Source: a virus. From it: a stretch of DNA of 64,000 nucleotides. The position numbers and the translations under genes were made by a program. Positions 1-64,000 of this stretch are shown here, piece after piece. The stretch lies in IMG/VR virus record IMGVR_UViG_3300006947_000007, positions 1 through 64,000 of that record. One strand, given 5' to 3'. The number at the start of each line of letters is the position of its first letter. Positions within the stretch are counted from its first letter, which is position 1. A model generated the notes under the pieces. It worked only from the letters and a program-made list of their open reading frames with translations. It made no database searches and was not told the origin of the DNA.

Positions 1-33
1 AAACTAGCAAATGAGCTGTTATCTTTGGTCATC

Positions 34-579
34 TTATGCTCCCTTGTTTTCGTTAGCTCTTCTTAAAGCACCTGCTACTTTAGGATGATCTGCTAAACCT
101 GGTTTAATTTTATTAATTTTGTTAGAGGCACCTGTGTGGTTGCCACCTTTAAATTCAGGATGATTAGCAATAGCTATTGCTTTCCTAATATCATCGTCTG
201 AATGTTCACTTTTTAATTCATTAACACTTTCAGTAGCACCTAATTCGCCATTATCATCAATTGACATATCAGTTGGTGCTGGTGTAGGTATACCCATATC
301 TGGTGTAGGTTCAAATCCAGTATCGTCGTTCACTTCAGCTTGTTCAAATTCTAAGTGATGTTTTACACTAGAAATATAGTCTGCGGCTTTAGTAATTTTA
401 GCCTGTACCCACCCTTCAAGACCTTCTGCTTCTGATACGTTTTTAAGTATTTTGTGTAACTCTACGGAGTACTTTGCTAATTTGAATAAATCTGCCCTAG
501 CCATTTGTACCTCGTGGTCTGTTTCCATAACGCGAGTGTCGTTGGACAAATCTTCTCTTATTATCTGTTTAGCTCTCAT
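34..579 (-). CDS. Putative internal head protein (conserved jumbo-phage hypothetical)
   Basis: N-terminus MRAKQIIRE resembles T4-type capsid-targeting/prohead-protease (I/L/V)-x-E signals; TAAATA late box at 610-615. Confidence 0.5.
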   Translation of the reverse strand: MRAKQIIREDLSNDTRVMETDHEVQMARADLFKLAKYSVELHKILKNVSEAEGLEGWVQAKITKAADYISSVKHHLEFEQAEVNDDTGFEPTPDMGIPTPAPTDMSIDDNGELGATESVNELKSEHSDDDIRKAIAIANHPEFKGGNHTGASNKINKIKPGLADHPKVAGALRRANENKGA

Positions 580-628
580 TGTTTAACCCCGAATATTAGT
601 TGTTTAAGTTATTTATTGTTTATTATAA

Positions 629-871
629 TTATCTAGTTACGACAGGACCACCAAATAAGCTGGTGCCTTTCATGTTTAAAGCATTGTCTGTAGGTTTTTG
701 TTTCTTAGGTTTAGGATGCTTAGGTGCTTTACCCATCTTACCAGGAGAACCAGCATAGTTCTTTTGCTGTTTCTTATTACCTATAGCAATGTGAGGATTT
801 ACAACTGCGGCTATATTACCCGACGATGTTGCTCCTGCTGTTGCTGTTTCTGTAATATCTTTTATTTTCAT
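629..871 (-). CDS. Small basic putative internal head protein
   Basis: MKIKDITE N-terminus then ATAGATSSG; Lys-rich; TAAGTA 8 nt upstream of ATG. Confidence 0.5.
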   Translation of the reverse strand: MKIKDITETATAGATSSGNIAAVVNPHIAIGNKKQQKNYAGSPGKMGKAPKHPKPKKQKPTDNALNMKGTSLFGGPVVTR

Positions 872-894
872 AGTATTATTACTTATCTGTTTAA

Positions 895-1119
895 TTAAAA
901 ATTAAATCGTTTTAATAATCGATGACTTATTAATCGATCATTTCTTCTACTTGCTTTTTTTAACTTTATTGCCCTAGCTCGTATTATTTTTAACTCTGTT
1001 TTACTTAAATCAGGTCTCGTAGTAAAACCTAAATAGCGTAGTGCCCTATATTTAAAGTTACCTTTCTTTTTGAAGTTGTTGATTGATGCTGGTTCATTTG
1101 TTACTGCCTCGTTTTTCAT
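895..1119 (-). CDS. Small very basic hypothetical protein
   Basis: 74 aa, K/R-rich, overlaps 3' end of upstream gene; GGAG upstream of ATG. Confidence 0.5.
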   Translation of the reverse strand: MKNEAVTNEPASINNFKKKGNFKYRALRYLGFTTRPDLSKTELKIIRARAIKLKKASRRNDRLISHRLLKRFNF

Positions 1120-3160
1120 TTTTCCAACTCCTCATTAATAGCCCTGGCATACCTTCGCCTTTGCCATTTGTTTTTAATTGTAACCCAAGTTTATTAGCCT
1201 GTCTTATTGTTTCACCAGGCTTAACATCCTTAGTAGTATTATATGGTGTTATGATTCCGACACCTTCGTCAAATATCATATCTTTCATACGGTTAGTAAC
1301 AAATAATTTAGACTCTGTAGTAATAGCATTTAATAGATCATCTGCTGATATATTGTAGTCGTGTTGTTTCCACAAATCTTTTAATTTATTTAACGTAGCA
1401 CCTAAGTTAGGTCCCGGTGTCATACCATGTTGAATAAGGTCTTTTCCTGTAATAGGAAACTCTGGCATTTTGAACTGTTCTATGTAATTTGCTAGTTCAG
1501 TTTGATTTTGTATCTTTGCTAAGTTACTAACTTTTGTTTTATCTTTGCCGTCAATAATTAAATGTTCTGCTTGTTCTTTGTTTAATTTTTTATTTCTATA
1601 AGACAGATAAAAATCTAGATCTTGTGCTTCGGCATTACTTAATCGCCATTTTTTAGCAACTGAAGAATCGTCTACTAATATTGCTAATGCTATAACAGGA
1701 TCTGTATTACCTTTTAAATCATTTAGCATTTGTATTTTGCTAGTATCTAAACCAATTACTTCATCAACGCTTGTAGCTGACATGTAAGACAATGTTTGAA
1801 TTACACTATGTCCTACAAGTAGTTTGGCCATTTCTTGCCATATTCTTTCTACAGAAACTTGTGATAATCCTTTAGCGTTATCTTTTATAGCATTTAATGT
1901 TTCTTGGTCCCAACTAGGACTTTCTAATTTACTTTGAAATCTAAAGTATCTTAATATTCTGAGGTAGTCTTCTTTAATACGTTCCACAGGATCGCCTACA
2001 AATTTACTAACTCTATCTTGTAAGTCGTCCATGCCGTTAAAGTAATCATACAAATTGCCATCGAAGTCTACACTCATAGCATTGTATGTTAAGTCTCTAC
2101 GTTGAGCATCTTCTTCCCAGTTACGAATAAATTCTACATCAGCATGTCTACCATCAGTACTAACATCTGCTCTTAGTGTTGTAATTTCATAGCCTTCACC
2201 ATCAATAATTGCTGTAAGAGTTCCGTGTTCTAATCCTGTCGGCTTATGTTTGATATTTGCTTTATCAAACATAGCAATCATTTCGTCTGGAGTAGCATCA
2301 GTTGCCAGGTCGATATCCTTAGGTAATTTGCCTAAAGCAATATCTCTAACAGCGCCTCCTACTATTCGTATCTCAAATTTATTATTTTTAAATACGCTGT
2401 CTAATTTTTCTAATGCTGGATTTAGGATCTCATTAAATGCGGTAGTGTCTAAGTCTTCATTTTCATATACTTTTCTTACTTTATGTTTGTAGTGCATATT
2501 AGAACTGTTATATCCCATTTTGACTTTAGGATACGATAATTTACCTGGAGTAGATTTTTTAATTTTTAATGGACGACGAAACCCTCCGTATGTCAGTCCA
2601 CTAACACTCATTACTCCTCGCTCTGTTAAGTATTTTTCTTTATACTCTTGTAGTCCTTTTACTACTACACTTAATGAATCTTCGTCTGCTTGATACTTAA
2701 TACCATGCCCGCCTGCTTTGTTCCAGTTTTCAATGTTTAATCCCCTATCATCAATTAATATGTTAGGAATGCCGTTTGAGACAGCGTATCCTTGCTTATT
2801 AGCAACGATTATCGAATTAACTGGTCGAGGGTTAAGATGTTTATTAATCCAAGAAAGTTTGTGTTTTTTGCTGTTGTTGTGATCATTTCTCAATGGGGAT
2901 GACAATATAGAGTACTTGCCAAACTGTTCTATCACAAGTTTTATAAGTTGATCTGTTGTAGGAAATTTAGGAAGTCTAGCAAAGAAGTCTGTGTCGATCA
3001 TCATGTTTAACGTAGGATCTACTTTAGCTGGAGGAATATCTCTATAACTTCCCGACTTAATTCCTGCTAATTTGGCCCATTCAGCAAAGAAGTCAGCAAG
3101 TACGCCGTCCATATCCACGTATACAATTGGTTCTTGTTTCTCTACTTCACCGAGTTTCAT
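1094..3160 (-). CDS. cca: Fusion: HAD 5'(3')-deoxyribonucleotidase-like domain + class II CCA-adding tRNA nucleotidyltransferase
   Basis: N-term VYVDMDGVLADF and LIDDR (HAD motifs I/IV); then VGGAVRD, DIDLAT, EITTLR, RRDLTYNAM, EDYLRILR (CCA/poly(A) polymerase head motifs). Confidence 0.9.
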   Translation of the reverse strand: MKLGEVEKQEPIVYVDMDGVLADFFAEWAKLAGIKSGSYRDIPPAKVDPTLNMMIDTDFFARLPKFPTTDQLIKLVIEQFGKYSILSSPLRNDHNNSKKHKLSWINKHLNPRPVNSIIVANKQGYAVSNGIPNILIDDRGLNIENWNKAGGHGIKYQADEDSLSVVVKGLQEYKEKYLTERGVMSVSGLTYGGFRRPLKIKKSTPGKLSYPKVKMGYNSSNMHYKHKVRKVYENEDLDTTAFNEILNPALEKLDSVFKNNKFEIRIVGGAVRDIALGKLPKDIDLATDATPDEMIAMFDKANIKHKPTGLEHGTLTAIIDGEGYEITTLRADVSTDGRHADVEFIRNWEEDAQRRDLTYNAMSVDFDGNLYDYFNGMDDLQDRVSKFVGDPVERIKEDYLRILRYFRFQSKLESPSWDQETLNAIKDNAKGLSQVSVERIWQEMAKLLVGHSVIQTLSYMSATSVDEVIGLDTSKIQMLNDLKGNTDPVIALAILVDDSSVAKKWRLSNAEAQDLDFYLSYRNKKLNKEQAEHLIIDGKDKTKVSNLAKIQNQTELANYIEQFKMPEFPITGKDLIQHGMTPGPNLGATLNKLKDLWKQHDYNISADDLLNAITTESKLFVTNRMKDMIFDEGVGIITPYNTTKDVKPGETIRQANKLGLQLKTNGKGEGMPGLLMRSWKNEKRGSNK

Positions 3161-3169
3161 TTTCTTTCC

Positions 3170-4525
3170 TTATGCAGTATCGAAGTTTATGTTTTCAAAT
3201 TGATATGTAGATTCTGCTTTAACCCTTTTTAATAGTGTCATTATTTTTTGTGTTTCTGCTGGGTCCTTAGCAATTAATTCCTTAAAAGCATCAGCGGCCG
3301 CAATCATTTGATTACGTGAATATTTCTCATCACCTCGTTTCATTTTCATTAGTACTTGTAGTAATTGCTGTTTGTCTTTTACACCTGGGAGTTGTTTAGC
3401 AATCATTTGTGGACTAACGCCACCTGATAATTTGCTAGTGACAGCACCATCGTCGCTACTTGTTTCTTCTCCATTGGGTGTTACTAATTCTTCAGATATT
3501 GGTGATTCATAATTGTCTTGATAATATTTTGATAACACTTTAGTATCAATGCCTTTAAATCCTCTACCTATGTTTTGAATATAATAACCTAAAGAATGGC
3601 GAAAGTGCCCATCATTTTCTTTTTCTTTTCTTAGTAATACATCGTGTACTCGCTGTGCGGCATTGTGATATCTTTGGTCATGTATTTTAGGATCTATTTT
3701 TCTTTTTAGCAATTCCCAATAAGAATCTTCAATAACCTTTAAGCTATTTTCTAGTTTTGTTATTCTTGGTTTAAATAGTTTCTGATCGCCTTTATTAGTT
3801 TTAAGTACTGGTTGCCCGTGTTCATCTTTAGTAATACTTTTTACTGTAGCTTTCCTATTTTTAAATCTACCAACTTTAACCTCATCACCTTTGTCAATCG
3901 TTGCCGTGTATGAGTCGCTTTCTTTAACAGACATTTCTGCTAGGCGTGTATCTAGGACCTGCTGGATAACCTCATTATATGTTCCAAATAAATCTGTAAT
4001 GAACTGCTTACGTTGATCGTCATCTAGTGTTTTGTATTGGGCTCTTAATTCTGTAGCCGAAGTTGCTGGCTTATCTAATACTGTAAAATTAACAGTAGGT
4101 ATTACAATTAAATAACCGTGTTGTTCATATCCCTTTAAGTCGTTAACTTTACTATTACCTAACGGCATAAAATAACTAGGTGTTCCGTCCTTCTTTAGTC
4201 CAGGCTTAAACCTCGGATTGTCATCCATATCTTTTTTGCCAACAGCAAAGATTACTGCTGTATCTGGGCTAACACCTGATAGTGTATTTTCGGGTCTGTA
4301 TGGTGATATCTCTTCTTTAATTGCTTTAGCTGGCACACCAGTAAGCATCATCATAACACGTTTTTCTTTAAATGTAAATGGAGAGCCTGGTCCTGTTTTA
4401 TTGCTTGTAGCAATAGATACTTTGTCCACACCAAATTTTGAGACTAAGCTATCGTAAACAGCTTTATGTCCCTTATGAAATGGGTGAAATCTTCCAGCAT
4501 ATATGATTGCAATGTTACTTGCCAT
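3170..4525 (-). CDS. HIGH-motif cytidyltransferase-like nucleotidyltransferase with extra C-terminal domains
   Basis: YAGRFHPFHKGH (HxGH) and SATELR (KMSKS-equivalent). Confidence 0.75.
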   Translation of the reverse strand: MASNIAIIYAGRFHPFHKGHKAVYDSLVSKFGVDKVSIATSNKTGPGSPFTFKEKRVMMMLTGVPAKAIKEEISPYRPENTLSGVSPDTAVIFAVGKKDMDDNPRFKPGLKKDGTPSYFMPLGNSKVNDLKGYEQHGYLIVIPTVNFTVLDKPATSATELRAQYKTLDDDQRKQFITDLFGTYNEVIQQVLDTRLAEMSVKESDSYTATIDKGDEVKVGRFKNRKATVKSITKDEHGQPVLKTNKGDQKLFKPRITKLENSLKVIEDSYWELLKRKIDPKIHDQRYHNAAQRVHDVLLRKEKENDGHFRHSLGYYIQNIGRGFKGIDTKVLSKYYQDNYESPISEELVTPNGEETSSDDGAVTSKLSGGVSPQMIAKQLPGVKDKQQLLQVLMKMKRGDEKYSRNQMIAAADAFKELIAKDPAETQKIMTLLKRVKAESTYQFENINFDTA

Positions 4526-4549
4526 TGAATTACTCCAGTTATAAAGTAT

Positions 4550-5251
4550 TTAGCTAGTTTGAAGTAACGTTATGTCACCTTGGAATGAATAATACCCTGT
4601 ATGTGATAGCCCTATGCTTGTATCAGCGTATATTTTGCCGCCTAATTCTCGCCAACGTTCACAGAATGTATAATCTTCACTTAAATAGTTACCATGTTTG
4701 TCAATGCTAGTGTCAAACAACGCATACATAAATGGTTCAGCCGCATTATCGATGTTAATGCTGTTATTATATTTTAATTTAGGAAACTTATCAAACATTG
4801 TTTGAATAACTTTACGTTTGATTAGTAAAAACCCTGTGCCTATGTCCTCAACTTCTATTAAATCACCGTCACGTGCAGAATCTGTGCTAGGGTTAAACAC
4901 ATAGTTAGGTTCAAATGTTTTCTTAGGGTATATGCCACCAACGACATCTTTATCGTGTGCTATGAGTTTAAATATTGATTCGGCATCAAAGCCAACATCG
5001 GCATCTATAAATAGTATATGAGTTATTTTAGGATTCATCATACACTTTGCTACAAGATTATTTCTTGCCCTAGTAACAAGGCTTTCGTTAGCCATTGTTT
5101 CTAAACTAAATGTCATATTGTTTCTCATACAAGCAATTGTATATGATACCATACTCACATAATGTTTTTCTGTAACCTGGCCACCATAACAAGGTGTGCA
5201 TATAGCTAGGAAACTGTTTTGAATCGTTTCTGATTGTTCATCTGAAAACAT
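4550..5251 (-). CDS. Phage glycosyltransferase-like (GT-A fold) protein
   Basis: CTPCYGG, SLVTRARN, ILFIDAD (DxD), GTGFLLIKR, LSEDYTFC. Confidence 0.7.
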   Translation of the reverse strand: MFSDEQSETIQNSFLAICTPCYGGQVTEKHYVSMVSYTIACMRNNMTFSLETMANESLVTRARNNLVAKCMMNPKITHILFIDADVGFDAESIFKLIAHDKDVVGGIYPKKTFEPNYVFNPSTDSARDGDLIEVEDIGTGFLLIKRKVIQTMFDKFPKLKYNNSINIDNAAEPFMYALFDTSIDKHGNYLSEDYTFCERWRELGGKIYADTSIGLSHTGYYSFQGDITLLQTS

Positions 5252-5262
5252 AAATTACCTAC

Positions 5263-5610
5263 TTAAATTGAAAAAGAAGAGCCACACCCGCATGTTGTTT
5301 TAGCATTCGGATTGGTCACGTTAAATCGTGAACCTTGTAGATCTTCTATATAGTCTATTGTTATTCCTTCTAAATACTGATAGCTCATTGGATCAATACG
5401 TAATTGAACACCATTCTTTGTTACAGTAGAATCTCCTTCTATTAGTTTCTCATCTAATACAAAACCATACGAGAAACCCGAACATCCGCCGCCTGAGATA
5501 TAAACACGAAGATTCTGATCACCTTCTTTCATATCTGCTACACGTAATGATGCAGCATCGGTAAATCCAATGTTTGCTGTATCGATATCGTGCGAAAGTA
5601 TATTATCCAT
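5263..5610 (-). CDS. erpA: A-type Fe-S cluster carrier ErpA
   Basis: [41 protein letters not shown]. Confidence 0.92.
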
Positions 5611-5634
5611 ATTTATTTACTCAAGTGTATATAC

Positions 5635-5883
5635 CTAAATTGAAATTTCTAATTCGTGATCTGGTATAGTTTTTGATAGTACTTTGGAGAGCCTGTTAGC
5701 TTCTTCTTCTGTAAACGCTACATTAAATTTACAACCTAATGAACTTTCTAATACATCAATGTGCCAGTCGTCTGTGCTTTCAGTAAGGCCTTTGCCTAAC
5801 ACCATAGCGATAGCGCCAGCAAATATTCTTTGCTCGTGTATTGTAGGTTCGTGACCTAAATCTAGTTTGATCCAATTTTCCAT
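5635..5883 (-). CDS. Hypothetical protein
   Basis: ORF translationally coupled (TAATG) to upstream gene. Confidence 0.6.
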   Translation of the reverse strand: MENWIKLDLGHEPTIHEQRIFAGAIAMVLGKGLTESTDDWHIDVLESSLGCKFNVAFTEEEANRLSKVLSKTIPDHELEISI

Positions 5884-6275
5884 TAGTAATTAAACCTCAA
5901 TTTGCTAATTGTTCCTGCTGTGAAGTCAGTAACACTAGCTCTAATGTTAACAAAGTTTCCAGTACAGTTAAACGCCAAGTGTGATGTGTTTGTTGTGTAG
6001 GTCTGAAGTGTTCCGGATGCTGTACCTGCAGGATCACTTAATGTAACATCAAACCAGTCAGCACTAGTAGGTGTTTCTACTAAACTTGCTTGTATTGTAA
6101 TTTTACCAGTAAATGCTATTAACTGCCAACTGACTGTATGTAAGCCGTCTGCGTAGCCGTAATAGCCATCTCCCTTTGCTGGATCGCTTTGAAATGCTAC
6201 AGAGCTACCGTCATAGTTTCCTGTAGAGGTACCGTGTGTTGTTGTCGCTATAAGTGTTGTTGCTGTTGCTGGCAT
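5883..6275 (-). CDS. Hypothetical beta-rich protein, probably structural
   Basis: T/G/S-rich; AAGG SD; late box at 6299-6304. Confidence 0.55.
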   Translation of the reverse strand: MPATATTLIATTTHGTSTGNYDGSSVAFQSDPAKGDGYYGYADGLHTVSWQLIAFTGKITIQASLVETPTSADWFDVTLSDPAGTASGTLQTYTTNTSHLAFNCTGNFVNIRASVTDFTAGTISKLRFNY

Positions 6276-6328
6276 ATTATTTTTTCCTTTTACGAATGTA
6301 TTTATTTAATATCGTGTGCTTTAGTCAA

Positions 6329-7153
6329 TCAGTCTGGAGTTGTACTGTCTACTTTCTTTACATATTTTATAACTCTCGAAATTGAATTGCCAAGAACCAA
6401 GTCTACTAACGTTAAGTTGTGGTCGTCTTCAACATAAATCCAATCACCAAATGGTATACCGTAATTCCTATGTGCCAATGTACTCATGTCTGCTAATCGC
6501 CTATCAGTTACTTTAATAGTTTCTTGTGTGTTCAGGTCATTGATTATGTTAATTATAGATTCATTTTTCCTACACTTATCTTTAAGTATAACACGATACT
6601 TGTATTTCTCAAGTGGGAAATTATCACATTCTATTTCATTTGATTTAATTTTAGGGTTTACTAAATTAATTTCATGAATTAACTGATCTACCTCCTGTAA
6701 CAAAGAAAATATATTATGGTCGTTTGTGTAGAAGTCTACAATATTTCCTTCAATTCTAAGTTTAGGTTTTTCGCCTAACGTGTCGTACATCCATTGGATT
6801 AACTTATACGTGTCTTCGTACTCCTTATTCCATATGCTGTTTTTAGTTGTAGGTCTACTAAATGAGTTATTTAAATACGATTTTAATATACTCCTATCTT
6901 CGGGGAGTAAATTTGTTATCCATTGTTTGTATGGCATTGTATTAGCACCACTAAATTTAGCACGTCTTGAATAAAGCCAACGCCAATGATAAAGTGGACA
7001 AAACCGTATACGGATGTGAAACTTGCTATAGAACTGCTGGTCAGATATCCTAACTATAGAATAAAATTTATTTAAGTTCGGGTTTAAACTGGTCCAATAC
7101 AATGAGACCGGATTTGTCGACGCCTGTTGTAGATTCAGCTGGTAGCTCTTCAT
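6329..7153 (-). CDS. Hypothetical protein overlapping clpA 3' end by 86 nt
   Basis: GGAGG 5 nt upstream of ATG at 7153; open frame of 274 aa. Confidence 0.6.
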   Translation of the reverse strand: MKSYQLNLQQASTNPVSLYWTSLNPNLNKFYSIVRISDQQFYSKFHIRIRFCPLYHWRWLYSRRAKFSGANTMPYKQWITNLLPEDRSILKSYLNNSFSRPTTKNSIWNKEYEDTYKLIQWMYDTLGEKPKLRIEGNIVDFYTNDHNIFSLLQEVDQLIHEINLVNPKIKSNEIECDNFPLEKYKYRVILKDKCRKNESIINIINDLNTQETIKVTDRRLADMSTLAHRNYGIPFGDWIYVEDDHNLTLVDLVLGNSISRVIKYVKKVDSTTPD

Positions 7154-9380
7154 CTAACCCTCCTGTAGTAACTATAATTGTAAATAGATCATCTATATAA
7201 TCGATTCTCATTAATGAGCCTTCGGTTATTGTTTCGAATAAAATTTTCTTAGATAATGGGATTTTAATCTTATCTTCAATTACCCGTGCTAGTGGTCTAG
7301 CACCCATTTTCTTATCATATCCTAGCTCGGCTAACTGAGCGACAGCCTTCTCCATAAACTCAATTTTGATTCCTTTTTCTGCTAACAAGTCATTAATCTC
7401 TTCTTTAAATTTACCAACAATTTTCCTTACTACTTCAGTTGATAAATGGTTAAACTTACAAATGCCATCTAGTCTATTACGGAACTCTGGCTTAAAGAAG
7501 TTTTTAACTGCTTTGTCTTCTTCACCTGTTTTCTCTAATGTATTACTAAACCCTATGTTGTTCATTTCATTATCCATTGCTCCTAAATTCGATGTCATTA
7601 AGATAACTGTATTTCTAGCATCAGCTTTTTTACCATTGGTGCTTGTGATAAATCCTTCATCCATAAGTTGTAGTAACACATTGCTAACATCAGGGTGTGC
7701 TTTTTCTATCTCATCAAATAATATAACAGCATGTGGATTCTTTTCAATTTGACTTACTAGCAATCCACCCCCTAGGTTGCCGTCTTCGTATCCTACGTAA
7801 CCAGGAGGAGCACCAATCAGTCTTGCTATTGTGTGCTTCTCTTGATATTCTGACATATCAAATCTTAATAGCTTTGCTTGACTGTGTTCTGCTAATAGTT
7901 TAGCAAATTCTGTTTTGCCAGATCCTGTAGGACCTAGTAGTAAAAATGTTCCAATTGGTTTGTTAATACTTTTTAGTCCTGCTTTGCTTACCATAATTTT
8001 ATTAACTACAGTATCAATGACTTGATCTTGTCCAAATAGACTTGCTTTAATTTGATCATCTATGTCTGCCAAACTCTTTGTAACTTCAGAGTTTAATTGC
8101 TCTAATGGTATCTTAGTTGCTTTAGATAATTCGTCTATGATATTAGATTTACGAATTTTAAAGTTTTCGTATCCTAAGAAACGTTGCCTAGCACAGGCAC
8201 TATCGATTAAATCAATTGCCTTATCTGGTAGTTTCTTATCTGGTTGGTGTCTGACGCTAAGGTCAACAGCGGCTTCAATTGCCTCTGGAAATATTTTTGC
8301 TTTATGAAAATCCATAAAATACTTGTTAAGACCAGTAAGTATTTCTTTCGATACTTCTGGTGTGGGCTCTTCAACTGTTAGTCTATAAAATCTTCGCATA
8401 AATGCTCTGTCTTTTTCAAAGCTCTGCGTATAATCTTCCCATGTGGTAGTAGCTATTATTTTAACTTCTCCTTTAGCTAATGCTGGTTTCAGCATTTGCA
8501 TAAAATCTGGTCCACTGTTTCCCCCGGCGCCGGCACCCTTCATTTGATGTGCTTCATCAATGAAGATTATAGTGCCCGGTATTAGTTTTGCCGCGGCTAT
8601 AATATCTTTCAATCTTTCTTCAAACTCGCCTCTGTATTTGGTTCCAGCAATTAATCCGCCAACATCGAGATTGTGTATTTTACAATCTCGTAAATACTTT
8701 GGAACATTACCTGATATAATCCTGTTAGCTAACCCTTCAGCAATAGCAGTTTTGCCTACTCCGGGATCACCAATTAACAGTACGTTTGATTTGTTTCTTT
8801 TTGCTAATACTTGGCATATTTCTTCTATCTCAGATTCTCTACCGATAACAGGATCAATTTTGCTATTCTCAGCCTCTACATTTAAGTTAACTGTAAATTC
8901 ATCTAACGTTTCTTGAGCCATGCTTATATGTAGCTCTGTTTCGTCTTCGCCTGTATATGTCTTATTAAAAAATAATGTTAGGGCATCCTTGTCAACTCCA
9001 AACTTTTTAAAATAGTAGTAAGCATGACTACGTTGTTCAGCCATAATGCTCTGGAACAAGTCTATTGTTTGTAAATGCTGTCTACCACTAAACAATACTT
9101 GAGTAAATGCTCGATTACATACCCTATCTAATCCTTGTGTCTTTTGAACTTCAACAGGTGTTGCAGAAGCAATAGGTAATTGCTCAACGTAACCTCTAAG
9201 TTCTAAAGCAAGTTGTTCTTGATCACAACCATATTCTTCTAACATGATTTTAAAGTTTTTATAATTAACTAATGCTAATGTCAAGTGTTCAATAGTGACA
9301 TATGTGTGGTTCAGTGAATCCGCAAATTCATATGCTTTGCTTAAAATTAAATCCATTTCCGGGTTGTGCTTTATTGCCAT
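7068..9380 (-). CDS. clpA: ClpA-type double AAA+ chaperone/unfoldase
   Basis: Clp N domain, Walker A GDPGVGKT and GPTGSGKT, GTKYRGEFEERL, LPDKAIDLID, GAPPGYVGY, IGF ClpP-docking loop, MGARPL. Confidence 0.93.
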   Translation of the reverse strand: MAIKHNPEMDLILSKAYEFADSLNHTYVTIEHLTLALVNYKNFKIMLEEYGCDQEQLALELRGYVEQLPIASATPVEVQKTQGLDRVCNRAFTQVLFSGRQHLQTIDLFQSIMAEQRSHAYYYFKKFGVDKDALTLFFNKTYTGEDETELHISMAQETLDEFTVNLNVEAENSKIDPVIGRESEIEEICQVLAKRNKSNVLLIGDPGVGKTAIAEGLANRIISGNVPKYLRDCKIHNLDVGGLIAGTKYRGEFEERLKDIIAAAKLIPGTIIFIDEAHQMKGAGAGGNSGPDFMQMLKPALAKGEVKIIATTTWEDYTQSFEKDRAFMRRFYRLTVEEPTPEVSKEILTGLNKYFMDFHKAKIFPEAIEAAVDLSVRHQPDKKLPDKAIDLIDSACARQRFLGYENFKIRKSNIIDELSKATKIPLEQLNSEVTKSLADIDDQIKASLFGQDQVIDTVVNKIMVSKAGLKSINKPIGTFLLLGPTGSGKTEFAKLLAEHSQAKLLRFDMSEYQEKHTIARLIGAPPGYVGYEDGNLGGGLLVSQIEKNPHAVILFDEIEKAHPDVSNVLLQLMDEGFITSTNGKKADARNTVILMTSNLGAMDNEMNNIGFSNTLEKTGEEDKAVKNFFKPEFRNRLDGICKFNHLSTEVVRKIVGKFKEEINDLLAEKGIKIEFMEKAVAQLAELGYDKKMGARPLARVIEDKIKIPLSKKILFETITEGSLMRIDYIDDLFTIIVTTGGLDEELPAESTTGVDKSGLIVLDQFKPELK

Positions 9381-9389
9381 ATTATATTC

Positions 9390-9863
9390 CTAACTGTATT
9401 GTATTTCATTATTAAATCGTTGATTCATTGTTATTCCTTGACAATGATCATATTCGTGTAACCAACATCTTGCTTCTAAGTTTGTAAAATCTGCCGAGTA
9501 ATAGTTTCCTGCATAGTCTTGATATTTAACACTACAGTTTGTCGGCCGTTTAATCATCTTCGGTTCGCCTGGAAAACTCAAGCAACCTTCCTCTTCTGTT
9601 CTAAACGAAGCGAGTTGCCACGGAGCTTCGGTGTGTACTAGTTCAGGATTAATACAAGTAAGCATTGTACCGTCTAATCTTTTCATAATAAACATTTGTA
9701 TATTTACTCCACATTGGTTAGCCGCTAATCCTCGTCCACCGTTTTCAATCATAATAGCAATAAGTTCTAAATTGTATTTTTGATACAACTTTTTGCTTTT
9801 TTCTTTATCAGTCCAAGTAAGTTTTTTGCCTACCTTGTGTAGATATGTTGGATCTAATCTCAT
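9390..9863 (-). CDS. def: Peptide deformylase
   Basis: GRGLAANQ, EGCLS, HEYDH motifs. Confidence 0.92.
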   Translation of the reverse strand: MRLDPTYLHKVGKKLTWTDKEKSKKLYQKYNLELIAIMIENGGRGLAANQCGVNIQMFIMKRLDGTMLTCINPELVHTEAPWQLASFRTEEEGCLSFPGEPKMIKRPTNCSVKYQDYAGNYYSADFTNLEARCWLHEYDHCQGITMNQRFNNEIQYS

Positions 9864-9864
9864 T

Positions 9865-11085
9865 TTAATGTGCGGCCCATACTACAGTATTTAAATCAAT
9901 ACCGTCTTTATACATATCCCATAGAGGCGATAATTCTCTTAGCTTTTCTACTTTTTGTCTAACAAGTGTAATTGCTTTATCTACATGTTCTTCTGTTGTA
10001 TAACGTCCTATACTAAAACGTATTGAACTAGCTGATAATTCATCACTAAGTCCTATTGCTCTAAGAACGTAAGAAGGTTCTAAACTTGCTGAGGTACATG
10101 CCGATCCTGATGATACTGCGATACCAGTTATTGCCATCATTAACGATTCGCCTTCAACATAGTTAAAACTAATATTTAGGTTATTGCCAATACGTTGTTC
10201 CATATCGCCATTTACCTTTACTTCTTCCATGTCAGAGAAACCAGCGTACAATCTATCTCTAAGTCCACGTGTTCTAATTTCTTCGTCTGCCATCATTTCT
10301 TGTGCTAACGCAAATGCTTCACCGATGCCAACAATTTGATGTGTAGCTAATGTGCCTGAACGCATTCCACGTTCATGCCCACCGCCATGCATTTGTGCTT
10401 CAAGTCTAACTCTAGGCTTACGAGAAACATAAAGAGCTCCCATACCTTTTGGACCATAAATCTTATGTGCTGAAAAACTCATTAAGTCAACTGGAAGTTC
10501 TGTTAAGTTTATTGGGAGTTTACCAACTGACTGTGCCGCATCAACGTGAAAGAATGTTTTGTTTGCTCTACAAATATCACCAATTGTATGTAAGTCTTGA
10601 ATGACACCAATCTCATTATTAACGTGCATGAATGAAGCTAGAATTGTATCCTCTCTTATTGTAGATTTAAATTCTTCAATGTCTAACAGTCCACTTGGTA
10701 ATGGATTCATATACGTAACTTCAAAACCTTCTCGTTCAAGTTGACGACAAGTATCTAGTACTGCTTTATGTTCTGTCTTTGATGTGATAATATGTTTACC
10801 ACGTTTTTCATAAAAATGAGCAATACCCTTAATGGCTAGATTGTTAGACTCTGTAGCACCAGAGGTCCATACTATTTCTTTAGGATCTGCTCCTACTAAA
10901 TCTGCAACTTGTTTACGTGCTTTGTCTACTGCCGCCTCGGCTTGCCATCCATAATAATGTGAACGTGATGCTGGATTTCCAAATGTGCCTTCTAGTGTTA
11001 AGCACTCTGCCATTTTTTCAGCAACACGTTGATCTACAGGCGTAGTAGCCGAATAATCCATGTAAGTAGGTGTAATATCTGTCAT
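9865..11085 (-). CDS. iscS: Cysteine desulfurase IscS
   Basis: [33 protein letters not shown] (PLP Lys), [24 protein letters not shown]. Confidence 0.97.
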
Positions 11086-11089
11086 TTTC

Positions 11090-11860
11090 TCATTTTTCCT
11101 TCCATTTTATTATAACATCTTTTTGTTCAGCTGTCAAATCTTTAGGTATATTAATATGTAACCTAACAAATAAGTCGCCGCCTTTCAATCCATATCTAGG
11201 TATACGCTGTATTGACTGGTGTCCAGTTCCTTCCTTAATTGATATTTTTAAAACTCTATCATCGATATGTGTATATTCAGTTGTTCCGCCTACAATTGCG
11301 TCCCATACACTAATCTCATGTTCTGCGATAAGTTTTCCACCTTCTATACTGTACTTATTATCTCTCTGAATTAGAACAGTGATTAGTAAATCACCCGGGA
11401 TACCCATTTGGTTTGGAGGTAGGCCGTGTTCTGAATAACGTATTCTAGAACCGTTATTAATGAACGGTGGGGTTTTAACACTTAATGTTTTACCGTTTAC
11501 TCGTACGATGTGTTCATGCCCATGCCACATCTGATGGAAAGTTATTGGTAGTTCCATATTGATATCTCTACCCCTCATTGGCTGGTGTTGGCTCTGTTGT
11601 CCAAAGACATTAGAAAATGCTCCACCGAAGTTAGAAAATAAGTCATGTAAATCTTCTTGGGACATGTTATTACTAAATCCGTTCGTAGGATCACCTTTGG
11701 TAATTCTACCATAAGCCTCAGATATTTCTTTCATCTTGACTTCGCTACCACCTTCCCTATCAGGATGGTGTTTCATAGCCATTTTTTTATAGGCTTTCTT
11801 TATTGTTTTTTCATCTGCATCTGGGGATACACCTAAAATTGTGTACGGATCTTGATTCAT
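11090..11860 (-). CDS. dnaJ: DnaJ/CbpA-type J-domain co-chaperone
   Basis: J domain with HPD, G/F-rich linker, C-terminal GDL repeats, no Zn finger. Confidence 0.88.
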
Positions 11861-11866
11861 GTGTAT

Positions 11867-11895
11867 ATTATATACGAAAACTCAACGTTTGTCAA
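11867..11895 (-). promoter_or_regulatory. sigma70 promoter TTGACA-17-TATAAT, 6 nt before dnaJ ATG (leaderless)
   Basis: Perfect consensus read directly from the sequence. Confidence 0.85.
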
Positions 11896-11905
11896 GTTAG
11901 TATTT

Positions 11906-12199
11906 CTAATCAGCGGGGTCGCTGTGTGATGCTTCTTGGTTCTTGTTAGTGCCGCCAACATATAATCCAAACCATGCCGCACCAGCACCTGTAACTACTG
12001 ATACTAGTCCTGATTGTGCTATGTTAGGATCAGGCAACCCCATAAACCAATGTACTACTTGATATAACAACACAATGTAAACAGTTATAAATATTCTTGG
12101 AAATAGTCTCCAAGCATCAAAGGCCCTGGCCAAATCAATTACTTTATCGTATCTGTTGTCATTGTATTTGTATAGTGAATTTTGTTTTTTCTCTGCCAT
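11906..12199 (-). CDS. Small 2-TM membrane protein (holin candidate)
   Basis: Two hydrophobic helices; lies in lysis gene run. Confidence 0.5.
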   Translation of the reverse strand: MAEKKQNSLYKYNDNRYDKVIDLARAFDAWRLFPRIFITVYIVLLYQVVHWFMGLPDPNIAQSGLVSVVTGAGAAWFGLYVGGTNKNQEASHSDPAD

Positions 12200-12630
12200 T
12201 ACTTTTTTCCGTTTTTAATTTCTTTGATTGCTTTTTTGTTTTGCTCAATTTGATTGCTTTGTGCTTCATCTAATAGAGCTTGTAGTTTGTTAGCTTTTTC
12301 AAGAGGAGAATCTTTATGTACTTCTTTGTTAATAACTTTCTCTAATTTGAGAAGAGGTATTCTAGTATTTTGTATGTATCGCCAAGTATATCCTCTGTCT
12401 GAGTATACACCAAATACTGTTTGATTAATACCAATTTTAACTATAATAGCATCATCGCCACCTAATATTACTGTGTCACCTTCGTTAAATGCTGGATTCA
12501 TTTTGAACTTCAACCCTTGTGCTAGATTTTGTACAAAGTCTTTAGTCCAAAATGCTATCATCAAAGATATAAGAATCGCGACCCACGGCATTATTAATTC
12601 TGCTAAATCTATACCTAATTGTTCAGTCAT
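12199..12630 (-). CDS. MscS-like membrane protein fragment
   Basis: TM then KDFVQNLAQG..FNEGDTV..IVKIG pattern of MscS middle beta domain. Confidence 0.55.
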   Translation of the reverse strand: MTEQLGIDLAELIMPWVAILISLMIAFWTKDFVQNLAQGLKFKMNPAFNEGDTVILGGDDAIIVKIGINQTVFGVYSDRGYTWRYIQNTRIPLLKLEKVINKEVHKDSPLEKANKLQALLDEAQSNQIEQNKKAIKEIKNGKK

Positions 12631-12935
12631 TTACCTAACCCACCAAACTTTGGATAATCATCACCTTCTATATTGTCGAGCCTTGCTTCCATTTCATCAA
12701 AATGTTTTGTTAGCTCTGGGTGTACTTTCCTCCAAGCATTTGGATCTTTCTTAAACCAAGTCCAACCCCAACGCTCTACTAAAAAGTTTATAATAGTATC
12801 AAACTTTCCGTACAACCACATTCCTGCTCGTGTACCTTTAAAATATGTTGAAAATGCTAGACCAAATAATGACCCCACAAGTGCTGTGTATATCCATAGC
12901 CGCTCAGTGGCCATTCTTTCAATTATATCTATCAT
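12627..12935 (-). CDS. Hypothetical membrane protein
   Basis: N-terminal TM; late box 12960-12965. Confidence 0.6.
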   Translation of the reverse strand: MIDIIERMATERLWIYTALVGSLFGLAFSTYFKGTRAGMWLYGKFDTIINFLVERWGWTWFKKDPNAWRKVHPELTKHFDEMEARLDNIEGDDYPKFGGLGK

Positions 12936-12982
12936 ATAGATCCCATCCTTTATAATGTATATTTAGTAGATCTTAATAGAGG

Positions 12983-13411
12983 TTATTGAATTTGCCACCA
13001 TTTTTTATCAGCGCCTTCTTTATTTTTTTCTTCAAGTTTTGAGTTTGAATCATCTATTTTCGCATCTGCTTCTTCATAGTAATCTTTATAAGCACCTATG
13101 ATTGCTTTTTGTTGTTGAACTAGTGCCATTATATCTGACATGTTTGTTGATAGTTGCTCATAGCCGTCATCAGTCAGTCCAAACAGGACTATATCTTTTT
13201 TGTCATCTGATAAGCGTTGCCAGATTGTATCAACGTTTTCTTCATTTATAACAAACCATTCAACATTTTGTAAATTTAGTGTAGATGCTTGGGGCAATGC
13301 CAAAGATGGTTTTTCAATTGGCTTTGTAGTTATTTCTAGCTCTTTTACACTACTACTACATCCAGCTAGAAATAATGTAGCGATAATTGATAATACTATT
13401 ACTTTGTTCAT
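12983..13411 (-). CDS. o-spanin-like lipoprotein (start revised to 13411)
   Basis: Signal peptide with lipobox LAGC; ATGA overlap with upstream gene; downstream of endolysin. Confidence 0.7.
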   Translation of the reverse strand: MNKVIVLSIIATLFLAGCSSSVKELEITTKPIEKPSLALPQASTLNLQNVEWFVINEENVDTIWQRLSDDKKDIVLFGLTDDGYEQLSTNMSDIMALVQQQKAIIGAYKDYYEEADAKIDDSNSKLEEKNKEGADKKWWQIQ

Positions 13412-13905
13412 AAGTTTTTCTTCCTCCATGCCTCTGATTGTATGCTAGGATCAAAGTTAGGATTTGCTATCTCATAACATTCCGGATTGATTTCGCTAGG
13501 TTTTGTTGCTGAAATTTCTGATTCTAATAGTTCTGAACCACTAATTATTTCAGCACATCGTAAAGCATTGGCAGAACCTTTATTGATAACTTTTTCTGTG
13601 TAAGTATCTCTTGCTATTCCTAATACACCTAAGTCGTGTCTGCTTAATTTATTTTGTAGTCTTTTGTTTGCGGAGTTTATCTCATCAAATTTGGCATTAA
13701 CTTTTTTATTTTCTATTGCCATCTTTTTATAAGACTCTTCCATAGCCGCCTTGGCCGCTTCAGCTTCTTGTACAGCCAAAGTTGCTTTTGCCTCATTGGC
13801 AACCAAAGTGGCCATACGTTCCTGTGTATCATTATAATACCAGTAACCTACTCCACCCATGGCTCCCATAAGGACCATCATAATTAATGCTAATTTTAAT
13901 CCCAT
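13408..13905 (-). CDS. i-spanin-like protein
   Basis: N-terminal TM anchor + long coiled coil, adjacent to lipoprotein. Confidence 0.65.
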   Translation of the reverse strand: MGLKLALIMMVLMGAMGGVGYWYYNDTQERMATLVANEAKATLAVQEAEAAKAAMEESYKKMAIENKKVNAKFDEINSANKRLQNKLSRHDLGVLGIARDTYTEKVINKGSANALRCAEIISGSELLESEISATKPSEINPECYEIANPNFDPSIQSEAWRKKNL

Positions 13906-13908
13906 AAT

Positions 13909-14034
13909 TTACTCTCCAAATCCGTCAATTGCTCGCCTTCTTTTAGAAATCTCTTTAGGTGTTTTCTTTTTACCTAATAGCTTCCTTTGATTTTTTATAA
14001 AACGTTCAAATGCTTTTAATGTAGATTTTCTCAC
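13909..14034 (-). CDS. 41-aa basic small ORF (GTG start), absent from ORF track
   Basis: MRKSTLKAFERFIKNQRKLLGKKKTPKEISKRRRAIDGFGE; AGGA SD; exactly fills the gap between genes. Confidence 0.5.
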   Translation of the reverse strand: MRKSTLKAFERFIKNQRKLLGKKKTPKEISKRRRAIDGFGE

Positions 14035-14035
14035 G

Positions 14036-14878
14036 TTATCCTAATAGTTTTGCTAGTGTGTTAGGTCCAACTATGCCATCTGCAGTTAAACCATTTTTTG
14101 TCTGCCATCCCTTAACTACTTGCTCTGTACCAGAGCCAAAGTTACCATCAACTGGTAAAATATTTAACGCCCTTTGTACTTTCATAACAGTATCTCCTTT
14201 AGAACCTTTTCTAACAGTTTCATATTTGTCTGTTGTTGACGGAGTGTAATGACCACCGAACACTTCTAAAGCATGTTCATAATGTTCTTTACGATCCTCA
14301 AGTCCTATTGTACCACCGTTAATTCTTTTTGTCATACCAACAATATCTTGACTGTCGGCATATTTGTTCAAACCGTTTGTACTCCAAAACCAACAAGCTG
14401 ATTCTAAAGCACCTTTTTTAGTTTCTAAATATGTTACTACTTCTTCTGGTGTTTTATTAATTGATTCACCAAATCTTGTGTAGTTACTTCTACCTGTTAA
14501 TTGTATTACGCCACGTCCACGAAATTTGTACCCGTCGCCTGTACCTGTATCGCCATTGTCCATTCTGTTAGCATAGATAACGTTAGCAATCTTTTCAGGT
14601 TGTCTATGATAACCAGTTGCATCTCTTCCGGCATTTTTAAAATACTTTGGGAATACTCTGTTAAGGGCATCTGAACTATAGTTTAGGTTTTCTTTTAAAA
14701 CTGTAAATTGTAGACTTTCGTGTCCACATTGTGCTAAAAATCCTGCTACTCTATTCTCAGTAGTAATACTGTATAATGGTAGCATAGTTTTCATTAATTT
14801 GTACCATTTATTAACTTCTTTGTTTTTAGTTAAGATACTTGATAGTCGGTCTTCTGTAAAATTAAATTTAAAACCCAT
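14036..14878 (-). CDS. GH19 endolysin with C-terminal peptidoglycan-binding domain
   Basis: FLAQCGHES, ENLNYS, FRGRGVIQLTGRSNY, TKRINGG; C-term DGNFG..T / LTADGIVGPNT. Confidence 0.92.
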   Translation of the reverse strand: MGFKFNFTEDRLSSILTKNKEVNKWYKLMKTMLPLYSITTENRVAGFLAQCGHESLQFTVLKENLNYSSDALNRVFPKYFKNAGRDATGYHRQPEKIANVIYANRMDNGDTGTGDGYKFRGRGVIQLTGRSNYTRFGESINKTPEEVVTYLETKKGALESACWFWSTNGLNKYADSQDIVGMTKRINGGTIGLEDRKEHYEHALEVFGGHYTPSTTDKYETVRKGSKGDTVMKVQRALNILPVDGNFGSGTEQVVKGWQTKNGLTADGIVGPNTLAKLLG

Positions 14879-14926
14879 TTTGATTCTTCCTCTCGTAAGT
14901 TCTACTTACTTACTTATTGAAAGCGA

Positions 14927-15385
14927 TTAAATGTTAACGGCTTTCTTGATATCGTCTATTAATGTCGAGTCTACTAAGAAACTGTTGTAGCTGTCAGACG
15001 AATTTGGTATTTCGTCTAGTGTGTCTTCTGTAACATCTTTGCTTATAGAACTTTTGCTATATCGCATTTTCCAATTATCTAGTTCAGCAATTTTGCTTAC
15101 TTCTTTTAGCATGTATCCAACGTTATCTCGAATGTCTGTGTTTCGTTCTACTTCTACAAACACCATATACTTACCGTGTTTGTTTGTGCCCGGTGATACC
15201 GCGGCATCTAATATCCATTCATATCCCGACTCTAAAAAGTTAACTAAATCTTGACCAGCATCCTTGTTTTCGACTGTAAAGTTAATTACACATACATCTT
15301 CGTCTGTGCCCATTTTTGATTTATAACGATCTACATCAATATGATCGTTAATTGTCATTCTTAGGTCTCCGCGTTTAAGTCCCAT
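14927..15385 (-). CDS. Conserved jumbo-phage hypothetical protein
   Basis: Coupled ORF, typical codon usage. Confidence 0.65.
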   Translation of the reverse strand: MGLKRGDLRMTINDHIDVDRYKSKMGTDEDVCVINFTVENKDAGQDLVNFLESGYEWILDAAVSPGTNKHGKYMVFVEVERNTDIRDNVGYMLKEVSKIAELDNWKMRYSKSSISKDVTEDTLDEIPNSSDSYNSFLVDSTLIDDIKKAVNI

Positions 15386-15933
15386 TATAAATCTAACTCC
15401 GTATCCATTGTTGGTTCGATTGGTGCTTCGATAACATCAGTATCTGTTGTTCCAGCTTCGTGTGTTGCTGTGACATCTTCCATATCGTAAGTGTCACCTT
15501 CAATTTCAATACTACCTCTGTAAATTTCTGACATTAACTGCTTAGGCATAGTAATTTCTACTACCCATATCTTTTCTGAAACCATTTTAGGATATCTGGT
15601 TCCGTCCATGAAATTTTCTAAGTTTCTAGCCTTATCAGCTGAAATATCTGCTGGAGTTTCTAGTACATCTTTCCTGTACTTAATAGTAGCGCCGTAATCC
15701 AACAAGCGTCTTGCGCCGTCCGGATCTGGCATCTTCTTTTCTGGCCACATAAAAGACGCTGTTACCCAATGTCTTTCAGAGACAGGTCCTAAGACTAATT
15801 CACCGTCTGTCCAGTTCTTATAACTGTAAAGATGAACAGCATCTAGTACTCGCTCAAAGTCTATCAGTGTTTCTGTAAAACTATCCGAGTTGTATAACCC
15901 TTTTAGTGTTTCTGCTATATCTAATGCTTTCAT
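15385..15933 (-). CDS. Conserved jumbo-phage hypothetical protein
   Basis: Late box at 15959-15964; acidic tail. Confidence 0.65.
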   Translation of the reverse strand: MKALDIAETLKGLYNSDSFTETLIDFERVLDAVHLYSYKNWTDGELVLGPVSERHWVTASFMWPEKKMPDPDGARRLLDYGATIKYRKDVLETPADISADKARNLENFMDGTRYPKMVSEKIWVVEITMPKQLMSEIYRGSIEIEGDTYDMEDVTATHEAGTTDTDVIEAPIEPTMDTELDL

Positions 15934-16014
15934 TATTTAATCCGTATATGTATCAGTGTATTTAGTTTAAAATCTAAGAATATTATATAAGTTATATGGT
16001 TTTGCTCTTACTCA

Positions 16015-16027
16015 TTAAATACTTATA
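16015..16027. promoter_or_regulatory. Putative bidirectional late promoter TTAAATACTTATA
   Basis: TAAATA on + and TATAAGTA on -; identical 13-mer at 18133-18145. Confidence 0.6.
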
Positions 16028-16099
16028 GTGGTTACATGATTCCACTTCAAGAATTGAATAGGTTTCTGTGCCGCTACACATTGTTTACAGGAGGCACCA

Positions 16100-16822
16100 A
16101 TGTCAAAGAAAAACAAAAGACACAAGCACAATCTCGCTTATGCGGAAGATAATACATTACAATTTGACAATATTCGTCAAAAACCACCACAGATGATTCC
16201 TAGATCGATAGCACAAGAGCATTATATTGATATATTAACAGATATTAATTGCCCTATAGCTGTTACTAGTGGACCAGCTGGTACAGGAAAAACATACTTG
16301 GCCATGCTAGCGGCTGTTAGAGCCCTACGAACGGGCGAGTGTGAGAAACTGGTTTTAACTAGGCCGGCTGTAGGGGTTGATGACGAACAACACGGATTCT
16401 TACCTGGCGACTTGAACGCTAAAATGGAACCGTGGACGAGACCCCTTTTCGATGTGTTAAAGGAATACTACAGTACAAAAGAAATAACTAGGATGCTAGA
16501 AGAAGAAATATTGGAGATCAGTCCACTAGCATTTATGCGAGGTCGAACTTTCAAAAAATCGTGGATCATAGCAGACGAAATGCAGAATGCCACCCCAAGT
16601 CAGATAAAAATGTTGCTCACCCGCTTAGGAGAAGGATCTAAAATTGTAGTTACCGGAGATGTTAAACAGGCAGATAGGCACAATTCAAAGAACGGATTAT
16701 TAAATTTTGATGCTATCGTAGATGGCAAAGAGATGACATATATCAGAACTTGTAAGTTTACTAACAAGGATATAGAAAGACATCCGGCGGTTGCGGAGGT
16801 ATTAGCATTATATGGTGAATAA
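16100..16822 (+). CDS. phoH: PhoH-family ATPase
   Basis: GPAGTGKT, LTRPAV, GFLPGDL, PLAFMRGRTF, DEMQN, LTRLG, GDVKQ, RHP. Confidence 0.95.
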   Translation: MSKKNKRHKHNLAYAEDNTLQFDNIRQKPPQMIPRSIAQEHYIDILTDINCPIAVTSGPAGTGKTYLAMLAAVRALRTGECEKLVLTRPAVGVDDEQHGFLPGDLNAKMEPWTRPLFDVLKEYYSTKEITRMLEEEILEISPLAFMRGRTFKKSWIIADEMQNATPSQIKMLLTRLGEGSKIVVTGDVKQADRHNSKNGLLNFDAIVDGKEMTYIRTCKFTNKDIERHPAVAEVLALYGE

Positions 16823-16837
16823 CTAACATTTAATCAA

Positions 16838-16887
16838 AATCAAGGAAAACTACCCATATAACTCGCAGATAACTGTTTTCCTTGATT
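16838..16887. repeat. 13-bp perfect inverted repeat AATCAAGGAAAAC / GTTTTCCTTGATT
   Basis: Read directly; 24-nt loop; just downstream of phoH. Confidence 0.8.
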
Positions 16888-17073
16888 ATTTATCACTGAA
16901 CTATCATAGTTTTCGGTACCGAAGACCAAATCAGAAGTTATAACTATGGTTCGGCCTATGAGTAAATATTACAGCTGAGCATACATTGTTGGCTTGATAA
17001 AGTAATGGAATACTTTTAAAAGTAACTTTTTTCAACGATTAGAGTTGGAAAAACATTTCAAAGGAGAAATAAT

Positions 17074-17295
17074 ATGTTAGATAAAATCTTACGCTGGGTA
17101 TCCGGCGCAACAGAAGCAGGTGTATCACTAATTGGTCTTGCTATCGTACTACAAGTAGTATTCGGTGGATCAGTTCCTTTCTTAGGTGGTGATGTAATCG
17201 GTACTGTAATTGGAATAGTTGGCCAACTTGGATCAGCTGGTTTAGTTGGACTTATATCTGCGGCTGTGCTGTGGAAACTATTTTCAAAAGACTAA
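17074..17295 (+). CDS. Small Gly-rich membrane protein, likely host-derived
   Basis: AAGGAG SD, hydrophobic 73 aa, own late box (16963-16968) and terminator. Confidence 0.8.
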   Translation: MLDKILRWVSGATEAGVSLIGLAIVLQVVFGGSVPFLGGDVIGTVIGIVGQLGSAGLVGLISAAVLWKLFSKD

Positions 17296-17321
17296 GACCT
17301 GTATCAAATTAATTTAAAATG

Positions 17322-17354
17322 AAAAAGCAAATCCTAACCCGATTTGCTTTTTTT
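17322..17354. terminator. Bidirectional rho-independent terminator
   Basis: AAAAAGCAAATC-7nt-GATTTGCTTTTTTT between convergent genes. Confidence 0.88.
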
Positions 17355-17418
17355 ATGACTGGAATTTAAGTCAAAAAAATCGCCAAGTAAATCAATACTT
17401 GACGAGTTTATTAGCGAC

Positions 17419-18030
17419 TTATCCTAACTTGTTAAGTTCTATTACGTTAGCACCTTTGCCGGTTATGAGTTCATATATGTCTTTCCAGTTCTTTGCTACA
17501 GGAAATCCGTGATTAGTATTCATGTTAAATCCATGTTCGATTACAATAGGTTTCAGGCCAGCGTTCTTACCAGCTACAGCATTTTCAACTTTATCTTCAA
17601 TCCACCACATCTTGCTATTCTTATATACAGATAGTGCTTCGTCTTTATCAGCGCCTGTACCTAAGCAAGTAACTTCTGTAAATACTCCTTCGCCAAACAA
17701 CTTGTCTAAGTTTTGTACTCTAAGTTTTTTAGCATGATAGTTAGTAGACATACTAGTAATAGCATGGAAAGTATATCCTTCGTCGGCCATTTTTGTTACA
17801 TATTCAACAGCATCTCGTAATGGGGGTAAAAACCCCATTGCGGCACTTTCGTTAAAAGTTTTAATAAGTTTTCTAGCTTGTTGCTTTTCAATTCCGTAAC
17901 GAAAGTTCATTCCGTATACAAATTCTTCGCCTTCTTGCTTTTTAAAGCCTTGTTCTATCATCCAGATATCAAAAGCGTACTCCCAGTTTAATAACACACC
18001 ATCTACATCTGTTAATATTGTCTTTTTCAT
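17419..18030 (-). CDS. HAD-family phosphatase/nucleotidase (start revised to 18030)
   Basis: ILTDVDGVLLNW, WIEDK. Confidence 0.85.
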   Translation of the reverse strand: MKKTILTDVDGVLLNWEYAFDIWMIEQGFKKQEGEEFVYGMNFRYGIEKQQARKLIKTFNESAAMGFLPPLRDAVEYVTKMADEGYTFHAITSMSTNYHAKKLRVQNLDKLFGEGVFTEVTCLGTGADKDEALSVYKNSKMWWIEDKVENAVAGKNAGLKPIVIEHGFNMNTNHGFPVAKNWKDIYELITGKGANVIELNKLG

Positions 18031-18060
18031 ATGAATCTCTTTATTGTTAATTATACTAAT

Positions 18061-18089
18061 ATTATACACTAGTTTTGGCCGTTTGTCAA
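18061..18089 (-). promoter_or_regulatory. sigma70 early promoter TTGACA-17-TATAAT
   Basis: Perfect consensus; shares GGCC and AGTGTATAAT with 25655, 43619, 51604. Confidence 0.85.
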
Positions 18090-18132
18090 CCTTTTTTCTT
18101 TCTATTTTTATTAAATTATTTTCATTTTTTTG

Positions 18133-18145
18133 TTAAATACTTATA
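18133..18145. promoter_or_regulatory. Putative bidirectional late promoter TTAAATACTTATA
   Basis: Second copy of the 13-mer, at a divergent junction. Confidence 0.6.
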
Positions 18146-18299
18146 ACAGTAAAATAGAGTTGCTGTAAGTAATAGTAATAGTAATAGGAATATATAGACT
18201 ACAACGAAGGGAGCAGTCCCGTTTCTAAGCCTAAATAGATAAACGGCACACATAGACGCTAATAATGGTGCTGTGACGAAAAACAATAAGGATTAGAAT
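18146..18299 (+). ncRNA. Candidate structured 5' leader RNA
   Basis: Hairpins GACT..AGTC, CCGTTT..AAACGG, CAC..GTG; motif shared with 45900-46085. Confidence 0.35.
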
Positions 18300-19124
18300 A
18301 TGTTTAGATCTTTTTTTCAAGAGACAAAGTGGTTGCTGATCATCAGTTTCACATTACTTGCCGTACTCGGAGGCAACGTATATTGGTTCGCAACTTTACC
18401 AGTTACTGCTGGCGACCAGTGGCACGCTCCTAACTTTGAAGACCCCAATAGAGATGTTCTATCGCCTTTAGCGTTTAAAAAGATCGGTGATCATCTGTAT
18501 ACAATGACCGGTAATATCTTAGCAGAAGACTGTGAACGTATTGTTCCAGACCTACCTAAAGGTGACCATCCATTTACAGTTATATTAGAAAGCCCAGGCG
18601 GATCATTAGCAGATGGGGCCTGTTTAGCAGGGCATCTTAAAATTCGAAACGTAGTAACTGTAATTAGAGACACACCTATACTAAACGAAGACGGCGAAGT
18701 GATATATGAGCCAGGACTAATTGGCCTAGCAGGCGATCCTGATCCAGATGGAAAAGTAATATGTGCCTCTTCGTGTTCATTACTATTTTTAGCAGGTGAC
18801 AATCGTTACTTGATTGGTGATGTGTGGTTAGGAATACACGGACCCAGAACACCTGATGATGCTATCGCTGGTATCGGTAAAAGAGCCCTCGAGGCATCAG
18901 CATATAGGACTTCAGCCGCAATAATGTTAATGTTAGATCAATTAGGAGTAACAGACAATCAAATTAAATATATGTTTGTTCAAGTTCCTTCAACATCGAT
19001 GTATTGGCTTAATGTAAAAGATTTTGAATATAAACCCGAACTCAAAACACTAGCTACCCACTATAAAAACTTTTGGGGTTTTACTGGCGTTGGTGCTGTA
19101 GGGTTCGACGGTACTCAACAATGA
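18300..19124 (+). CDS. Membrane-anchored ClpP/crotonase-fold protein (COG3904-like)
   Basis: N-term TM; ESPGG, CASSC, GIH motifs. Confidence 0.7.
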   Translation: MFRSFFQETKWLLIISFTLLAVLGGNVYWFATLPVTAGDQWHAPNFEDPNRDVLSPLAFKKIGDHLYTMTGNILAEDCERIVPDLPKGDHPFTVILESPGGSLADGACLAGHLKIRNVVTVIRDTPILNEDGEVIYEPGLIGLAGDPDPDGKVICASSCSLLFLAGDNRYLIGDVWLGIHGPRTPDDAIAGIGKRALEASAYRTSAAIMLMLDQLGVTDNQIKYMFVQVPSTSMYWLNVKDFEYKPELKTLATHYKNFWGFTGVGAVGFDGTQQ

Positions 19125-19140
19125 TCAAAGGAGATATACA

Positions 19141-20166
19141 ATGTTAAAATCGTTTTTTGGAACATGGGCCTATGCCTTTTATGCTTGGGCAATGCTAAGT
19201 GTATTGCTAGGTATATCTTGGTACACCGTAGAAATACTTGTTTTTTATAATGCCTGGAATAAAGAAATTTATGATGTCATTCAAACATTAAACGAAGATA
19301 GATTTTGGGAATTATTCTTAGGATTTGATTTAGGACGAATGTGGGAGTTTTTCACATTAACAGAAGACACAATGCCGTCATTTGTTGAGATTATAATATT
19401 ATATACACCAATAGCCGTGTATGCTTCTTGGCAAACACAAAGGTATTGTTTTAAATGGCGTGAAGCTAATACTCACCATTACTTAGTTAGGTGGGAGAAT
19501 TGTAAAGCTAAAATAGAAGGTGGTAGTCAGCGTATACAAGAAGACTTAATGATATTTGGTAAAACCCTACAAGGGTTATTTACTGGATTCTTTTCTTCTA
19601 TATTAATACTAATTGCTTTCCTCCCTATTCTATGGGAATTGTCTGAAGGTTTGCCAATATGGAACGGCAAAATAATTCCAGGATTCTTAGTATGGGTAGC
19701 ATTAAGTGTATCTATAGGTGGTACATTGATATCTGTTATCCTTGGTTGGAAACTTCCAAAACTTGAGTACAATAATCAAAAAGTTGAAGCTACTTTTAGA
19801 AAACAATTAGTGTACTCCGAAGATGATTTTAATAGCAGGGCTACCGAAGTTCTATTTCCTATGTTTTCATCAGTTAAAAGAAACTACTATAGACTTTTTA
19901 ACTGGTATATGGGATTTGGCGTCTGGCAAACAGCATTTGGATTATGTGTAGGCAACTTAGCACTTATCGTACTTGCTCCAGCATACTTCCAACAGCTGAT
20001 TACTTTAGGCGTATTATTCCAAGTTCTAAACGCCTTTGGTAGAGTAGAAAGTTCAATGGGTTTCTTCATAGATAGATGGACTACAATTGTAGACTTTTTA
20101 TCAGTAATAAAACGTATCCGTGAATTTAACAAGGCCCTGGACCAAGCAGAATTAGAGGAAAAATAA
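19141..20166 (+). CDS. sbmA: SbmA/BacA-family peptide transporter
   Basis: IEGGSQRIQED, KLPKLEYNNQKVEATFRKQLVYSEDD, ITLG..Q..NAFGRV, WTTIV match SbmA/BacA conserved blocks. Confidence 0.88.
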   Translation: MLKSFFGTWAYAFYAWAMLSVLLGISWYTVEILVFYNAWNKEIYDVIQTLNEDRFWELFLGFDLGRMWEFFTLTEDTMPSFVEIIILYTPIAVYASWQTQRYCFKWREANTHHYLVRWENCKAKIEGGSQRIQEDLMIFGKTLQGLFTGFFSSILILIAFLPILWELSEGLPIWNGKIIPGFLVWVALSVSIGGTLISVILGWKLPKLEYNNQKVEATFRKQLVYSEDDFNSRATEVLFPMFSSVKRNYYRLFNWYMGFGVWQTAFGLCVGNLALIVLAPAYFQQLITLGVLFQVLNAFGRVESSMGFFIDRWTTIVDFLSVIKRIREFNKALDQAELEEK

Positions 20167-20167
20167 A

Positions 20168-20650
20168 ATGATAAAGAAAACTTTAGCCAGATGGTGGCTA
20201 ATTACTGTCATCACATTGTGTGGATTTGTGCCAGTATATCAATACGGCATATTCCATGACATTTATAAGGCAGACGTGACTGGTATTCACTTAGTGATTT
20301 ACGGTGTGTTTCTAATAGCAACAATTCTAACAGGGATTGCCGCTTATAGAACATCCAAGGATTCTAGCAAAAAATATAATTCAACAACACACAAAGTAAT
20401 AGAAATGAATTGGTTCTGTTCAGAAGCTATGATGACATTAGGTTTGATTGGTACTGTAGCAGGTATGATATATTTGTTTGGGCAGATCTTTTTAGACATA
20501 GATCCAAGTAATGCAGACGATTTGAAAAAGGCATTATCTTATATGGCTACTGGTTTGTCAACTGCTATGTACACTACGATTTGCGGTATGATCGGAGCGT
20601 TGCTTATCAAGGTCCAATTAATGAGTATAGAGTTTGATCAAGATGGATAA
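20168..20650 (+). CDS. MotA/TolQ/ExbB proton-channel family protein
   Basis: 4 TM; LGLIGTVAGMI and GLSTAMYTT..G signature. Confidence 0.85.
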   Translation: MIKKTLARWWLITVITLCGFVPVYQYGIFHDIYKADVTGIHLVIYGVFLIATILTGIAAYRTSKDSSKKYNSTTHKVIEMNWFCSEAMMTLGLIGTVAGMIYLFGQIFLDIDPSNADDLKKALSYMATGLSTAMYTTICGMIGALLIKVQLMSIEFDQDG

Positions 20651-21323
20651 AAATAAGTATAAAAGCATGACATCATTCCTAGATATGTTATGGATATTAC
20701 TAGCAGGGTTTGGTGCTATGTTTATTATTGCTTTTCTTCTTATACAACCTCCAGCAAAAGAGGCAGATATTATTAAGAAAGCAGAATATATTATTGTCCT
20801 TAGTTGGGACAGTAAAGTAGGTGATGATATTGACCTTTGGGTACAAGATCCAAAAGGTGTTACGGTTAGTTTTAAAAATAGATCAGCCGGCTTTATGAAC
20901 TTAGAAAAAGACGACCTCGGAAGAACAAACGATACTATGACAGACGAGTATGGTACTGTAACTGTTATGGAAATAAACAGAGAAACAATAACACTTCGAG
21001 GGACTATAGAAGGCGAATACCAAGTTATGATTCATGTTTACAACAGAGAGTTTAAGAGTATGGGCACAGGATTAGGCAGAGAACGAACTACTGGGCCGGT
21101 ACCGTATACAGTTGAAGTTGTTAAGATTAATCCTTATAGAATTGTTTATGCCGAAGAAGGATTTTATGAATTTGACAAACAGGAAATAAGCATTGTAAGA
21201 TTTAAAGTAGATAAAAAAGGTTGGTTTGATGGTTTTAACAAAGATCCATCAAACATTATAATGATGAGATCTACCTCGTACGACGGCAATACTGAAACAG
21301 TAGACGGGACACCAAGATTATGA
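20634..21323 (+). CDS. ExbD/MotB-like single-TM partner with beta-rich exported domain
   Basis: TM SFLDMLW carrying the Asp; DIDLWVQDP..LEKDDLG..E.I..R...GEY domain; start possibly 20643. Confidence 0.65.
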   Translation: MIKMDKNKYKSMTSFLDMLWILLAGFGAMFIIAFLLIQPPAKEADIIKKAEYIIVLSWDSKVGDDIDLWVQDPKGVTVSFKNRSAGFMNLEKDDLGRTNDTMTDEYGTVTVMEINRETITLRGTIEGEYQVMIHVYNREFKSMGTGLGRERTTGPVPYTVEVVKINPYRIVYAEEGFYEFDKQEISIVRFKVDKKGWFDGFNKDPSNIIMMRSTSYDGNTETVDGTPRL

Positions 21324-21820
21324 TACTAGATATAGAAACTACTAAACTCTTTTTAACAATATCAATTTTCATACTAATGGGATTTAGTTTATTAGTATCC
21401 ATTCGTTACGGTAAACTAAATAAATGGACTTACATAATGATTCCTGTTATATTAGCGTTATCTATAACTGTTAAAATTAGTATAGAAGATATGTTAGGTT
21501 ATCCTACTAACAGACAAGTAACTAAAGAACAATTATACCTGACTCACATGATCGGTATAAACAAAGAATGGATATATATTTGGGCAATTGACAAACAAGT
21601 ATCTATGGTGCCAAGGTCATATAGAATAGACTATACTAAAGAAAATGAGAAAAAACTTAATGAAGCTAAGAATCAAGCATCAAGCGGAGTGCCAATGGGA
21701 GTGACAATTGAACGGCCGCCTATATCATTAAGTGATAATCAAGATCAAACTAGAGTCCGAGTAGATATTTACAACAAATTTACTGGGGTAACTAAACAAA
21801 TTAATGGGGAAAATGAATGA
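21320..21820 (+). CDS. 2-TM membrane protein
   Basis: ATGA overlap; two TMs, LGYP and PRSY motifs. Confidence 0.7.
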   Translation: MILDIETTKLFLTISIFILMGFSLLVSIRYGKLNKWTYIMIPVILALSITVKISIEDMLGYPTNRQVTKEQLYLTHMIGINKEWIYIWAIDKQVSMVPRSYRIDYTKENEKKLNEAKNQASSGVPMGVTIERPPISLSDNQDQTRVRVDIYNKFTGVTKQINGENE

Positions 21821-22395
21821 GTGAGAAAAAACAATTAACACCAGCAGACATGATACCACCTAAAATAGAATTACTATTAAATGGTATGTATGTGTTTATG
21901 GGAGATGTTTCTATGGAAACTATGAGTCCAGTAGTTGACTGGATACTCGCTGAAAACATGAAAAAAACTAATAAAGCAAAAGAATTAACCTTAGGGATTT
22001 GTTCTCGAGGTGGAGACTTAAATGCCTGTTTTGCTTTAGTTGATGTTATGAGGGCGTCGTCAATACCCGTTAAAACAGTAGGACTTGGGATGATTGCTTC
22101 ATGCGGTTTACTGTTGTTTATATCAGGTAAGAAAGGACGAAGAGTGCTTACACCTAATACAGCAATATTGTCTCACCAGTACAGTTGGGGAAGTGTAGGT
22201 AAAGAACACGAACTATTTGCTCGTGTTAAGGAAATGGAACTAACCTCAGAGCGTTTAATTAATCACTATAGAAAGTGTACAGGATTATCAGAAAAGAAAA
22301 TTAGAGAAGTTTTACTACCTCCTCAAGATGTATGGCTTGGTTCCGAAGAAGCCTTAGCATTAAAACTTTGCGATAGGGTAGAAAGCATTAAATAG
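21817..22395 (+). CDS. clpP: ClpP protease subunit
   Basis: CSRGGD, IASCG (Ser), LSHQ (His), QDVWL (Asp). Confidence 0.88.
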   Translation: MSEKKQLTPADMIPPKIELLLNGMYVFMGDVSMETMSPVVDWILAENMKKTNKAKELTLGICSRGGDLNACFALVDVMRASSIPVKTVGLGMIASCGLLLFISGKKGRRVLTPNTAILSHQYSWGSVGKEHELFARVKEMELTSERLINHYRKCTGLSEKKIREVLLPPQDVWLGSEEALALKLCDRVESIK

Positions 22396-23050
22396 AATAG
22401 TATCTCATCATTAACGAATCCCTATTAAAATCTGTTAAGTTATTAATAGGGTTAACTAAATGCCAAGAATCTTCACTTGGTTTAATACACCAAGCGACAT
22501 TAGGTATAAATGGTATAGTTTCAATTGTCATGTAACTAATCTTTACATTAAATGCGTTAAATTTCTTTAGTAACTTTAAACCCAACCCTGGATGGCTGTT
22601 GTCAATAGGACAGTATACTTGAAAGTTCAATAGTAATCCTTCATGATTCATATCTGTATGTGGTTTTAAATCTATAGTAATTTCTCTGACTAGTTCTGAC
22701 CCGCCTTTTGCTTCTTCTGTAATACCAAACTTGTTAAAGATTGCTTCTTTAACATTTACATTAGACAATAACACATCAACTTCCACATGTACACTATTTG
22801 CTTTATACATATCATAAGTTATTGTACCGGCTTCGTGTATGTTTTCCAATGTAGGGCTAAAGTCGCCTTTATTAGGTATTTCAATCTTTCGTATTGCTTT
22901 AAGATTGTCGTTTGTTAATTTATTATTTGCTTGGACTAATCTGTTATACAGATCAGCGGGTAAAAAGTCATGGATTATAAAATGATCGAAAGGTGCCGAT
23001 GACACCGTTGCTTTATTAATTTTGGATAGTATATGATCTAAATGTTTCAT
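22388..23050 (-). CDS. 2OG-Fe(II) oxygenase-like protein
   Basis: PFDHFIIHDFLP, PHTD (HxD), DSWH, R.S motif. Confidence 0.7.
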   Translation of the reverse strand: MKHLDHILSKINKATVSSAPFDHFIIHDFLPADLYNRLVQANNKLTNDNLKAIRKIEIPNKGDFSPTLENIHEAGTITYDMYKANSVHVEVDVLLSNVNVKEAIFNKFGITEEAKGGSELVREITIDLKPHTDMNHEGLLLNFQVYCPIDNSHPGLGLKLLKKFNAFNVKISYMTIETIPFIPNVAWCIKPSEDSWHLVNPINNLTDFNRDSLMMRYYSI

Positions 23051-23069
23051 TGCTCACTCATATTTATGT

Positions 23070-23144
23070 TGGTACACCCTAGGAGAATCGAACTCCTCTT
23101 GATGGCATGAAAAGCCACAGTCCTAACCGATAGACGAAGGGTGC
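23070..23144 (-). tRNA. tRNA-Glu (anticodon UUC), CCA encoded
   Basis: GCACCCT..GTGGC-TTTTCAT-GCCAT..AGGAG-TTCGATT-CTCCT-AGGGTGT-ACCA cloverleaf. Confidence 0.95.
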
Positions 23145-23468
23145 TTAAACTGTTTCTATGTCGTCAGCTATTTTAACTGAGATAACGTTAGCCCAGATGA
23201 AACTGCGCCAGCCTTCTGCTTTGATATCCCACACACTTTGTAAGTGTTCCTTAACAGGCTTAGGTTCCTCACCCTCTGCTAATGGCTTAGGACGATTCTC
23301 TACAGGTATTGCCTCGGTTACAAGTGTACACGTCATTACACGCTGTTCACCGTTTTTCTTTGTAAATGTTACTTCCATGATATTTGAGCGTAAATCTTCT
23401 TTAACTTCAGAGTTACGTTCTGGATCATCAAATCCTATTTCTTCAAATAACTTCATTTGTACTGCCAT
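23145..23468 (-). CDS. WYL_2/Sm-like SH3-fold phage protein
   Basis: VTFTKKNGEQRVMTCTL..VWDIKAEGWRSF. Confidence 0.75.
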   Translation of the reverse strand: MAVQMKLFEEIGFDDPERNSEVKEDLRSNIMEVTFTKKNGEQRVMTCTLVTEAIPVENRPKPLAEGEEPKPVKEHLQSVWDIKAEGWRSFIWANVISVKIADDIETV

Positions 23469-23788
23469 TATGCTATAACTCCATAATAAAAATTTAATAA
23501 GCCAACAACTATGAGAGTCACTAGCACCGCATTTAGAAAAATAAGAGCACGGTCATGCCATAGCATACCTACCCACAACCAACCAACAGTTCCAATTAAA
23601 CCAAACCATAAATCAATGTGAGGTATAGTTCCTACACTCCTGGCCGATGTTGCTATTAATATAAACATTACTGACACCCACTTAACATACCATGACAAGT
23701 CGCCCTTGGGCGTTATCTTCTTAAATACCCTAGTTGAATCTAGGGCTTTAATTTTATCATTAAGTTTTTGTCTTTTTTCAGATGCCAT
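23468..23788 (-). CDS. 3-TM membrane protein
   Basis: SWYVKW..GWLWVGMLWHDRALI hydrophobic pattern. Confidence 0.7.
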   Translation of the reverse strand: MASEKRQKLNDKIKALDSTRVFKKITPKGDLSWYVKWVSVMFILIATSARSVGTIPHIDLWFGLIGTVGWLWVGMLWHDRALIFLNAVLVTLIVVGLLNFYYGVIA

Positions 23789-23894
23789 AAAAGATCTTTC
23801 CTACTTCAAAAGTAATTACAACTGCTACTAGAAAGTATACAGTATTTTTCATTCGGTTCATTGAACGTTCTAACTTATCCATTCCTTTACTCAT
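23778..23894 (-). CDS. 38-aa small membrane ORF absent from track
   Basis: MSKGMDKLERSMNRMKNTVYFLVAVVITFEVGKIFYGI; GGAG SD. Confidence 0.5.
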   Translation of the reverse strand: MSKGMDKLERSMNRMKNTVYFLVAVVITFEVGKIFYGI

Positions 23895-23909
23895 TTTTTT
23901 ATCTCCACA

Positions 23910-24308
23910 TTATTTAAATTGTTGACACAACATCAAATCATCTACTTGATATTCTGTTGATTTAATACAAGTATAAGCCAATAATATTGTTTCTGTCATT
24001 TCGTTATACTCTTCCTCGGTGTGTCCTACTGTCTCGATTATTGGCTCACAGCCCTGGTAACCACCACCGCATTTTCTATATACTTCAGCAACTACAAAAT
24101 CTAATGTTTTGTCTGCTTTGTTAAGTTCTTCTAACTTGTTAATAATAGGAATAGCACATTGTCCATTGCCGTAATTTTGTATAGACTTATGACAAATAGA
24201 CATCTCATCATATATTACTCTGCCTTCACTTTTAAGACTAAGTTCTATCGCATCTGTAGTACCACTAAGTGCTAATGTAAGTAGTGATAATAAAATAAGA
24301 TCTATCAT
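23910..24308 (-). CDS. Secreted Cys-rich hypothetical protein
   Basis: Signal peptide, 6 Cys. Confidence 0.6.
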   Translation of the reverse strand: MIDLILLSLLTLALSGTTDAIELSLKSEGRVIYDEMSICHKSIQNYGNGQCAIPIINKLEELNKADKTLDFVVAEVYRKCGGGYQGCEPIIETVGHTEEEYNEMTETILLAYTCIKSTEYQVDDLMLCQQFK

Positions 24309-24502
24309 ACAGTCTTAGGTTTAGGTGACTCGTATATAGTGAGGTTGTCTAGGCCTTGATCTATCTTAGCCTTATCCATTATAGCATCAAAGGCTTTCTG
24401 ATTCTGTAGTATTCTCAACTTTTTAAAGGCTTTCTGTGCCTCTGGTGTAGGCTTCTTCCAGCCTTTGTATTGTTCTTTAGCTCTTTCTTTTAATGACTTC
24501 AT
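24305..24502 (-). CDS. Hypothetical protein
   Basis: GGAGG SD, ATGA overlap. Confidence 0.6.
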   Translation of the reverse strand: MKSLKERAKEQYKGWKKPTPEAQKAFKKLRILQNQKAFDAIMDKAKIDQGLDNLTIYESPKPKTV

Positions 24503-25270
24503 TTAAGCCTCCTCGACTTTTTTAACATAATTTAAACTTGTTTCCCAAGCACCTTTATAAAACTTACTAAGACCAAGACGTTTCACCTTCGCTTTGATAT
24601 CAATAACATCATTAGTTTCACCTAATTCTTTACCGTTCCAAAAGTTAACAAGGAACTTGTTTTCGTATATACCTGTGTAAATAAATGATTCATAATTTTT
24701 AGAATAAAAAGCATTTATAAGTTTAACACTACCTTCTATCTTATCACCTATTGAACCAATGTATTCATTAGCACAATTTTCTAATACAGTATCCTCAATA
24801 ACTTCTTGTTTAGCATCTCTGTAATAAGCAGACGGAGTTGAACATAGTAAGCCTACTCCAAATGCCGGTACTTCTTCTTTGTCTAATGTTTGCCAAATGT
24901 TCTCAACATACTCGTTAAGTTGACCACCTAGTGCTTCAAATATTTTACCTTGAAAGTGTGATTTAATATCTTCTGCTAGGCATTTATCTTCCATAGTGAT
25001 TTCAATCTTACAGGCTTGTAAGAAATCATATCTTTGTGGGTGGTGAGCATAACTAGGAAGGTTGCCTGTTACTAAAAAATATACTAGAGATTTGTTACTT
25101 GCTTTTGTAACAATCCATTTAGTAGGCTGATGATCAGGTTTGTGGTATTTTGTTTGATCTTCTTTAACATACGACCCGTTGATATGTTGGGCGGCACAAG
25201 CCGCCTGTAATACCAAATCTGTATTGTACGTTTTTGTTTGTTTCATAGCATTAGCCTTATAGTACATCAT
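24503..25270 (-). CDS. Hypothetical protein with probable C-terminal OB fold
   Basis: YIGSIGDKIE..IKAKVK..T.LNYVK pattern. Confidence 0.6.
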   Translation of the reverse strand: MMYYKANAMKQTKTYNTDLVLQAACAAQHINGSYVKEDQTKYHKPDHQPTKWIVTKASNKSLVYFLVTGNLPSYAHHPQRYDFLQACKIEITMEDKCLAEDIKSHFQGKIFEALGGQLNEYVENIWQTLDKEEVPAFGVGLLCSTPSAYYRDAKQEVIEDTVLENCANEYIGSIGDKIEGSVKLINAFYSKNYESFIYTGIYENKFLVNFWNGKELGETNDVIDIKAKVKRLGLSKFYKGAWETSLNYVKKVEEA

Positions 25271-25416
25271 TAAAAGTCGTCTTTATCAATAGGTTGAGCA
25301 GGCCTCTCTTGGCAAATACCCGTACTTGGTAGTTCAATATCGACTGGCATATAACTACAACATCCAGCTAAAAATCCTGTACATAAAATAAACATTAAAG
25401 TTATTAAATATTTCAT
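25270..25416 (-). CDS. Small lipoprotein (start MKYLITL)
   Basis: Signal peptide with LAGC. Confidence 0.5.
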   Translation of the reverse strand: MKYLITLMFILCTGFLAGCCSYMPVDIELPSTGICQERPAQPIDKDDF

Positions 25417-25417
25417 G

Positions 25418-25621
25418 TTATTGTACCCATATATGGTTATATTTGGTTGGCATGTTTTCGCAATTATAAGCAGTATCACTAAATAGAATGCTTGGGAAGT
25501 TCTCCACTTCAACACAAACTCCGGTGCTGTGGGACATTAATACGTTTGGAATAGAGAACATATAGTCAGCACCTACAAAACCTAAACCAAATATAACTAA
25601 CCCTACTATAACTGTTTTCAT
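25418..25621 (-). CDS. Small membrane-anchored early protein
   Basis: First gene after sigma70 promoter. Confidence 0.6.
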   Translation of the reverse strand: MKTVIVGLVIFGLGFVGADYMFSIPNVLMSHSTGVCVEVENFPSILFSDTAYNCENMPTKYNHIWVQ

Positions 25622-25654
25622 ATCTTCTACTCTTTTTATTAACTTATACTATGT

Positions 25655-25683
25655 ATTATACACTAGTCTAGGCCAAAAGTCAA
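25655..25683 (-). promoter_or_regulatory. sigma70 early promoter TTGACT-17-TATAAT
   Basis: GGTTGACTTTTGGCC-N7-AGTGTATAAT-type family member. Confidence 0.85.
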
Positions 25684-25725
25684 CCGAAAAGACGTCTTTT
25701 TTTCATCTAATTTAAGGATTTGTGG

Positions 25726-26619
25726 TTATTTGAAGGCTTCGTCGAAGAATTCAGCCATTTTAGACATATATTTGGAATGTAAATGATGGTAATCATCATG
25801 ACAGTACTGCCGAAAGTGTCTCCTCATTACGGCTCCAGGTGGATTGTTTTTTGCTTCTTGACTCTTAAATTCAACAACCGATTTTTCATATTCCCATTGT
25901 ATCATATTGTTATTTTTTAACATATTTAGACTTGCTGGAATACGGAACGAACTCATTAACGCCGGCGACCAGGAGAACCAATATACTTGTTTACCTTTGG
26001 TTTTTCTTAAGAACGAGTCTATAAATTCACATTGTGCTACGACATCTGAGTGTTTAGATTTAAGGCCGCCATTAACATTTGTTAAGACTTGCTTATATCC
26101 TCGCCACTGTTCCTCTGTTAAACTATTAAATGACATACCGGTTTTTTCGGTCCAATATTGATTTAATTCTTCAATAGACATATTAGCATGAAATGAATCT
26201 ATTACCGGTGTCGCGTGTTCACGGTATTCTTCGTATAGGTTTTGGGGTAGACCATCTACCCATTCTTGAACTGGAAAGTAACGTTCATAGTGCTCATGGT
26301 AGTCTGAATTAACGTGTGCTGAAAGACGCTCTCCTTCAGGAATTTCTAGTACAAATACATCAGGATCATATCGATTTATTAATTCTAATATTCTTTTAAA
26401 GTAAGGTTCAATGCCTTGAGCAGGCTCACTACAATTGTAAATTTTATTATTAGGATGTCTTTGAGAAACTGCTTGAACTAGATTAGTTTCAAATGCAAAT
26501 CTAGGATTCGACTTTCTCTTTTCTCCGGGCCAACTATTAACATAAAGATTAGATTTAAATTCATCCTCACATTGGGACAAATAACTTGTTCCAATAAAGG
26601 CATATGATTTATCTATCAA
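25726..26619 (-). CDS. SGNH-hydrolase-like protein (paralog of 44468-45361)
   Basis: FIGTSY block I, KIYN..P..GI, YDPD...EIP, terminal D..HL. Confidence 0.55.
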   Translation of the reverse strand: MIDKSYAFIGTSYLSQCEDEFKSNLYVNSWPGEKRKSNPRFAFETNLVQAVSQRHPNNKIYNCSEPAQGIEPYFKRILELINRYDPDVFVLEIPEGERLSAHVNSDYHEHYERYFPVQEWVDGLPQNLYEEYREHATPVIDSFHANMSIEELNQYWTEKTGMSFNSLTEEQWRGYKQVLTNVNGGLKSKHSDVVAQCEFIDSFLRKTKGKQVYWFSWSPALMSSFRIPASLNMLKNNNMIQWEYEKSVVEFKSQEAKNNPPGAVMRRHFRQYCHDDYHHLHSKYMSKMAEFFDEAFK

Positions 26620-26987
26620 AACGGTACTTGAATATAATCATCTTCTTCTAAGTCGGGTGGTGTTAGAAGCTCTAATGTTATATGTTGCTCAACTGCTAAA
26701 GCATACTCGTCAGCTAGTTGTTTAAGATGTGGATGTTTTTCTTCCATTTCTACATTACGGTCCAAATCTGCTGGAATACCTAATGCCCTTTCTATTCGCT
26801 GTAGGCGATAATTAACTTGGTCTAGTTCAGTATTGTCTTCTGCTAAATCTGAAAGCCTGGCTTTAAGAAATGGTTCATTAGCAAAGTCTATTCCTGATTC
26901 GGAAGTCATATATTTAATTGAGTTGCTATCTTCATTGTAATAACTATCTATGTCTAGTATATACTGGCCGTGTTCATCTGGGTTCAT
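26616..26987 (-). CDS. Hypothetical protein
   Basis: ATGA-coupled ORF. Confidence 0.6.
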   Translation of the reverse strand: MNPDEHGQYILDIDSYYNEDSNSIKYMTSESGIDFANEPFLKARLSDLAEDNTELDQVNYRLQRIERALGIPADLDRNVEMEEKHPHLKQLADEYALAVEQHITLELLTPPDLEEDDYIQVPF

Positions 26988-28279
26988 TTTGTTTCTCCTA
27001 ATTCGATCCTTTCTTCTTTCTTAGATCTTAGTGATGTAGCAATTGATCCACAGTTATCAATACAAATATTAAGCCTAGGCTTATCGGGATCATCTGTTTT
27101 ATTATCCCAACTATCATGTAAATCCTTTTGAAAGAATTTATGATGTAAGATATCTTCTAATGTATGATGACTTGTATAGTTCCACTTCTCATCATACTTG
27201 TTAACATAGTAATTTTGGTATTCGTTATCAGGCTGTCCTTGTTCGTTTGCTGAATCCTTGTTCCAAGGTCTACCAAAGTATGCTGTCATATGGCAACAAA
27301 CATGGACTCGTCCGTCCCATTCAATTTGTAGCTTTCCTTCATTGCCCCACTGACACCAAATGCTACAATTATTAGCATAGTCGTCCATATCGTTGTTAAA
27401 CTCTTCGACAACAATTTTCTTTGCTTTTACTTCCATTTCTTTGTATGCTTCTGTAGTGTGACTGTGTTCGGCACCGTCGGACATGTCTTTCTTTTTTACC
27501 TTGCTAAAGCCATCAACTTCATAACTTGTTTCTTTGTCTTCCACAGTCATAACACCTGTTCTAATTGCTTCTTCTCTTAGTGTGTTAGAAATGTGTTCTG
27601 CCATTCTACTACGTCTAATATCAAACCTGGAGAATCCATATTCTTTTGCTAGTTTTTGAGCATCTTGTATCTGATGTTTGTTATGATCAAATTCTATAAA
27701 CTGCCATACTGCTACACCACCAGCATCCATAAACCACTTAGCTCTTTCTAATACTTTTTCGTAAGGTACACCCCTACGATACATTTGGTGTGTCTTATCG
27801 TCTGTGCCTTCTAAAGCAAATATAACTTCAGAGTTGTTAGGGTTATATCGTTCACTGGCAATCTTGCCTAGTTCAGTCCAAAATGCTTTATCTCTTACAC
27901 CACCGTTTGTGCTAATCCATAAGTCAGTACGTCGGTTACGACCGTTTGCTTCACGCTCTGCTTTTTGTGAATCACTAACGTCTGCTATATGGTGTAAGAT
28001 TTCAATCAAGTCTGGGTGCATTATACAGTCACCAAACGTGCCATTAAAGTCTAATGTTTTAAGACCTCCCATTACTGTAGGAGTAAACACATTTTTAACA
28101 GTTGACAACGGCATGTTACCCTTATGTCCTACTTGTATAGCAGGATTGATATCACCTTCTTTAAGTCCTAGTCGTGGAACATCTGACGATACACGCCTCA
28201 AGCATCCAGGACAGAAACTATTACAGTTGGCTGTAATATCTATTGTAATTCTTCTAAGTTTTTTAGGGTCTAAGAACAT
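26984..28279 (-). CDS. Radical SAM protein with C-terminal SPASM/twitch-like domain
   Basis: CNSFCPGC, GTFGD, STNGG; C-term C..CC..CxxxC. Confidence 0.88.
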   Translation of the reverse strand: MFLDPKKLRRITIDITANCNSFCPGCLRRVSSDVPRLGLKEGDINPAIQVGHKGNMPLSTVKNVFTPTVMGGLKTLDFNGTFGDCIMHPDLIEILHHIADVSDSQKAEREANGRNRRTDLWISTNGGVRDKAFWTELGKIASERYNPNNSEVIFALEGTDDKTHQMYRRGVPYEKVLERAKWFMDAGGVAVWQFIEFDHNKHQIQDAQKLAKEYGFSRFDIRRSRMAEHISNTLREEAIRTGVMTVEDKETSYEVDGFSKVKKKDMSDGAEHSHTTEAYKEMEVKAKKIVVEEFNNDMDDYANNCSIWCQWGNEGKLQIEWDGRVHVCCHMTAYFGRPWNKDSANEQGQPDNEYQNYYVNKYDEKWNYTSHHTLEDILHHKFFQKDLHDSWDNKTDDPDKPRLNICIDNCGSIATSLRSKKEERIELGETK

Positions 28280-28905
28280 TATATCATATTGCTGTGGTCT
28301 AATACATAACCCACAGAATCCTTATTAAGCAAAACGTTAAGTACAACCATAGTCATATTATCATAGCCACAGTTAAATAGCAAATGCTGTTTACATGTAT
28401 TTACAAAATACGTAGATCCGTAGTCCCAATGAAGAACTTTATCTTCTATCATCATGTAACTGTGTACTGGATTCATATTTTCTAATGGAATTAAAAGCCT
28501 AAATGAGTCTATATCTGTTCCGTAATTATCAATGTGTGCTGGAAAATATCCACCCGGTCGTAACTGTAATATATGGCATCTTATTAAGTGTTCTTTAATA
28601 GGATCTAATGTATCCTTAAATATGTCATAGACGGGTGTAGGTGTTTTAAAGTCACGTTCAGATAATGACGTGCCACACAAAGTGTTGTACTGTAGTAAGC
28701 TATCTAAGTCTGGTCCAGCACCTAGTTTGCCATCTAGATTTGTTATACTTAGACCCCACCTGTTGTTAACTGTACGTGGATTGTAGCGTGTATAATCATT
28801 TTCGTAGGGTAGTAGCTGTTCTAACGTATTATAAGGATTAATATCTTTATTAAGTTGAAACTGATCACCATATGCTGTTAAGGTGTTGTACAGTTGGAAG
28901 CTCAC
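28279..28905 (-). CDS. Aspartyl/asparaginyl beta-hydroxylase-like 2OG-Fe(II) oxygenase
   Basis: L.PGGYFPAHID, RLLIPL, YFVNTCKQH. Confidence 0.75.
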   Translation of the reverse strand: MSFQLYNTLTAYGDQFQLNKDINPYNTLEQLLPYENDYTRYNPRTVNNRWGLSITNLDGKLGAGPDLDSLLQYNTLCGTSLSERDFKTPTPVYDIFKDTLDPIKEHLIRCHILQLRPGGYFPAHIDNYGTDIDSFRLLIPLENMNPVHSYMMIEDKVLHWDYGSTYFVNTCKQHLLFNCGYDNMTMVVLNVLLNKDSVGYVLDHSNMI

Positions 28906-29828
28906 GTTGTGCTAATTTGTGCTAGTTCAACTAATGTTGCTGACAGATTGATCTCAGGATCACTTACCATACTATGGTTAACTAGTCCTTTTCTAATAAC
29001 GAGAATAGCTTCGTCTTCTCCCTCTGCTGTAGGACTCCATAACTCTAAGTTATCGTACATCCAACGAAATAAGTCTTCCATTTCGTCTGCTCGTACTTGA
29101 CTACACAACAACTGCCTTGCTTCTCTAATCTTACCAGACTTAATCATATCAACCATTTGTAGTCTATAATCTGCTGTGCTATTGTCTGCTTCTTGCGGAC
29201 TTTGTAATACACCGTCAACTGTATTCATTTGACATAAGTTTAAACATTTTCTTAGATCTGGATACGTTGCTTTTACATAACTGTCAAGCACATCTAGTTC
29301 CACTTCAACACCTTCTGTTACTAGTACTGTTGCTACTCTAGTTGTAAAGTCTGTTTGATCTAGTTTCTCTATATGAAAACCCTGGCACCTACTATGTAGT
29401 GCCGGAATAACCCTGTTAGGATAGTTACAGGTTAAAATAAATCTTGCTGTGCTGGCATACATTTCCATAACACCACGTAGGGCCGCTTGACCGTTTGGGC
29501 TAATGTAATCTGCTTCGTCTAGTAATACAACTTTAAAGTCACCAAATGGCATTGTTTGTACAAAGCCTGTGATCTTATCTCTAATTGTATCTACAGAGTT
29601 TTCTCGACTAGCATTAATCTCTAGGATGTCATATTGATCTACATCTAGTACATTTAATAATACCTTTGCCAATGTAGTCTTGCCAACGCCAGGAGCACCA
29701 CTAAACAATAAATGCGGTATTGTTTTTTCTGTTACCCAGCTTTGTACTTGTTTACGCTGTGCTTCATCTCTGAACACGTAATCTTCAATTACTGCTGGCC
29801 TATACTTTTCAGTCCAAAGTTCTCTCAT
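28902..29828 (-). CDS. Sliding-clamp loader subunit (gp44/RFC-small-like)
   Basis: LWTEKYRP, GAPGVGKTT, INAS, LLDEAD, QAALR, SRC, PDLR. Confidence 0.93.
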   Translation of the reverse strand: MRELWTEKYRPAVIEDYVFRDEAQRKQVQSWVTEKTIPHLLFSGAPGVGKTTLAKVLLNVLDVDQYDILEINASRENSVDTIRDKITGFVQTMPFGDFKVVLLDEADYISPNGQAALRGVMEMYASTARFILTCNYPNRVIPALHSRCQGFHIEKLDQTDFTTRVATVLVTEGVEVELDVLDSYVKATYPDLRKCLNLCQMNTVDGVLQSPQEADNSTADYRLQMVDMIKSGKIREARQLLCSQVRADEMEDLFRWMYDNLELWSPTAEGEDEAILVIRKGLVNHSMVSDPEINLSATLVELAQISTT

Positions 29829-29882
29829 TATTCTCCCCAGTTTACAAATAGTTTTAGATTTTTCTTTCCCATTATATTTCTG

Positions 29883-30314
29883 CTACTCTGACATCAACAT
29901 TGGATTTTTTGGAACAAAGGTTGAGATAGATCCTGCTACCTCTTCTGGCTCTTTGTCTGATACAGCGAGTATTTCTTTTGGGTCTACACGCCTCAACTTT
30001 ACAACTGCGCCAGTATCAGGATCTTCTACATCGATACCCCTACTCCAGCGACCGTGGCTGATGAGTATCCATTCGCCTATTTCGTAGTCATCTTTGTTGT
30101 CAGGACCTTTAGCAAATACTCGACCCCAACGTGGTTTAATTCCCTCGTCTTTGCCGTCGTCTGATTGAAGAATAATTCCACCTTTAGTAGTCCTTGCTTC
30201 GAAGTTCATCTCTTCGATAATAACATTATCTTTTATGGGTATAAGTTTACCCTTAATAGCATGATATTGGGTAACCTTACCACCCATCTTACCTGCATCA
30301 AAATTTGGTATCAT
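29883..30314 (-). CDS. groES: GroES-like co-chaperonin
   Basis: P..DNVII, TTKGGIIL mobile loop, GRVFAKGP, ILAV. Confidence 0.85.
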   Translation of the reverse strand: MIPNFDAGKMGGKVTQYHAIKGKLIPIKDNVIIEEMNFEARTTKGGIILQSDDGKDEGIKPRWGRVFAKGPDNKDDYEIGEWILISHGRWSRGIDVEDPDTGAVVKLRRVDPKEILAVSDKEPEEVAGSISTFVPKNPMLMSE

Positions 30315-31240
30315 ACTGCTTCTTCCTCCTCAAATAATTGTTCCTGAATAGCTTTTCGTTCTTTTTCAACACTACTAGGAACTGTTTTAGTTTCTTTAAT
30401 TGCTACTTGACTCGTATAAGAATCAGTTAATAAACTTTTATGTATAAAGAATCTTTCCATCTTCCGTGTATAATGATCCCATTTAGTTCCAACATCGGTG
30501 CCATCTGCTAATGTAATAACAAAGTCCCTTGCTAAGAACCAATCATAAATATCCTGGCAACTGTACCCAAACCGTTCAGGTTGTCCATGTACCATTTCTA
30601 GTTGAACAATAGGTTTTTGATTTACTATTGTTTGTTCAGCACCTAGTACTACTGGAAACTCGTACCCTTCTGTGTCAACTTTAATAATGTCAACGTCTTT
30701 AAAATCATACGAGTCTAGTGTGTTAACCTTAATAGTTACCTTCTCTGGCTCTATTGTTCTACGTCTTGCTTTGCCGCTTGGCAATGGAACATCAATATTT
30801 TCTATATGATTGTGACCAGCATTGTCTTTCTTAATTAGTATCTCAAATTGGCCTTTTGCGTCACCTAGGCCACGATTGTATGTACTAATATTGCCTGTAG
30901 TTTCTAACGATTCAGATTGATACCAGGATTTAATCATTTGGTCATCAGTCTGTGCTTGGGCTAATACAATATTTCTAAGTGCCATATTGTATGTTTGGGG
31001 AGTAGGCTCAAATCCGTGAACGTCTTTGGCCCATGTTGAATATTCTATACTGTTCATACCAATGTTCATACCTACATCTAATATAGTACGAGCATTTGGT
31101 TTTAACTCTCTTAGTCTTAATAAGTTTTGTTTTTGATACGGACCAGCATTTGCTATTCGTTGTTGATAAAAAACATCATCCTTATAGATCCAATATTGTC
31201 TCCCAATGGCGTTTGTTACTAGTTCTTCAATATAATTCAT
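30311..31240 (-). CDS. FkbM-family SAM methyltransferase (start revised)
   Basis: LDVGMNIG, FEP, TLD, IKVDTEGYE..V..GA. Confidence 0.88.
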   Translation of the reverse strand: MNYIEELVTNAIGRQYWIYKDDVFYQQRIANAGPYQKQNLLRLRELKPNARTILDVGMNIGMNSIEYSTWAKDVHGFEPTPQTYNMALRNIVLAQAQTDDQMIKSWYQSESLETTGNISTYNRGLGDAKGQFEILIKKDNAGHNHIENIDVPLPSGKARRRTIEPEKVTIKVNTLDSYDFKDVDIIKVDTEGYEFPVVLGAEQTIVNQKPIVQLEMVHGQPERFGYSCQDIYDWFLARDFVITLADGTDVGTKWDHYTRKMERFFIHKSLLTDSYTSQVAIKETKTVPSSVEKERKAIQEQLFEEEEAV

Positions 31241-31268
31241 TAACATACCCTCTTGTGTTATAACTTTT

Positions 31269-31297
31269 ATTATAACACTATTTGGTTTGATTGTCAA
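31269..31297 (-). promoter_or_regulatory. sigma70 promoter TTGACA-17-TATAAT
   Basis: Perfect consensus, extended -10 TG. Confidence 0.85.
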
Positions 31298-31332
31298 CCA
31301 TATTTTAGCTTGTTTTTAAGTTTCTGTTCGTT

Positions 31333-32541
31333 CTAAACTAGTTTATTTTTATCAAATTCAGCGGCTTCTTCCGAGCCTCCGGTAGCACTACCTTTACTAT
31401 AAGAGTGAGCACCCATACCTGCTAGTTGGCCGTTTTGTACAATTAAATATGGATCTCTAATTGGAGTTCCATCAAAGAAACATTCTAGTATTTCTCTAAC
31501 TCCATCAGCATATCTTGTTTGTGCTGATAGTGAAGTACCTGAAGTATGTGGCGTCATACCGTGATTAGGCATTGTTCGCCATACATGATCATTAGGTGCT
31601 GGTTGTGGGAACCAAACGTCTCCTGCATAGCCACTTAACTGTCCTGACTCTAGTCCTCTAGCGATAGCATCTTTATCACATATCTTACCACGTGCTGTAT
31701 TAATTATATAAGCACCTTTTTTACACTTAGCAATCAACTCATCATTAAACATGTGTTCAGTTTCAGGGTGTAGTGGACAGCTAATGTTAATAACATCACA
31801 AACAGCAACTAAAGATTCTACTGTTTCGTGGAAAGTAAGATTTAACTCTTGCTCTACTGATTCAGGTAACCTATGTCGGTCCATGTAATGTAAATGTACA
31901 TCAAATGGTTTCATTTTTCGTAGCACATCAATACCAATACGTCCTGCCGCGATAGTACCTATGTTCATACCTTCAACGTCATAACTTCTTTTAACAGCGT
32001 CAGCAATATGCCAACCGCCTTCGTTGACTATCTTGTATTGTGTGTGGTAATCTCTAACCATTGATAGTATCATCATAACGATATGTTCTGCTACACTTCT
32101 ACTGTTACAGTATGTAACTTCAGTTACATCAATGTTATGATCCATTGCCGCTTCTAAATCTACATGATCAGATCCAATACCTGCTGTGATTGCCATCTTT
32201 AAGTTAGGTGCTGATTCCATTTTTTCTCTTGTTACATAGTAAGGCCAAAATGGTTGTGATATAACAATATCAGCATCAACTAATTCTTTGTCTGCTGTAC
32301 AGCCTTCACCGTCTTTGTCACTAGTAACTACCAGTGTATGTCCTAGATCTTCTAAATACTTTCGTAGTCCTAACTCACCTGACACACATCCTAATAATTC
32401 CCCAGGAGTAAAATCTCTACCCTTTGGACTTGGTAATGTCATTCCATCTGGATATTTTTCTATTACTGGTAAATCGCTTAGTGGATAGCTTGTTGGCATA
32501 CCATCTGTCGGGTCGTCATATAAAACACATAATATTTTCAT
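31333..32541 (-). CDS. fdh: NAD-dependent formate dehydrogenase (metal-independent)
   Basis: LCVLYDDP, SGELGLRKYLE, ISQPFWP, TAGIGSDHVDL, AAGRIG, DRHRL, NTARG, GDVWFPQPAP, MTPH, GAHSYSKG. Confidence 0.96.
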   Translation of the reverse strand: MKILCVLYDDPTDGMPTSYPLSDLPVIEKYPDGMTLPSPKGRDFTPGELLGCVSGELGLRKYLEDLGHTLVVTSDKDGEGCTADKELVDADIVISQPFWPYYVTREKMESAPNLKMAITAGIGSDHVDLEAAMDHNIDVTEVTYCNSRSVAEHIVMMILSMVRDYHTQYKIVNEGGWHIADAVKRSYDVEGMNIGTIAAGRIGIDVLRKMKPFDVHLHYMDRHRLPESVEQELNLTFHETVESLVAVCDVINISCPLHPETEHMFNDELIAKCKKGAYIINTARGKICDKDAIARGLESGQLSGYAGDVWFPQPAPNDHVWRTMPNHGMTPHTSGTSLSAQTRYADGVREILECFFDGTPIRDPYLIVQNGQLAGMGAHSYSKGSATGGSEEAAEFDKNKLV

Positions 32542-33218
32542 ATTCTTTTAACTCCTGACTTGGCTTTAATTTCTTGAGTTTCTGTCTTTTCTTTAACAAC
32601 AGGTGTTGTTGTCTTAACCTTTGCTACTGCTGATGCTAGTCCACCACGAGGTGCTGTTTCTTCAACTGCTTTTCCAGTTGAACTAGCAATCTCATCTTGG
32701 GCTTCTTCTGCCGTAGCATCTTCAGTAGGTGCTGACGTTGGAACATTCATATTACTAGATGATAGTTCTACTTGTCTTTTTACTACCTGTGGTGCTTGTT
32801 CGAGTGTTTCTGTTGGTGCTAATACTTCAGCCGCCGCACTTTTTAAAGCAGGTTCTTCTTTAACTTCGACTGCCGTTTCGGCTAGTGCTTTTGCTAGTTG
32901 TTCGCTACTAATAATTTGGTCAGTATCATCTGCTTCTATAGTAGGAGTAGAGTCTGCTGTAATTGGTGAGTCCATTGGGCCATCTTGGTCATCCGGTACT
33001 GGCATAGTATCGTCAGTTGGTATAACACCATTATGAATCCTATAATAGTCTGCCATCACTTCTTCACGTTTTTGTACAACATCACCACCGGGTCCTAACC
33101 TATCGCCACGAGCATTAACGCTCATATTTCCAACAGCAATAGTTTCTTCACCTTTAAGAGACAATGTATCAAAGTCTATTCGTTTGCCGCTTGCTGTTTT
33201 GTATTCTTTTTTTGCCAT
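32538..33218 (-). CDS. Conserved jumbo-phage protein with long acidic disordered tail
   Basis: IAVGNMSVNARGDRLGPGG motif; GGAG SD; late box 33251-33256. Confidence 0.65.
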   Translation of the reverse strand: MAKKEYKTASGKRIDFDTLSLKGEETIAVGNMSVNARGDRLGPGGDVVQKREEVMADYYRIHNGVIPTDDTMPVPDDQDGPMDSPITADSTPTIEADDTDQIISSEQLAKALAETAVEVKEEPALKSAAAEVLAPTETLEQAPQVVKRQVELSSSNMNVPTSAPTEDATAEEAQDEIASSTGKAVEETAPRGGLASAVAKVKTTTPVVKEKTETQEIKAKSGVKRI

Positions 33219-33256
33219 TATATTATCTCCGGTTATATATATATATTATGTACTTA

Positions 33257-33766
33257 TTATCGCAGAAACTCTGAGAAGTCTAAACTGTAATATATTGGAT
33301 TAATCCTATTAATTCCAATTTTGTATAATACAAAACTAGACACACTAGATCCTCTGCCTACTCCCCAAACTATATTATGTTTCCTCATAGTTTCTACTAG
33401 GTAGTACATGAAATTTAACAATGGCAATAAGTTACGTTCTTGGAAAGCCAATAGTTCTTCACCTGCCCGTTGTAGCTCTGTGTCACTGTCACATTGTTCT
33501 AATACCCACTTTGATATGTCAAAATCTATATATTCTTTGGGCATAAACCAGTTGCTTTGGTTATTTTTATCAAATTCTTCTACACTAATATCCAAAGGTA
33601 CATACTGCTTTAACTTTGGAACATCACTATATAATTCCTCTACTGCTTTGTTAAACTTAATAGAGTCCTCAATGATAATAGTATTTAGGTCTATCTTTGG
33701 ATTAGCATAGATTATTTTTATAGCCTCTGCTTCGTTTAAATAAACTCGCCCGTAATGATCTTTCAT
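33257..33766 (-). CDS. Stand-alone N-terminal palm fragment of family C (DnaE-like) DNA polymerase
   Basis: GVGRGSSVSSFVLYKIGI..I.P....LDFSEFL aligns by eye with DnaE GPGRGS..LLFERFL; stops before catalytic PD.D.D. Confidence 0.8.
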   Translation of the reverse strand: MKDHYGRVYLNEAEAIKIIYANPKIDLNTIIIEDSIKFNKAVEELYSDVPKLKQYVPLDISVEEFDKNNQSNWFMPKEYIDFDISKWVLEQCDSDTELQRAGEELLAFQERNLLPLLNFMYYLVETMRKHNIVWGVGRGSSVSSFVLYKIGINRINPIYYSLDFSEFLR

Positions 33767-33772
33767 ACTAGT

Positions 33773-33801
33773 ATTATACAATATTACAAGTTAAAAGTCA
33801 A
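33773..33801 (-). promoter_or_regulatory. sigma70 promoter TTGACT-17-TATAAT, 6 nt before ATG (leaderless)
   Basis: Read directly. Confidence 0.8.
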
Positions 33802-33948
33802 GTACTTTTTACTGTACCAATCTTTAAACTCTAGGTCTTGTTCCATTTCCTGTATAACTTGCTTTGCTGACAGTTGATCAGATCTAATGCAGTCAGCTAA
33901 ATTTTGATAACGTCTTTCTTTGAGCAATTGTTGTTCGTTGGTTGTCAT
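33784..33948 (-). CDS. 54-aa small protein absent from track
   Basis: MTTNEQQLLKERRYQNLADCIRSDQLS..FKDWY; AGGAG SD. Confidence 0.65.
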   Translation of the reverse strand: MTTNEQQLLKERRYQNLADCIRSDQLSAKQVIQEMEQDLEFKDWYSKKYLTFNL

Positions 33949-33950
33949 AG

Positions 33951-34217
33951 TTATTCTCCTACATCTATAGAGTTTACTTGCTCCGGGTCTGTGTTCGCGT
34001 CGTAATCGGGTGCTTCGGTCTTTTTAACCCTTAACATGTCTGTACTACGTCTAGCTAATGCTTCTGAAGTTTCCATGATCATAATACCAACTTGATTACA
34101 TACTGACTGGTTACCTGATTGTCTAGCACCGACCATACGAGCATTTAACTTACTTAATCTTGTAGTTAGATCGTCTATGCTTAATTCATTTAAGTCAGGT
34201 GTTAGTGGGTTATACAT
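33951..34217 (-). CDS. Hypothetical coiled-coil protein
   Basis: TAATG-coupled. Confidence 0.6.
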   Translation of the reverse strand: MYNPLTPDLNELSIDDLTTRLSKLNARMVGARQSGNQSVCNQVGIMIMETSEALARRSTDMLRVKKTEAPDYDANTDPEQVNSIDVGE

Positions 34218-34630
34218 TACAGATCGCCATCCTTACGATTTTCGCTATAATATACATCAAAGTCTCCATCTGGGTAACGCGATTCTAATTTGTGTACATT
34301 TTCTGCTATTACTTCATTAGGGTCCAAACCCAATGCCCTACAACTAGTAATCCAATACCAAATAATATCGCCCAACTCTCGTTTAGCATGAAAGATTGTG
34401 TCTGCATCCAATGGCTTACCTTGGAATATACATTTTTTAACAATTTCACTGAACTCTCCTCCTTCTGATGCCATACCGATAGCACCTGTTAGTAACGAAG
34501 CCATATGAACACCGCTACTCTCTTCTAATGTATTTAATTGTTTTGTTAATGAACTTGTTTCTTTTGATTGTTCAGATGTAACTTTTTCTACGAATGCCAT
34601 ATAGGCGTTTAAATCGATTTGTTTTGACAT
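34217..34630 (-). CDS. mazG: MazG-like nucleotide pyrophosphohydrolase
   Basis: SEGGEFSEIVKK, RELGDIIWY, N..KL..RYP. Confidence 0.9.
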   Translation of the reverse strand: MSKQIDLNAYMAFVEKVTSEQSKETSSLTKQLNTLEESSGVHMASLLTGAIGMASEGGEFSEIVKKCIFQGKPLDADTIFHAKRELGDIIWYWITSCRALGLDPNEVIAENVHKLESRYPDGDFDVYYSENRKDGDL

Positions 34631-34663
34631 TGATTAACTCCATTAATAATCATACTATATCAT

Positions 34664-34693
34664 AGTATAACACTAAACAGTATATAAAGTCAA
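34664..34693 (-). promoter_or_regulatory. sigma70 promoter TTGACT-18-TATACT (extended -10)
   Basis: Upstream of mazG. Confidence 0.65.
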
Positions 34694-34720
34694 GTAAAGT
34701 TTAAGAAAAAATTGGATTAA

Positions 34721-35902
34721 TTATGCTACAGTACAGCCAGTATTGGAAATTAATGCCCATCCACCTGTTGTATTGTATACTAACATAGCAGAATCGCCTA
34801 CATCATTAAATGCAAGTGTTGTTCCGTTAGCAAATGTAGTAGGAGTAAGTGTACCAACTCCACCGTCAACAACCATTGTAATGATTTTAATTTGACCGTT
34901 AGTTCCATTAGCAAGTGTTAGTGCCTCGGCACCTGTTGTAGTAACTTGTGTAATTAATGTAGTTGTATTACACGCTCCAGCACCCGATAATGCTTGTACA
35001 GATCCTGTTAAGGCACCTGTAAACATTGTTGAGTATACGTTACTAAACTTCTTGGATGTGCTACCTAGGCTTCTAGTATTAGTTGTTCCAGGTAATATGT
35101 TTCCAGTTATAGCATTGCCGCCATTTCTTAGTAGTCTATTACTTGTTGCTTCGTCGGCGTGTATATCGATCTTCTTCCAAGCACCCGAGCCAGCTGTTCC
35201 AGTAAAAGCGTAAATAGAATCACCATCTATTGCTATCTGTCCAGCAACATCACCAGCTACTCCAACACCAGACTTTGCTGACGCTGTTTGTTGTATTTGA
35301 AGTACGTCGCCGTGTATTACGTTTGGCGCTCTGTTTAAATCTTCAATTGCTACTGTTGTTCCAGCATCTATAGTTGAGAATTTAAATCTGTATTTGCCTG
35401 TTGTAGCAAAACTAATTTGTCTGCTTGTACTATTGTAGTCAGCAAGTTCGCTAATACCTAATGTACATTGTGTAGGGAGTGTTAATTTATGAGCCGTGGA
35501 AGCCATGTCAACTTCTACTGTTACATTACCATATTTTCCAGTTGCGGGCCAGTTGCTAAATGATAAATCTATTGTAGCACTAGATGTTACTGTTTGAAAA
35601 TGTCCAGAGGAGAAATCAATTGCTACAGCACCTGCTAGTGTGCCTTTGTTAACTGTAGTCAACGACATATCTTTAAGTTCGTGATCTTCTATTAAACTGC
35701 CAGCACCATCATTCGATAGTGAAGTACCTGTTAACGCACTCTTAACGACTGCTTTCGCTTGTAAGTCTTCTAGCTCAGTTTTTGCTGAAGTTAAACTAGT
35801 TTTAATATTGTTAAAGTTATCTCTAAATCCCTGAGAGTCATTATCTTGCCCAGCAATTGGGAAGGTTGTGCTTATATTGTTAGGGTTAATGCTACTTGCC
35901 AT
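34721..35902 (-). CDS. Tail fibre/baseplate-associated structural protein
   Basis: FPIAGQDNDSQGFRDNF N-terminus, T/G/S-rich beta repeats; late box 35924-35929. Confidence 0.7.
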   Translation of the reverse strand: MASSINPNNISTTFPIAGQDNDSQGFRDNFNNIKTSLTSAKTELEDLQAKAVVKSALTGTSLSNDGAGSLIEDHELKDMSLTTVNKGTLAGAVAIDFSSGHFQTVTSSATIDLSFSNWPATGKYGNVTVEVDMASTAHKLTLPTQCTLGISELADYNSTSRQISFATTGKYRFKFSTIDAGTTVAIEDLNRAPNVIHGDVLQIQQTASAKSGVGVAGDVAGQIAIDGDSIYAFTGTAGSGAWKKIDIHADEATSNRLLRNGGNAITGNILPGTTNTRSLGSTSKKFSNVYSTMFTGALTGSVQALSGAGACNTTTLITQVTTTGAEALTLANGTNGQIKIITMVVDGGVGTLTPTTFANGTTLAFNDVGDSAMLVYNTTGGWALISNTGCTVA

Positions 35903-35926
35903 TTTTCTATTCTCCGTATACTGTAT

Positions 35927-38248
35927 TTAGTTCGGCGTGTCCATAATTGTTTCTCGTGGAAATTTGAGATATGTGTCGCCTGTGTTCCAATTTGTTTCTA
36001 CGTTATCAACATTACCAAAAAAGCTCGTATAAGCACCCTCAAACGTAGTTGTGTCACTGTCAAATGTTGTCTCTGCGGCAGTGGTCCATTTTTGAGTTGA
36101 TTTATTAAAGTTTTTACTTCTGCTGTTGTCCCAAAGTAACCGATCAACAGTAAAAGATGTCTTTTGTATTTCTTTTGTAGTGTTTGCCGCATCTAAGTAA
36201 TATTTAATGTGGTTTGCCTTTGTTGGTTTGGCATAACATAGCACCACCCCCGAAACATATCCTAAAACTTTACCGTCTGCTTGTGTGCTTCTCATCCACA
36301 GCGGCAACACTCTGCTATCTTGGTACCCAATCCCGTCAACTAATACTTTTCGCATAATTTCTAGGCCACTCGGGTATAGTTTTGTTTTATTCTTAACATC
36401 ACCTGTGATTAAATTAGTGTTACTTTTAGTTATCTCATCAACAGTTAATGGGGAACTATAATTGGTAATTGTAGTTGATGAGTTAGCCGTAATAGCTACA
36501 TTTCCCGGAACTACTTTTCCTAGTGTATTTGTTTCTGTTATTCTATCAACTATTTCTACATAGACAACTTCATACACAACTTTATCAGTGTCTGAGTCAA
36601 CTGCTTGTGCTGTTTTAATCTCGCTATAGTTTAGTTCTAACTTATAAAAGTTCTTCTGTAAAACATGCATGTACTCTGAACTCAACTTTGGTTGTAGTCC
36701 TTGTACTAATAACATCCTAGCATCATATTGTAATCCAAACTGTGGATCACTTCGTCTATAAATTAAGTCTAATGGTATGTTGTTAGTATTTGATAATACG
36801 TTCTTCCAAATGTCTCGTTCTGCCTGTGAAGATTGGTTAACTAGGTAAACATTTTCGTATGGCTTAAAGTTCTCATTTTTTATTGTTATAGTAAACTCAC
36901 GTTCGGCTCTAATATCACCACTAGCATTAATCGCCTGTATGGTTACTTTAGATGCTTTATCAAATGTTGTTAATTTCTTATCATATGATGTAGTATGGTT
37001 GTCATTTGAAAATGTTCCAAAGCCAGGAACACCTGTTATTGTGCCATCTGTTTGTAATGTTAAGCCTTGTGGCAAGCCACTTTTTGTGCCTGCTTTAACT
37101 TTATAATAAAAGTTTTCTAACTGTGTACTTGTTGCCTTAACCTGAAGTCGACTAGCTTCGCCACTAATAAGTGATCCTAACATAGCAGGACTAGACCAAG
37201 TTGGTGTAATATTACTATCAACAACTACATTTAACTGAAACACTTTATCAGTATAGAACGCGGCATCATCATTTTTAGAAGCTCTAACAGTAAAGTTATA
37301 TTCTTTTTTAATGTCTGTTATTTGAGGTAATGACCCGCTAATCCAACCTGTTGATGAATTAATAGTTATTCCCGATGGTAATGCTCCGGCACTAATGCTA
37401 TATGTTATGCCAGTAAGATCAAAGTCATGTCCTATTATGTGTACAAACCAATTATTGTTATGTAATACATTATTAAATATTGTTTCACTGTTTAGGATGA
37501 TCGGAGGATGTCTAGTATCCGAGTCAGCACCAAAGGTTTCCGAATCTGCTGTTATTCCGTCAAAAGACGATCTTAAATTATTTGTGGCCCGAACATCAAT
37601 TGAAAATGTTCGTAGTGATACATCTTTACCATCTGTTAATGATACTGTAAATTCATATGCTTTACTAATAAATGTGTCAGTAAAGTCATAGCCGTATTGG
37701 TCATAATATGTTTGGTCATAACCATCATCAGGTGTTCCTGGTATCTTTGATGGTATAATTGCTCCGTCAAGTCTTCCTGAAGAACTCATTGCAATGCCTG
37801 GTGGTAGTTCGCCCGATGATAATGTGAAAGTGTACGTATCGTCGGGGTCAGGATCATGTGCTGTTAACTGTATGTCTATATTCGTTCCGTCTTTAAATGT
37901 TCCCAAAGAGCCACCAGCTGTAATAAACATAGGAGCATCTTGTCCTGTTACTGTTAGTGAGAATGTTCTATCTGTTACAATACTATCTGCTGTTGCTCGA
38001 ACGGCAAACGTGCTAGTTACATCTTGGCCAACTTCTTGCGGAATACCTGCTACATCTACCTTAGTAGTAGGTTGTCCTTCTATAACGCCATCTCGTCTAA
38101 TTAATAGTCCCGGAGGCATTGAGCCTGCGATTAGGATATAAACGATATCAGAACTGCCAGCGGTAGCTATAACTGGAAGGCTATAATACTCGTTCTCTTG
38201 GATTGTACCAAGGTGTCCTGCGGGGGTTGTCCATATGGGATTACTCAT
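35927..38248 (-). CDS. Large structural protein with tandem putative Ig domains
   Basis: Repeated G.LP.G(L/I).....G.(I/L).G units. Confidence 0.75.
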   Translation of the reverse strand: MSNPIWTTPAGHLGTIQENEYYSLPVIATAGSSDIVYILIAGSMPPGLLIRRDGVIEGQPTTKVDVAGIPQEVGQDVTSTFAVRATADSIVTDRTFSLTVTGQDAPMFITAGGSLGTFKDGTNIDIQLTAHDPDPDDTYTFTLSSGELPPGIAMSSSGRLDGAIIPSKIPGTPDDGYDQTYYDQYGYDFTDTFISKAYEFTVSLTDGKDVSLRTFSIDVRATNNLRSSFDGITADSETFGADSDTRHPPIILNSETIFNNVLHNNNWFVHIIGHDFDLTGITYSISAGALPSGITINSSTGWISGSLPQITDIKKEYNFTVRASKNDDAAFYTDKVFQLNVVVDSNITPTWSSPAMLGSLISGEASRLQVKATSTQLENFYYKVKAGTKSGLPQGLTLQTDGTITGVPGFGTFSNDNHTTSYDKKLTTFDKASKVTIQAINASGDIRAEREFTITIKNENFKPYENVYLVNQSSQAERDIWKNVLSNTNNIPLDLIYRRSDPQFGLQYDARMLLVQGLQPKLSSEYMHVLQKNFYKLELNYSEIKTAQAVDSDTDKVVYEVVYVEIVDRITETNTLGKVVPGNVAITANSSTTITNYSSPLTVDEITKSNTNLITGDVKNKTKLYPSGLEIMRKVLVDGIGYQDSRVLPLWMRSTQADGKVLGYVSGVVLCYAKPTKANHIKYYLDAANTTKEIQKTSFTVDRLLWDNSRSKNFNKSTQKWTTAAETTFDSDTTTFEGAYTSFFGNVDNVETNWNTGDTYLKFPRETIMDTPN

Positions 38249-38278
38249 AAAAGTATTTATCTAAATTGTTGGGTTGGA

Positions 38279-38893
38279 TTATAGTGCCGCTATACGTGAC
38301 TGGAAGTCAGCGAAGTCGCTCGATGCTGCAACGTGTGTTTTTAATATTGCTAACGACATTGTTTCTGCGGTCAAGTAAATGCTATCATTAGTCCATTGAC
38401 TAATGTTACCAGACTTGTTTGTAAATGTGTCAGTACTAGATGCTGAAACGGCACCAGTTAAGCCTGTCCAGACACCGTTTACATATCCAACAAATTGATC
38501 TGTTGAAGTGTTATAATAAAGTGTGCCGTCTACTGGTGAACTAGGTGCTGACGATTGAGCATTAAAAACTGTCTTGTCAGTATAAACTGTAGTAGAGTGT
38601 AAGTTGTTCCAACTTTTACTTGCTGAACCTAAGTCTTTTGAATCTGTTGTATCTGGTTCAACATTACTAGATAGTACTATTTTACCTGTACCATTTGGAT
38701 CTAATGTAATATTAGCATTGGTTGTTGTTGAAGCAATAGTTGTACCAGTTAAATCTAATTGTGTATCAACTGCCCCAACTTGCCATAAGTTTGAAAAGTT
38801 TGTGTTTGCTTTGATTAAAGCGTCACGTAAGTAATCACCAGAGCCGTCGTCTGCTGTTGTTCCTACGTTTATAATCTCTCTTGTGTATGCCAT
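38279..38893 (-). CDS. Tail-fibre-like protein (gp9/gp10-like N-terminus)
   Basis: INVGTTADDGSGDYLRDALIKANTNF; G.LYYNT..F.GY.NG.W; paralog of next gene. Confidence 0.7.
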   Translation of the reverse strand: MAYTREIINVGTTADDGSGDYLRDALIKANTNFSNLWQVGAVDTQLDLTGTTIASTTTNANITLDPNGTGKIVLSSNVEPDTTDSKDLGSASKSWNNLHSTTVYTDKTVFNAQSSAPSSPVDGTLYYNTSTDQFVGYVNGVWTGLTGAVSASSTDTFTNKSGNISQWTNDSIYLTAETMSLAILKTHVAASSDFADFQSRIAAL

Positions 38894-38906
38894 TAAGTAT
38901 TACCTA

Positions 38907-39575
38907 TTAAACTAAATTAACCCAAGCGCCGTTTTCGTAGCCCTTAAATTTGTTTGCTGATGTATCATAATATATCATACCATTAGTTGGTGAGCCCGGT
39001 GCTGTTCCTGGGTTGTGTAATGTATGGTTAGCACTTACTGAAACACTTGCTGTAAGTGTACCACCAAATATAGTTAACCATTGTAGACTAGCACTACCTA
39101 AACTCTTTTGGGCATCAGCACTTGGTTTAATATCACTTGCTACTGATAAATGACCTGTTCCTGCTGGATCAAGTACAATGTTTTCATTAGTTGTTGTAGA
39201 CGATATAGTACTAGCGTGTATTGATAAGTCTTCAACTGATAACGTGCTAGACGTAGCATTCCATGTCATTTTGGCATCGTGGCTTACATCACCATCAGCA
39301 TCCATATATAAAATAGCATTATCAGTATGTGCTTCAAGCCTTAAACTTGTGCTAGTATCAACAACAACAATGCCGGCACCGTTAGTATCAAGTACTAAGT
39401 TTCCATCTGTGTTAGTTGATTTAATTTTATTGCCGGATATATCAATGTTAGTGCCTACGGCGTCAGCACCATATATTTCGTCAAAGTTATCATTAATTTT
39501 ATCAAACGCTGTTCTTAACGGATCGCCTGTTCCATCATTTGCTGAACTGCCCAGATTTACTGTTTGTTTTGCCAT
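38907..39575 (-). CDS. Tail-fibre-like protein (gp9/gp10-like N-terminus)
   Basis: NLGSSANDGTGDPLRTAFDKINDNF. Confidence 0.72.
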   Translation of the reverse strand: MAKQTVNLGSSANDGTGDPLRTAFDKINDNFDEIYGADAVGTNIDISGNKIKSTNTDGNLVLDTNGAGIVVVDTSTSLRLEAHTDNAILYMDADGDVSHDAKMTWNATSSTLSVEDLSIHASTISSTTTNENIVLDPAGTGHLSVASDIKPSADAQKSLGSASLQWLTIFGGTLTASVSVSANHTLHNPGTAPGSPTNGMIYYDTSANKFKGYENGAWVNLV

Positions 39576-39600
39576 TTTATTGTTCCTATTTTATATATTG

Positions 39601-39608
39601 TATTTATA
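39601..39608 (-). promoter_or_regulatory. T4-type late promoter TATAAATA
   Basis: Exact T4 late consensus before tail genes; core TAA(A/G)TA also at 610, 880, 4547, 5614, 6299, 12960, 14903-14916, 15959, 16963(+), 23061, 33251, 35924, 38254, 41249, 46089. Confidence 0.75.
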
Positions 39609-39641
39609 TTCTTAAACAGCAATTAGTCACTAAGAATAATG

Positions 39642-40922
39642 CTATTCAATTAATTCGTGGTAGTGAGGGAAATGATCAGAGAATGATATTTTTCTTCTTT
39701 TCTCTAATATTTCAAATTGCTTCTTTGCTAATTGCTTAGCCTCTGTACTTACCTTACCGCTAACCATAGATTTCATATCCCGTAGAACCGATATGTATCC
39801 TTGTTTATCGTCAAATGTTCCAGACATGTCGATAAAATAATCTATTTGTTCTTGTATTGTGTTAGTGTGGCTAGGGTCTAAACCTAACACAGAAAGCCAC
39901 AACGGATCTTGTACCCGATTATGGTGCATTATTATTTCTTTATCGTAATCAAATTTATTAATTTTCTCATTCAAATATATCAAAAAATCCTTAAAGTATG
40001 GTAGACTTAAACTGTTATGAGCACAGCCAAATCCTAATATTAAATTTTTAGTTTCTTTTGATTGTTTAAAGAACGAGTCTACATTTTGGTTCCATTTATC
40101 AAAGTCCAGGCCCCATCTAATTAGTTCACTCCTCTTACCTAATGCTTCTCCGGAAAGTTGCATTTCATAACGAATGTTTGGGGTTCTCTTCACTAGCTCT
40201 ATAAACTTATCATACTTGTGTTTCGGAAAGTTTAAATTGGTTGTAACAACTAGTACAACTTCTTGCCCGTCGGTTATAGTGTCATTAATGTTAACTATAA
40301 ATTCTTCTATAAATTGATACATGTGATTTGTAAAGAATGGTTCGCCACCTAATAAACTAAAGGTTATAAAATCTTTATGTTTAAGAGTACTGTTCCACCA
40401 TTCATTTAATAATTGAAGTACTTTTTCAAATATAGCATCCTCTGTATCTGGGAATCGTCTACCTGTTTCTTTCTGCCAACGGCTACTCTGACCTTCCCAA
40501 CAATAGGCACATGCCATATTACATTTGTTTGTTAGTTCGAGTTCAACAAACTGAAATAGATCAGATGACAAGTCTAATTTTTTATTAAATAAGGGATTGT
40601 TTTTGCGAATATGCTCAGTTCTTGTACTAGTACCGCTCGCTTCTTCTGATTTCCAGCACCCAGAACAATCTGCGGATTGTATGCCGTTGCTTAATTCATA
40701 TTTTCTTTTTTGTAGCGTTGGGTGATTGAGTAAGAAATCTAAGCCTTTTGCTTCTAATATATCTAAATCAAATGTAACTTCAGCTCGCTGATCTTCTGTT
40801 AATTCTGTCTTACAACACCAGTTGACTGTTTTATTTGGCAGAGATATAATAAGATCGTTCCAAGTTTTGAAACACATTGTATCCGCATGATGTTCAGACT
40901 GCAAATGACTCGCCGCACCCAC
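39642..40922 (-). CDS. Radical SAM protein with N-terminal twitch/SPASM-like Cys cluster (start uncertain)
   Basis: C..WCC..CSGC then CNMACAYC, LGGEPF, TTN. Confidence 0.88.
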   Translation of the reverse strand: MGAASHLQSEHHADTMCFKTWNDLIISLPNKTVNWCCKTELTEDQRAEVTFDLDILEAKGLDFLLNHPTLQKRKYELSNGIQSADCSGCWKSEEASGTSTRTEHIRKNNPLFNKKLDLSSDLFQFVELELTNKCNMACAYCWEGQSSRWQKETGRRFPDTEDAIFEKVLQLLNEWWNSTLKHKDFITFSLLGGEPFFTNHMYQFIEEFIVNINDTITDGQEVVLVVTTNLNFPKHKYDKFIELVKRTPNIRYEMQLSGEALGKRSELIRWGLDFDKWNQNVDSFFKQSKETKNLILGFGCAHNSLSLPYFKDFLIYLNEKINKFDYDKEIIMHHNRVQDPLWLSVLGLDPSHTNTIQEQIDYFIDMSGTFDDKQGYISVLRDMKSMVSGKVSTEAKQLAKKQFEILEKRRKISFSDHFPHYHELIE

Positions 40923-41226
40923 AACTTGAAGTTGCTTGGGGGTTCTTAACTGCTAGGAACGATCCGCCTAGTTCTTGAACATAGTCAATAACACTACCCA
41001 AGACGTACATTTCAGCAAGTTTATTAATCATTAATCTATTATCGGAATCGTCGCTTAGTTGTACTTCGATCCATTCGTCTGGGTCTGTGATTTCATTGGC
41101 AAACTTCCAGTCGTATGTAAATCCACTACAGCCACCACCTTTTATAGTGAATGTGGCATATTTCTTATCATTTGTTGTTGTGGCGTTTAGCAAATAATCC
41201 TTTGCTTTGTCAGTTACGTCTATCAT
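40894..41226 (-). CDS. iscA: A-type Fe-S carrier (IscA/SufA/HesB family)
   Basis: GGGCSGFTY, GSVIDY, NPQATSSCGCGESF. Confidence 0.9.
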   Translation of the reverse strand: MIDVTDKAKDYLLNATTTNDKKYATFTIKGGGCSGFTYDWKFANEITDPDEWIEVQLSDDSDNRLMINKLAEMYVLGSVIDYVQELGGSFLAVKNPQATSSCGCGESFAV

Positions 41227-41260
41227 TTTAATTTCCTAGTGTTATACTTACTTATCGTTG

Positions 41261-41596
41261 TCAATCTATGTGATGTACTTTTACGATTAGTGATTTGTCT
41301 GGTATTCCTCGTAAATCTACTTGGCACCCTAGTCTGCTTTTACCTTCTACATATCCTGGTGAATAATCTAAAAGGTCCAATTCAGCAAGTGGGATTTTGC
41401 CATGTTCCATTTCTCCTAAGAGCTCGTATCCTTTTATTACTTCTATATGGCAGGTAGCACATATACAACTTCCTCCACAATCACCCCAAGGTTCTCCCTT
41501 GAAGTGATCGTAGAGTGCTACCATTATGTTGTCGTTCTCACCATATTCAACATCAAACTCACGGCCTGACCTTGTAATACACTTGAACGTGGTCAT
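41261..41596 (-). CDS. fdx: Adrenodoxin/ISC-type [2Fe-2S] ferredoxin (start revised)
   Basis: CGGSCICATCH and SRLGCQ. Confidence 0.9.
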   Translation of the reverse strand: MTTFKCITRSGREFDVEYGENDNIMVALYDHFKGEPWGDCGGSCICATCHIEVIKGYELLGEMEHGKIPLAELDLLDYSPGYVEGKSRLGCQVDLRGIPDKSLIVKVHHID

Positions 41597-41598
41597 AA

Positions 41599-41757
41599 CT
41601 AGCCTTTCGTTAGTACTTGGTAGGCGCCGTAGGCTATTGCGGCATAGGCGGCGTATGTAACCCATCCACCTAAAAATAGTATAACTAATCCTACAGCAAC
41701 TAATCCTAGTCCACCATGAGATGCTTTCTCTTTCATTCTACTTGTAATAAAATCCAT
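41599..41757 (-). CDS. Small 2-TM protein
   Basis: AAGGAG SD before MDFITSR. Confidence 0.65.
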   Translation of the reverse strand: MDFITSRMKEKASHGGLGLVAVGLVILFLGGWVTYAAYAAIAYGAYQVLTKG

Positions 41758-41796
41758 AATATTCTCCTTTATATTGTGTAGCATTGCTACGTTACA

Positions 41797-42357
41797 TTAA
41801 GCATTTTCTAATACTTTCCTTATGCTTAAAACCTTTTGCTTAATCAAATCCACATAGTCTGGATTTGTACTCCATTTACTAAGGAGCTCTATTTGTTTGT
41901 TTATATTGAGTGAGTTAGTTTCTAATTGAATAGCTCTTTCAGTTCTAAAGAGCTCATAAGCATGATGCCCATTAATAGTATTTACCATATTTTTAACTGA
42001 TTCACACTTGTTTTTGAACGCTCTAACACCCCATACAGCGTCTGGATCGCCTAATGGCTTTAGTTGAGGTATATCTTTATTCCAAGTTCTAATACCAAAC
42101 AAGTTATTACCTTCGTTAGCAAATCTACTCTTGCCGTACCCAGATTCCATTACTGCCATAGATATAATAATCTCACTACTTATTTGCTGATCAGGGTCAA
42201 TATCTAAATTTACATATTTAATACAGTTATTTACAGCTAATACAAATTCATTGTTATTAGTATATTTCATGGTAGTTGAATGATTAGAAATATTGCCAAC
42301 ACTTGCTGTAACTATTGTTAACAGAATCGCAATAAGTATTCCTTGATTTTTATTCAT
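41797..42357 (-). CDS. Exported glucosaminidase-domain (Bax/GH73-like) protein
   Basis: Signal peptide; ESGYGKSRFA..GNNLFGI. Confidence 0.8.
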   Translation of the reverse strand: MNKNQGILIAILLTIVTASVGNISNHSTTMKYTNNNEFVLAVNNCIKYVNLDIDPDQQISSEIIISMAVMESGYGKSRFANEGNNLFGIRTWNKDIPQLKPLGDPDAVWGVRAFKNKCESVKNMVNTINGHHAYELFRTERAIQLETNSLNINKQIELLSKWSTNPDYVDLIKQKVLSIRKVLENA

Positions 42358-42358
42358 A

Positions 42359-42865
42359 CTATACCTTTTTACCTGCTGTTAAGAGTTCTTCCCTCGAAAC
42401 AACCATGTAAGGTCCTTTATTATAAGCAGGGACAACCGAATATTGTTTGCTAATTTCAATTCTTTCAGCTTGTTCTTTCCAACTACGTTGTTCAGATCCG
42501 TGACTGGGAACCGTGGCAGAGGTGAACGGATTCGAACCGCTAGTTTTGGATTTGGAATCCAACGTGTTACCATTAACACTACACCCCTTGAATGGTTCTC
42601 TTAATAGTGTTGGACCTGAAACAAGTTTATTAACTATTGGTGTATGTTTATTTTGATATGCTTGTTTAGGTTTATAATAGCCCTGAACATAATCAATGTA
42701 TTCAGTAAGAGTCATTTGAAGACCATGTAGGTGTTGTTTTCTTAGATGTTTATTATATGCTTTAAGGTCTTTAGATAGTTTTATCTTTTCTTTCTCAGAT
42801 ACAATCTTACGTTTATACTTTTTTGTATTTAACGAGGTCATCCCCCGTACCAAACCCATGGTCAT
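42359..42865 (-). CDS. Conserved phage protein containing an in-frame tRNA
   Basis: N-term MGLVRGMTSLNTKK and C-term PAYNKGPYMVV motif of T4-like marine phage proteins; frame open across the tRNA. Confidence 0.7.
   Translation of the reverse strand: MTMGLVRGMTSLNTKKYKRKIVSEKEKIKLSKDLKAYNKHLRKQHLHGLQMTLTEYIDYVQGYYKPKQAYQNKHTPIVNKLVSGPTLLREPFKGCSVNGNTLDSKSKTSGSNPFTSATVPSHGSEQRSWKEQAERIEISKQYSVVPAYNKGPYMVVSREELLTAGKKV
42514..42588 (-). tRNA. tRNA-Trp (anticodon CCA), CCA end encoded, nested in CDS
   Basis: AGGGGTG-TA-GTGT..ACAC-G-TTGGA-TTCCAAA-TCCAA-AACT-AGCGG-TTCGAAT-CCGTT-CACCTCT-GCCA. Confidence 0.95.
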
Positions 42866-42866
42866 A

Positions 42867-43118
42867 TTAGATAGCTTTCTTGAAAGTTACTTCGTCGAAC
42901 TTGTTATGATCCTCTTTATTAAATATGATATTGGACATTCCAAAATCAGTAGGAGCAAAAGTATCTTCGAATATTTTAAATTCTGATAACTTATATTCTA
43001 GCATTAATGTTAGGATATTAACAACTGCTGTTTTGTTCTTAATATCGTTTATGGAACCCGGAGCAAGTAACTTTAATACCTTCTCCAGGTCCTCTATATC
43101 TTTTAATACGTCTATCAT
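42867..43118 (-). CDS. Hypothetical protein
   Basis: In-operon ORF. Confidence 0.6.
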   Translation of the reverse strand: MIDVLKDIEDLEKVLKLLAPGSINDIKNKTAVVNILTLMLEYKLSEFKIFEDTFAPTDFGMSNIIFNKEDHNKFDEVTFKKAI

Positions 43119-43119
43119 A

Positions 43120-43584
43120 TTAAAATTCGTGTGTATAATTAGCGTAATACTTAACGTTATCTATCATCCAGCTTATTGTTGAATGAGAGTAAACTTCCTG
43201 CCTAGATTCTTCATATCTAGTTTGTACTGTACAAATTGTTTGAGTTTGCCCGTTAGTAGTTGGCTTATTCTTGTTAGCTACATCGGCACCAATGATAGCA
43301 CCTAATATAGTTGCGGCATCGTTACCTTTGCCTTTACCTACTTGGTTACCAATAACACCGCCAATGATAGCACCAAACAATACATCGGCACTTGAAGCGC
43401 CAGTACCATTAGTGTACACTTGCTTACAAACTTCAACATTGTACGGTACTTGGCTTATTACTGTTTTCATATGATGATAAACATTAGGCCTTTCTACTCT
43501 TCCCGAATTTAAATCAGCCATTGCTGACGCGGCTACCAATGTTAACATTGTACTAGCAATTATTACTTTGATTGTATTTTTCAT
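43120..43584 (-). CDS. Exported glycine-zipper 2TM protein
   Basis: Signal peptide; GAIIGGVIGNQVGKGKG..AATILGAIIGA. Confidence 0.85.
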   Translation of the reverse strand: MKNTIKVIIASTMLTLVAASAMADLNSGRVERPNVYHHMKTVISQVPYNVEVCKQVYTNGTGASSADVLFGAIIGGVIGNQVGKGKGNDAATILGAIIGADVANKNKPTTNGQTQTICTVQTRYEESRQEVYSHSTISWMIDNVKYYANYTHEF

Positions 43585-43618
43585 TTGTTATTCCTTCTTT
43601 TATTGTTTATATACTACT

Positions 43619-43685
43619 ATTATACACTATACAGGCCAAAAGTCAACCATTTTCTCGTCTTTTTTGTCAATATAACCTGTTGATT
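43619..43685 (-). promoter_or_regulatory. Early promoter TTGACT-16-TATAAT with upstream IHF consensus site
   Basis: AATCAA-CAGG-TTA at 43673-43685 (minus strand), 26 bp upstream of -35. Confidence 0.75.
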
Positions 43686-43706
43686 TTACTAGATTATATA
43701 TATTTA

Positions 43707-44471
43707 TTAGGATTTTATTTCTAAATCACGGTAAAACCACCAGTAATTCTCGTCATTTTCGGTGTTCGGAACAGTTAATGTGTCCAAATACACCATAAAG
43801 TCCTTCCAAGTTTGTCCATCGTAATCGTCATATTCCATATAAGGATACTCTTTAGTATCTCTAACTGCTTGATTAAAACTCTCAAACTTTATGTGCTTTC
43901 TTAACCCTGTGTGAATTAATAAACTTCCTGTGTGTTCTTTTAGATTAGTAACTTCGCCGGTGCCGTAAGTCAACCATAAAGGCGTATAATGATTGTGGTG
44001 ATTCTCTTTACTACGCTCAAAGTTCTGCCATTCTGTCCTGTCTATGCTAGGCCTAAACCCCGGAATAACTTCCCCATCTCGGTATCGAATGTCTTCATCC
44101 ATTTCTGCTACATTAACGAAGTAGCAACTATTAAACATTCTTAAATAAAAGCCTTCATCAGTCCTGTCAATCATATGTCCGATAGCCCACCAACGTTTAT
44201 CCTTAGTTTGTTCTAACACTAACTCAAATGTTTTTTCTGGTTCTAAAAATATATGGCCAGCACTAACTACACACACTACATCTAAGTCGTGTTTATTTTC
44301 GTATATGTGATTCCATATTTGTTTTTGTCGATAGTCTTCTTTAGGAAATGCTATTACATCTGAATTAGCATACATCTTTTTAGCATTTTCAACCGTGTGG
44401 TCAAACAACCGACTAGTAAGAACAGTTTCTTTATATGGGTTGTTAATGTATATTGTTAATTTACGTTTCAT
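43707..44471 (-). CDS. Hypothetical protein, possibly glycosyltransferase-like
   Basis: Aromatic-rich; RSKENHHNHYTPLW motif; ATGA-coupled to SGNH-like gene. Confidence 0.5.
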   Translation of the reverse strand: MKRKLTIYINNPYKETVLTSRLFDHTVENAKKMYANSDVIAFPKEDYRQKQIWNHIYENKHDLDVVCVVSAGHIFLEPEKTFELVLEQTKDKRWWAIGHMIDRTDEGFYLRMFNSCYFVNVAEMDEDIRYRDGEVIPGFRPSIDRTEWQNFERSKENHHNHYTPLWLTYGTGEVTNLKEHTGSLLIHTGLRKHIKFESFNQAVRDTKEYPYMEYDDYDGQTWKDFMVYLDTLTVPNTENDENYWWFYRDLEIKS

Positions 44472-45361
44472 TTAGTCATATTAAATATAGGATCAAAGTA
44501 TCTAGCAAACATTTTAAATCCTTCGTGATTTAAATGAGCATCATCGTGAGGTCTCATATATTTGTCTAATTGTGGTGTTTTGTCGTTTGCCCATTTAAGG
44601 AAGTATGTTTCGTTTACTAAGTTGCTTTTAAGGAATTGTTTATCACTTTCAGGAAACTCATGAAAGAACTCATCCCTTTTATTATTTCTAAGAGGTTTCT
44701 CCCATTGATAAAATTTAACCAACTTGCCTTTAGCTGTTAAGTAGCCGTGTATTAATTTTAAAGTACTTATAACTTGTTTCATTCGTGCCGAATCCGAATA
44801 TGTTGTAAAAAATCTAGATACAGGCAAGATATGTGGTTTTGGTACCAAGTTAAAGAGATGATTCTCAACCATCTGTTCCTGCTCGTCACGTGCCAAAGTT
44901 GCCCAATAGCTGTCCACTTGAGGTACTCTGTTATATTTTTTATTAGGGTTTAACAACTTCCCACTTTCGAATATTTGTAGTGGATAATAATTTTCATATT
45001 CTGTTAAGTACCTATCATCAATGTGCCAAGTCAATCGCATATAATTAGGTACCTCAATACAATATAGATCAGGATTATAGTTTTCTTCTGTATAGGTTAT
45101 TCTATCAGGTACTGTGTCTATGCCGGCACCTGGGTAACTTACATTATAAATTTTAAAATTTGGATTTTGTTTTGATAATTCTTTGACAAAGTTATCGCCA
45201 TCTACCCGGGTAGCATAATTGTCTGATTGGACATAGCCATTAAACGTGTATGATTCGTCATCGTCGTGACCGCGTTTTCTATTTCTAACTGAGCCTACTG
45301 CCGCAGGCTCTCCTTCTGATGCCATGTATGATGAACCAATAAATGCTACGCTATTAGCCAT
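44468..45361 (-). CDS. SGNH-hydrolase-like protein
   Basis: FIGSSY, KIYNVSYPGAG, NPDLYCIE, DDAHLN..G. Confidence 0.6.
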   Translation of the reverse strand: MANSVAFIGSSYMASEGEPAAVGSVRNRKRGHDDDESYTFNGYVQSDNYATRVDGDNFVKELSKQNPNFKIYNVSYPGAGIDTVPDRITYTEENYNPDLYCIEVPNYMRLTWHIDDRYLTEYENYYPLQIFESGKLLNPNKKYNRVPQVDSYWATLARDEQEQMVENHLFNLVPKPHILPVSRFFTTYSDSARMKQVISTLKLIHGYLTAKGKLVKFYQWEKPLRNNKRDEFFHEFPESDKQFLKSNLVNETYFLKWANDKTPQLDKYMRPHDDAHLNHEGFKMFARYFDPIFNMTK

Positions 45362-45372
45362 ATATTACTTCC

Positions 45373-45882
45373 TTAATGTACGGTATTACCAGTAGAATCT
45401 TGGGGGAGATTAATTTTCTCAACACTATTTCGTGTTTCATGTATGTGTGATACAATATGGTCGTATTCTTGTTGTGTTAATATTGTACGATATAGTTTTA
45501 ATGCTTCTGCTATAAGAGGGCCAGCAATAACTAAGCCACTAGTAAACGAAATATGTTTAGATATTAGTGCCTCAAGTTCAGTATGGAATATAATCATGTC
45601 ATCGCTTCGTTCATCGGGTTGTCTAAAGTCAAAGTCTACATCACGCTGGTTCAAAAACTGCTCATCCATTTCGTCGTCGGTCATTTCGTCAATAACGTAC
45701 CTGTCTTCGACGTTAGTGTCTTCTTCGTATTGTTTTAGTTCTAAGAATCGTTGCTTCTGTTCTTCTTTTGCTTTTTGTGATAAGAATTTATTAAATGAGC
45801 TAGAATCACGTGATAATAATCTATCACTAGTTGTTAATAACATTCTGGCTAGGTGTAGTTTTATTTTTTCATTCCATGTCAT
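45373..45882 (-). CDS. Hypothetical protein
   Basis: TAAGGA SD. Confidence 0.6.
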   Translation of the reverse strand: MTWNEKIKLHLARMLLTTSDRLLSRDSSSFNKFLSQKAKEEQKQRFLELKQYEEDTNVEDRYVIDEMTDDEMDEQFLNQRDVDFDFRQPDERSDDMIIFHTELEALISKHISFTSGLVIAGPLIAEALKLYRTILTQQEYDHIVSHIHETRNSVEKINLPQDSTGNTVH

Positions 45883-45899
45883 TTGCTGTTTATCCTTAG

Positions 45900-46085
45900 A
45901 TTAAGTCGTTCGCCTGTCCTACCAGGTTGTTCGCTCTTTGATTTTACTAGTATGTACTAATAAAAGTATAATAGTGACCCCCTTATCGCCGTCCTATTAT
46001 CGACTATCCCTGCCGTTGCCCGATCTGTTCAGCCCACATAACAAATTATAGCGAACATCGATAGTCTTTCCAATTCCTATATTAA
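45900..46085 (-). ncRNA. Candidate structured ncRNA/leader
   Basis: GC-enriched non-coding stretch; stems GACTATC/GATAGTC, TGTTC/GAACA, TTTTATTAGTA/TACTAGTAAAA, CCTG/CAGG; TAAGTA box upstream. Confidence 0.5.
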
Positions 46086-46127
46086 TAGTACTTATTAAAC
46101 ACTACTATAATAACTAGGTAATTACAA

Positions 46128-46340
46128 TTAAAACTCGTAATCTGGCTCATCTGCGTTGTAACTAGTACACACAAATTGTAATGCCTTCCGGGCTTGTTTT
46201 ACATTTGCTCCCTTTACATTTTTAAGTATAAACCTAATTGCTTTATCTTTTCCTAATTGTAGTTCATAAACAGCCTTGGTTGCTGAATCTTCTAGTTCAG
46301 TTGTTTTACGTTCTAATTGGTCTTGTGTAAGTTTACTCAT
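46128..46340 (-). CDS. Small early hypothetical protein
   Basis: GAGG SD. Confidence 0.6.
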   Translation of the reverse strand: MSKLTQDQLERKTTELEDSATKAVYELQLGKDKAIRFILKNVKGANVKQARKALQFVCTSYNADEPDYEF

Positions 46341-46379
46341 TGCTATTTCCTCTAGCTAAATGTAAAAATAAATCTCTAG

Positions 46380-46544
46380 TTATACTTGTTTAGTAGTGAT
46401 AGAGACAATAGTGTCGGCTGTTACATTTTGTGCTTCAGCTGACGTTATAGCACGGTTAACACTCTCAGATTCGGTGTTTCCGTCCCATGATTCAAGTGAC
46501 TCAGTATTTAAGCCGTTTTGTACTTCAATTGTTGTAATAAACAT
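46380..46544 (-). CDS. 54-aa early protein absent from track
   Basis: MFITTIEVQNG..; AAGG SD; follows promoter TTGACT-16-TATTAT at 46575-46602. Confidence 0.55.
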   Translation of the reverse strand: MFITTIEVQNGLNTESLESWDGNTESESVNRAITSAEAQNVTADTIVSITTKQV

Positions 46545-46615
46545 ATGGTGCCTTTCTGTTGTTTGTATAGTACTATAATAGCATCTATTTGTTATAAGTC
46601 AACCATTTTATTTGA

Positions 46616-47977
46616 TTAATCTATGTTTATTGTGTTAGGAGAGGTAATACCGAACGTAATTAGCGATTTAACCTTCTCATAAACATCAAAATCCTTAGAA
46701 TAGGTAGTTTTGAACACTTGATCCCATAAAAACATCCATCCTAGTGTATTGTGTTCCTGTGGATCATCACCCATAAATCGCAGTTCACTGTTGCTATAAG
46801 TTCCGTTTGTGACCAGTCCAGTTACCTTAGGGTCTTTATAGTTTTCAGATGCCCATTGTACAAACTTTTCAATCTTAGGGTATTTTTTCCTAATGTCAAT
46901 GCCTTGGTTGTGTAACACTATTGCCATAACTACCATTGATTGCCCAACTTCGTTGCCGCTTGATATTCCATAGTTGCCGCCATCACCGTTTCTGTGTTCA
47001 TTCTTAAACGTTCCGTCGTTTCGCATTGTACTGTAGAAATCCTCAAAGCCATTTACTCCTGCTGTAAAATATGTTTCATTATCATCAGCAATTCCCCAGA
47101 GCATATTTGCTACTTGTTTGTTAATTGTTTCGTGATTGCCTGCTTCGTGAAACGGTTTCCAGTTCCAGCGACTACCAATTGTACCGTTCATCGGCCCTTG
47201 CTCTAATGCCCATACTCTCTTTTCTAACCAGTTGTGTACTAGATTAAACTCTTCAGGTGAGTACATCTTATTTCTTTGTAATACAATGTGTGCTTCTATT
47301 AGCGGTATGATTGTGGGATAAAATCTACCTAAAGAATTAGAAAATCCCTGATAGTCTTCTTGACCATTTGCCTGTCTATAGATAAATGTACCGGCTTGTA
47401 ATTCTTTAAGCCATTTGCCGTCTGCTCCATCTATTAATCCTTCTTTTAAATTTGTAAGGTTATTAGATTGTAGTAAATGAGATATGTCATAGGCGTGTCT
47501 ATAAGGAGCATACATTCCACCGTTAACTGGATATCCTAATTCTTTATTCTTTGGATTTAGTATTACCATCTTGTCGCCACCGTTTTCGTCAACACTCGGA
47601 GCATACAGTATATTATCAAAATAAGATCGCCATTGTAAATTGTCACATGTATTCATCGCACACTGGTACAACGGATAGTAGTCATCTACTGTCCAGGTTT
47701 CTCCCCATACTCCGGACATATTTGTAGGAGTATAGCTTCCGTTGCCTGCTATATTAATTGCCCTGTTAGTACCATCAAAGGAACTTTTACCTACAAACAA
47801 TACTGGCTCTTTGATTAGGTTTTCTATTATTACATTACAAGACCCTGTTCTAGCACAATTATATCCGTATGCCTTTCCAGTTGGCCAATCAGCTTTGGCT
47901 TGTGTTGTAAAACATAATGCCCCTAGCACTACTAAAAGAGTCATCATCTGGTAGATTAGTATTTTATTTTTGTTCAT
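46616..47977 (-). CDS. Exported protein with alginate-lyase-like (alpha/alpha) C-terminal domain
   Basis: Signal peptide ending AKA; GNH..A.MLWG..D...F..G.......MRNDGTF.NE.R resembles PL5 NNH..DG.LPNE..R. Confidence 0.5.
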   Translation of the reverse strand: MNKNKILIYQMMTLLVVLGALCFTTQAKADWPTGKAYGYNCARTGSCNVIIENLIKEPVLFVGKSSFDGTNRAINIAGNGSYTPTNMSGVWGETWTVDDYYPLYQCAMNTCDNLQWRSYFDNILYAPSVDENGGDKMVILNPKNKELGYPVNGGMYAPYRHAYDISHLLQSNNLTNLKEGLIDGADGKWLKELQAGTFIYRQANGQEDYQGFSNSLGRFYPTIIPLIEAHIVLQRNKMYSPEEFNLVHNWLEKRVWALEQGPMNGTIGSRWNWKPFHEAGNHETINKQVANMLWGIADDNETYFTAGVNGFEDFYSTMRNDGTFKNEHRNGDGGNYGISSGNEVGQSMVVMAIVLHNQGIDIRKKYPKIEKFVQWASENYKDPKVTGLVTNGTYSNSELRFMGDDPQEHNTLGWMFLWDQVFKTTYSKDFDVYEKVKSLITFGITSPNTINID

Positions 47978-48473
47978 TCTCTCTCCGGTATAGAACTTCA
48001 TCAAGTGATATCGGTGTGGCATTTATTTGCTCAACTGATACATTAACATACCTTTGATCAGGCAAAACTTGATCATGTATGTGTCCGTGTATATTAGCAT
48101 CAAATCTTAACAACTGTTGCGGGTGAACAGGGATATGTGTTAATATCATTTTATAGAGTTCAAATGCCCCACGAATGTCTTTAAAATACTTCATGTAATC
48201 TTTTACAGCAAATTGATCATGGTTACCTTTTATAAGAACTTTATTACCATTTAGTTGTTCAAGTATAGCTAACTTCCTTCTAGGAAATGCTACATCACCT
48301 AAATGATAAACTCTATCGTGTGGTTTAACAACACTATTCCATCTCTCGACCATGACAGCATCACCTTCCTCAGAGTTGTCAGCAAAATTTCTAACTCGTC
48401 TACCATCTTCGTGGGTAAAATGATATACAGCTTCGTGCCCGAAGTGTGTGTCACCTATAAAGAATCTTTCCAT
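47964..48473 (-). CDS. Calcineurin-like metallophosphoesterase
   Basis: DTHFGH, LGDV, GNHD, TH.P, HGHIH. Confidence 0.9.
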   Translation of the reverse strand: MERFFIGDTHFGHEAVYHFTHEDGRRVRNFADNSEEGDAVMVERWNSVVKPHDRVYHLGDVAFPRRKLAILEQLNGNKVLIKGNHDQFAVKDYMKYFKDIRGAFELYKMILTHIPVHPQQLLRFDANIHGHIHDQVLPDQRYVNVSVEQINATPISLDEVLYRRENEQK

Positions 48474-48589
48474 TTTAGTATCCTATTTGAGTTTACTTTC
48501 TTTTAGTCGTTTAAGTTTAGCAACTAACTTGTCAGTTTCATTTAATGCCCTTACGACATCTTTGGGATTATTTTTTAAACTGTTAAAAC

Positions 48590-48931
48590 TCATGATTCTT
48601 CTTCAGTGTGTCTTCCGCCATCGAATACACATACAAAATAAATACCACCTGGTCCTGCTTCAACTTTATGAAACACTCCGTCCTCAATCAGAACCATTTC
48701 GCCCTCTTTAACCAAAAACCTATCGTCATCTATTGTCATCCAACCGTTGCCTTTAATAAACATATACACTTCTTCTTGTCCTTCGTGTTTATGTCCATTA
48801 GTAGATCTATTTGCTTTAAGACTTGTAGAACTTACAACGAGGTTTTTAAGAGAAGTATTATCAGTAACTGTATACCTGGCGTCTTTCTTAACTACTTCGC
48901 CACCTACATCATTTATTTTAACTTTAAGCAT
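48590..48931 (-). CDS. Cupin domain protein
   Basis: GHKHEGQEEVY.F..G.G, I.DGVFHKV. Confidence 0.85.
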   Translation of the reverse strand: MLKVKINDVGGEVVKKDARYTVTDNTSLKNLVVSSTSLKANRSTNGHKHEGQEEVYMFIKGNGWMTIDDDRFLVKEGEMVLIEDGVFHKVEAGPGGIYFVCVFDGGRHTEEES

Positions 48932-49235
48932 CTGGTTCTATTCTATCTATGGCGCCCGGTGCCCAGGCACTATTCTTAGTAGCTGACTCTTCAGTACGGG
49001 CTTCGTTGGCTTTTATCATCTTCTTCCATTCAGGTGAATCAAATCCGTAATTCTTCTTTGATGATGCTTCAACCTTATTAATTAATCTTAAAATACCCAC
49101 AGACATTTCAGCTCTGCCTTCATTAAGTTGTTCAGTACCATCAGTAACTTCAACACCTTCTTCTAGAATTTCAATCTCTTCGAGGCAGGTCATTTTTACT
49201 GCTTCAATTATTTCTTTTGCTTTTTCTAAATCCAT
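48924..49235 (-). CDS. Hypothetical protein
   Basis: GGAG SD, in-operon. Confidence 0.6.
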   Translation of the reverse strand: MDLEKAKEIIEAVKMTCLEEIEILEEGVEVTDGTEQLNEGRAEMSVGILRLINKVEASSKKNYGFDSPEWKKMIKANEARTEESATKNSAWAPGAIDRIEPDA

Positions 49236-49238
49236 TTC

Positions 49239-49544
49239 TTACTCCTCTATGTAAACTGAAAACCGTTCAGCCATCGCTTTAGTACAGTCGTTCATCCATA
49301 AGTTCTTAGGTCTAGGTCCTCTATATCTAATTCTTTTCCTTTGAATGGGCATTGTATTTAACAGTTGTATAACCGACGAATGTAGATTCATTGGCACATT
49401 TTTAAAAGTAGATCGTTCATCTTCAGGACTAAAATACTGCTCAAGTATCGAGTGTTCGTCTATAGTTAAACAACTAAACATTAAAAATTTAAAATTATTG
49501 CTTGTCATAATCTTTCCATCTAAATTCATCTTTCGACCATTCAT
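49239..49544 (-). CDS. Hypothetical protein (start uncertain)
   Basis: RIRYRGPR..AERFSVY motif. Confidence 0.55.
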   Translation of the reverse strand: MNGRKMNLDGKIMTSNNFKFLMFSCLTIDEHSILEQYFSPEDERSTFKNVPMNLHSSVIQLLNTMPIQRKRIRYRGPRPKNLWMNDCTKAMAERFSVYIEE

Positions 49545-49884
49545 GATCTTCGTAGTTTAGAAACTCCTCGTTAGTTTCAATGTCAACATCTTCATAAGGA
49601 ACACATTCAGCAATTTTTTCTGATGACGAAGTGTCAGCAAAGTTAAAGTCTGAGGAATACACTTCTAAAGGAGTATCTGGACTAAAACCTTCTTCCCATA
49701 CTATTTCCTCTATGCCACCTAGTTCGATTACAGCCTTCTCGGCTTCTTCTTTAGAGGTAGCAATTACATCATATGTAACTTGAGCATTATAATACTGCCT
49801 AACTCTAAACTTTTGCTTACCTATGTCCTTGTGTGGATCATCTTTTTTATAAGTTCCGTCTATTATTTTTACTTCTTCAGTCAT
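49495..49884 (-). CDS. Acidic hypothetical protein
   Basis: TAATG-coupled to ligase. Confidence 0.6.
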   Translation of the reverse strand: MTEEVKIIDGTYKKDDPHKDIGKQKFRVRQYYNAQVTYDVIATSKEEAEKAVIELGGIEEIVWEEGFSPDTPLEVYSSDFNFADTSSSEKIAECVPYEDVDIETNEEFLNYEDHEWSKDEFRWKDYDKQ

Positions 49885-51221
49885 TATAGCTTCTCCCCTA
49901 CTTCAAAGCCTCTAAAAGTTTTAAACCTTGGAAACCTTAAACTAAATGTTCCGTCTTGGTTCTGTGTAACAGCGTCGGCTCTAACTTCCGCTACTTGCCC
50001 AATTAATGCTTGTTTGTCTTCCCAAAAACTATCTCTTTGGGCATCACTTAAACCACTACCAACATTAACTTTAATATCTTTGCCATCATCTGTACCTTCA
50101 CAAACTAAAGCACCTAACTTACCTTCAAGTCTACCTGTGCCTTCTTCAGTTGACATAACAGTTAATGATACTTCAATGAAAGGTTTCATCTTTAACCAAC
50201 TATGACTCCTCTTACAAGTATAACCTGCTTCAATGTCTTTAATCATTACGCCTTCGTAACCACCTTCAACTGCTAGTTTGTTAATCTCTGTAAACCTTGC
50301 TTCGCCCTCTGGCGTATCCAAATTAACATCTTCCCACTCTAACCCACTAACATGAGGAAGTGCTTCGCTGTTTGATTCAACCCAGTCTTTAATGCTTTTA
50401 CTTCGCAAGTTTTGGGATATGTTCCACAAACCTTTTTTAAAGTCTGCTAAAGGAATTAGGTCAAACAAGTATAGCACGGCATCTATTGCTCCTGCTGAAC
50501 TCTTTCTATGAACTTGTTTCATTAAATCTTGAAAGTTATCACTCATAACCTCACCATCTAATACCATGTCCTCATCAAAGTCTGCTACTGCTTTAATTTC
50601 CTCACATATGTGATCGAAGTTATTAAACTGTTTGCCATTTCTACTAAACATTTCAACAGTACCACCATTTGCTTTACTTTTAACAATAGTAATAACTCTT
50701 ACTCCGTCTAGCTTAATTTCGATTTGCTTAGTGCCACTCATTTTCTTTTCATGGTTAGCAGAATCATGTGCTAACTGACAAGTAAATGTAGGAATAATAT
50801 ACTGTGGTGCCTTTGCTTTCTTGGCTACATTGTTAATAGTCTTTTCACTTGTACCACATTTAAAGTCTTTAATAAGAATAAGTCTATACCAATCGTTCCA
50901 TTGTTCGATTGTAGCCCTGTTCATAATCTCAATAATTTTGTCCCTAGCATCGTGTCCTGTTAGTTCTCTATTTTGTAAAGGAGTTGCTAGTTCTGTAACA
51001 AAGTCAGTCCAAACAAGGCCTACACCCTCGTTCTCAGTTTTTTCTGGAACTTGTTTAACACCAAATGTAACAAGTTTATCTAGCGTTAGTTTAGCACCAG
51101 CAAAGAATACTTCATTCTCAGAACCAATCTCACCTAGTATAACAGTTTCTTTAAATATTCTACTGTTATCAGATCTAAGTTTTTGTATTACTTGCCAAGA
51201 TTCCATTTTATATAAATTCAT
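49884..51221 (-). CDS. lig: ATP-dependent DNA ligase (start revised)
   Basis: EIKLDGVR (KxDG), FSRNGK, LDGE, FD, EGVMIK, WLKMK, VGSG, LRFPRF. Confidence 0.93.
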   Translation of the reverse strand: MNLYKMESWQVIQKLRSDNSRIFKETVILGEIGSENEVFFAGAKLTLDKLVTFGVKQVPEKTENEGVGLVWTDFVTELATPLQNRELTGHDARDKIIEIMNRATIEQWNDWYRLILIKDFKCGTSEKTINNVAKKAKAPQYIIPTFTCQLAHDSANHEKKMSGTKQIEIKLDGVRVITIVKSKANGGTVEMFSRNGKQFNNFDHICEEIKAVADFDEDMVLDGEVMSDNFQDLMKQVHRKSSAGAIDAVLYLFDLIPLADFKKGLWNISQNLRSKSIKDWVESNSEALPHVSGLEWEDVNLDTPEGEARFTEINKLAVEGGYEGVMIKDIEAGYTCKRSHSWLKMKPFIEVSLTVMSTEEGTGRLEGKLGALVCEGTDDGKDIKVNVGSGLSDAQRDSFWEDKQALIGQVAEVRADAVTQNQDGTFSLRFPRFKTFRGFEVGEKL

Positions 51222-51229
51222 ACAGTCTC

Positions 51230-51568
51230 CTATTTCAAGTAAAGTGGGCCAGTCCAACGAACTGTATAGCCACCGTCTAATATGTTGCCACGTGCCTTGT
51301 TTAAAGCAGGAGCATTCCAACCCGCCGCTTTAAGGATATCACCTTTTTTAAAATGTTTAAAGTCTGCCTTAACAACGAATCCCCAAACAGTATTATCTCT
51401 AATAATTTTGATATACTTACTGCCTTCTGTAACAGTAGTTTGTTCATCAAAGTTGTTAACTTGGTCTAACATATAACCACTTAGTTGTTCCTTGCCGTTT
51501 CGCGTAGCGAACCTAATGTAGTCTTTCTTGATTGCTTTTTTTAAGTGTTTAATTGCTTGTTCTAACAT
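51230..51568 (-). CDS. Conserved early phage protein
   Basis: KYIKI..VWGFV..GDILKAAGWNAPALNKARGNI..WTGPLYL. Confidence 0.7.
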   Translation of the reverse strand: MLEQAIKHLKKAIKKDYIRFATRNGKEQLSGYMLDQVNNFDEQTTVTEGSKYIKIIRDNTVWGFVVKADFKHFKKGDILKAAGWNAPALNKARGNILDGGYTVRWTGPLYLK

Positions 51569-51603
51569 AATTTATTCCTTATCTTTTATTAACTATACTA
51601 TGT

Positions 51604-51671
51604 ATTATACACTCATTAAGGCCAAAAGTCAACCAAAAAAGCATCTTATTTGCCACGGTAAGTCATTGATA
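51604..51671 (-). promoter_or_regulatory. Early promoter TTGACT-17-TATAAT with upstream IHF consensus site
   Basis: TATCAA-TGAC-TTA at 51659-51671 (minus strand), 26 bp upstream of -35. Confidence 0.78.
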
Positions 51672-51697
51672 CTACTACATTTTCAATCTTTTTTTGG

Positions 51698-51728
51698 TTT
51701 TGGCCTACGTTTTGGCCTACGTTTTGGC
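51698..51728. repeat. Tandem 12-bp repeat TTTTGGCCTACG (about 2.6 copies)
   Basis: Read directly at the island boundary; duplicates the stop codon region of 51717-52403. Confidence 0.75.
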
Positions 51729-52403
51729 GAAATTTGACAGTAATTCGTCGTTTCGGGTGGAGTATAAGTCAATCCAATACTGTAAAGTATCTAGTTGTGC
51801 TTCGCTTATAGTTGTAGATAGTGTAAAGTTAATAAACTTCCTAACTGTTTCTCTGTAACAAAATGTGTATAAGTCATCAGCTTCTATCGTACAAAGAGGT
51901 AAGTTCTTTCGTACTGCTTTGTTATTGGTCGTCCATTGGTCTGGATCATAATCAGGAACATGGCCGTTCTTTATTTGAAATAGTCTATAAAACTTCTTTG
52001 CCATTTCGTCTGTCGAGCCTAGGTGAAATATTATATTAATGTTACTGAAATGGTCCTCTAACCATGTAGGATAAGAATGTATAACACCAAAGTGTATTGC
52101 TCCATCCTTTGCTATTATATCATCAAAGTATTTCAGTCTTTCTTCTGTTGTTTCTATATTGTATTGATCATTCCACGATGTGCCGCCCAACGTTATATTC
52201 TTCTTAGCCGGCCCGGGTGTATTAAATTCAAGTCCATGTGTCCATGTGTCCCATCTATTCTTAAAATCTTGCTTAGTTGAGTGGATTGGTGTCTGTCCCA
52301 GCTTGTATTCTTGTTCGCTCATGATCATATGCTGTAGGAACATTAAAAAGTGAGTTCCTGCGCCTTCTGTTATAATGCTCATTGTTACAGGGGCATTATT
52401 CAT
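51717..52403 (-). CDS. Sulfotransferase/P-loop-fold-like protein, paralog family A
   Basis: GAGTHFL..LQ N-term; Y...N.EL C-term. Confidence 0.5.
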   Translation of the reverse strand: MNNAPVTMSIITEGAGTHFLMFLQHMIMSEQEYKLGQTPIHSTKQDFKNRWDTWTHGLEFNTPGPAKKNITLGGTSWNDQYNIETTEERLKYFDDIIAKDGAIHFGVIHSYPTWLEDHFSNINIIFHLGSTDEMAKKFYRLFQIKNGHVPDYDPDQWTTNNKAVRKNLPLCTIEADDLYTFCYRETVRKFINFTLSTTISEAQLDTLQYWIDLYSTRNDELLSNFAKT

Positions 52404-53082
52404 TTAACAATTCCTTATTAAGTTTTGTATATGTTTTGATCATTTCACATATGGGGTCTAATCGTTCTTGATTGATATCGTTATAAGGTAACGTGTTTAT
52501 TAGAAACTTTTCTATTTCATTGTTATTAATCTCAAAGAAAAACTTCTTATATGATATCATAGTGTTGGGCGGATACAATTCAAATGCTGTTTCGTTTATT
52601 TTAAATATTCTATTAAGGTACTCGTGATCTAATATTTTATTAGGGTTCAAGCATTCTTCGTTGTTTTTTATATGGCCTTTTACTCGAGCTAACTTTTGAA
52701 CAAATTCCTGTGTCTCGATGTCCTCAACATTTACTGCAATTTCGTGAGTAATATGCTTCCATTGTTGTTCTATACCAACCGGGAAAGTATGCTGGAGCAA
52801 CATAGTATTTGTTATAATATTTTTGGACAGATCCCTGTAAAGTTCTTGACTCTTAACAACATCAAATCCAGTGGCTCTGGGCAGAGGTAATGACATCATA
52901 GGCATATCTTGTTGTAAGTGCCACACATTAAATGGTTTCTCTTCGTCCCAGATATTTCCTATGGGGAAGTCGGCTTCTTCTTTATACGGAACAATATCTC
53001 GATAGTATGCCTGTAAGTATCCTAAAAAAGATTTACCAGCACCCGCAGGAACTGTACATATATAAAGATGGTTATCATTCAT
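52396..53082 (-). CDS. Paralog family A protein
   Basis: GAGKSFL..LQ; MIKTYTKLNKELL. Confidence 0.5.
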   Translation of the reverse strand: MNDNHLYICTVPAGAGKSFLGYLQAYYRDIVPYKEEADFPIGNIWDEEKPFNVWHLQQDMPMMSLPLPRATGFDVVKSQELYRDLSKNIITNTMLLQHTFPVGIEQQWKHITHEIAVNVEDIETQEFVQKLARVKGHIKNNEECLNPNKILDHEYLNRIFKINETAFELYPPNTMISYKKFFFEINNNEIEKFLINTLPYNDINQERLDPICEMIKTYTKLNKELLNE

Positions 53083-54055
53083 CCAAAGTGCTCCATTTAT
53101 GTGACGTTAATACTTTGTTGCTCACTAGGTGCCAGTTTTTCATTATTTTAAGATTTGTATCGTGGTATCTTTTTAATAAATCTTGACACGTTGATATCAT
53201 ATTATCAGATGTGTCTGCCCCGGTAGTTGCTTGTAGGAATCGCTTAACAGTATTATAATCTTGATCAATAATCAACTCTGAGTAACTTATCTTAATTTTC
53301 GGCTTCATTCCGTATTTTCTAGCTATACAATATATCTTCCATTCAGTATTACATCGTTCGAGATTAGTTGAAATACTGTGTATAGGGACCGGTGGTGTTT
53401 TGTTACTATTATCCATAAACCTACGAACAGTCTTTCCGCCCAGATCTCCGTTGGCTGCATGTTTCAATGATGCTAAAAAATGGGTCCAAACAAATGTTTT
53501 GATATCCATATCGAGGAAAAAGACACATTCTGTTTCAACAAAAAATGGCAATGTTAATAGATCAGTGTGGACTTGTAGCTCGTGGGTTTCTGTAAAACGC
53601 AATACAAATGATATAAATTTAGACCAGGTCTGCTCCCACGTGGTATGCCTGTTTACTAAGTCCATAACATCCTGTTCTAAGTCTGCTGTTCGTTTTTGTC
53701 CGTGTATTGGATTTTTTGTAAGTTCTTTAAAATTAAGCCCGTAAATATCGTCCCATAAGTTGATTTTTCTATTCTCGGGGCTGATAGCCTCAATTTCGAT
53801 CTCACCTTTTGCTAACTCCTGAAGCACTCCTAAAAAACTGCCACCTGCACCGTATGGAGCAATCGAATAACATAATTTAATATCTCTATGCGGATTTAAT
53901 TCAAATAGTTTGAAGTGATTCTTTGGATGTCGAGTTTGTATCTCATTTCGCAAAGAACTTTCAGTAGCATTCATAAGTTGAGGTAGACCTATAGCACAGA
54001 CATACTTGTCAAAGTCTTGAAGTTGTTCCTGGCATTCTATTATTCTATGTTTCAT
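53075..54055 (-). CDS. Paralog family A protein
   Basis: GAGGSFL..LQ; ISYSEL; YHDTNLKI. Confidence 0.5.
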   Translation of the reverse strand: MKHRIIECQEQLQDFDKYVCAIGLPQLMNATESSLRNEIQTRHPKNHFKLFELNPHRDIKLCYSIAPYGAGGSFLGVLQELAKGEIEIEAISPENRKINLWDDIYGLNFKELTKNPIHGQKRTADLEQDVMDLVNRHTTWEQTWSKFISFVLRFTETHELQVHTDLLTLPFFVETECVFFLDMDIKTFVWTHFLASLKHAANGDLGGKTVRRFMDNSNKTPPVPIHSISTNLERCNTEWKIYCIARKYGMKPKIKISYSELIIDQDYNTVKRFLQATTGADTSDNMISTCQDLLKRYHDTNLKIMKNWHLVSNKVLTSHKWSTLDE

Positions 54056-54440
54056 CTACTGGCTCACTAATTACTCTCCGCCAGCTGAGACCGTTGTAGA
54101 AATATAGATCTTGTGTGTCGGAACAATACATTACCTGGCCAGGTAATGCTGGAAATGGTAAATTGCCAGACCTAGTAGGTTTTAATGCTATATGATTTGT
54201 TACTATACTGTTGGCATCAAATTCGTTGAATACAACAACTTCTCCAGATGCCTTAACTACTAATTTGTTATCGTTATTTTTATCAGCTACAGATAGTATA
54301 GCCAATGACTTAGGATACGTTGGGTCACCTGCCTTAATCCTAAGACCCATTCCTGCGTCATTTATATTATGTATAGTTAAGCCGTAGTCTTCTGTGCTAA
54401 TATCTATTATTGATTCTGGTAAGTCCTTCCTCTCACTCAT
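54045..54440 (-). CDS. Small fibre-like structural protein (start revised)
   Basis: GQVMYCSDTQDLYFYNG.SW motif shared with tail-fibre-like genes. Confidence 0.5.
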   Translation of the reverse strand: MSERKDLPESIIDISTEDYGLTIHNINDAGMGLRIKAGDPTYPKSLAILSVADKNNDNKLVVKASGEVVVFNEFDANSIVTNHIALKPTRSGNLPFPALPGQVMYCSDTQDLYFYNGLSWRRVISEPVDET

Positions 54441-55590
54441 AACTAGTGTCTCCCGGAAACAATGGTAATTTAGTTCCTGGTGCTCGTTTAGGTATCTTAC
54501 TATCTGCTGAACTAACACATGAAGGACTAATACAAGGCATAGGTTTACTAAACAACTTAAAGCCTGTTTCAATGTTTCCTAACGGTACATCCTTGCAACT
54601 GTAACTTCTTTTTACACTACCATCCGGTTCTCTAATAATAATACTACGATACCCTGAACTACATTCCCAGTCGGTGAACTTATTAAAGTTAAAAGCATTA
54701 AATCTTTCTGCTTGATCCATGTACCATTCCTTATGATTACTATCCTTAAACTCTACTTGGAAGTGTTGTGGCACACTCTCCTCACCAAAGTTTTTATATA
54801 TAGGATCAGGTGCTCTCATAAATGTAGGTGTGGGTCTTTCTACATTTATATTTTTAGATTCAGTAAATGCCCGCTGTGGCATTCCGTTGTGTAACCTTTC
54901 AAGCATGTCTTTAGTGTAACCGTCGACAACCTTAGACGCTGTTGGATCTGATTGAGGCTTGAGCGTAACGTTAATACCTCTATTGTGGAAATATAACGAT
55001 TCTTCCCATAGGTCTTCGAACCATTCGGGAACCATAACTTGGTTAATTGTGACTTGGACATCGTGTTCCTGGACGAAGCAAAGTTTATCGGCGAAGTCTT
55101 CTCGTTTCTCTTGTGTGTTAACGTGTTCCCTGTGGTATGAGGCTGTAATACTGGCTCTATGGAACGCTGATACAATTTTGACATATTTTTCAAACCATTT
55201 CATATTTCTCGACATGTTCGTAGTCATGTGTACACTAGTAAAATTAGTGTTGCTTACGTCATCTGCCAAGTGTTTCATTATATCTAAATAGCCAGGATGG
55301 AACGTTGGTTCACCTCCACTTAAACTAAAGTGAAAACTGTTAAATCCACGTTCACGTGCTTGGCGCTTAATCTCATCAACTGTTGTTAAACATAACTCAG
55401 TAGGCCTGAAATCTTTCTTATCACTTCTAGCATACGGCCAACAGTAAGAACATTTGTAGTTACAAAAACGTCCTAGTAACCAACTAACTGAAAACATATC
55501 TCTATACAGCATAGTTCGTTGTCCTACTCTAACTAAATCGTCAAAGGGGACTTTACTAAAATCGTAGTTGCTCCATTTTAAATCATTCAT
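54433..55590 (-). CDS. Radical SAM protein with C-terminal Cys cluster
   Basis: CNYKCSYC, SGGEPT, TTN, ASYH; C..G..C..C....C. Confidence 0.9.
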   Translation of the reverse strand: MNDLKWSNYDFSKVPFDDLVRVGQRTMLYRDMFSVSWLLGRFCNYKCSYCWPYARSDKKDFRPTELCLTTVDEIKRQARERGFNSFHFSLSGGEPTFHPGYLDIMKHLADDVSNTNFTSVHMTTNMSRNMKWFEKYVKIVSAFHRASITASYHREHVNTQEKREDFADKLCFVQEHDVQVTINQVMVPEWFEDLWEESLYFHNRGINVTLKPQSDPTASKVVDGYTKDMLERLHNGMPQRAFTESKNINVERPTPTFMRAPDPIYKNFGEESVPQHFQVEFKDSNHKEWYMDQAERFNAFNFNKFTDWECSSGYRSIIIREPDGSVKRSYSCKDVPLGNIETGFKLFSKPMPCISPSCVSSADSKIPKRAPGTKLPLFPGDTSYE

Positions 55591-56767
55591 TTAATAACTC
55601 CTTTGCCCACGGAAACATATCTCGATACTTAATGGGGTTATTAAAATCCCATAGTTGAACACTCGTATATAGTTCACGGCGTTCTTGGTTAGTAATTTCC
55701 CGTACATCATTCTTTATCCGATGAAGTAGTGTATGGTAACTGTTGCTAACATTTGTGGGGAAAGCAAAGTTGTCTAGTTGTTCTATTAGATTAGTTCGAT
55801 ACTTCATCGGAATTAGTTCCCAATTAAGGCAGGTAGGATAGTCGATATCATTCCATTCGATTTTACAAGTGATATTATCTTCTTTAATCCAGTTGAAAAA
55901 CTCAACGATTCCGAACAAATTTAAATGACTCCAACACGGTGTAATAGAAGTTGTTATTCCGTGCTCTAATAATATATTGTAATTTCTTTTTACTGATTTC
56001 CATCTTACTGGATAGCGTTGATATTCGATCCATTTGTCTACACCATCTATGCTACAGCCGATACTGGCACTATCGAATTGTTTAAGTATATCTAAGACAT
56101 AAGTTTTCACTGTAGTACAGTTTGTTAAGAAGAACGTATGTAAGTCTGTGCGGCCCGCTTTGATTAGTTTTATTAATAGTTCTTCTACTTCTGGCATTAC
56201 AAACGGTTCACCACCAGCAAATTTTATTTCTTTAATATTCTCATTGTTTAAAATAAATTCATATAAGCCTTTAACAGGATCAATATAACCAACACTACTG
56301 TAATATACAGCATTTTCATCCTTAGCAAATTGAATATCTAAAACGCCTGCCTCTGTAGCTGATACTATATTCTTTGCTATTTGGTCACTGTTGCCGGAGT
56401 AACACATCTTACATTGTAAGTTACATTTATTCGAAAGACGCACATCTATTATTTCTAATACAGGAGTATCAAAAGGATCTATTCTGCGTTCTTTATATAA
56501 TTTATTTGATTCTTGCCTTTTAGATATAGATCCACTGTCTTCTAATTTCCAACATGACACACAGCTCGACGGCCTAGTATCTGTTAGAAACTCATGCCGT
56601 ATATTATTTAATCCCTCATCAGTATGGAACCAGTTGTTCGATCCGCTAAGAGGTGTTCCCTTGTAACTATCTGTTTGTATACAGCAAGACTTATATCCGG
56701 GTGTAGTGTCGCCCGAATTATGATCTATATATAGTTCTCTGAACGGGATATAACAAAAGTTTTTCAT
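55583..56767 (-). CDS. Twitch-domain radical SAM protein
   Basis: FC..P, SCC, CVSC; CNLQCKMC, AGGEPF, SIDG. Confidence 0.9.
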   Translation of the reverse strand: MKNFCYIPFRELYIDHNSGDTTPGYKSCCIQTDSYKGTPLSGSNNWFHTDEGLNNIRHEFLTDTRPSSCVSCWKLEDSGSISKRQESNKLYKERRIDPFDTPVLEIIDVRLSNKCNLQCKMCYSGNSDQIAKNIVSATEAGVLDIQFAKDENAVYYSSVGYIDPVKGLYEFILNNENIKEIKFAGGEPFVMPEVEELLIKLIKAGRTDLHTFFLTNCTTVKTYVLDILKQFDSASIGCSIDGVDKWIEYQRYPVRWKSVKRNYNILLEHGITTSITPCWSHLNLFGIVEFFNWIKEDNITCKIEWNDIDYPTCLNWELIPMKYRTNLIEQLDNFAFPTNVSNSYHTLLHRIKNDVREITNQERRELYTSVQLWDFNNPIKYRDMFPWAKELLNE

Positions 56768-57540
56768 AGTGTCCTCATAAACGATATCCTCACGCCACCT
56801 TTCATAATAAAATTACCTGCGGTAGATTCGTGTACTTGCGCGGTGTCGAATACAAGTAACGACCCCGGTGACCATTTAAAATCCCTTTCAATTGTTAGTC
56901 CTTTATGGTATTCTTTATCAGTTATTCCTATCCTGGCCATCTCTTTTTGTTTCATTTTCTCATCACCAATAACAGTAGGTCTGCGATTAACATCGTACAC
57001 ATCCTTAATAGCAGTATAATCTGTTGAGGAGTCGTAGTGCGAAGTAGGCACAGTTGAGCCGTGATCTAATGTTGTGCCTACATCTGCTATACGTTGATCA
57101 TAGAATACTATACGGCAGTTGCTAGTGTCTGGTTGTAAGTATAGTGGGATTAATACACTCTTGTAGGGTGTATTTTGATGTTCCCAAGCACCGCGTTCTG
57201 GCATGTCAGTATGTATACCGTATTGGTGCGGTGTGTGAAAGAAATTACCCTGTACGCTAGTAACAATGTCAAAATCAATATACTGTGATAACTTTTCTTT
57301 TAGGATATTAACTAATTCGTCAAAGTTCCCTGCTGTCATTAGCAATCCACTAGTGTTTCCTAGCATCCACTCATCTGTTTTATTGTACATAAAATCTGTT
57401 AGTGTTTCTAATTCATCTTCTGAAAACATATCTTCATGACATTCGGCTACAGAGAAGTATTTTGTTAATTCATCGGGATATTCGGAACGCCACTTATGAT
57501 CAGCGTGTGCTTTAAGTTCGGTATTATGTCCTATAGTCAT
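56764..57540 (-). CDS. 2OG-Fe(II) oxygenase-like protein
   Basis: IHTD, LIPL, W.PGSLLVFD..QVH. Confidence 0.72.
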   Translation of the reverse strand: MTIGHNTELKAHADHKWRSEYPDELTKYFSVAECHEDMFSEDELETLTDFMYNKTDEWMLGNTSGLLMTAGNFDELVNILKEKLSQYIDFDIVTSVQGNFFHTPHQYGIHTDMPERGAWEHQNTPYKSVLIPLYLQPDTSNCRIVFYDQRIADVGTTLDHGSTVPTSHYDSSTDYTAIKDVYDVNRRPTVIGDEKMKQKEMARIGITDKEYHKGLTIERDFKWSPGSLLVFDTAQVHESTAGNFIMKGGVRISFMRTL

Positions 57541-58583
57541 ACTGCTACCCAGGCCTCTTCTTGCTCTATGTGGTTATTCATTGTCCATGCATTGCCCTTA
57601 CATACATTCCAGCATACTTTATATTCACAACCACTTTTCTTTTCCCATTCCTCCTTAAACTGTTCAAATACACCATGTTGTAATATAAACTGTAGTGTAT
57701 TCTTTTCTGCTAAGTTAAATCCTTTATTATAATGATTAAACAAATAAGGATTATCTGTTTTAAATTGTTCTGGATAACCGATGTGGCTTTTACAATAACG
57801 TTGACTAGTATAACAGCAAGGCCATATTCGTCCTTCACCGTTTAAATAAATTCTACTTAATTCTAAGGATTTACAACCTATGGCTTGATCGTTTGTCACT
57901 ACATCAACTGTGTTTGCTCGTATATCTTCTGCTTGTGCAGTTGTATATTTAACTCCATTAGCACCCGGATGCGAGTTTAATGATTTGTATAATGCAGGTG
58001 GTGGTCTCATGCTCATTCTAGAATCAAATCTAGCAAACCTATAAGACTTTGCTAATTGACTAGCTTCTGTTGTTTGGTGTTTGTTATGCTCAAATATTAG
58101 CCATTTCCATGTTGCCTTGCCGCCTGCTTCAATAAACGTTGTAAAGTTTTGTTTAAGTTTTGTCCAATCTACATTAACTCTGTATATGTGATTAGTATCT
58201 TCTAGTCCGTCTATGCTAAATGTACAGTCAACTCTAGGTATCTTTGCGAGTTTTTGCCAAAACTCATTGCTTCTAAGTCCACCATTAGTATCTATAAACA
58301 CTTTACTAACACCCAAGTCCACCCATGTCTGAATACCTTCTAGTATCCTAGGGTTCATTAACGGATCGCCTAGATTACCGCATAGGTGTATTTCTAATTC
58401 GTTTATATTAGGTATTTGTTTAATTACTTTTGTTACTATGTCAACATCTAGATGTTCTTCAATTAAATTGGGTAATTTATCACTGGTTCCCCAATAATGT
58501 CTACTACAGCCAGGGCATGCCGCATTACAGTATGTAGATAATTCTACTTCTAATTGTTTTATTTTATCTAGTTCAATAAACAT
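57537..58583 (-). CDS. Radical SAM/SPASM protein (paralog of 26984-28279)
   Basis: CNAACPGC, GNLGDP, TNGG, FSIDG..DTNH.YR, FEHNKHQ, WPCC, CWNVC. Confidence 0.9.
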   Translation of the reverse strand: MFIELDKIKQLEVELSTYCNAACPGCSRHYWGTSDKLPNLIEEHLDVDIVTKVIKQIPNINELEIHLCGNLGDPLMNPRILEGIQTWVDLGVSKVFIDTNGGLRSNEFWQKLAKIPRVDCTFSIDGLEDTNHIYRVNVDWTKLKQNFTTFIEAGGKATWKWLIFEHNKHQTTEASQLAKSYRFARFDSRMSMRPPPALYKSLNSHPGANGVKYTTAQAEDIRANTVDVVTNDQAIGCKSLELSRIYLNGEGRIWPCCYTSQRYCKSHIGYPEQFKTDNPYLFNHYNKGFNLAEKNTLQFILQHGVFEQFKEEWEKKSGCEYKVCWNVCKGNAWTMNNHIEQEEAWVAV

Positions 58584-58584
58584 G

Positions 58585-58785
58585 TCATTCTTTGCCCCAT
58601 TCTATTTTATCCCATACTCGTTCATGAATATAATACAAAATAGCCATACCAAATAAAGAAACAACAAACCAACCAGTCTGTTCCCAATTACCTGTTATAA
58701 TATAACTTACTATTGTTAAAAGAACTATAACAATAATTCTCCATGATATTGTTTTAACAATAGATCTTTTTTTAGTGTCCATCAA
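58585..58785 (-). CDS. DUF2061-family small membrane protein
   Basis: RSIVKTISWR..YYIHERVW..I.WG. Confidence 0.8.
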   Translation of the reverse strand: MMDTKKRSIVKTISWRIIVIVLLTIVSYIITGNWEQTGWFVVSLFGMAILYYIHERVWDKIEWGKE

Positions 58786-60085
58786 ACAGTTCCTTATACT
58801 GCGGTGTAACCATTAATATGTTTTGTTTTCTTTCTTGGTCTAAGTACTTTGTAAACTTAATAAATTCAGGCATTTTATCTGAATAGTCTTCAGCGTCCAT
58901 ATAGTTTGTTACACTATCTAATATTTTATTAAACTTTTGTTTAACATTGTCATCTATTGTTGTATCTTTATCTAATTTATCTTTATAATAATTGTAATGT
59001 TCGTGGACATCTTGTTTTAATTCTTTATTTAATAATCTAATATTAGCACGTTTAGGACCGTGAGCTACGTGATGTGTTATAACAGGCTTACTGCTACTTG
59101 AATTAATCTTTTTATATCCTGATTCTTTTAATTTCCACATCATAAATTCAGGTAAATGAAATATATTATATGCTGTAACAGTAAAGGCAATCCAGGCAAC
59201 AACATTCTTAGGTAAATTATCTAACTTTTCTAAGTTTGCTTTTGCCTGTCGCCATTTAACTGGCCAACGTTGGTATTCTATCATCGGCCCCATTCCATCT
59301 ATACTAGCACCGACTCTTATTTGTTTAAATTCTTCCCACATTTTTAATACTCTAGGTGGAAGTGATGTCATATTCGTATTATATTCAATCATTATATTTT
59401 TAGCACACCCCGAATCAATACATCTCTGTAAGAATTCATAATGACGTTCGATCATCATCGGTTCGCCGCCTGCCATATAAACATGTTCAATATAAGGAAT
59501 ATTCTTTTCCATTTGTTCCCAAAATGTTTCTGAATTATGCCAATCATAGTCAGTTGTTTCTAACCTTCCTTTAGCATTACGTTTAAGTTCCACGGTTCCG
59601 TGTGTATCTTCGTACGTTGTTCCTCCGTGGTACCCTAGCCATTGTTCGTACCATGTGTGACTATCAGTTGGGCCACACATCCTACAGGCTAGATTACATA
59701 AGTTTCCGAAACGTAAATCGTAATACTGGTTGCGAACTGTGATGCTACCGTCAGGTGCTGTATCACGAACAGCGGACTCGTAATCATATTCCCAATGCTC
59801 TAATTCGTACAACCTTCGGCTTTGTAATCCTGCTTCTTCTTCAGATTTACAGCGACCGCACTCCTCACTCCAACGACCTGCTAACATATTTTTACGAACT
59901 ATCTTCATTAGGTCAGCGTTCTTGGCATCATCAAAGTTATCACGGCCAGCATTAAAACTGGTACCGTCTGGGTGTCTTACTACGCCCTGATTCTTAGTCA
60001 CATTGGCTTGACAACATATTCTAATGTCTCCATTGTTTCTAACTGCTTGGAAGTTCCAAGGTATCGGGCAAAATGTTTTACTCAT
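58772..60085 (-). CDS. Twitch-domain radical SAM protein
   Basis: FCPIPW, RICC, CGRC; DLRFGNLCNLACRMC, AGGEP, YNTN, SIDG. Confidence 0.92.
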   Translation of the reverse strand: MSKTFCPIPWNFQAVRNNGDIRICCQANVTKNQGVVRHPDGTSFNAGRDNFDDAKNADLMKIVRKNMLAGRWSEECGRCKSEEEAGLQSRRLYELEHWEYDYESAVRDTAPDGSITVRNQYYDLRFGNLCNLACRMCGPTDSHTWYEQWLGYHGGTTYEDTHGTVELKRNAKGRLETTDYDWHNSETFWEQMEKNIPYIEHVYMAGGEPMMIERHYEFLQRCIDSGCAKNIMIEYNTNMTSLPPRVLKMWEEFKQIRVGASIDGMGPMIEYQRWPVKWRQAKANLEKLDNLPKNVVAWIAFTVTAYNIFHLPEFMMWKLKESGYKKINSSSSKPVITHHVAHGPKRANIRLLNKELKQDVHEHYNYYKDKLDKDTTIDDNVKQKFNKILDSVTNYMDAEDYSDKMPEFIKFTKYLDQERKQNILMVTPQYKELFDGH

Positions 60086-60764
60086 GTTTAAGATTTCCTA
60101 GTTCTAATATTTCCCAATTTTTCCTATGATATTTTGCTATCAATGTAGTAATATCTCCTATAGTCACCGGGCTTTCTACTTTAAATGTATCCTCAGTACG
60201 CTCTACTATCTCAGTTATCAAACGAGGATCCAATTCATGAAATAAACTAGTGTAGTCATAAGTGTAATCAGCTTTATAGTGATTCATGTTCTCAGTTTCC
60301 CAAGAATGAATGAGAGTTTGTTCAGCTTCGTGTACACTTCTATTAAATTCGTCTTTCTTTTTATAGTTTGCTAGATTATTTAATTCTATTCTTTGATCAA
60401 CATTATCTAAAATACATACAACACCGTAATGCGGTATGCCTGGAAGACTAGCGTCTAATATGAATGTTCCTTTGTAAGACACATTTAATCTATCTATGAT
60501 TTCTTTCCGAGCTCGATGTTTCTCATACCTATTTCCTAAGTATTTACGCCAAATGCTTTGGCACTCAAGTAATTCTTTATTCCAGTCAGTTCTATCATAC
60601 CAATTAGGATTAAAATGGAATGGCAAGTATATACCGTCAAACAAATTATTAGTATCTATTTGTTTTTCGATGTTTTTTACAGTTTCTTTCCCTTTAATTA
60701 CTGTTTGTAATGCTCCGAGAAAGTTCTTCCCCGCACCGTGTTGTATTATGCTAAATTCTCTCAT
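60078..60764 (-). CDS. Paralog family A protein
   Basis: GAGKNFL..LQ; YHRKNWEIL. Confidence 0.5.
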   Translation of the reverse strand: MREFSIIQHGAGKNFLGALQTVIKGKETVKNIEKQIDTNNLFDGIYLPFHFNPNWYDRTDWNKELLECQSIWRKYLGNRYEKHRARKEIIDRLNVSYKGTFILDASLPGIPHYGVVCILDNVDQRIELNNLANYKKKDEFNRSVHEAEQTLIHSWETENMNHYKADYTYDYTSLFHELDPRLITEIVERTEDTFKVESPVTIGDITTLIAKYHRKNWEILELGNLKHE

Positions 60765-60803
60765 TTTATTATACTTCTATATCTATTATTGTTCCTTGAA
60801 GGG

Positions 60804-61664
60804 TCATCTATAACTCTCCAAATTTATATCTGTTATCATACAGTTTTGATCTATTGTCATTAAGTCCGATAAACCATCAATTTCATATTTCTTATGTATT
60901 TTTGTTGCTAGTTCATATAGTTGGTCATAATTAGAAACAATATCTTTTTTATCAGGTGCTTTTGAGTTGTTATCTTTTAATTGATCATAATGTTGTCCGG
61001 TATGGACTATTACTTCGTCAACCTCTGGTAATTCCTCAGTTAAAGTATCGCATATAGATAAAGAGCCAAATATTTCTTTCGGTGTCCGTCCTACTATGTC
61101 ATCCTCATAAAACAGCAAATCTTGAGCCTTTATATTGTGTGGGTTATTTGCTAAAGTCATATAATTACCTTCTATAACACTCTTACATACTAATTCAAAA
61201 AACTCTGGATCTATATGTATTTTGCTAGTATCATTATACGGCGGCAGCCATTCTAGTTTATGTCTAGCAATTGTGGCGCTCAGTACAGTACTCCATATAT
61301 CACGTCTAGTTAAAACAATATTATGTTGAGCTAAATTCATCGTTACTTTTTTCAAATCATCCATATCTTTGAAGATTTCGTCTTCCATTTCACCCGGGTG
61401 TGTTTTCCAGACAGCGGCATTAGTTTTGCCATTTACAAGTGCTTCCATTTTATTGCAGACTGCCTGCCTAATTTGTTCTGGTGTGTCTAAACCCATCAAC
61501 TCATCATTATTAAAAGAAAATGGTGACCCAGTCCACATGGGGTTATCAGCACATTTAGGACAAGCGTCCATATATAACATAATTATATCATGTAAGTAAT
61601 TGCTACCCGATCTAGGTGTAGCATAAATTTGAACCTTTTTTGGTTTTGTTTGTGCCCATTTCAT
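60804..61664 (-). CDS. Sulfotransferase-family protein (Stf0-like)
   Basis: TPRSGSNYL (5'-PSB loop), KTH, LTRRD..S..LS...A (3'-PB), YED. Confidence 0.75.
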   Translation of the reverse strand: MKWAQTKPKKVQIYATPRSGSNYLHDIIMLYMDACPKCADNPMWTGSPFSFNNDELMGLDTPEQIRQAVCNKMEALVNGKTNAAVWKTHPGEMEDEIFKDMDDLKKVTMNLAQHNIVLTRRDIWSTVLSATIARHKLEWLPPYNDTSKIHIDPEFFELVCKSVIEGNYMTLANNPHNIKAQDLLFYEDDIVGRTPKEIFGSLSICDTLTEELPEVDEVIVHTGQHYDQLKDNNSKAPDKKDIVSNYDQLYELATKIHKKYEIDGLSDLMTIDQNCMITDINLESYR

Positions 61665-62392
61665 GTTAGTATTTCCGTTAATTTAGGTATTATAGCCTCG
61701 GCAAACTTTTTATGACTCTTTGCTCCGGGGTGTTTATCTTTGTAATCATCATTAGCATACGTTGGACTATTTCGTTGTATACCTACGCCAGGTATAAAGA
61801 ACTGCTTATGGCATAGGTGTTGAGCATAATTAAATGCAGAAACATCGTAATGATCTTTACATAGTAGTTCATCGCTTTCAACATAAGCATAAGGAATCTT
61901 TAAATTACCTAGATATTGTTCTGCGATACCTACTTCTTTATATAAATTAATTAATTGTTGTGCTTTATTAATATATAATTTATTGTGGGCGTTAATTAAT
62001 GATTTATCTATTCCATTAGTAGTACTTGCCCATGTACTGTTAGAGAAGTTAGGTTGTTTATCTTCACTCCAGTTTAAATGTATAACACCGTCGTCAGCAA
62101 TATAACTTACGTTTTCTTTATTACTAACCACGTCAGTAAAATATTCATTTCTATTAGCATTTGGCCATTGTATAAACACAAAGTCAGGATAGCCGTGTAC
62201 GGGGTTATCTAAGTATTGTAATAATATTCTATTAACCGTGCTAGGACTTGCTCCTGGTATTGCTAAATTAATTAATTTATTAAATCCTAATTGTTCTTTT
62301 AATTGTATAGTATAACTATTATATCTTATGCCATACTGTATGTGATGACCTAAATGACTATAGCTACAGCCTAGTACTAATAAATTACTCAT
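61661..62392 (-). CDS. SGNH-hydrolase-like protein
   Basis: LVLGCSYS, INLAIPGAS, IQWP...R, D.HPG..SH..FA. Confidence 0.7.
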   Translation of the reverse strand: MSNLLVLGCSYSHLGHHIQYGIRYNSYTIQLKEQLGFNKLINLAIPGASPSTVNRILLQYLDNPVHGYPDFVFIQWPNANRNEYFTDVVSNKENVSYIADDGVIHLNWSEDKQPNFSNSTWASTTNGIDKSLINAHNKLYINKAQQLINLYKEVGIAEQYLGNLKIPYAYVESDELLCKDHYDVSAFNYAQHLCHKQFFIPGVGIQRNSPTYANDDYKDKHPGAKSHKKFAEAIIPKLTEILT

Positions 62393-63650
62393 TTAAAAAT
62401 TCCTTTAATTTAGGAAATACCGTTTCCCAATTCTCTTGTCTTACTACATCTACTACTCGCTCGTGTTTATTAAAGTTCGCTAGTGCTGACGTTGTGATTA
62501 AAGAATCCATTATATGAGCAAGGTCTAACGTTTGTAAACTATTCTTTAATTCTGTTAAAGAATGCCATACTTGATTTTGCCACTTGCTACTTACTCCTTC
62601 ATCAGCAAAATTAAATGAGTTAAAATCCTCATCAATCAATTCTAATAACCTAGTCTTCTGCTTATTATTTAAGCAATATACACTTAGGTGTGACGGTTCG
62701 CTTAATCGTGCTGTATTAAGAAAGAATGACTCTTTATCATTTAATATGCTTTTATCTATATACATAGTACACCAATCTATAAACTCTCTATAGTATAACA
62801 CATTATAGAGGCTTTGTGTGTGCGATACGCCAATATATATGTTTTTATTTTCGTTATGTAGTTTACAGTACCAAGCAACAGCTTCTTCTACCTTACTCCA
62901 ATTACTCTTCTTACGCATAAACTCGCCACGTTTGCCTATGCCATCTAAGGACATATTAAGGAATACTGTATTAAACTTATTAAAGTTTTTAATATATTTG
63001 TTTTTAGGAATGAATGTAGCATTAGTAAAGATGTCTAATGTAATGTTCTTAGCAAAACCCCAATCAACTAAGCGTTGTAGGAACTCTGCTAGGTATTCAC
63101 TAAGGAATGGTTCACCACCTGTTACTTTAACTTCATTTAAGTATTTACAGTCGTCCTTAGATAAGTTAAGCATTGTGTCTATTGTCTTAGGTATTGCCTT
63201 ATCCTGTTCCCAGGCTTCATTGTTACCATAAAACCATTTAACCAAATGATCCGATGCTTCTAAGTCTTCATCCCAACTTGTACTTAATACTGGGTCACAT
63301 ATACGACATTTAAGGTTACAGTAGCGTCCTGTTGTTATTTCTAAGTAAGTCAACACTCCTTTTATCTCTGGAGAGTTCGGCTTAACACTACGATTAAACT
63401 TATCATATGGTAATAGACTGCTTGTTCGCATACTAGTATTACTAGAGTCTTCTTCTACTTTACAGCGTAAACAACCATTATCCCATATACCATTAGCCAT
63501 GTTATCTCTAGGCGTACTATATAACTCTTTGAATTCAATAGGATTATCTACGTATTCACTATTGCCTGTGTAACGACAACAAGGCTTAACACTACCGTTA
63601 GGTTCTATCATCATTCCATGCTCTAAATACTTACATACTATCGCGGTCAT
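62385..63650 (-). CDS. Twitch-domain radical SAM protein
   Basis: KPCC, CLRC; CNLKCRIC, TGGEPF, FTN, SLDG. Confidence 0.92.
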   Translation of the reverse strand: MTAIVCKYLEHGMMIEPNGSVKPCCRYTGNSEYVDNPIEFKELYSTPRDNMANGIWDNGCLRCKVEEDSSNTSMRTSSLLPYDKFNRSVKPNSPEIKGVLTYLEITTGRYCNLKCRICDPVLSTSWDEDLEASDHLVKWFYGNNEAWEQDKAIPKTIDTMLNLSKDDCKYLNEVKVTGGEPFLSEYLAEFLQRLVDWGFAKNITLDIFTNATFIPKNKYIKNFNKFNTVFLNMSLDGIGKRGEFMRKKSNWSKVEEAVAWYCKLHNENKNIYIGVSHTQSLYNVLYYREFIDWCTMYIDKSILNDKESFFLNTARLSEPSHLSVYCLNNKQKTRLLELIDEDFNSFNFADEGVSSKWQNQVWHSLTELKNSLQTLDLAHIMDSLITTSALANFNKHERVVDVVRQENWETVFPKLKEFLNE

Positions 63651-64000
63651 GCTATTAATTCCTTATTAACTTGTGTATATGTCTTAATCATTTCGCATAT
63701 AGTCTCTAGTTTATCGTTATTAAATTCTTTAATATCTATTGTACTTGTTAAAAACTTCTTTATTTCATCTTTATCTATATCAATAAAGATCTTTTTATAG
63801 TCAATATTAGTTAAAGGACTTGCTAATTGTATATTTTTATAAACATCTTCTGCTTTATCTTTTATTTTATTCTTGTTTCTTTCCATCCATAATGGAGATT
63901 TAGCACTTTTTAATTGAGAAGCATACTTAATTGTATCTAAATCGCCTGTAACTGCTAGTGTATGCTCTACATATTTGAACATTAATCGCAAGTCTATAGC
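63647..64000 (-). CDS. Paralog family A protein, 5'-truncated by window edge
   Basis: ICEMIKTYTQVNKELI nearly identical to C-terminus of 52396-53082. Confidence 0.55.
   Translation of the reverse strand, partial: AIDLRLMFKYVEHTLAVTGDLDTIKYASQLKSAKSPLWMERNKNKIKDKAEDVYKNIQLASPLTNIDYKKIFIDIDKDEIKKFLTSTIDIKEFNNDKLETICEMIKTYTQVNKELIA

What the first reader, a model, noticed from the sequence alone, without database searches (positions are those of the whole stretch)
18300..22395. Six-gene envelope operon: exported ClpP-fold protein + SbmA/BacA importer + MotA/ExbB-type motor + ClpP
Seen: the only long plus-strand operon in the window, with short gaps or overlaps and its own late box and structured leader. 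It is bracketed by two ClpP-fold proteins, one membrane-anchored and one cytoplasmic, both with apparent Ser/His catalytic motifs. Between them lie SbmA/BacA, a MotA/TolQ/ExbB channel, an Asp-bearing single-TM partner without an OmpA domain, and a 2-TM protein. Known: SbmA/BacA are proton-driven peptide importers; MotA/ExbB pairs are PMF motors (Ton, Tol, stators, ZorAB). Inference: a PMF-powered cut, import and degrade machine, used for peptide scavenging, receptor removal/superinfection exclusion, or interference with Zorya/Ton systems. ClpA encoded at 7068-9380 could partner ClpP.
Basis: partly seen in the sequence, partly recalled or inferred. Interest (0 to 1): 0.82.

Follow-up and report, generated by a model that had tools for sequence, protein, structure and literature searches.

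The report
Phage mini ion-motor operon with SbmA
A marine jumbo-phage fragment carries one operon that joins an undescribed three-protein relative of the flagellar-stator/Ton/Tol ion motors to a membrane-anchored peptidase, an SbmA-type peptide importer and a ClpP protease. The genes are real, but the conserved unit is the motor trio, not the six genes, and its job is still unknown.

Summary
Observation confirmed. Six tightly packed plus-strand genes lie at 18300-22395 of an 82-kb IMG/VR phage record (about 23% complete). Pfam confirms SbmA/BacA (g2), MotA/ExbB (g3) and ClpP (g6). Profile comparison supports a ClpP-like fold for g1. g4 has one membrane helix with an invariant Asp, and g5 has two membrane helices.

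The six genes are not one conserved unit. The order g3-g4-g5 is kept in 122 of 125 related loci. These include marine phages, cultured Rhizobium phages (16-3 p038-p042, P10VF), and cellular genomes of Alphaproteobacteria, Desulfobacterales and CPR bacteria, where the trio stands alone among housekeeping genes. g1 and g2 form a strict pair (16 of 16 loci). SbmA, ClpP and, in one clade, ClpS sit beside the trio in several different orders. In other jumbo phages SbmA lies 30-50 kb away or was not found.

The predicted periplasmic domain of g4 is a TerD-like beta-sandwich. It resembles neither ExbD/TolR nor OmpA.

Best reading: a composite operon made of a minimal ion-driven motor, a peptidase-importer pair, and a ClpP that probably partners the phage ClpA. 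A single "cut, import, degrade" machine is possible but unproven.

The scan found the same system earlier on other DNA (e1-6020584). No paper retrieved describes the trio.

The parts
18070..18299 (+). Upstream intergenic region with an (AGTAAT)x3 repeat at 18168-18185 and a Shine-Dalgarno-like AAGGA before the g1 start. The promoter is not identified.
   Evidence: Sequence read. No + strand sigma-70-like site here; the 12/12 consensus site at 18089-18061 is on the minus strand and faces the NT5C/HAD gene. Fold z-score -1.8. CTAAATAG is not enriched.
18300..19124 (+). g1: membrane-anchored, probably periplasmic, ClpP/S14-S49-like serine peptidase homologue (274 aa). It has one N-terminal TM helix and invariant SPGG, Ser157 and His180.
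   Evidence: No Pfam hit. Alignment A2 invariants. hhalign against the ClpP alignment: 66% with a shallow alignment, 85.7% and E 5.5e-6 with a deeper one. Atlas neighbours are 'periplasmic protein-like' and a cluster partly carrying CLP_protease. TM. The AlphaFold model was too poor to use (pLDDT 54).
19141..20166 (+). g2: short SbmA/BacA-family inner-membrane transporter (341 aa).
   Evidence: Pfam SbmA_BacA 5e-79. Solved SbmA 7p34 E 9e-54, covering SbmA residues 83-400. The best NCBIfam model is the short 'putative transporter' PRK12369, at 302 bits, below its 385 cut-off.
20168..20650 (+). g3: minimal MotA/ExbB/TolQ-family channel subunit (160 aa, 4 hydrophobic helices, about 28-aa cytoplasmic loop, no cytoplasmic domain).
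   Evidence: Pfam MotA_ExbB above the gathering score. PADLOC and NCBIfam hits to ZorA cover only the TM region. Invariant G92, G95, T96, G99 and A133, T136, T137, G140. The family profile matches only MotA, PomA, TolQ, ExbB and ZorA chains in the PDB (E 0.004-0.6).
20643..21323 (+). g4: B-subunit-like partner. It is N-in with a single TM helix carrying invariant Asp17 (numbering from the TTG at 20634), followed by a periplasmic TerD-like beta-sandwich.
   Evidence: Alignment A1. AlphaFold model pLDDT 81. TerD is the top hit by Foldseek (E 2.5e-4 to 1e-3) and by VIA-align (2qz7_B Z 8.8, 135 residues, rmsd 4.0; 2kxt Z 7.7; next hit 5.6). No Pfam, PDB-sequence or significant hhalign match to TerD or ExbD. 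The family has 2099 clusters at 50% identity.
21320..21820 (+). g5: third subunit with two TM helices and a periplasmic C-terminal region carrying G(W/Y)P and PRxY..PYS motifs. No known family.
   Evidence: Alignment A4. No Pfam, PHROG, NCBIfam or PDB match. It follows g4 in 122 of 125 loci.
21817..22395 (+). g6: divergent cytoplasmic ClpP with an intact Ser95-His120-Asp171 triad. It is the only ClpP in the 82-kb record.
   Evidence: Pfam CLP_protease 1.6e-25. Alignment A3. 103 solved ClpP sequences matched at E up to 1e-5, best 1.5e-17. Single ClpP hit in the record.
7068..9380 (-). ClpA-type double-AAA+ unfoldase, the candidate partner of g6. It lies outside the operon.
   Evidence: Pfam AAA_2 2e-54, AAA, ClpB_D2-small, AAA_lid_9, Clp_N. 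Two Walker A motifs and an IGF motif at residue 609.

Best explanation
The operon is a composite of three modules that this phage lineage transcribes together.

(1) g3-g4-g5 is a self-contained, minimal member of the MotA/ExbB/TolQ class of ion-driven membrane motors. g3 supplies the channel ring. g4 supplies the central helix with the ion-binding Asp. The output is periplasmic, through the TerD-like beta-sandwich of g4 and the periplasmic part of g5, because g3 has no cytoplasmic domain. Cells also carry this trio as a stand-alone operon, and phages have taken it up widely.

(2) g1 and g2 form a pair. g1 is a membrane-anchored periplasmic Ser/His peptidase of the ClpP fold. g2 is a proton-driven SbmA-type peptide importer directly downstream. 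The pair most likely cuts periplasmic or envelope proteins or peptides and imports the products.

(3) g6 is a cytoplasmic ClpP that most likely works with the phage's own ClpA.

Shown here: the gene identities, conserved catalytic and ion-binding residues, predicted topology, the g4 fold prediction and the synteny patterns. Inferred: 5:2 stoichiometry, ion drive, peptidase activity, substrate, and any physical or functional coupling between modules. My working guess for the combined role is envelope-protein turnover and peptide salvage in the infected cell, with the motor acting on the envelope.
For: Gene identities.

Trio as the unit: same order in 75 of 80 viral loci and 42 of 44 genome loci, and in 32 of 32 viral loci with full 8-kb flanks. 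It is also present in Rhizobium phages 16-3, P10VF, RHph_N3_19 and RHph_I1_18 and on an Azospirillum brasilense chromid.

Cellular context: the trio is flanked by otsA/otsB, a LysR regulator, NadA, NAD kinase and acyl-CoA dehydrogenase. Only the trio is shared among 7 loci from one bacterial family. g4 was found in 51 of 61 genomes of that family, in 43 of 301 of its class, and in 7 of 151 genomes of the class of a Saccharibacteria MAG.

Motor features: invariant Asp17 and a strongly conserved g4 TM helix; conserved Gly/Thr pore motifs in g3; TerD-like fold for g4.

g1-g2 pair: 16 of 16 loci, with gaps of 4-21 nt. g1 ClpP-like with Ser and His aligned.

g6 and ClpA.

Recurrent but rearranged neighbourhood of SbmA, ClpP and ClpS with the trio.

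Exact-match pieces of g1, g3 and g6 occur in marine metatranscriptome contigs from three studies. This is only a weak hint of expression.
Against: No experiment or complex prediction supports the assembly or the ion drive.

g3 matches MotA/ExbB only over the pore helices, at modest scores. g4 has no sequence-detectable relation to ExbD, TolR or MotB. Its TerD likeness rests on one predicted model at Z 8.8, close to the typical best-hit range of 7-8, and hhalign to TerD is not significant.

The g1 fold assignment rests on an 86% profile match. Its AlphaFold model failed, and the third catalytic acid of ClpP is not conserved at the aligned position.

Adjacency of SbmA, ClpP and the trio could be inherited from a common jumbo-phage ancestor rather than selected. 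In three other trio phages SbmA lies 30-50 kb away, and two others gave no SbmA match.

RNA-library contigs may stem from contaminating DNA.
Confidence: 0.5

Rival explanations
1. One integrated machine. The motor trio physically energises the g1 peptidase and/or the SbmA importer, for example Ton-like uptake across the outer membrane, and ClpP finishes degradation in the cytoplasm.
For: All six genes are translationally coupled here. SbmA is the most frequent neighbour of the trio, in at least four arrangements across the viral g4 tree. ClpS or ClpP also lie beside the trio in other clades. In one Desulfobacterales contig a ClpP-fold protein with a lipoprotein-like signal sits directly upstream of the trio.
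Against: Most trio loci, and nearly all cellular ones, lack SbmA, g1 and ClpP within 8 kb. SbmA lies 30-50 kb from the trio in three large phage records and gave no match in two others, one of them 91% complete. SbmA is known to be self-sufficient and proton-driven (established knowledge of the family). g1 is almost confined to phages: weak hits in 5 of 301 alphaproteobacterial genomes.
Confidence: 0.15
2. The trio is a conflict device: superinfection exclusion or counter-defence. It would act on the envelope, or titrate or mimic host Ton/Tol/Zorya-type motors, to block entry of other phages or bacteriocins or to disarm a membrane defence.
For: It sits among early or replication-region genes in Rhizobium phages. 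g3's best curated partial matches are ZorA models. The TerD fold is the fold of the ter-operon proteins; a link of that operon to phage and colicin resistance is my own recollection, not tested here.
Against: Cellular homologues are near-universal in one bacterial family and sit among housekeeping genes, not in defence islands. PADLOC has no hit for g4 or g5. No Zor-type tail or effector genes are present.
Confidence: 0.15
3. Host-function replacement. The phage trio simply substitutes for or boosts the host's own trio, an envelope-maintenance motor of Alphaproteobacteria, during infection. The neighbouring genes are unrelated auxiliary genes that happen to share a transcript.
For: Cellular trios occur in marine alphaproteobacterial MAG contigs, one beside a SufC-like gene, and form the other half of the g4 tree. 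All cultured phages carrying the trio that were found in the phage collection infect Rhizobium or Sinorhizobium, which are Alphaproteobacteria.
Against: This does not explain the repeated, rearranged proximity of SbmA, ClpP and ClpS. The host of this phage is unknown.
Confidence: 0.15

Closest known systems
ExbB-ExbD-TonB and TolQ-TolR-TolA (Ton and Tol-Pal inner-membrane energisers)
   Same: Three co-transcribed inner-membrane proteins. One is a MotA/ExbB-family channel with the Gly/Thr pore motifs. One is an N-in single-TM partner with an essential-looking Asp near the cytoplasmic end. A third membrane protein has a periplasmic part. The output is periplasmic rather than cytoplasmic.
   Different: g3 is far smaller (160 aa, 4 TM helices, no cytoplasmic domain). 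g4 has a predicted TerD-like beta-sandwich instead of the ExbD/TolR fold and no Pfam ExbD match. g5 has two TM helices and no TonB/TolA-type Pfam match. The trio also occurs in CPR bacteria, where it is the only MotA/ExbB homologue in the two genomes examined.
MotA-MotB / PomA-PomB flagellar stators
   Same: Four-TM A subunit with conserved TM3-TM4 pore helices, and a B subunit with a TM Asp. The best solved-structure sequence match of the g3 profile is a MotA (8gqy, E 0.004).
   Different: No torque-generating cytoplasmic loop, no OmpA-like peptidoglycan-binding domain, and an obligatory third subunit.
ZorA-ZorB (Zorya anti-phage defence)
   Same: Distant MotA/ExbB-type channel. The best curated subfamily matches of g3 are ZorA models, over the TM region only.
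   Different: No long ZorA tail (g3 is 160 aa against model lengths of 413-683). No ZorB-type partner match and no ZorC/D-type genes. It is phage-encoded and is also found among housekeeping genes in cells.
SbmA / BacA peptide importers (solved SbmA 7p34)
   Same: g2 aligns with SbmA residues 83-400 at E 9e-54, including the IEG..QR.QED motif.
   Different: It lacks about 80 N-terminal residues of E. coli SbmA and belongs to the short (about 330 aa) subfamily. It is virus-encoded and always preceded by the g1 peptidase whenever g1 is present.
ClpP (S14); membrane-anchored ClpP-fold peptidases SppA (S49) and NfeD (from my own knowledge of these families)
   Same: g6 is a ClpP with a full triad. 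g1 shares the SPGG oxyanion motif and the aligned Ser and His, and like SppA and NfeD it is membrane-anchored.
   Different: g6 scores far below the NCBIfam ClpP cut-offs and has an unusual N-terminus. g1 matches no Pfam model, keeps His (SppA, as I recall, uses a Ser-Lys dyad) and lacks the ClpP Asp at the aligned position.
TerD-domain proteins (solved TerD homologues 2qz7 and 2kxt)
   Same: The predicted periplasmic domain of g4 superposes on TerD (Z 8.8 and 7.7). It carries invariant acidic clusters (DDIDLW, DDLG..ND) where hhalign places the TerD acidic motifs.
   Different: No significant sequence or profile match. The domain is fused to a TM-Asp helix and predicted to be periplasmic. Ca2+ binding is untested.

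Membership tests
MotA/TolQ/ExbB proton channel family (PF01618), for g3 | Match to the family model above the curated cut-off | tested here: met
   31.4 bits against a cut-off of 22.9, E 1.8e-7, residues 86-146. Cellular homologues also pass, at 28.9-34.9 bits.
MotA/TolQ/ExbB proton channel family (PF01618), for g3 | Conserved pore-helix Gly/Thr motifs in the last two TM helices | tested here: met
   Invariant G92, G95, T96, G99 and A133, T136, T137, G140 in 19 diverse sequences.
MotA/TolQ/ExbB proton channel family (PF01618), for g3 | Pentamer of A subunits around a dimer of B subunits | not testable with these tools
ExbD/TolR (PF02472), for g4 | Match to the family model and an ExbD/TolR-type periplasmic domain | tested here: not met
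   No Pfam hit at E up to 1. The predicted periplasmic domain is an all-beta sandwich, and its best structural matches are TerD.
ExbD/TolR/MotB-type B subunit (functional class), for g4 | N-in single TM helix with a conserved Asp near the cytoplasmic end, encoded next to the A subunit | tested here: met
   Asp17 is invariant and the TM helix is highly conserved. The N-terminus is Lys-rich. g4 is adjacent to g3 in essentially all loci.
MotB/OmpA-type stator anchor, for g4 | OmpA-like peptidoglycan-binding domain | tested here: not met
   No OmpA Pfam match. The model is a beta-sandwich.
TonB/TolA-type force transducer, for g5 | Match to a TonB/TolA family model; single TM anchor, extended linker and C-terminal domain | tested here: not met
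   g5 has two predicted TM helices and no match in Pfam, NCBIfam or PDB sequences. No structure was predicted for g5.
Zorya ZorAB, for g3 and g4 | Long ZorA C-terminal tail, a ZorB-type partner, and ZorC/D or other effector genes | tested here: not met
   g3 is 160 aa and matches only the first ~120 positions of the 413-aa NCBIfam ZorA model and of most PADLOC ZorA models (up to position 179 of the 683-position ZorA1 model), far below cut-offs. No PADLOC hit for g4 or g5.
SbmA/BacA (PF05992), for g2 | Full-length match to the family model | tested here: met
   266 bits, profile positions 5-314 of 315. Solved SbmA E 9e-54.
SbmA equivalog (NF008306) and PRK12369 (NF009036), for g2 | Score above the curated equivalog cut-off | tested here: not met
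   236 bits against a cut-off of 492, and 302 against 385. g2 is a family member but not an equivalog of either.
ClpP (PF00574, peptidase S14), for g6 | Family model match and the Ser-His-Asp triad | tested here: met
   90.5 bits. Ser95 and His120 invariant, Asp171 nearly invariant.
ClpP equivalogs (NCBIfam), for g6 | Score above curated cut-offs | tested here: not met
   Best 79 bits against cut-offs of 228-249. It is a divergent paralogue.
ClpP/S14-S49 fold, for g1 | Detectable homology to ClpP with the oxyanion motif and nucleophile aligned | tested here: inconclusive
   No Pfam hit. hhalign 85.7%, E 5.5e-6, with Ser157 and His180 aligned to the ClpP Ser and His. The third acid is not conserved. 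The structure model was unusable.
TerD domain (PF02342), for the g4 periplasmic domain | Sequence or profile match to TerD | tested here: inconclusive
   No Pfam or PDB-sequence hit. hhalign against 23 TerD proteins gives E 0.069, probability 0.8%. TerD is the top structural match by two methods.

The most novel reading that the evidence does not exclude
g3-g4-g5 is a further functional class of 5:2 ion-driven motors, beside Mot, Ton/Tol, Gld/Agl and Zor. It would be defined by a stripped-down channel, a B subunit with a periplasmic TerD-like, possibly Ca2+-binding, domain, and an obligatory two-TM third subunit. It would drive an envelope process not yet known in Alphaproteobacteria, Desulfobacterales and CPR bacteria. 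Phages would have captured it and, in marine jumbo phages, linked it to SbmA-mediated peptide import and Clp proteolysis.
Probability: 0.25. Interest if true: 0.85.

Novelty: new variant of a known kind. Interest (0 to 1): 0.64.

Why it matters
Ion-driven 5:2 motors are known to power flagella, Ton and Tol transport, gliding and Zorya defence. This trio is a large family: about 2,100 clusters at 50% identity for g4 alone. None of the papers my searches retrieved describe it. It is smaller than the characterised MotA, ExbB, TolQ and ZorA systems compared here. It has a different periplasmic output domain and needs a third protein.

It occurs in phages and in cells, including two CPR genomes where it is the only MotA/ExbB relative. 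It therefore cannot simply be a Ton or Tol copy.

It is present in culturable systems: Rhizobium phages 16-3 and P10VF, and Azospirillum brasilense. Its function can be tested directly.

Virus-encoded SbmA importers paired with an exported ClpP-fold peptidase are a second untested idea. They suggest how marine jumbo phages may feed on, or reshape, the envelope of the infected cell.

Tried and rejected
1. blastn of the whole operon against 50,697 phage records gave no match. tblastn with g2 found only two Acinetobacter records and one Salmonella record. tblastn with g3 found only two Rhizobium phages.

Context was obtained through the search for related loci and the genome search instead.

3. 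The AlphaFold model of g1 from a 13-sequence alignment had pLDDT 54 and was not searched. This used one of the two structure jobs, so g5 and g3 were not modelled.

4. The g1 profile against PDB sequences gave only a marginal ClpP hit (E 0.55).

5. The g4 and g5 profiles against PDB sequences gave chance-level hits only.

6. hhalign of a deep g4 alignment against TerD proteins fetched from genomes was not significant. TerD was not found in five trio-bearing genomes.

7. 'Late box': CTAAATAG is not enriched.

8. 'Structured leader': not significant.

9. Exported protease as a universal neighbour: a trypsin-like peptidase lies near the trio in 16-3 and RHph_N3_19 but not in P10VF or RHph_I1_18. 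Rejected as a rule.

10. Bacterial precedent for the g1-g2 pair: g1 is almost absent from 301 alphaproteobacterial genomes.

11. Literature searches found no description of the trio or of phage SbmA operons.

12. Metatranscriptome contigs cover only short parts of the operon and cannot show a single transcript. Parts without cover mean nothing.

13. The careful tree search did not finish. The quick tree was used.

Full report
**What the window is.** The window is the first 64 kb of an 82,405-bp IMG/VR virus record that CheckV rates about 23% complete. That implies a jumbo phage of roughly 350 kb. Nearly identical DNA is held by many marine metagenomes. Other genes in the window include a ClpA-type unfoldase, peptide deformylase, an IscS-like desulfurase, PhoH, a CCA-adding enzyme fusion, DNA ligase and radical-SAM proteins.

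**The observation.**
- Six + strand ORFs lie at 18300-22395.
- Junctions are a 16-nt gap, a 1-nt gap, an 8-nt overlap and two ATGA overlaps.
- This is the only long + strand block in the window, and GC skew flips across it.
- Pfam identifies g2 as SbmA/BacA (5e-79), g3 as MotA/ExbB (31 bits, above the 22.9 cut-off) and g6 as ClpP (1.6e-25). g1, g4 and g5 match nothing in Pfam or PADLOC, and only chance-level hits far below the cut-offs in PHROGs and NCBIfam.
- Hydropathy gives one N-terminal TM helix in g1, four in g3, one in g4, two in g5 and none in g6.
- The claimed 'late box' and 'structured leader' were not reproduced.

**The individual proteins.**
- *g6.* It keeps the ClpP Ser-His-Asp triad. 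It matches 103 distinct solved ClpP sequences at E up to 1e-5 but scores far below the NCBIfam ClpP cut-offs. It is the only ClpP in the 82-kb record. The ClpA-like gene at 7068-9380 has two Walker A motifs and an IGF motif at residue 609, about where I recall the ClpP-docking loop of ClpA to lie. A ClpA-g6 protease is therefore plausible.
- *g1.* It has invariant SPGG, C-A-S157-x-C and G-I-H180-x-P motifs. A profile-profile comparison with the g6-type ClpP alignment gives 66% with a shallow alignment and 85.7% (E 5.5e-6, 155 columns) with a deeper one. g1 Ser157 and His180 fall on the ClpP Ser and His. The ClpP Asp position is not conserved. Atlas neighbours include 'periplasmic protein-like' proteins and a cluster partly carrying CLP_protease. 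The AlphaFold model failed.
- *g2.* It aligns with solved SbmA over residues 83-400. It fits best a short 'putative transporter' model, below that model's cut-off.
- *g3.* It keeps the pore-helix Gly/Thr motifs. Its family profile finds only MotA, PomA, TolQ, ExbB and ZorA chains among solved structures, at marginal E-values. It has only about 28 residues between TM2 and TM3, so it has no cytoplasmic domain.
- *g4.* It has an invariant Asp17 in a very conserved TM helix with a Lys-rich N-terminus. Its model (pLDDT 81) shows a long helix followed by a beta-sandwich. The best structural matches by two independent aligners are TerD proteins. Foldseek gives E 2.5e-4 to 1e-3. VIA-align gives Z 8.8 and 7.7, against 5.6 for the next hit. 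Sequence and profile methods do not confirm homology to TerD.
- *g5.* It has two TM helices and conserved G(W/Y)P and PRxY..PYS motifs. It has no known relatives.

**What is conserved.** An alignment of g4 homologues retrieved 80 viral loci (the best 80 of 270) and 44 loci from species-representative genomes.
- Iterative profile searches of all ORFs in these loci find g3, g4 and g5 in that order in 122 of 125 loci.
- Among 32 viral loci with full 8-kb flanks, the trio is present in 32, SbmA in 13, ClpP in 9 and g1 in 8. Among 22 such genome loci, each of the three accessory genes is present in only 1.
- g1 is followed by g2 in 16 of 16 loci, with gaps of 4-21 nt.
- Arrangements differ:
  - g1-g2-trio-g6 in our clade.
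  - g6...trio-x-g1-g2.
  - trio, then one or more small ORFs, then g2.
  - trio-ClpS-g2...canonical ClpP. ClpS was confirmed at 2.5e-27.
  - ClpP-trio. One of these ClpP proteins carries a lipoprotein-like signal.
- On a quick maximum-likelihood tree of g4, the SbmA-adjacent arrangements occupy at least four separate places in the viral half. Our arrangement is one well-supported clade.
- In five large trio-bearing phage records, SbmA is 30-50 kb from the trio in three, including a 342.6-kb record with direct terminal repeats. The other two gave no SbmA match, one of them 91% complete. Canonical ClpP genes lie far from the trio.

**The trio in cells and in cultured phages.**
- In MAG contigs of Geminicoccaceae, Desulfobacterales and CPR bacteria, the trio is a three-gene operon. 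Its neighbours include trehalose genes, a LysR regulator, NadA, NAD kinase and acyl-CoA dehydrogenase.
- In the two CPR genomes it is the only MotA/ExbB-family hit. The large genomes also carry canonical paralogues.
- g4 homologues were found in 51 of 61 genomes of the family of one such MAG. One of these, G051, is an unpublished genome; without it the count is 50 of 60. They were also found in 43 of 301 genomes of its class, and in 7 of 151 genomes of the class of the Saccharibacteria MAG.
- Seven loci of a second, more distant paralogue type are again complete trios. They share nothing else.
- Azospirillum brasilense carries a complete trio on a chromid.
- Cultured Rhizobium and Sinorhizobium phages carry it, annotated as hypothetical, among early or replication genes. 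Examples are 16-3 p038-p042, P10VF_191-193, RHph_N3_19 and RHph_I1_18.
- A whole-library HMM search finds 2099 clusters at 50% identity for g4.

**Interpretation.** The six genes are best read as three modules on one transcript.
- The trio has the hallmarks of the MotA/ExbB class: pore motifs, a partner with a TM Asp, and tight gene coupling. Its periplasmic domain and third subunit have no match among described systems. Its lack of a cytoplasmic domain points to periplasmic output.
- The strict g1-g2 pairing supports a periplasmic peptidase feeding an SbmA-type importer.
- g6 most simply pairs with the phage ClpA.
- The repeated but rearranged proximity of SbmA, ClpP and ClpS to the trio in phages suggests co-regulation or a loose functional link. 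The many loci and cellular genomes without these genes argue against an obligatory six-part machine.
- Short exact-match contigs of g1, g3 and g6 in marine metatranscriptome libraries from three studies are a weak hint of expression.

**Literature and earlier notes.** Full-text searches found no description of this trio or of phage SbmA operons. A 2025 survey of MotAB relatives mentions generic ion transporters of unknown function but nothing like this architecture. The scan had already noted the same system on another genome, with the same reading. That is not independent evidence.

**Limits.**
- No multimer prediction was possible.
- g5 and g3 were not modelled.
- The tree is a quick search with a midpoint root.
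- The host of this phage is unknown.
- All functions are inferred.

Noticed in passing
window 7068-11085 (minus strand): A ClpA-type unfoldase with an IGF motif, a peptide deformylase (9390-9863) and an IscS-like class-V aminotransferase (9865-11085) lie side by side. Together they form a phage-encoded set of protein-processing and quality-control genes.
   Followed up: partly
L067:9151-9450, and the equivalent ORFs in L077 and L086: In another clade of marine jumbo phages a ClpS adaptor gene (Pfam ClpS 2.5e-27) sits directly between the trio and the SbmA gene. A canonical ClpP lies 1-2 kb further on.
   Followed up: partly
L121:580-1227 (Desulfobacterales MAG contig): A ClpP-fold protein (Pfam 1.7e-11) with an N-terminal hydrophobic segment ending in a lipobox-like LGAC lies directly upstream of a cellular trio. 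It may be an exported ClpP-like partner outside phages.
   Followed up: no
L136:3142-5082 (Azospirillum brasilense MTCC4038 plasmid p1, NZ_CP032340.1): A complete g3-g4-g5-like trio in a culturable, genetically tractable bacterium. The copy of the record held here carries no annotation for it.
   Followed up: partly
L131:4199-6132 (Rhizobium phage 16-3, p038-p042): The classic temperate phage 16-3 carries the trio, split by small ORFs p039 and p041. A trypsin-like periplasmic protease gene (p036) lies just upstream.
   Followed up: partly
G515, the record holding L019 (342,607 bp, direct terminal repeats, CheckV 100%): A jumbo-phage record rated complete, with the trio near 35 kb, an SbmA-like gene at 77 kb and two ClpP genes at 167 and 252 kb. 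It is useful as a reference genome for this phage group.
   Followed up: no
window 18061-18089 (minus strand): A perfect sigma-70 consensus (TTGACA, 17 nt, TATAAT) faces the NT5C/HAD-family gene at 17419-18069. This suggests host-polymerase early transcription of that gene and a later internal ATG start.
   Followed up: no
window 18168-18185: An (AGTAAT)x3 tandem repeat lies in the gap upstream of g1. Its meaning is unknown.
   Followed up: no
window 1094-3160 (minus strand): An NT5C-type nucleotidase domain is fused to a CCA-adding / poly(A) polymerase head domain (687 aa).
   Followed up: no
L090-L100 (marine alphaproteobacterial MAG contigs, one titled Pelagibacteraceae): These trios group with the cellular half of the g4 tree, and one lies near a SufC-like ABC ATPase. 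Marine Alphaproteobacteria may therefore own a cellular trio and may be the hosts of these phages.
   Followed up: partly

What the first reader, a model, noticed from the sequence alone, without database searches (positions are those of the whole stretch)
42359..42865. Intact tRNA-Trp nested in-frame, same strand, inside a protein-coding gene
Seen: a canonical 75-nt (multiple of 3) tRNA-Trp(CCA) with encoded CCA at 42514-42588 lies inside a 168-aa ORF with no stop. It is read roughly as KGCSVNGNTLDSKSKTSGSNPFTSAT, between a basic N-terminal region and the PAYNKGPYMVV C-terminal motif. The flanks GAACC/GGTTC could extend the acceptor stem. The protein has a single Trp codon, shortly downstream of the tRNA. 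Inference: each transcript yields either protein or tRNA, because RNase P/E processing would destroy the mRNA. This could be a translation-versus-processing switch, for example releasing tRNA when ribosome traffic drops, or a tolerated insertion into a linker.
Basis: partly seen in the sequence, partly recalled or inferred. Interest (0 to 1): 0.8.

Follow-up and report, generated by a model that had tools for sequence, protein, structure and literature searches.

The report
tRNA gene nested inside phage gene
A working-looking tryptophan tRNA gene lies in frame inside the floppy middle of a small conserved marine-phage protein gene, and relatives of that gene carry Trp, Pro, Ala, Thr, Asp or Glu tRNAs at the same spot with the frame always open, so the same DNA is kept by selection as both tRNA and protein code.

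Summary
A canonical tRNA-Trp(CCA) at 42514-42588 (-) lies inside the 168-aa ORF 42359-42865 (-).

- **The ORF is a real gene.** It belongs to a large unnamed family of SAR11/OM43-type marine myophages. In relatives the N-terminal helical domain and the C-terminal PAYNKGPYMVV domain always form one gene.
- **The tRNA sits in a linker.** The linker is hypervariable and predicted to be disordered.
- **The nesting recurs.** It appears in several separate clades of the family and in the cultured phage Melnitz. The tRNAs are Trp, Pro, Ala, Thr, Asp and Glu, and some genes hold Glu+Ala in tandem.
- **The frame is always open.** All 44 tRNAs found next to the C-terminal motif lie on the coding strand, fully inside the ORF.
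- **Selection is dual.** The cloverleaf is kept by compensatory changes. The flanking domains show dN/dS of 0.04-0.5. The tRNA segment shows about 10-fold lower dS and dN/dS near 1.
- **Splicing-like excision is excluded.** The tRNA lengths are 74-77 nt.

I read it as a functional tRNA parked in a permissive linker, where each transcript is either processed or translated. A dedicated switch is not shown. The closest published case is selC nested in selB (Mukai 2021). This scan found the same family before on other DNA.

The parts
42359..42865 (-). 168-aa ORF of the unnamed 'AYNKG' family. Homologues include Mosig_00174, HTVC008M AGE60505 and Melnitz gene 124.
   Evidence: ORF list. 182 homologues at E<=0.01, many covering 100% of the query. 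354 clusters at 50% identity at E<=1e-3. Flanks have dN/dS of 0.04-0.5.
42514..42588 (-). tRNA-Trp(CCA), 75 nt, CCA encoded, nested in frame (ORF nt 278-352).
   Evidence: ARAGORN. Rfam 60.9 bits. Ten distinct nested tRNA-Trp sequences keep the cloverleaf: 98.6% of cells paired, 7 pairs with changes on both sides, 0 of 500 shuffles as good.
42589..42865 (-). Codons 1-92: basic N-terminus (KKYKRK), helical domain with the EYIDYVQGY motif, and the first part of the variable linker.
   Evidence: Alignment A2. AlphaFold2 pLDDT above 90 for residues 21-60.
42359..42513 (-). Codons 119-168 plus stop: end of the linker and the conserved C-terminal domain W..ERIEISKQY..PAYNKGPYMVV..TAGKKV. It has no start codon of its own.
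   Evidence: Invariant columns in A2. No in-frame ATG, GTG or TTG between codon 102 and codon 154.
42594..42598 (-). GAACC, 5' flank, pairs with GGTTC in the predicted fold.
   Evidence: Minimum-free-energy fold. Not conserved in other loci.
42508..42512 (-). GGTTC, 3' flank partner.
43619..43646 (-). Sigma-70-like promoter (TTGACT, 16 nt spacer, TATAAT; 11 of 12 matches) upstream of the gene run that contains the ORF.
   Evidence: Consensus scan only. Function inferred.
42867..43584 (-). Two upstream genes of the same tightly packed run: a glycine-zipper 2TM protein (43120-43584) and an 83-aa unknown (42867-43118). The unknown's stop lies 1 nt before the ORF's ATG.
41797..42357 (-). Downstream gene: glucosaminidase-type endolysin. 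It starts 1 nt after the ORF's stop.
   Evidence: PF01832, 48.9 bits.

Best explanation
A functional tRNA-Trp gene is lodged, same strand and in frame, in the disordered, hypervariable linker between the two conserved domains of a small phage protein of unknown function.

**How it works.** The gene sits in a tightly packed polycistronic run, so one primary transcript is both pre-tRNA and mRNA. Copies that fold and are cut by RNase P (5') and trimmed at the 3' end (CCA is encoded) yield the tRNA and lose the message. Copies that ribosomes read first yield the full protein. In those copies the 25-26 tRNA-coded residues simply serve as linker.

**What selection acts on.** It acts on the RNA shape inside the tRNA, on the protein outside it, and on keeping the frame open across it.

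**How it spreads.** Linker alleles with or without a tRNA, and with different tRNAs, appear to be exchanged between related phages by recombination in the conserved domain-coding flanks. That would explain the patchy distribution.

**Shown:** the anatomy, the recurrence and the dual selection. **Inferred:** processing, mutually exclusive fates and recombinational spread.
For: - **The tRNA is real.**. Its stems covary: 7 pairs with double changes, 98.6% of cells paired, 0 of 500 shuffles as good, and 43-54% paired when the partners are slid.
- **The ORF is one gene in relatives.**. The profile finds 354 clusters.
- **The linker is disordered.** pLDDT is below 50 over residues 72-83, 87-89 and 91-114.
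- **The nesting recurs.**
  - tRNA-Trp in 3 viral and 13 metagenome loci, and tRNA-Pro in L172.
  - Ala, Thr, Asp, Glu and tandem Glu+Ala in the AYNKGAYQVI branch.
  - Cultured Melnitz gene 124 holds a 74-nt tRNA-Trp.
- **The frame is kept.** 44 of 44 tRNAs lie inside the ORF on the coding strand. All 17 loci found by a DNA pattern that sets no frame or open-ORF condition upstream of the C-terminal motif were open; one of them, L171, is cut by its contig end.
- **Selection differs by segment.** In the flanks dN/dS is 0.04-0.5, with dS near 1 or saturated for all but the closest pairs. In the tRNA segment dS is 0-0.25 among the 76-nt tRNAs and dN/dS is about 1.
- **The C domain has no start of its own**.
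- **Excision is excluded.** 76- and 77-nt tRNAs keep the frame only if they stay in the mRNA.
- **Recombination is plausible.** L176 is a mosaic: its N part resembles tRNA-less L085, and its tRNA and C part resemble L170. The tree needs at least 5 state changes.
- **Weak RNA evidence.** Contigs from RNA libraries cover 42646-42846 and 42390-42540. The second runs 27 nt into the tRNA's 3' part.
Against: - No direct evidence exists that the mature tRNA or the full-length protein is made. The RNA-library contigs are short, may be contaminating DNA, and fall 4 nt short of the 31 nt needed to count as bridging.
- The protein's function is unknown, so a functional tie to tRNAs cannot be excluded.
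- Six tRNA identities in one gene family is more than a purely passive 'any permissive linker will do' model predicts. The other two tRNAs of this phage record are intergenic.
- The share of tRNA-bearing alleles cannot be estimated without bias, because the P0244 query itself contained tRNA-coded peptide.
Confidence: 0.7

Rival explanations
1. Evolved coupling. The family is a dedicated tRNA-carrier gene, and competition between ribosome transit and RNase P processing acts as a switch. Either tRNA is released when translation drops, or the protein acts on tRNAs and its dose is tied to tRNA output, as proposed for selB/selC.
For: - At least six tRNA identities, and tandem pairs, have settled in this one family, always upstream of the same C domain and always in frame.
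- The N-terminus is strongly basic, which suits RNA binding.
- Mukai 2021 proposes the same logic for selB/selC.
Against: - Most family members carry no tRNA. That holds for most of the 120 listed homologues, and the viral contigs yielded only 3 hits to the T-loop pattern.
- No spacing is conserved between the tRNA and the downstream Trp codon, and Melnitz has no such Trp.
- The flank helix is not conserved.
- No fold or family match suggests a tRNA-related function.
Confidence: 0.2
2. The tRNA is no longer a working tRNA. It is a relic, or a tRNA-like structure kept for another reason, such as mRNA stability or a recombination or attachment site.
For: No expression data exist for the mature tRNA. 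With its flanks, the 76-nt form does not fold into a cloverleaf as its minimum-free-energy structure.
Against: - Rfam scores are 60.9-68.8 bits.
- The anticodon loop, T-loop and encoded CCA are invariant, and G73 and A1 (or G1) paired with U72 are kept.
- Seven stem pairs show compensatory changes across lineages.
- The tRNA is complete rather than a 3' fragment.
- The adjacent genes of the run show no integrase match.
Confidence: 0.05
3. In tRNA-bearing alleles the protein is not made. The ORF is a recently disrupted gene that only looks intact.
For: A 75-nt tRNA has two stop-free frames of three, so a single in-frame event could occur by luck.
Against: - 44 of 44 are in frame.
- Within clades where all members carry the tRNA, dS is about 0.8-2 while dN/dS is 0.07-0.2 in both flanks (for example L087 against L177, and L169 against L177).
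- The C domain has no start codon of its own, yet it stays conserved.
Confidence: 0.04
4. The tRNA is removed from the mRNA like an intron, and the halves are rejoined, for example by a phage RNA ligase.
For: In the window the tRNA is 75 nt, a multiple of 3.
Against: Relatives carry 74-, 76- and 77-nt tRNAs, and tandem pairs. In these the conserved C domain is in frame only if the tRNA stays in the message.
Confidence: 0.01

Closest known systems
selC (tRNA-Sec) nested inside the selB ORF of Alphaproteobacteria (Mukai 2021, Int J Mol Sci 22:4605, PMC8124441; read)
   Same: A whole tRNA lies on the coding strand inside a protein ORF, is translated as extra residues, and comes in lengths that are not always multiples of 3. 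That paper, also purely bioinformatic, proposes that tRNA processing and translation of the ORF are alternatives.
   Different: In selB the tRNA-coded peptide is a C-terminal extension after the last domain, and the protein is the tRNA's own elongation factor. Here the tRNA lies between two conserved domains, so the C domain depends on read-through. The host is a phage gene of unknown function, and six different ordinary elongator tRNAs occupy the same spot.
tRNA genes overlapping or embedded in protein genes of compact mitochondrial genomes (as cited in Mukai 2021; otherwise from my own knowledge)
   Same: Genome compaction, with one transcript serving both as tRNA precursor and as mRNA.
   Different: Mitochondrial overlaps are mostly short and lie at gene ends. 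Here the nesting is complete, internal and in frame, and it is maintained under measurable dual selection.
Phage T4-type tRNA clusters processed from polycistronic transcripts (my own knowledge)
   Same: Phage tRNAs are co-transcribed with ORFs and released by host RNase P and 3' processing.
   Different: In T4 the tRNAs lie between ORFs. Here the tRNA is inside one, although this phage's tRNA-Glu and tRNA-Arg are intergenic.
Methylophilales phage Melnitz gene 124 / tRNA gene 125 (MZ577097.1; Buchholz et al. 2022, PMC9004378)
   Same: Same gene family (hhalign probability 98.2%), with a tRNA-Trp(CCA) inside the annotated CDS.
   Different: The tRNA is a different 74-nt sequence and the C-terminal domain is divergent (AYNKGGLQV). 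The paper lists the tRNA but does not comment on the nesting.

Membership tests
tRNA (Rfam RF00005), tryptophan acceptor | Covariance-model score above the family's gathering score | tested here: met
   60.9 bits against 29.
tRNA (Rfam RF00005), tryptophan acceptor | Anticodon CCA in a 7-nt loop | tested here: met
   ARAGORN places cca at position 34. The loop UUCCAAA is visible.
tRNA (Rfam RF00005), tryptophan acceptor | Cloverleaf maintained by compensatory substitutions among homologues | tested here: met
   7 pairs with changes on both sides, 98.6% of cells paired, 0 of 500 shuffles as good.
tRNA (Rfam RF00005), tryptophan acceptor | Bacterial tRNA-Trp identity elements G73 and A1-U72 (from my own knowledge of E. 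coli TrpRS recognition) | tested here: met
   The sequence shows A1, U72, G73 and CCA. Some relatives have G1-U72.
tRNA (Rfam RF00005), tryptophan acceptor | Mature, aminoacylated tRNA is produced | not testable with these tools
   Only short RNA-library contigs were available.
Unnamed 'AYNKG' phage protein family (Mosig_00174, HTVC008M AGE60505, Melnitz_124) | Full-length sequence homology, with the N-terminal K-rich segment plus EYIDYVQG helix domain | tested here: met
   Homologues cover 90-100% of the query, with E values down to 1e-85. Conserved columns in A2.
Unnamed 'AYNKG' phage protein family (Mosig_00174, HTVC008M AGE60505, Melnitz_124) | C-terminal W..E..ISK.Y..PAYNKGPYMVV motif | tested here: met
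   Invariant columns W129, P146-V156.
Nested tRNA-in-ORF of the selB/selC type (Mukai 2021) | Entire tRNA on the coding strand inside the ORF | tested here: met
Nested tRNA-in-ORF of the selB/selC type (Mukai 2021) | The tRNA-coded residues form a C-terminal extension of the protein | tested here: not met
   The tRNA is internal, at codons 93-118 of 168, followed by a conserved domain.
Nested tRNA-in-ORF of the selB/selC type (Mukai 2021) | The host protein acts on the nested tRNA | tested here: inconclusive
   No family or fold match for the protein.
Phage attachment site overlapping a tRNA gene | Partial (3') tRNA copy next to an integrase | tested here: not met
   The tRNA is complete. The genes between 40894 and 45361 that were scanned show no integrase match. 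The relatives are T4-like lytic myophages.

The most novel reading that the evidence does not exclude
The AYNKG-family ORF is a dedicated tRNA carrier. Ribosomes reading through the embedded tRNA compete with RNase P, so each transcript commits either to tRNA or to protein. The phage thereby ties tRNA supply to translational load, or the protein itself acts on tRNAs. Linker cassettes carrying different tRNAs are swapped among co-infecting phages as a modular tRNA-exchange site.
Probability: 0.2. Interest if true: 0.85.

Novelty: new variant of a known kind. Interest (0 to 1): 0.7.

Why it matters
- **Annotation.** Annotation pipelines usually treat a tRNA inside an ORF as a sign that the ORF is spurious. 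Here both are real. One 75-nt stretch is under RNA-level selection while it is also read as protein, and it lies between two conserved domains, so the protein cannot be made without translating the tRNA.
- **Generality.** The layout recurs with six tRNA identities in abundant ocean phages. That makes it a natural system for asking how ribosomes, RNase P and RNA folding compete on one transcript, and how phages acquire and exchange tRNAs.
- **Testability.** Phage Melnitz and its OM43 host are in culture, so the idea can be tested at the bench.

Tried and rejected
- I used DNA-pattern scans instead.
- **tRNA relics.** I looked for them in 11 tRNA-less loci with all Rfam models at E<=10 and found none. 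'The linker is a decayed tRNA' is therefore unsupported, though short relics could escape detection.
- **Broader T-loop patterns.** Two more scans of the viral contigs gave nothing new.
- **Protein function.** PHROGs, Pfam, Foldseek against PDB, VIA wide (best Z 3.9), BFVD (best E 2.6e-3, TM 0.22) and the ESM Atlas gave nothing usable.
- **Flank helix.** GAACC/GGTTC as an extended acceptor stem is not conserved.
- **Trp-codon stalling.** Spacing is not conserved, and W129 is invariant regardless of the tRNA.
- **RNA evidence.** The four RNA runs gave only 151-262-nt contigs. None spans the whole ORF, and uncovered parts prove nothing.
- **Literature.** Searches for a published phage case found none. 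The library is incomplete.
- **Pure insertion.** This does not fit. In L176 against L085, and in L172 against Mosig, the tRNA replaces a linker stretch of similar length. In the window the net gain is about 17-22 aa.

Full report
**Observation**

- ARAGORN finds tRNA-Trp(cca) at 42514-42588 on the - strand. Rfam's tRNA model scores it at 60.9 bits against a gathering score of 29.
- The ORF 42359-42865 (-) is 168 aa. The tRNA fills ORF nt 278-352, from codon 93 position 2 to codon 118 position 1.
- Two of the tRNA's three frames are free of stops.
- No in-frame ATG, GTG or TTG lies between codon 102, which is inside the tRNA, and codon 154. The conserved C-terminal domain can therefore only be made by reading through the tRNA.

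**Setting**

- The window belongs to an 82.4-kb IMG/VR virus record rated 23% complete.
- Its nearest isolates are the Pelagibacter myophages HTVC008M and Mosig.
- The ORF is the third gene of a tightly packed minus-strand run. Start and stop codons of neighbouring genes are 1 nt apart.
- A sigma-70-like promoter with 11 of 12 matches lies at 43646-43619, upstream of the run. A glucosaminidase-type endolysin follows the ORF.
- The record's other two tRNAs are intergenic: Glu at 23070-23144, and Arg(TCT) outside the window.

**The ORF is a real gene**

- A search of 5.8 billion proteins gave 182 homologues at E<=0.01. Many cover 90-100% of the query and are 125-168 aa long.
- A profile search gave 354 clusters at 50% identity.
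- The N-terminal basic and helical part (EYIDYVQGY) and the C-terminal W..ERIEISKQY..PAYNKGPYMVV..TAGKKV part are conserved. They always occur together in one protein.
- The segment between them varies in length and sequence.
- AlphaFold2 gives pLDDT above 90 for residues 21-60, about 65-80 for 121-160, and below 50 for 72-83, 87-89 and 91-114. The low-confidence stretch is the linker that holds the tRNA-coded residues 93-118.
- No Pfam, PHROG, PDB, BFVD or Atlas match gives a function.

**The nesting recurs**

- Most homologues have no tRNA.
- Eight protein clusters among the best 120 carry a linker that reads like a translated tRNA.
- I scanned with a DNA pattern consisting of the T-loop, a 95-125 nt gap and the back-translated AYNKGPYMV motif. 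The pattern sets no condition on the frame or on an open ORF upstream of the motif.
  - It found 3 viral and 14 metagenome loci.
  - All 17 have a tRNA on the coding strand inside an ORF that is open from the family's N-terminus to its C-terminus. One, L171, is cut by its contig end.
  - Sixteen carry a 76-nt tRNA-Trp. One, L172, from the Mosig-like branch, carries a 77-nt tRNA-Pro(TGG) read in a different frame, which points to an independent capture.
- A second scan was seeded with P0244, a profile hit.
  - In the AYNKGAYQVI branch, 24 of 51 distinct ORFs hold nested tRNAs: Ala(TGC) in 11, Thr(TGT) in 6, Asp(GTC) in 2, Glu(TTC) in 1, and Glu+Ala in tandem in 4.
  - This sample is biased towards tRNA carriers, because the query itself contained tRNA-coded peptide.
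- Over all loci fetched, 177 distinct family genes have 44 tRNAs within 400 nt upstream of the motif. All 44 are on the same strand and fully inside the ORF. None is separated by a stop, partly overlapped, or on the opposite strand.
- Following a lead from earlier notes of this scan, I checked the cultured phage Melnitz.
  - The annotated CDS 68376-68819 of MZ577097.1 (gene 124) contains a 74-nt tRNA-Trp.
  - That CDS is a family member (hhalign probability 98.2%).
  - The paper lists the tRNA as gene 125 and does not mention the nesting.

**Dual selection**

- Ten distinct nested tRNA-Trp sequences keep the cloverleaf. 98.6% of cells are paired, and 7 of 21 pairs have changes on both sides. 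None of 500 shuffles does as well, and only 43-54% are paired when the partners are slid.
- I computed Nei-Gojobori estimates on 12 tRNA-bearing genes.
  - In the N and C flanks dN/dS is 0.04-0.5, with dS near 1 or saturated for all but the closest pairs.
  - In the tRNA segment dS is only 0-0.25 among the 76-nt tRNAs, and dN/dS is about 0.2-2.4.
- The tRNA segment is therefore constrained as RNA and the flanks as protein.
- The flank signal holds within clades whose members all carry the tRNA. L087 against L177 gives dN/dS 0.09 and 0.18. L169 against L177 gives 0.11 and 0.13.
- The gene therefore kept working as a gene with the tRNA in place.

**Evolution**

- On a tree built with the tRNA-coded residues masked, carriers fall into at least five clusters:
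  - the window plus P0002;
  - three clusters with the 76-nt tRNA-Trp;
  - the tRNA-Pro allele.
- The tree needs at least 5 state changes, and starred branches force 3.
- L176 is a mosaic. Its N part resembles tRNA-less L085. Its tRNA is identical to that of L170, and its C part is close to L170's.
- In L176 against L085, and in L172 against Mosig, the tRNA replaces a linker stretch of similar length rather than adding to it.
- No tRNA relic is detectable in tRNA-less linkers.
- I infer that linker alleles are exchanged by recombination in the conserved flanks. Gains and losses cannot be separated without a root.

**Mechanism**

- tRNA lengths of 74, 75, 76 and 77 nt, and tandem pairs, all keep the frame only if the tRNA stays in the message. 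This excludes intron-like removal.
- By established knowledge of RNase P and 3' processing, releasing the tRNA cuts the mRNA. A given transcript therefore gives either the tRNA or the full protein. This step is inferred, not measured.
- RNA-library contigs identical to the window cover 42646-42846 (runs X15 and X16) and 42390-42540 (run X17). The second reaches 27 nt into the tRNA's 3' part. This is weak support, below the 31-nt bridging rule, and it could be DNA carry-over.
  - W129 is invariant with or without a tRNA, its spacing from the tRNA varies, and Melnitz lacks it.
  - The GAACC/GGTTC helix is seen only in the window.

**Comparison with what is known**

- The closest published case is Mukai 2021 (PMC8124441). 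It describes selC nested in selB and calls this the first nested tRNA in a bacterial ORF.
- That tRNA forms a C-terminal extension of a protein that binds the same tRNA.
- Here the tRNA lies between two conserved domains of a phage protein of unknown function, and six ordinary tRNAs use the same spot.
- My literature searches found no published phage case. The library is incomplete.
- This scan has reported the same family and layout on other DNA. I re-tested the Melnitz claim and the multi-tRNA claim, and both held.

**Verdict**

It is a new variant of a known kind (a nested tRNA in an ORF), and it is testable in culture. Interest 0.7.

Noticed in passing
L185:1330-1716, L186:1167-1538, L188:241-612, L199:1345-1722: Two tRNAs in tandem, Glu(TTC) 77 nt and Ala(TGC) 76 nt, lie 5-8 nt apart inside one short ORF. 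The ORF begins MIIKGSLNYD with a basic peptide and ends with the AYNKGAYQVI domain, and it is open throughout.
   Followed up: partly
L180:1417-1860 (MZ577097.1 68376-68819): In the cultured phage Melnitz, the annotated CDS gene 124 contains tRNA-Trp (gene 125 of the paper). The publication does not mention the overlap.
   Followed up: yes
window 40894-41226 (-) and 41261-41665 (-): The phage encodes an IscA/HesB-type Fe-S cluster assembly protein (PF01521, 39.5 bits) next to a 2Fe-2S ferredoxin-like protein (PF00111, 22.5 bits), just downstream of the endolysin gene.
   Followed up: no
window 43120-43584 (-): A 154-aa protein with a signal-like N-terminus and a glycine-zipper 2TM domain (PF05433, 32.8 bits) is the first gene behind the promoter-like site at 43646-43619.
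   Followed up: no
L176:4653-5099 compared with L085:2501-2938 and L170:2949-3413: This gene is a mosaic. Its 5' half resembles a tRNA-less allele and its 3' half, tRNA included, resembles a tRNA-bearing allele. That suggests recombination inside the gene.
   Followed up: partly
whole record (G000, 82405 bases) and L005/L083 contig (328149 bases): CheckV rates the 82-kb record as 23% complete, and a relative with the nested tRNA-Trp lies on a 328-kb viral contig. These carriers may be very large phages rather than the 140-kb HTVC008M type.
   Followed up: no
window 23070-23144 (-): tRNA-Glu(TTC) fills the gap between two ORFs almost exactly. The upstream ORF ends at 23145 and the next begins at 23050. 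This shows how little intergenic room this genome has.
   Followed up: partly

Follow-up and report, generated by a model that had tools for sequence, protein, structure and literature searches.

Why a bacteriophage should carry a compact run of radical SAM genes interleaved with a sulfotransferase-like gene and five unnamed paralogs, and what these genes may jointly make, is the question raised by this locus. The source record is an 82-kb IMG/VR phage fragment (~23% of the genome), of which the initial 64 kb constitute the window analysed here. The phage origin proposed in the original prediction holds: the sequence is an IMG/VR record with jumbo-phage ClpA-like, CCA-adding and ligase genes, and its source is a widespread uncultured marine giant (jumbo) phage.

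Extent and organisation of the island

The island spans position 51717 to contig position 66433 and comprises 19 genes, all on the minus strand (Table 1). Almost all the genes listed in the original prediction were recovered where it had placed them, on that strand, and the island does run off the window, beyond which the contig adds the remainder of GAG1, a gene for a 75-aa protein and a sixth radical SAM gene. The tight coupling it described is seen as overlaps of 4-14 nt at 13 of the 15 inner junctions (GAG1 to GAG5), and the island genes form one coupled operon. As an observation the prediction was confirmed, for an island larger than it described. A predicted sigma-70-like promoter (11/12) is located 29 nt upstream of the 75-aa gene; another, at 51632-51604, lies past GAG5 and would serve the next gene. 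Contigs 100% identical to the NTwi3, rSAM_B, 2OG, GAG1 and 75-aa genes are present in RNA libraries (metatranscriptomes of three studies), where, being assembled contigs, they may reflect DNA carry-over.

Table 1. Genes of the island and related genes elsewhere on the contig.
Feature	Coordinates	Strand	Length	Characteristics
GAG5	51717-52403	minus	228 aa	most divergent GAG; final gene of operon; jackhmmer
GAG4	52396-53082	minus	228 aa	deep clade common with GAG1, support 99/99
GAG3	53075-54055	minus	326 aa	core; N-terminal extension; clade support 100/99
small131	54045-54440	minus	131 aa	variable cassette; tail-fibre-type motif at C-terminal end; phrog_17342 E 4e-4
rSAM_C	54433-55590	minus	385 aa	radical SAM, C-terminal twitch-like four-Cys motif; PF04055 49.9 bits
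NTwi4	55583-56767	minus	394 aa	N-terminal-twitch radical SAM; NF033640 229.8 bits
2OG-Fe(II)-oxygenase-like	56764-57540	minus	258 aa	variable cassette with NTwi4
rSAM_B	57537-58583	minus	348 aa	core; radical SAM, C-terminal SPASM-like Cys cluster; CX3CX2C at residue 19; phrog_21308 4e-24
DUF2061 protein	58585-58785	minus	66 aa	small membrane protein; PF09834 40.5 bits (cut-off 23.1)
NTwi3	58772-60085	minus	437 aa	core; N-terminal-twitch radical SAM; NF033640 374 bits
GAG2	60078-60764	minus	228 aa	core; directly upstream of NTwi3, 8-nt overlap
Stf0-like sulfotransferase	60804-61664	minus	286 aa	AF2 pLDDT 76; motifs ATPRSGSNYLH, WKTHP, LTRRD...S
SGNH-like	61661-62392	minus	243 aa	block I GCSYS; C-terminal D-x-H-P-G-x-x-S-H
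NTwi2	62385-63650	minus	421 aa	N-terminal-twitch radical SAM; NF033640 244.9 bits (cut-off 170); PF04055 38.5 bits
GAG1, C-terminal part	63647-64000	minus		continues to contig 64411 (ATG) or 64438 (GTG)
75-aa gene	64700-64927	minus	75 aa	full contig, beyond window
Sixth radical SAM gene	65231-66433	minus		full contig, beyond window
NTwi0	39642-40922	minus		N-terminal-twitch radical SAM paralog outside island, upstream of tail-fibre-like genes
Second type-B radical SAM	26984-28279	minus		paralog outside island; phrog_21308 4e-17; jackhmmer
APS-kinase-like	75743-76279			PF01583 33.8 bits (cut-off 21.1); top PDB matches are APS kinases

Enzyme families of the island

The six radical SAM genes, five of them within the window, represent three designs (N-terminal twitch, type B and type C). 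The CX3CX2C motif is present in all five window genes, and the auxiliary Cys clusters noticed in the original prediction are kept across homologs: C6, C24, C25, C76 and C79 in the N-terminal-twitch type, C237, C256, C257, C324 and C328 in type B, and C310, C332, C353 and C358 in type C, the last in ~75% of homologs. PF04055 exceeded its gathering score for four of the five, the exception being rSAM_B (25.6 bits, cut-off 29.5), identified by its PHROG match. The NF033640 (N_Twi_rSAM) cut-off of 170 bits is passed by four island genes and by two or three others on the contig, with scores of 230-374 bits. These island members have the defining layout of that family, a Cys-rich twitch domain before the CX3CX2C core; NF033640 itself is a catalogue entry with no function attached, whereas the island members sit among phage-only GAG and sulfotransferase genes. 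A full-text literature search on the NF033640 name returned no paper giving the family a substrate or reaction, and the PDB sequence matches of the radical SAM enzymes are generic (peptide maturases, GDGT-MAS, BlsE). The six of the island belong to a larger set of 10 radical SAM ORFs on the whole contig.

The sulfotransferase, SGNH-like and 2OG-like proteins have no match among the Pfam, NCBIfam, PHROG and PDB sequences searched (for the first, no Pfam sulfotransferase model at E <= 1), so that fold or alignment evidence is needed for them. The structural model of the sulfotransferase aligns with Stf0, 1tex (VIA-align Z 11.4, rmsd 4.0, 192 residues; Foldseek probability 0.98); its top 17 VIA-align matches are all sulfotransferases, with tyrosylprotein sulfotransferases (TPST) scoring lower than Stf0 and cytosolic sulfotransferases. 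Stf0 is a carbohydrate sulfotransferase, the trehalose 2-sulfotransferase of Mycobacterium (PDB 1TEX). The PRSGS, KTHP and R...S motifs are kept in alignment A5, and PRSGS, KTHP and R120...S129 presumably correspond in position to 5'-PSB loop, catalytic His and 3'-PB motif, respectively. By its model this protein is a sulfotransferase fold with intact cofactor motifs, resembling PAPS-dependent sulfotransferases in both fold and motif places. The label "canonical" given to it earlier does not apply, because no sequence model detects it. Its homologs form only five clusters in 5.8 billion proteins. The APS-kinase-like gene, of a kind that the original prediction suggested looking for, is located 12 kb from the island.

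The proposed 2OG-Fe(II) oxygenase stands by its conserved metal-binding residues: in alignment A6, H110, D112 and H237 are invariant, as is K247, and R251 is nearly so. In the Atlas, DUF6445 or 2OG-FeII_Oxy_3 is found on 26 of 30 named matches (score 0.95), and hhalign connects the protein to bacterial array family 30 with 100% probability. For the proposed SGNH protein the motifs were recovered without a family match; it is best called SGNH-like, with G8, S10 and R81 invariant and C9, P222 and H227 nearly invariant (alignment A7), and a 55% hhalign probability to bacterial array family 34. The DUF2061 protein was verified, as was the small fibre-like gene, small131, whose motif P..P..G..Y....L.FYNG.W is also found in gp9/10-like proteins at 38279-39575 and which has 76% identity in L004.

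A jackhmmer search of all ORFs of the 82-kb contig returned exactly the five GAGxxFLxxLQ paralogs previously counted. The GAG family is restricted to phages and metagenomes and matches no Pfam or PHROG family. Modelling weakly supports the sulfotransferase/P-loop-kinase-like fold suggested for it: top full-length matches are sulfotransferases, tied with P-loop NMP and dNMP kinases (Foldseek E 0.03; VIA Z 6.3; AF2 pLDDT of GAG1 72), TPST structures also appear, and in the Atlas the closest clusters with a name are, without exception, families of viral sulfotransferases. The likeness to PAPS-dependent enzymes is loose and limited to the fold, as the GAG proteins have neither the Lys of the 5'-PSB loop nor the Arg/Ser of the 3'-PB motif, which bind PAPS, nor a Walker A GK[ST]. 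Seven polar residues are invariant in the family, which speaks for a role in ligand binding or catalysis.

Relatives in phages and bacteria

Co-occurrence across relatives, on which the original prediction had staked itself beforehand, was found: the same gene order stands beside a DNA ligase gene in two viral and more than 10 metagenome loci. All related phage versions keep a seven-gene core in the order NTwi1, 75-aa protein, GAG2, NTwi3, rSAM_B, rSAM_C, GAG3. Optional cassettes are GAG1; NTwi2 with the SGNH-like gene; the sulfotransferase; 2OG with NTwi4; the fibre-motif protein; and GAG4 and GAG5. As judged from these sequences, the variation between phages is the gain or loss of whole cassettes. 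Conservation of NTwi3 (77-92%) and rSAM_C (87-92%, the highest of the island) exceeds that of the ligase (60-91%); the values are 51-77% for rSAM_B, with its C-terminal Cys kept in 87-100% of homologs, and 67-80% for orthologs of NTwi2. The GAG paralogs form old orthologous clades common to different phages, with support of 97-100%: the GAG2 clade (15 rows, 99/97) is found in all related loci, GAG1 has a 98% identical ortholog in L086, and GAG4 and GAG1 share 30% identity (E 2e-28). Paralog expansion for combinatorial diversity, as once suggested, does not fit, because the clades are old and common to phages and variation proceeds by cassettes.

Arrays in which the three radical SAM designs are likewise adjacent occur in Bdellovibrionota (e.g. 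Bdellovibrio sp. HCB2-146 and numerous MAGs), with 212 N_Twi ORFs in 77 loci, type B in 27 and type C in 30 loci, and ~8-15 N_Twi copies per genome; identity to the phage proteins reaches 51% for NTwi3 and 64-76% for rSAM_C. The arrays share the 2OG-like and SGNH-like families with the island, but add GT2 (12 of 79 loci), B12-radical SAM (9), carbamoyltransferase (6), Asp/Asn-hydroxylase-like (5), QueC-like PP-loop, short-chain-dehydrogenase-like and amidinotransferase-like genes, and they hold no homolog of the GAG, Stf0-like or 75-aa genes. BtrN, AprD4 and BlsE, twitch/SPASM enzymes of sugar and nucleoside antibiotics, show the same auxiliary-cluster design and comparable gene company (amidino-, carbamoyl- and sulfo-transfer, 2OG and short-chain dehydrogenase genes). 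Their similarity to the island enzymes (E 1e-3 to 1e-7) is limited to the common core, the auxiliary domain of the island enzymes is N-terminal rather than C-terminal, and no scaffold-forming enzyme was found on the 82-kb contig.

The earlier statement that no characterised phage pathway has this make-up is true, but uncharacterised phage radical SAM arrays had already been published, in Campylobacter phages CP220/CPt10 (Timms et al. 2010, PMC2853527) and in the pelagimyophage host recognition cluster (Zaragoza-Solas et al. 2020, PMC7029224). Like the island, these cassettes gather many radical SAM genes in an exchangeable module, described as variable and possibly non-essential (PMC2853527; PMC7029224). 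The island differs in lying beside a DNA ligase gene, not between VrlC and gp14, and the GAG family and sulfotransferases are absent from both descriptions. In a tblastn search with NTwi3 of 50,697 phage records, CP220 and CPt10 were not among the matches.

Possible product of the island

The island is tentatively read, with a probability of about 0.45, as one co-transcribed multi-enzyme pathway that tailors a sugar- or nucleoside-like molecule step by step, with sulfation among the steps. This reading is favoured by the operon overlaps, promoters, conserved order, strong constraint and old GAG clades; by the bacterial arrays of the radical SAM triad with their neighbours and the common 2OG-like and SGNH-like families; and by the Stf0 fold match, the APS-kinase-like gene, the fold and residues of the GAG proteins and the RNA-library contigs. 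Against it stand the lack, in the 82 kb (~23% of the genome), of glycosyltransferase (GT1, GT2), NDP-sugar epimerase/dehydratase and any other genes that would build a scaffold, the generic PDB matches, the presence of GT2 at only 12 of 79 bacterial loci, the weak GAG fold match tied with NMP kinases, the missing PAPS-binding residues and the possible DNA carry-over; to our knowledge, moreover, none of the NF033640, type B, type C and GAG proteins is functionally characterised. The original interpretation is partly supported: of the NDP-sugar genes that it proposed to search for, no epimerase was found on the contig, which also has no TGT/DpdA gene, and its candidate targets (virion glycan, host surface or DNA) stay conjectural.

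The 75-aa gene bears on a less probable alternative, namely modification of a protein or peptide (RiPP-like or virion-protein maturation), with the 75-aa or the fibre-motif protein as substrate. Radical SAM enzymes of the SPASM/twitch type would crosslink, epimerise or oxidise it, after which proteins of sulfotransferase fold would add sulfate in the manner of tyrosylprotein sulfotransferases. The 75-aa gene is near the head of every island version, with its strong predicted promoter and a Shine-Dalgarno site of its own, and encodes a protein as phage-restricted as the GAG family, with an aromatic-rich C-terminal third carrying a conserved AYG[ML]EFT. Moreover, peptides are the targets of most characterised SPASM/twitch enzymes, the weak NCBIfam/PDB matches are to such maturases, and the GAG and sulfotransferase models both match TPST structures in fold. 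However, the 75-aa protein is evenly conserved from end to end and resembles a small, folded beta protein rather than a precursor made of leader and core; the bacterial triad does without it, the island contains no RiPP recognition element, protease or exporter, and the TPST scores are the lower ones.

Less probable still is nucleic-acid hypermodification, by which the island and a QueC-like/kinase block would modify bases or nucleotides of phage DNA or tRNA as a means of evading host nucleases, the P-loop-like GAG proteins having a role like that of the kinase in thymidine hypermodification. Known thymidine and 7-deazaguanine pathways include radical SAM and P-loop kinase genes; the island adjoins the DNA ligase gene in a region of replication and nucleotide metabolism, at a distance of 9-12 kb there are three QueC-like PP-loop paralogs and a P-loop kinase, and in the fold comparison of GAG the NMP/dNMP kinases score level with sulfotransferases. 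Set against this are the absence of TGT/DpdA from the contig and of Walker A from the GAG proteins, a QueE-like character of the radical SAM enzymes confined to the common core, the GT2 and carbamoyltransferase genes around the bacterial arrays, and a protein that is a sulfotransferase by fold, no sulfated bases being known. The least probable reading is a hypervariable "parking lot" in which auxiliary genes gather independently and each radical SAM or GAG gene acts alone on a different host molecule. Cassette gain and loss, further radical SAM paralogs dispersed on the contig and the published view of such cassettes as variable, possibly non-essential modules (PMC2853527; PMC7029224) speak for it; the invariable order of the core, the translational coupling and the joint travel of the three designs in bacteria speak against it.

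In the tailoring pathway favoured here, the radical SAM enzymes would activate C-H bonds one after another on a scaffold resembling a sugar or nucleoside, with oxidation, epimerisation, dehydration, methylation or C-C bond formation as possible outcomes. Hydroxylation of the scaffold would fall to the 2OG enzyme, the SGNH-like enzyme would add or remove an acyl group, and the Stf0-like enzyme would transfer sulfate from PAPS, aided by the phage APS-kinase-like protein. The five GAG proteins, with the GAG loop in place of the phosphate-binding loop of a sulfotransferase/P-loop-like fold, may be phage-specific group-transfer or substrate-holding partners, each with its own old specificity, and at least GAG2 would act together with its translationally coupled radical SAM gene. 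The end product would probably be either a surface glycan bearing such decorations or some small metabolite formed during infection.

Structure and distribution of the operon

All genes of the island lie on the minus strand. Beyond the window edge the island extends to contig position 66433, the point at which transcription switches to the plus strand. From GAG1 through GAG5, members of the family sharing the GAGxxFLxxLQ motif, neighbouring genes overlap by 4-14 nt at 13 of 15 junctions. The genes form a coupled operon that is conserved and has a defined core.

Features of the island and the surrounding contig. Positions are contig positions, the same as window positions up to 64,000; L002 is the contig stretch running past the window edge (L002:12546 is contig 74951). 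Island genes are in order from the 5' end.
Feature	Position	Strand	NF033640 score (bits)
Promoters of divergent genes	L002:4022-4050; L002:4128-4156	+	
NTwi1 (N-terminal-twitch radical SAM)	65231-66433	-	237.2
Promoter of 75-aa gene	L002:2551-2579	-	
75-aa gene	64700-64927	-	
26-aa hydrophobic ORF	64551-64631 (L002:2146-2226)	-	
GAG1	63647-64411	-	
NTwi2	62385-63650	-	244.9
SGNH-like gene	61661-62392	-	
Sulfotransferase (PRSGS protein)	60804-61664	-	
GAG2		-	
NTwi3	58772-60085	-	374.0
DUF2061 gene	58585-58785	-	
rSAM_B (radical SAM)	57537-58583	-	51
2OG-like gene	56764-57540	-	
NTwi4	55583-56767	-	229.8
rSAM_C (radical SAM)	54433-55590	-	40
small131 (131 aa, fibre motif)		-	
GAG3		-	
GAG4		-	
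GAG5	end at 51717	-	
DNA ligase	49884-51320	-	
Radical SAM gene next to tail genes	39642-40922		
Two gp9/10-like tail proteins	38279-39575	-	
QueC-like/APS-kinase-like block	74951-78109 (L002:12546-15704)	-	
APS-kinase-like gene	75743-76279		

The 75-aa gene is preceded, at 29 nt, by a sigma-70-like promoter matching at 11 of 12 positions (TTGACA-17-TATAGT), with a TG that makes an extended -10 element. A second sigma-70-like promoter, 3' of GAG5, serves the next gene. The divergent plus-strand genes have at their head two perfect (12/12) promoters facing the opposite direction. The promoters near the 75-aa gene and the divergent genes suggest that both may be transcribed early by the host polymerase. 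A search for intrinsic terminators at the island ends found none. The 75-aa gene is separated from GAG1 by a 261-nt gap that is tiled by RNA-library contigs and holds a hydrophobic ORF of 26 aa, MNNIVKAVMITVAVIVVYVISFDLLS, whose ribosome site is GGGAG. Two copies of TATGTGCCGC are located just downstream of this ORF and upstream of GAG1; this element was rejected as a contig-wide repeat motif. Contigs from metatranscriptome libraries of three studies are 100% identical to NTwi3, rSAM_B, the 2OG-like gene, GAG1 and the 75-aa gene, which is consistent with transcription of the island genes without being proof of it; the cover is partial, gives no ranking of genes and is uninformative for the uncovered parts.

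The parent IMG/VR record of 82,405 bases is 23% complete according to CheckV, which fits a jumbo phage. Phage origin is supported by genes for a CCA-adding enzyme, an ATP-dependent DNA ligase and a ClpA-like ATPase, the last being about 42% identical to its counterparts in PA5oct-type and other jumbo phages. The GC content is 32-38% along the whole DNA, with no break at the island. Host contamination as the origin of the island was ruled out by the phage genes on both sides and by synteny in other phage contigs. For the DNA ligase, the annotated TTG start would give a 91-nt overlap with the upstream DUF7717 gene, and translation more probably begins at an internal ATG (MNLYKMESW...). Marine metagenomes of 16 studies contain DNA nearly identical to that of this phage, so the product of the island would be made widely in the sea. 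There are metagenomes in which the phage is present at 0.94-0.98 of sampled words.

The same island adjoins the DNA ligase in over ten metagenome contigs as well as in two from IMG/VR. Seven genes form the core common to the phage versions, namely NTwi1, the 75-aa gene, GAG2, NTwi3, rSAM_B, rSAM_C and GAG3, while GAG1, NTwi2 with SGNH-like genes, the sulfotransferase, the 2OG-like gene with NTwi4, small131, and GAG4 with GAG5 are gained or lost as cassettes. Identity between phages is 77-92% for NTwi3 and 87-92% for rSAM_C, both exceeding the conservation of the DNA ligase. That the island comprises independent auxiliary genes, as the mobility of the cassettes might suggest, is improbable given the coupled operon and its constant core.

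Against the phage database, no match was found by megablast of the island or by tblastn of rSAM_C, GAG1 and small131; tblastn of NTwi3 returned four records only. The cultured Vibrio phage K566 (OZ196521.1, 255 kb) carries a cluster of four radical SAM genes of the N-terminal-twitch-like kind at 161.5-168.3 kb, near PagP-like and NAMPT genes. Profiles of the GAG and sulfotransferase families found nothing convincing in K566, the sole sub-threshold score (GAG, E 0.0012) falling on a radical SAM ORF. K566 could serve as an experimental handle. Arrays of radical SAM genes, with no function attached, were earlier reported in phages CP220/CPt10 (PMC2853527) and in pelagimyophages (PMC7029224).

Radical SAM enzymes and bacterial arrays

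The CX3CX2C motif is present in all six radical SAM genes of the island, five of which exceed the gathering threshold of PF04055 (29.5 bits); the sixth, rSAM_B, scores 25.6 bits and matches phrog_21308 at 4e-24. NTwi1-NTwi4, scoring 230-374 bits, belong to NCBIfam NF033640 (N_Twi_rSAM, 'twitch domain-containing radical SAM protein'), for which the curated whole-protein cut-off is 170 bits; rSAM_B and rSAM_C are not members. Proteins of the N-terminal-twitch type have C6, C24, C25, C76 and C79 ahead of the core C130, C134 and C137, and these twitch and core cysteines are kept in 84-100% of 111 homologs. At the C-terminus rSAM_B has a SPASM-like cluster and rSAM_C a four-Cys motif. A PDB profile search with N_Twi matched only generic SPASM/twitch radical SAM cores, a PDB sequence search with rSAM_C gave no match, and searching full texts of the literature by the name of the NF033640 family yielded no paper about its function.

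The whole contig contains ten radical SAM ORFs. One gene lies directly upstream of two tail-fibre/baseplate-like proteins with weak N-terminal matches to T4 gp9/10. These proteins end in P..P..G..YY...T..F.GY.NG.W, a C-terminal motif that they have in common with small131.

When 185,579 species genomes were scanned with the N_Twi alignment, 199 relatives emerged, overwhelmingly in Bdellovibrionota; one bearer of an array is Bdellovibrio sp. HCB2-146. The bacterial loci are arrays of the same three radical SAM designs: the N_Twi design accounts for 212 ORFs, spread over 77 loci, and 27 loci contain type B and 30 type C. Between rSAM_C and the corresponding bacterial proteins the identity is 64-76%. 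Their companions include GT2, B12-radical SAM, carbamoyltransferase, Asp/Asn-hydroxylase-like, QueC-like, short-chain-dehydrogenase-like and amidinotransferase-like genes. Five array-bearing genomes (G001-G005) have about 8-15 N_Twi genes each, grouped in superloci of 30-40 kb, and 14 well-known control genomes have none above the cut-off. Such superloci were also seen in a few other bacteria, namely one MAG each of Rickettsiales, Parcubacteria and Crocinitomicaceae. The 2OG-like family recurs in the bacterial arrays and the SGNH-like family does so weakly; unlike the phage island, however, these arrays lack GAG, sulfotransferase and 75-aa genes, and GAG and sulfotransferase profiles matched no ORF of 79 bacterial loci.

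Sulfotransferase, GAG family and accessory proteins

The original prediction included one canonical sulfotransferase. The AF2 model of this PRSGS protein (pLDDT 76, built from only six sequences) has a sulfotransferase fold, with Stf0 as the best VIA-align match (Z 11.4), sulfotransferases at all of ranks 1-17, kinases at 8.3 or less, and a Foldseek probability of 0.98 for 1tex. The protein has only five homolog clusters. ATPRSGSNYLH is found in all five full-length family members, and K87, T88, H89, P90, R120 and S129 are invariant; residues of the PRSGS, KTHP and R120...S129 motifs are those which we take, by position and not by structural superposition, to be the 5'-PSB loop, the catalytic His and the 3'-PB Arg/Ser. 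No sulfotransferase family was found at E <= 1 in Pfam (Sulfotransfer_1/3/4, Sulphotransf), no sulfotransferase model matched in NCBIfam or PHROGs, and neither the single sequence nor a profile matched the PDB. The protein is accepted here as a predicted sulfotransferase on its modelled fold and conserved motifs, but it is not 'canonical', as no sequence model finds it. Being Stf0-like with intact cofactor motifs, it is the one island enzyme for which a reaction can be conjectured with fair confidence.

The search for an APS kinase suggested in the original prediction found an APS-kinase-like gene outside the window. The APS-kinase-like protein scores 33.8 bits against PF01583 (cut-off 21.1), matching only profile positions 4-91 of 152; its best PDB matches are APS kinases (2yvu, E 3.6e-5; 2gks, 8e-4), and it matches phrog_10255 'kinase' at 2e-32. 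It can be regarded as a putative APS kinase. The surrounding block consists of three QueC-like PP-loop paralogs interleaved with this P-loop protein and a 182-aa ORF, and is followed by a Gly_rich_2 protein (plus strand) and two more N-terminal-twitch radical SAM genes up to the contig end.

Exactly five GAG members occur on the contig, all within the island (jackhmmer). Among 5.8 billion proteins the family has only 25 homolog clusters, all marine-metagenome or viral and none with a Pfam domain. The GAG proteins make up a new family, nowhere annotated, whose conserved residues form a clear signature: G32, A33, G34, F37, Q42, D70, L176, K180, T233, Y254 and N258 are invariant in 27 aligned members. 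In one cluster, P0003 (551 aa, metagenome), two GAG domains are naturally fused in tandem, which suggests that GAG proteins are able to act as dimers or pairs. In the AlphaFold model (pLDDT 72, pTM 0.74) the GAG loop is situated between the first strand and the first helix, at the P-loop position. The top Foldseek matches are sulfotransferases (E 0.03), VIA-align places the sulfotransferase Sult2a8 (Z 6.3) level with UMP kinase (6.3), and in the Atlas the closest clusters that bear a name are viral sulfotransferase families, four in number (score 0.90). These data lend modest support to a predicted sulfotransferase/P-loop-kinase-like fold. The loop, GAG[GKT]xF, contains neither an invariant Lys nor an invariant Ser or Thr, and is therefore without the 5'-PSB Lys and Ser/Thr; among the 27 aligned members the 3'-PB Arg/Ser residues are absent from the conserved set and Walker A GxxxxGK[ST] is absent from all. 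Comparison with the PRSGS family by hhalign gave a probability of 1% and no relation, and homology between the two families is not claimed. The maximum-likelihood tree contains deep clades (GAG2, GAG1+GAG4 and GAG3; 97-100% support) common to several phages; the GAG paralogs are old and specialised, and the paralog expansion proposed from the window was rejected as a recent event.

The 2OG-Fe(II) oxygenase and DUF2061 calls both held. The 2OG-like protein had no Pfam, NCBIfam, PHROG or PDB match, singly or as a profile; among 25 sequences its iron triad H110-x-D112...H237 and the basic residue K247 are invariant and R251 nearly so, and 26 of 30 named Atlas neighbours carry DUF6445 or 2OG-FeII_Oxy_3. 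The DUF2061 protein matches the full-length PF09834 profile at 40.5 bits (cut-off 23.1). In Caulobacter, the DUF2061 gene CC_0155 appears among the iron-responsive, Fur-regulated genes, where its values are 13.07- and 5.99-fold (PMC3751524). The phage gene sits between two Fe-S enzyme genes, a hint of some connection with iron supply.

The SGNH-like protein has a conserved N-terminal G8-C9-S10 (C9 nearly invariant) that fits block I, and its C-terminal D-x-H-P-G-x-x-S-H is block V-like with the Asp-to-His spacing one residue short. No curated sequence model matched it, and singly or as a profile its sole PDB match, at the block V-like segment, was a weak one to the xylan esterase AXE2C (E 0.42). 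By its motifs it is a candidate SGNH/GDSL hydrolase.

Possible product of the island

The radical SAM gene company in bacteria, together with a carbohydrate sulfotransferase as the nearest fold, constitutes the main grounds for inferring that the island may tailor a sugar- or nucleoside-like molecule step by step, with sulfation among the steps. Family searches for GT1, GT2, NAD-dependent (NDP-sugar) epimerase and TGT found none on the 82-kb contig, which represents about 23% of the genome.

It is possible, if rather unlikely, that the 75-aa protein or virion proteins are modified instead. The operon head offers two short-gene candidates for a RiPP precursor, the conserved 75-aa gene and the 26-aa hydrophobic ORF; the island shows no leader/core pattern and no RRE, protease or exporter, and homologs of the 75-aa gene are absent from the bacterial arrays. 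Somewhat less probable is nucleic-acid hypermodification, to which QueC-like genes could be assigned and for which no TGT gene was found on the 82-kb contig.

What is new here is the fold evidence for the sulfotransferase and GAG proteins, together with the APS-kinase-like gene, a map of core genes and cassettes, and the age of the GAG paralogs. Full-text literature searches (Bdellovibrio with radical SAM; jumbo phage with sulfotransferase) found no functional study. Radical SAM arrays of large phages have been reported since 2010, with no substrate assigned in the reports found, and the N-terminal-twitch family is catalogued with no function attached; predatory Bdellovibrio-like bacteria carry 8-15 copies per genome. 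The Stf0-like sulfotransferase, the APS-kinase-like gene and the compact seven-gene core make the system testable.

A bolder proposal, which we consider speculative and rather unlikely, is that GAG proteins are a new phage-only sulfotransferase/P-loop branch, in which a Gly-Ala-Gly loop replaces the PAPS-binding residues, and are obligate partners of the N-terminal-twitch radical SAM enzymes; acting with the Stf0-like enzyme and an APS kinase of the phage, they would produce a molecule, sulfated and radically rearranged, such as no virus has been described to make. If true, this proposal would offer a first approach to the function of the NF033640 arrays in phages and predatory bacteria.
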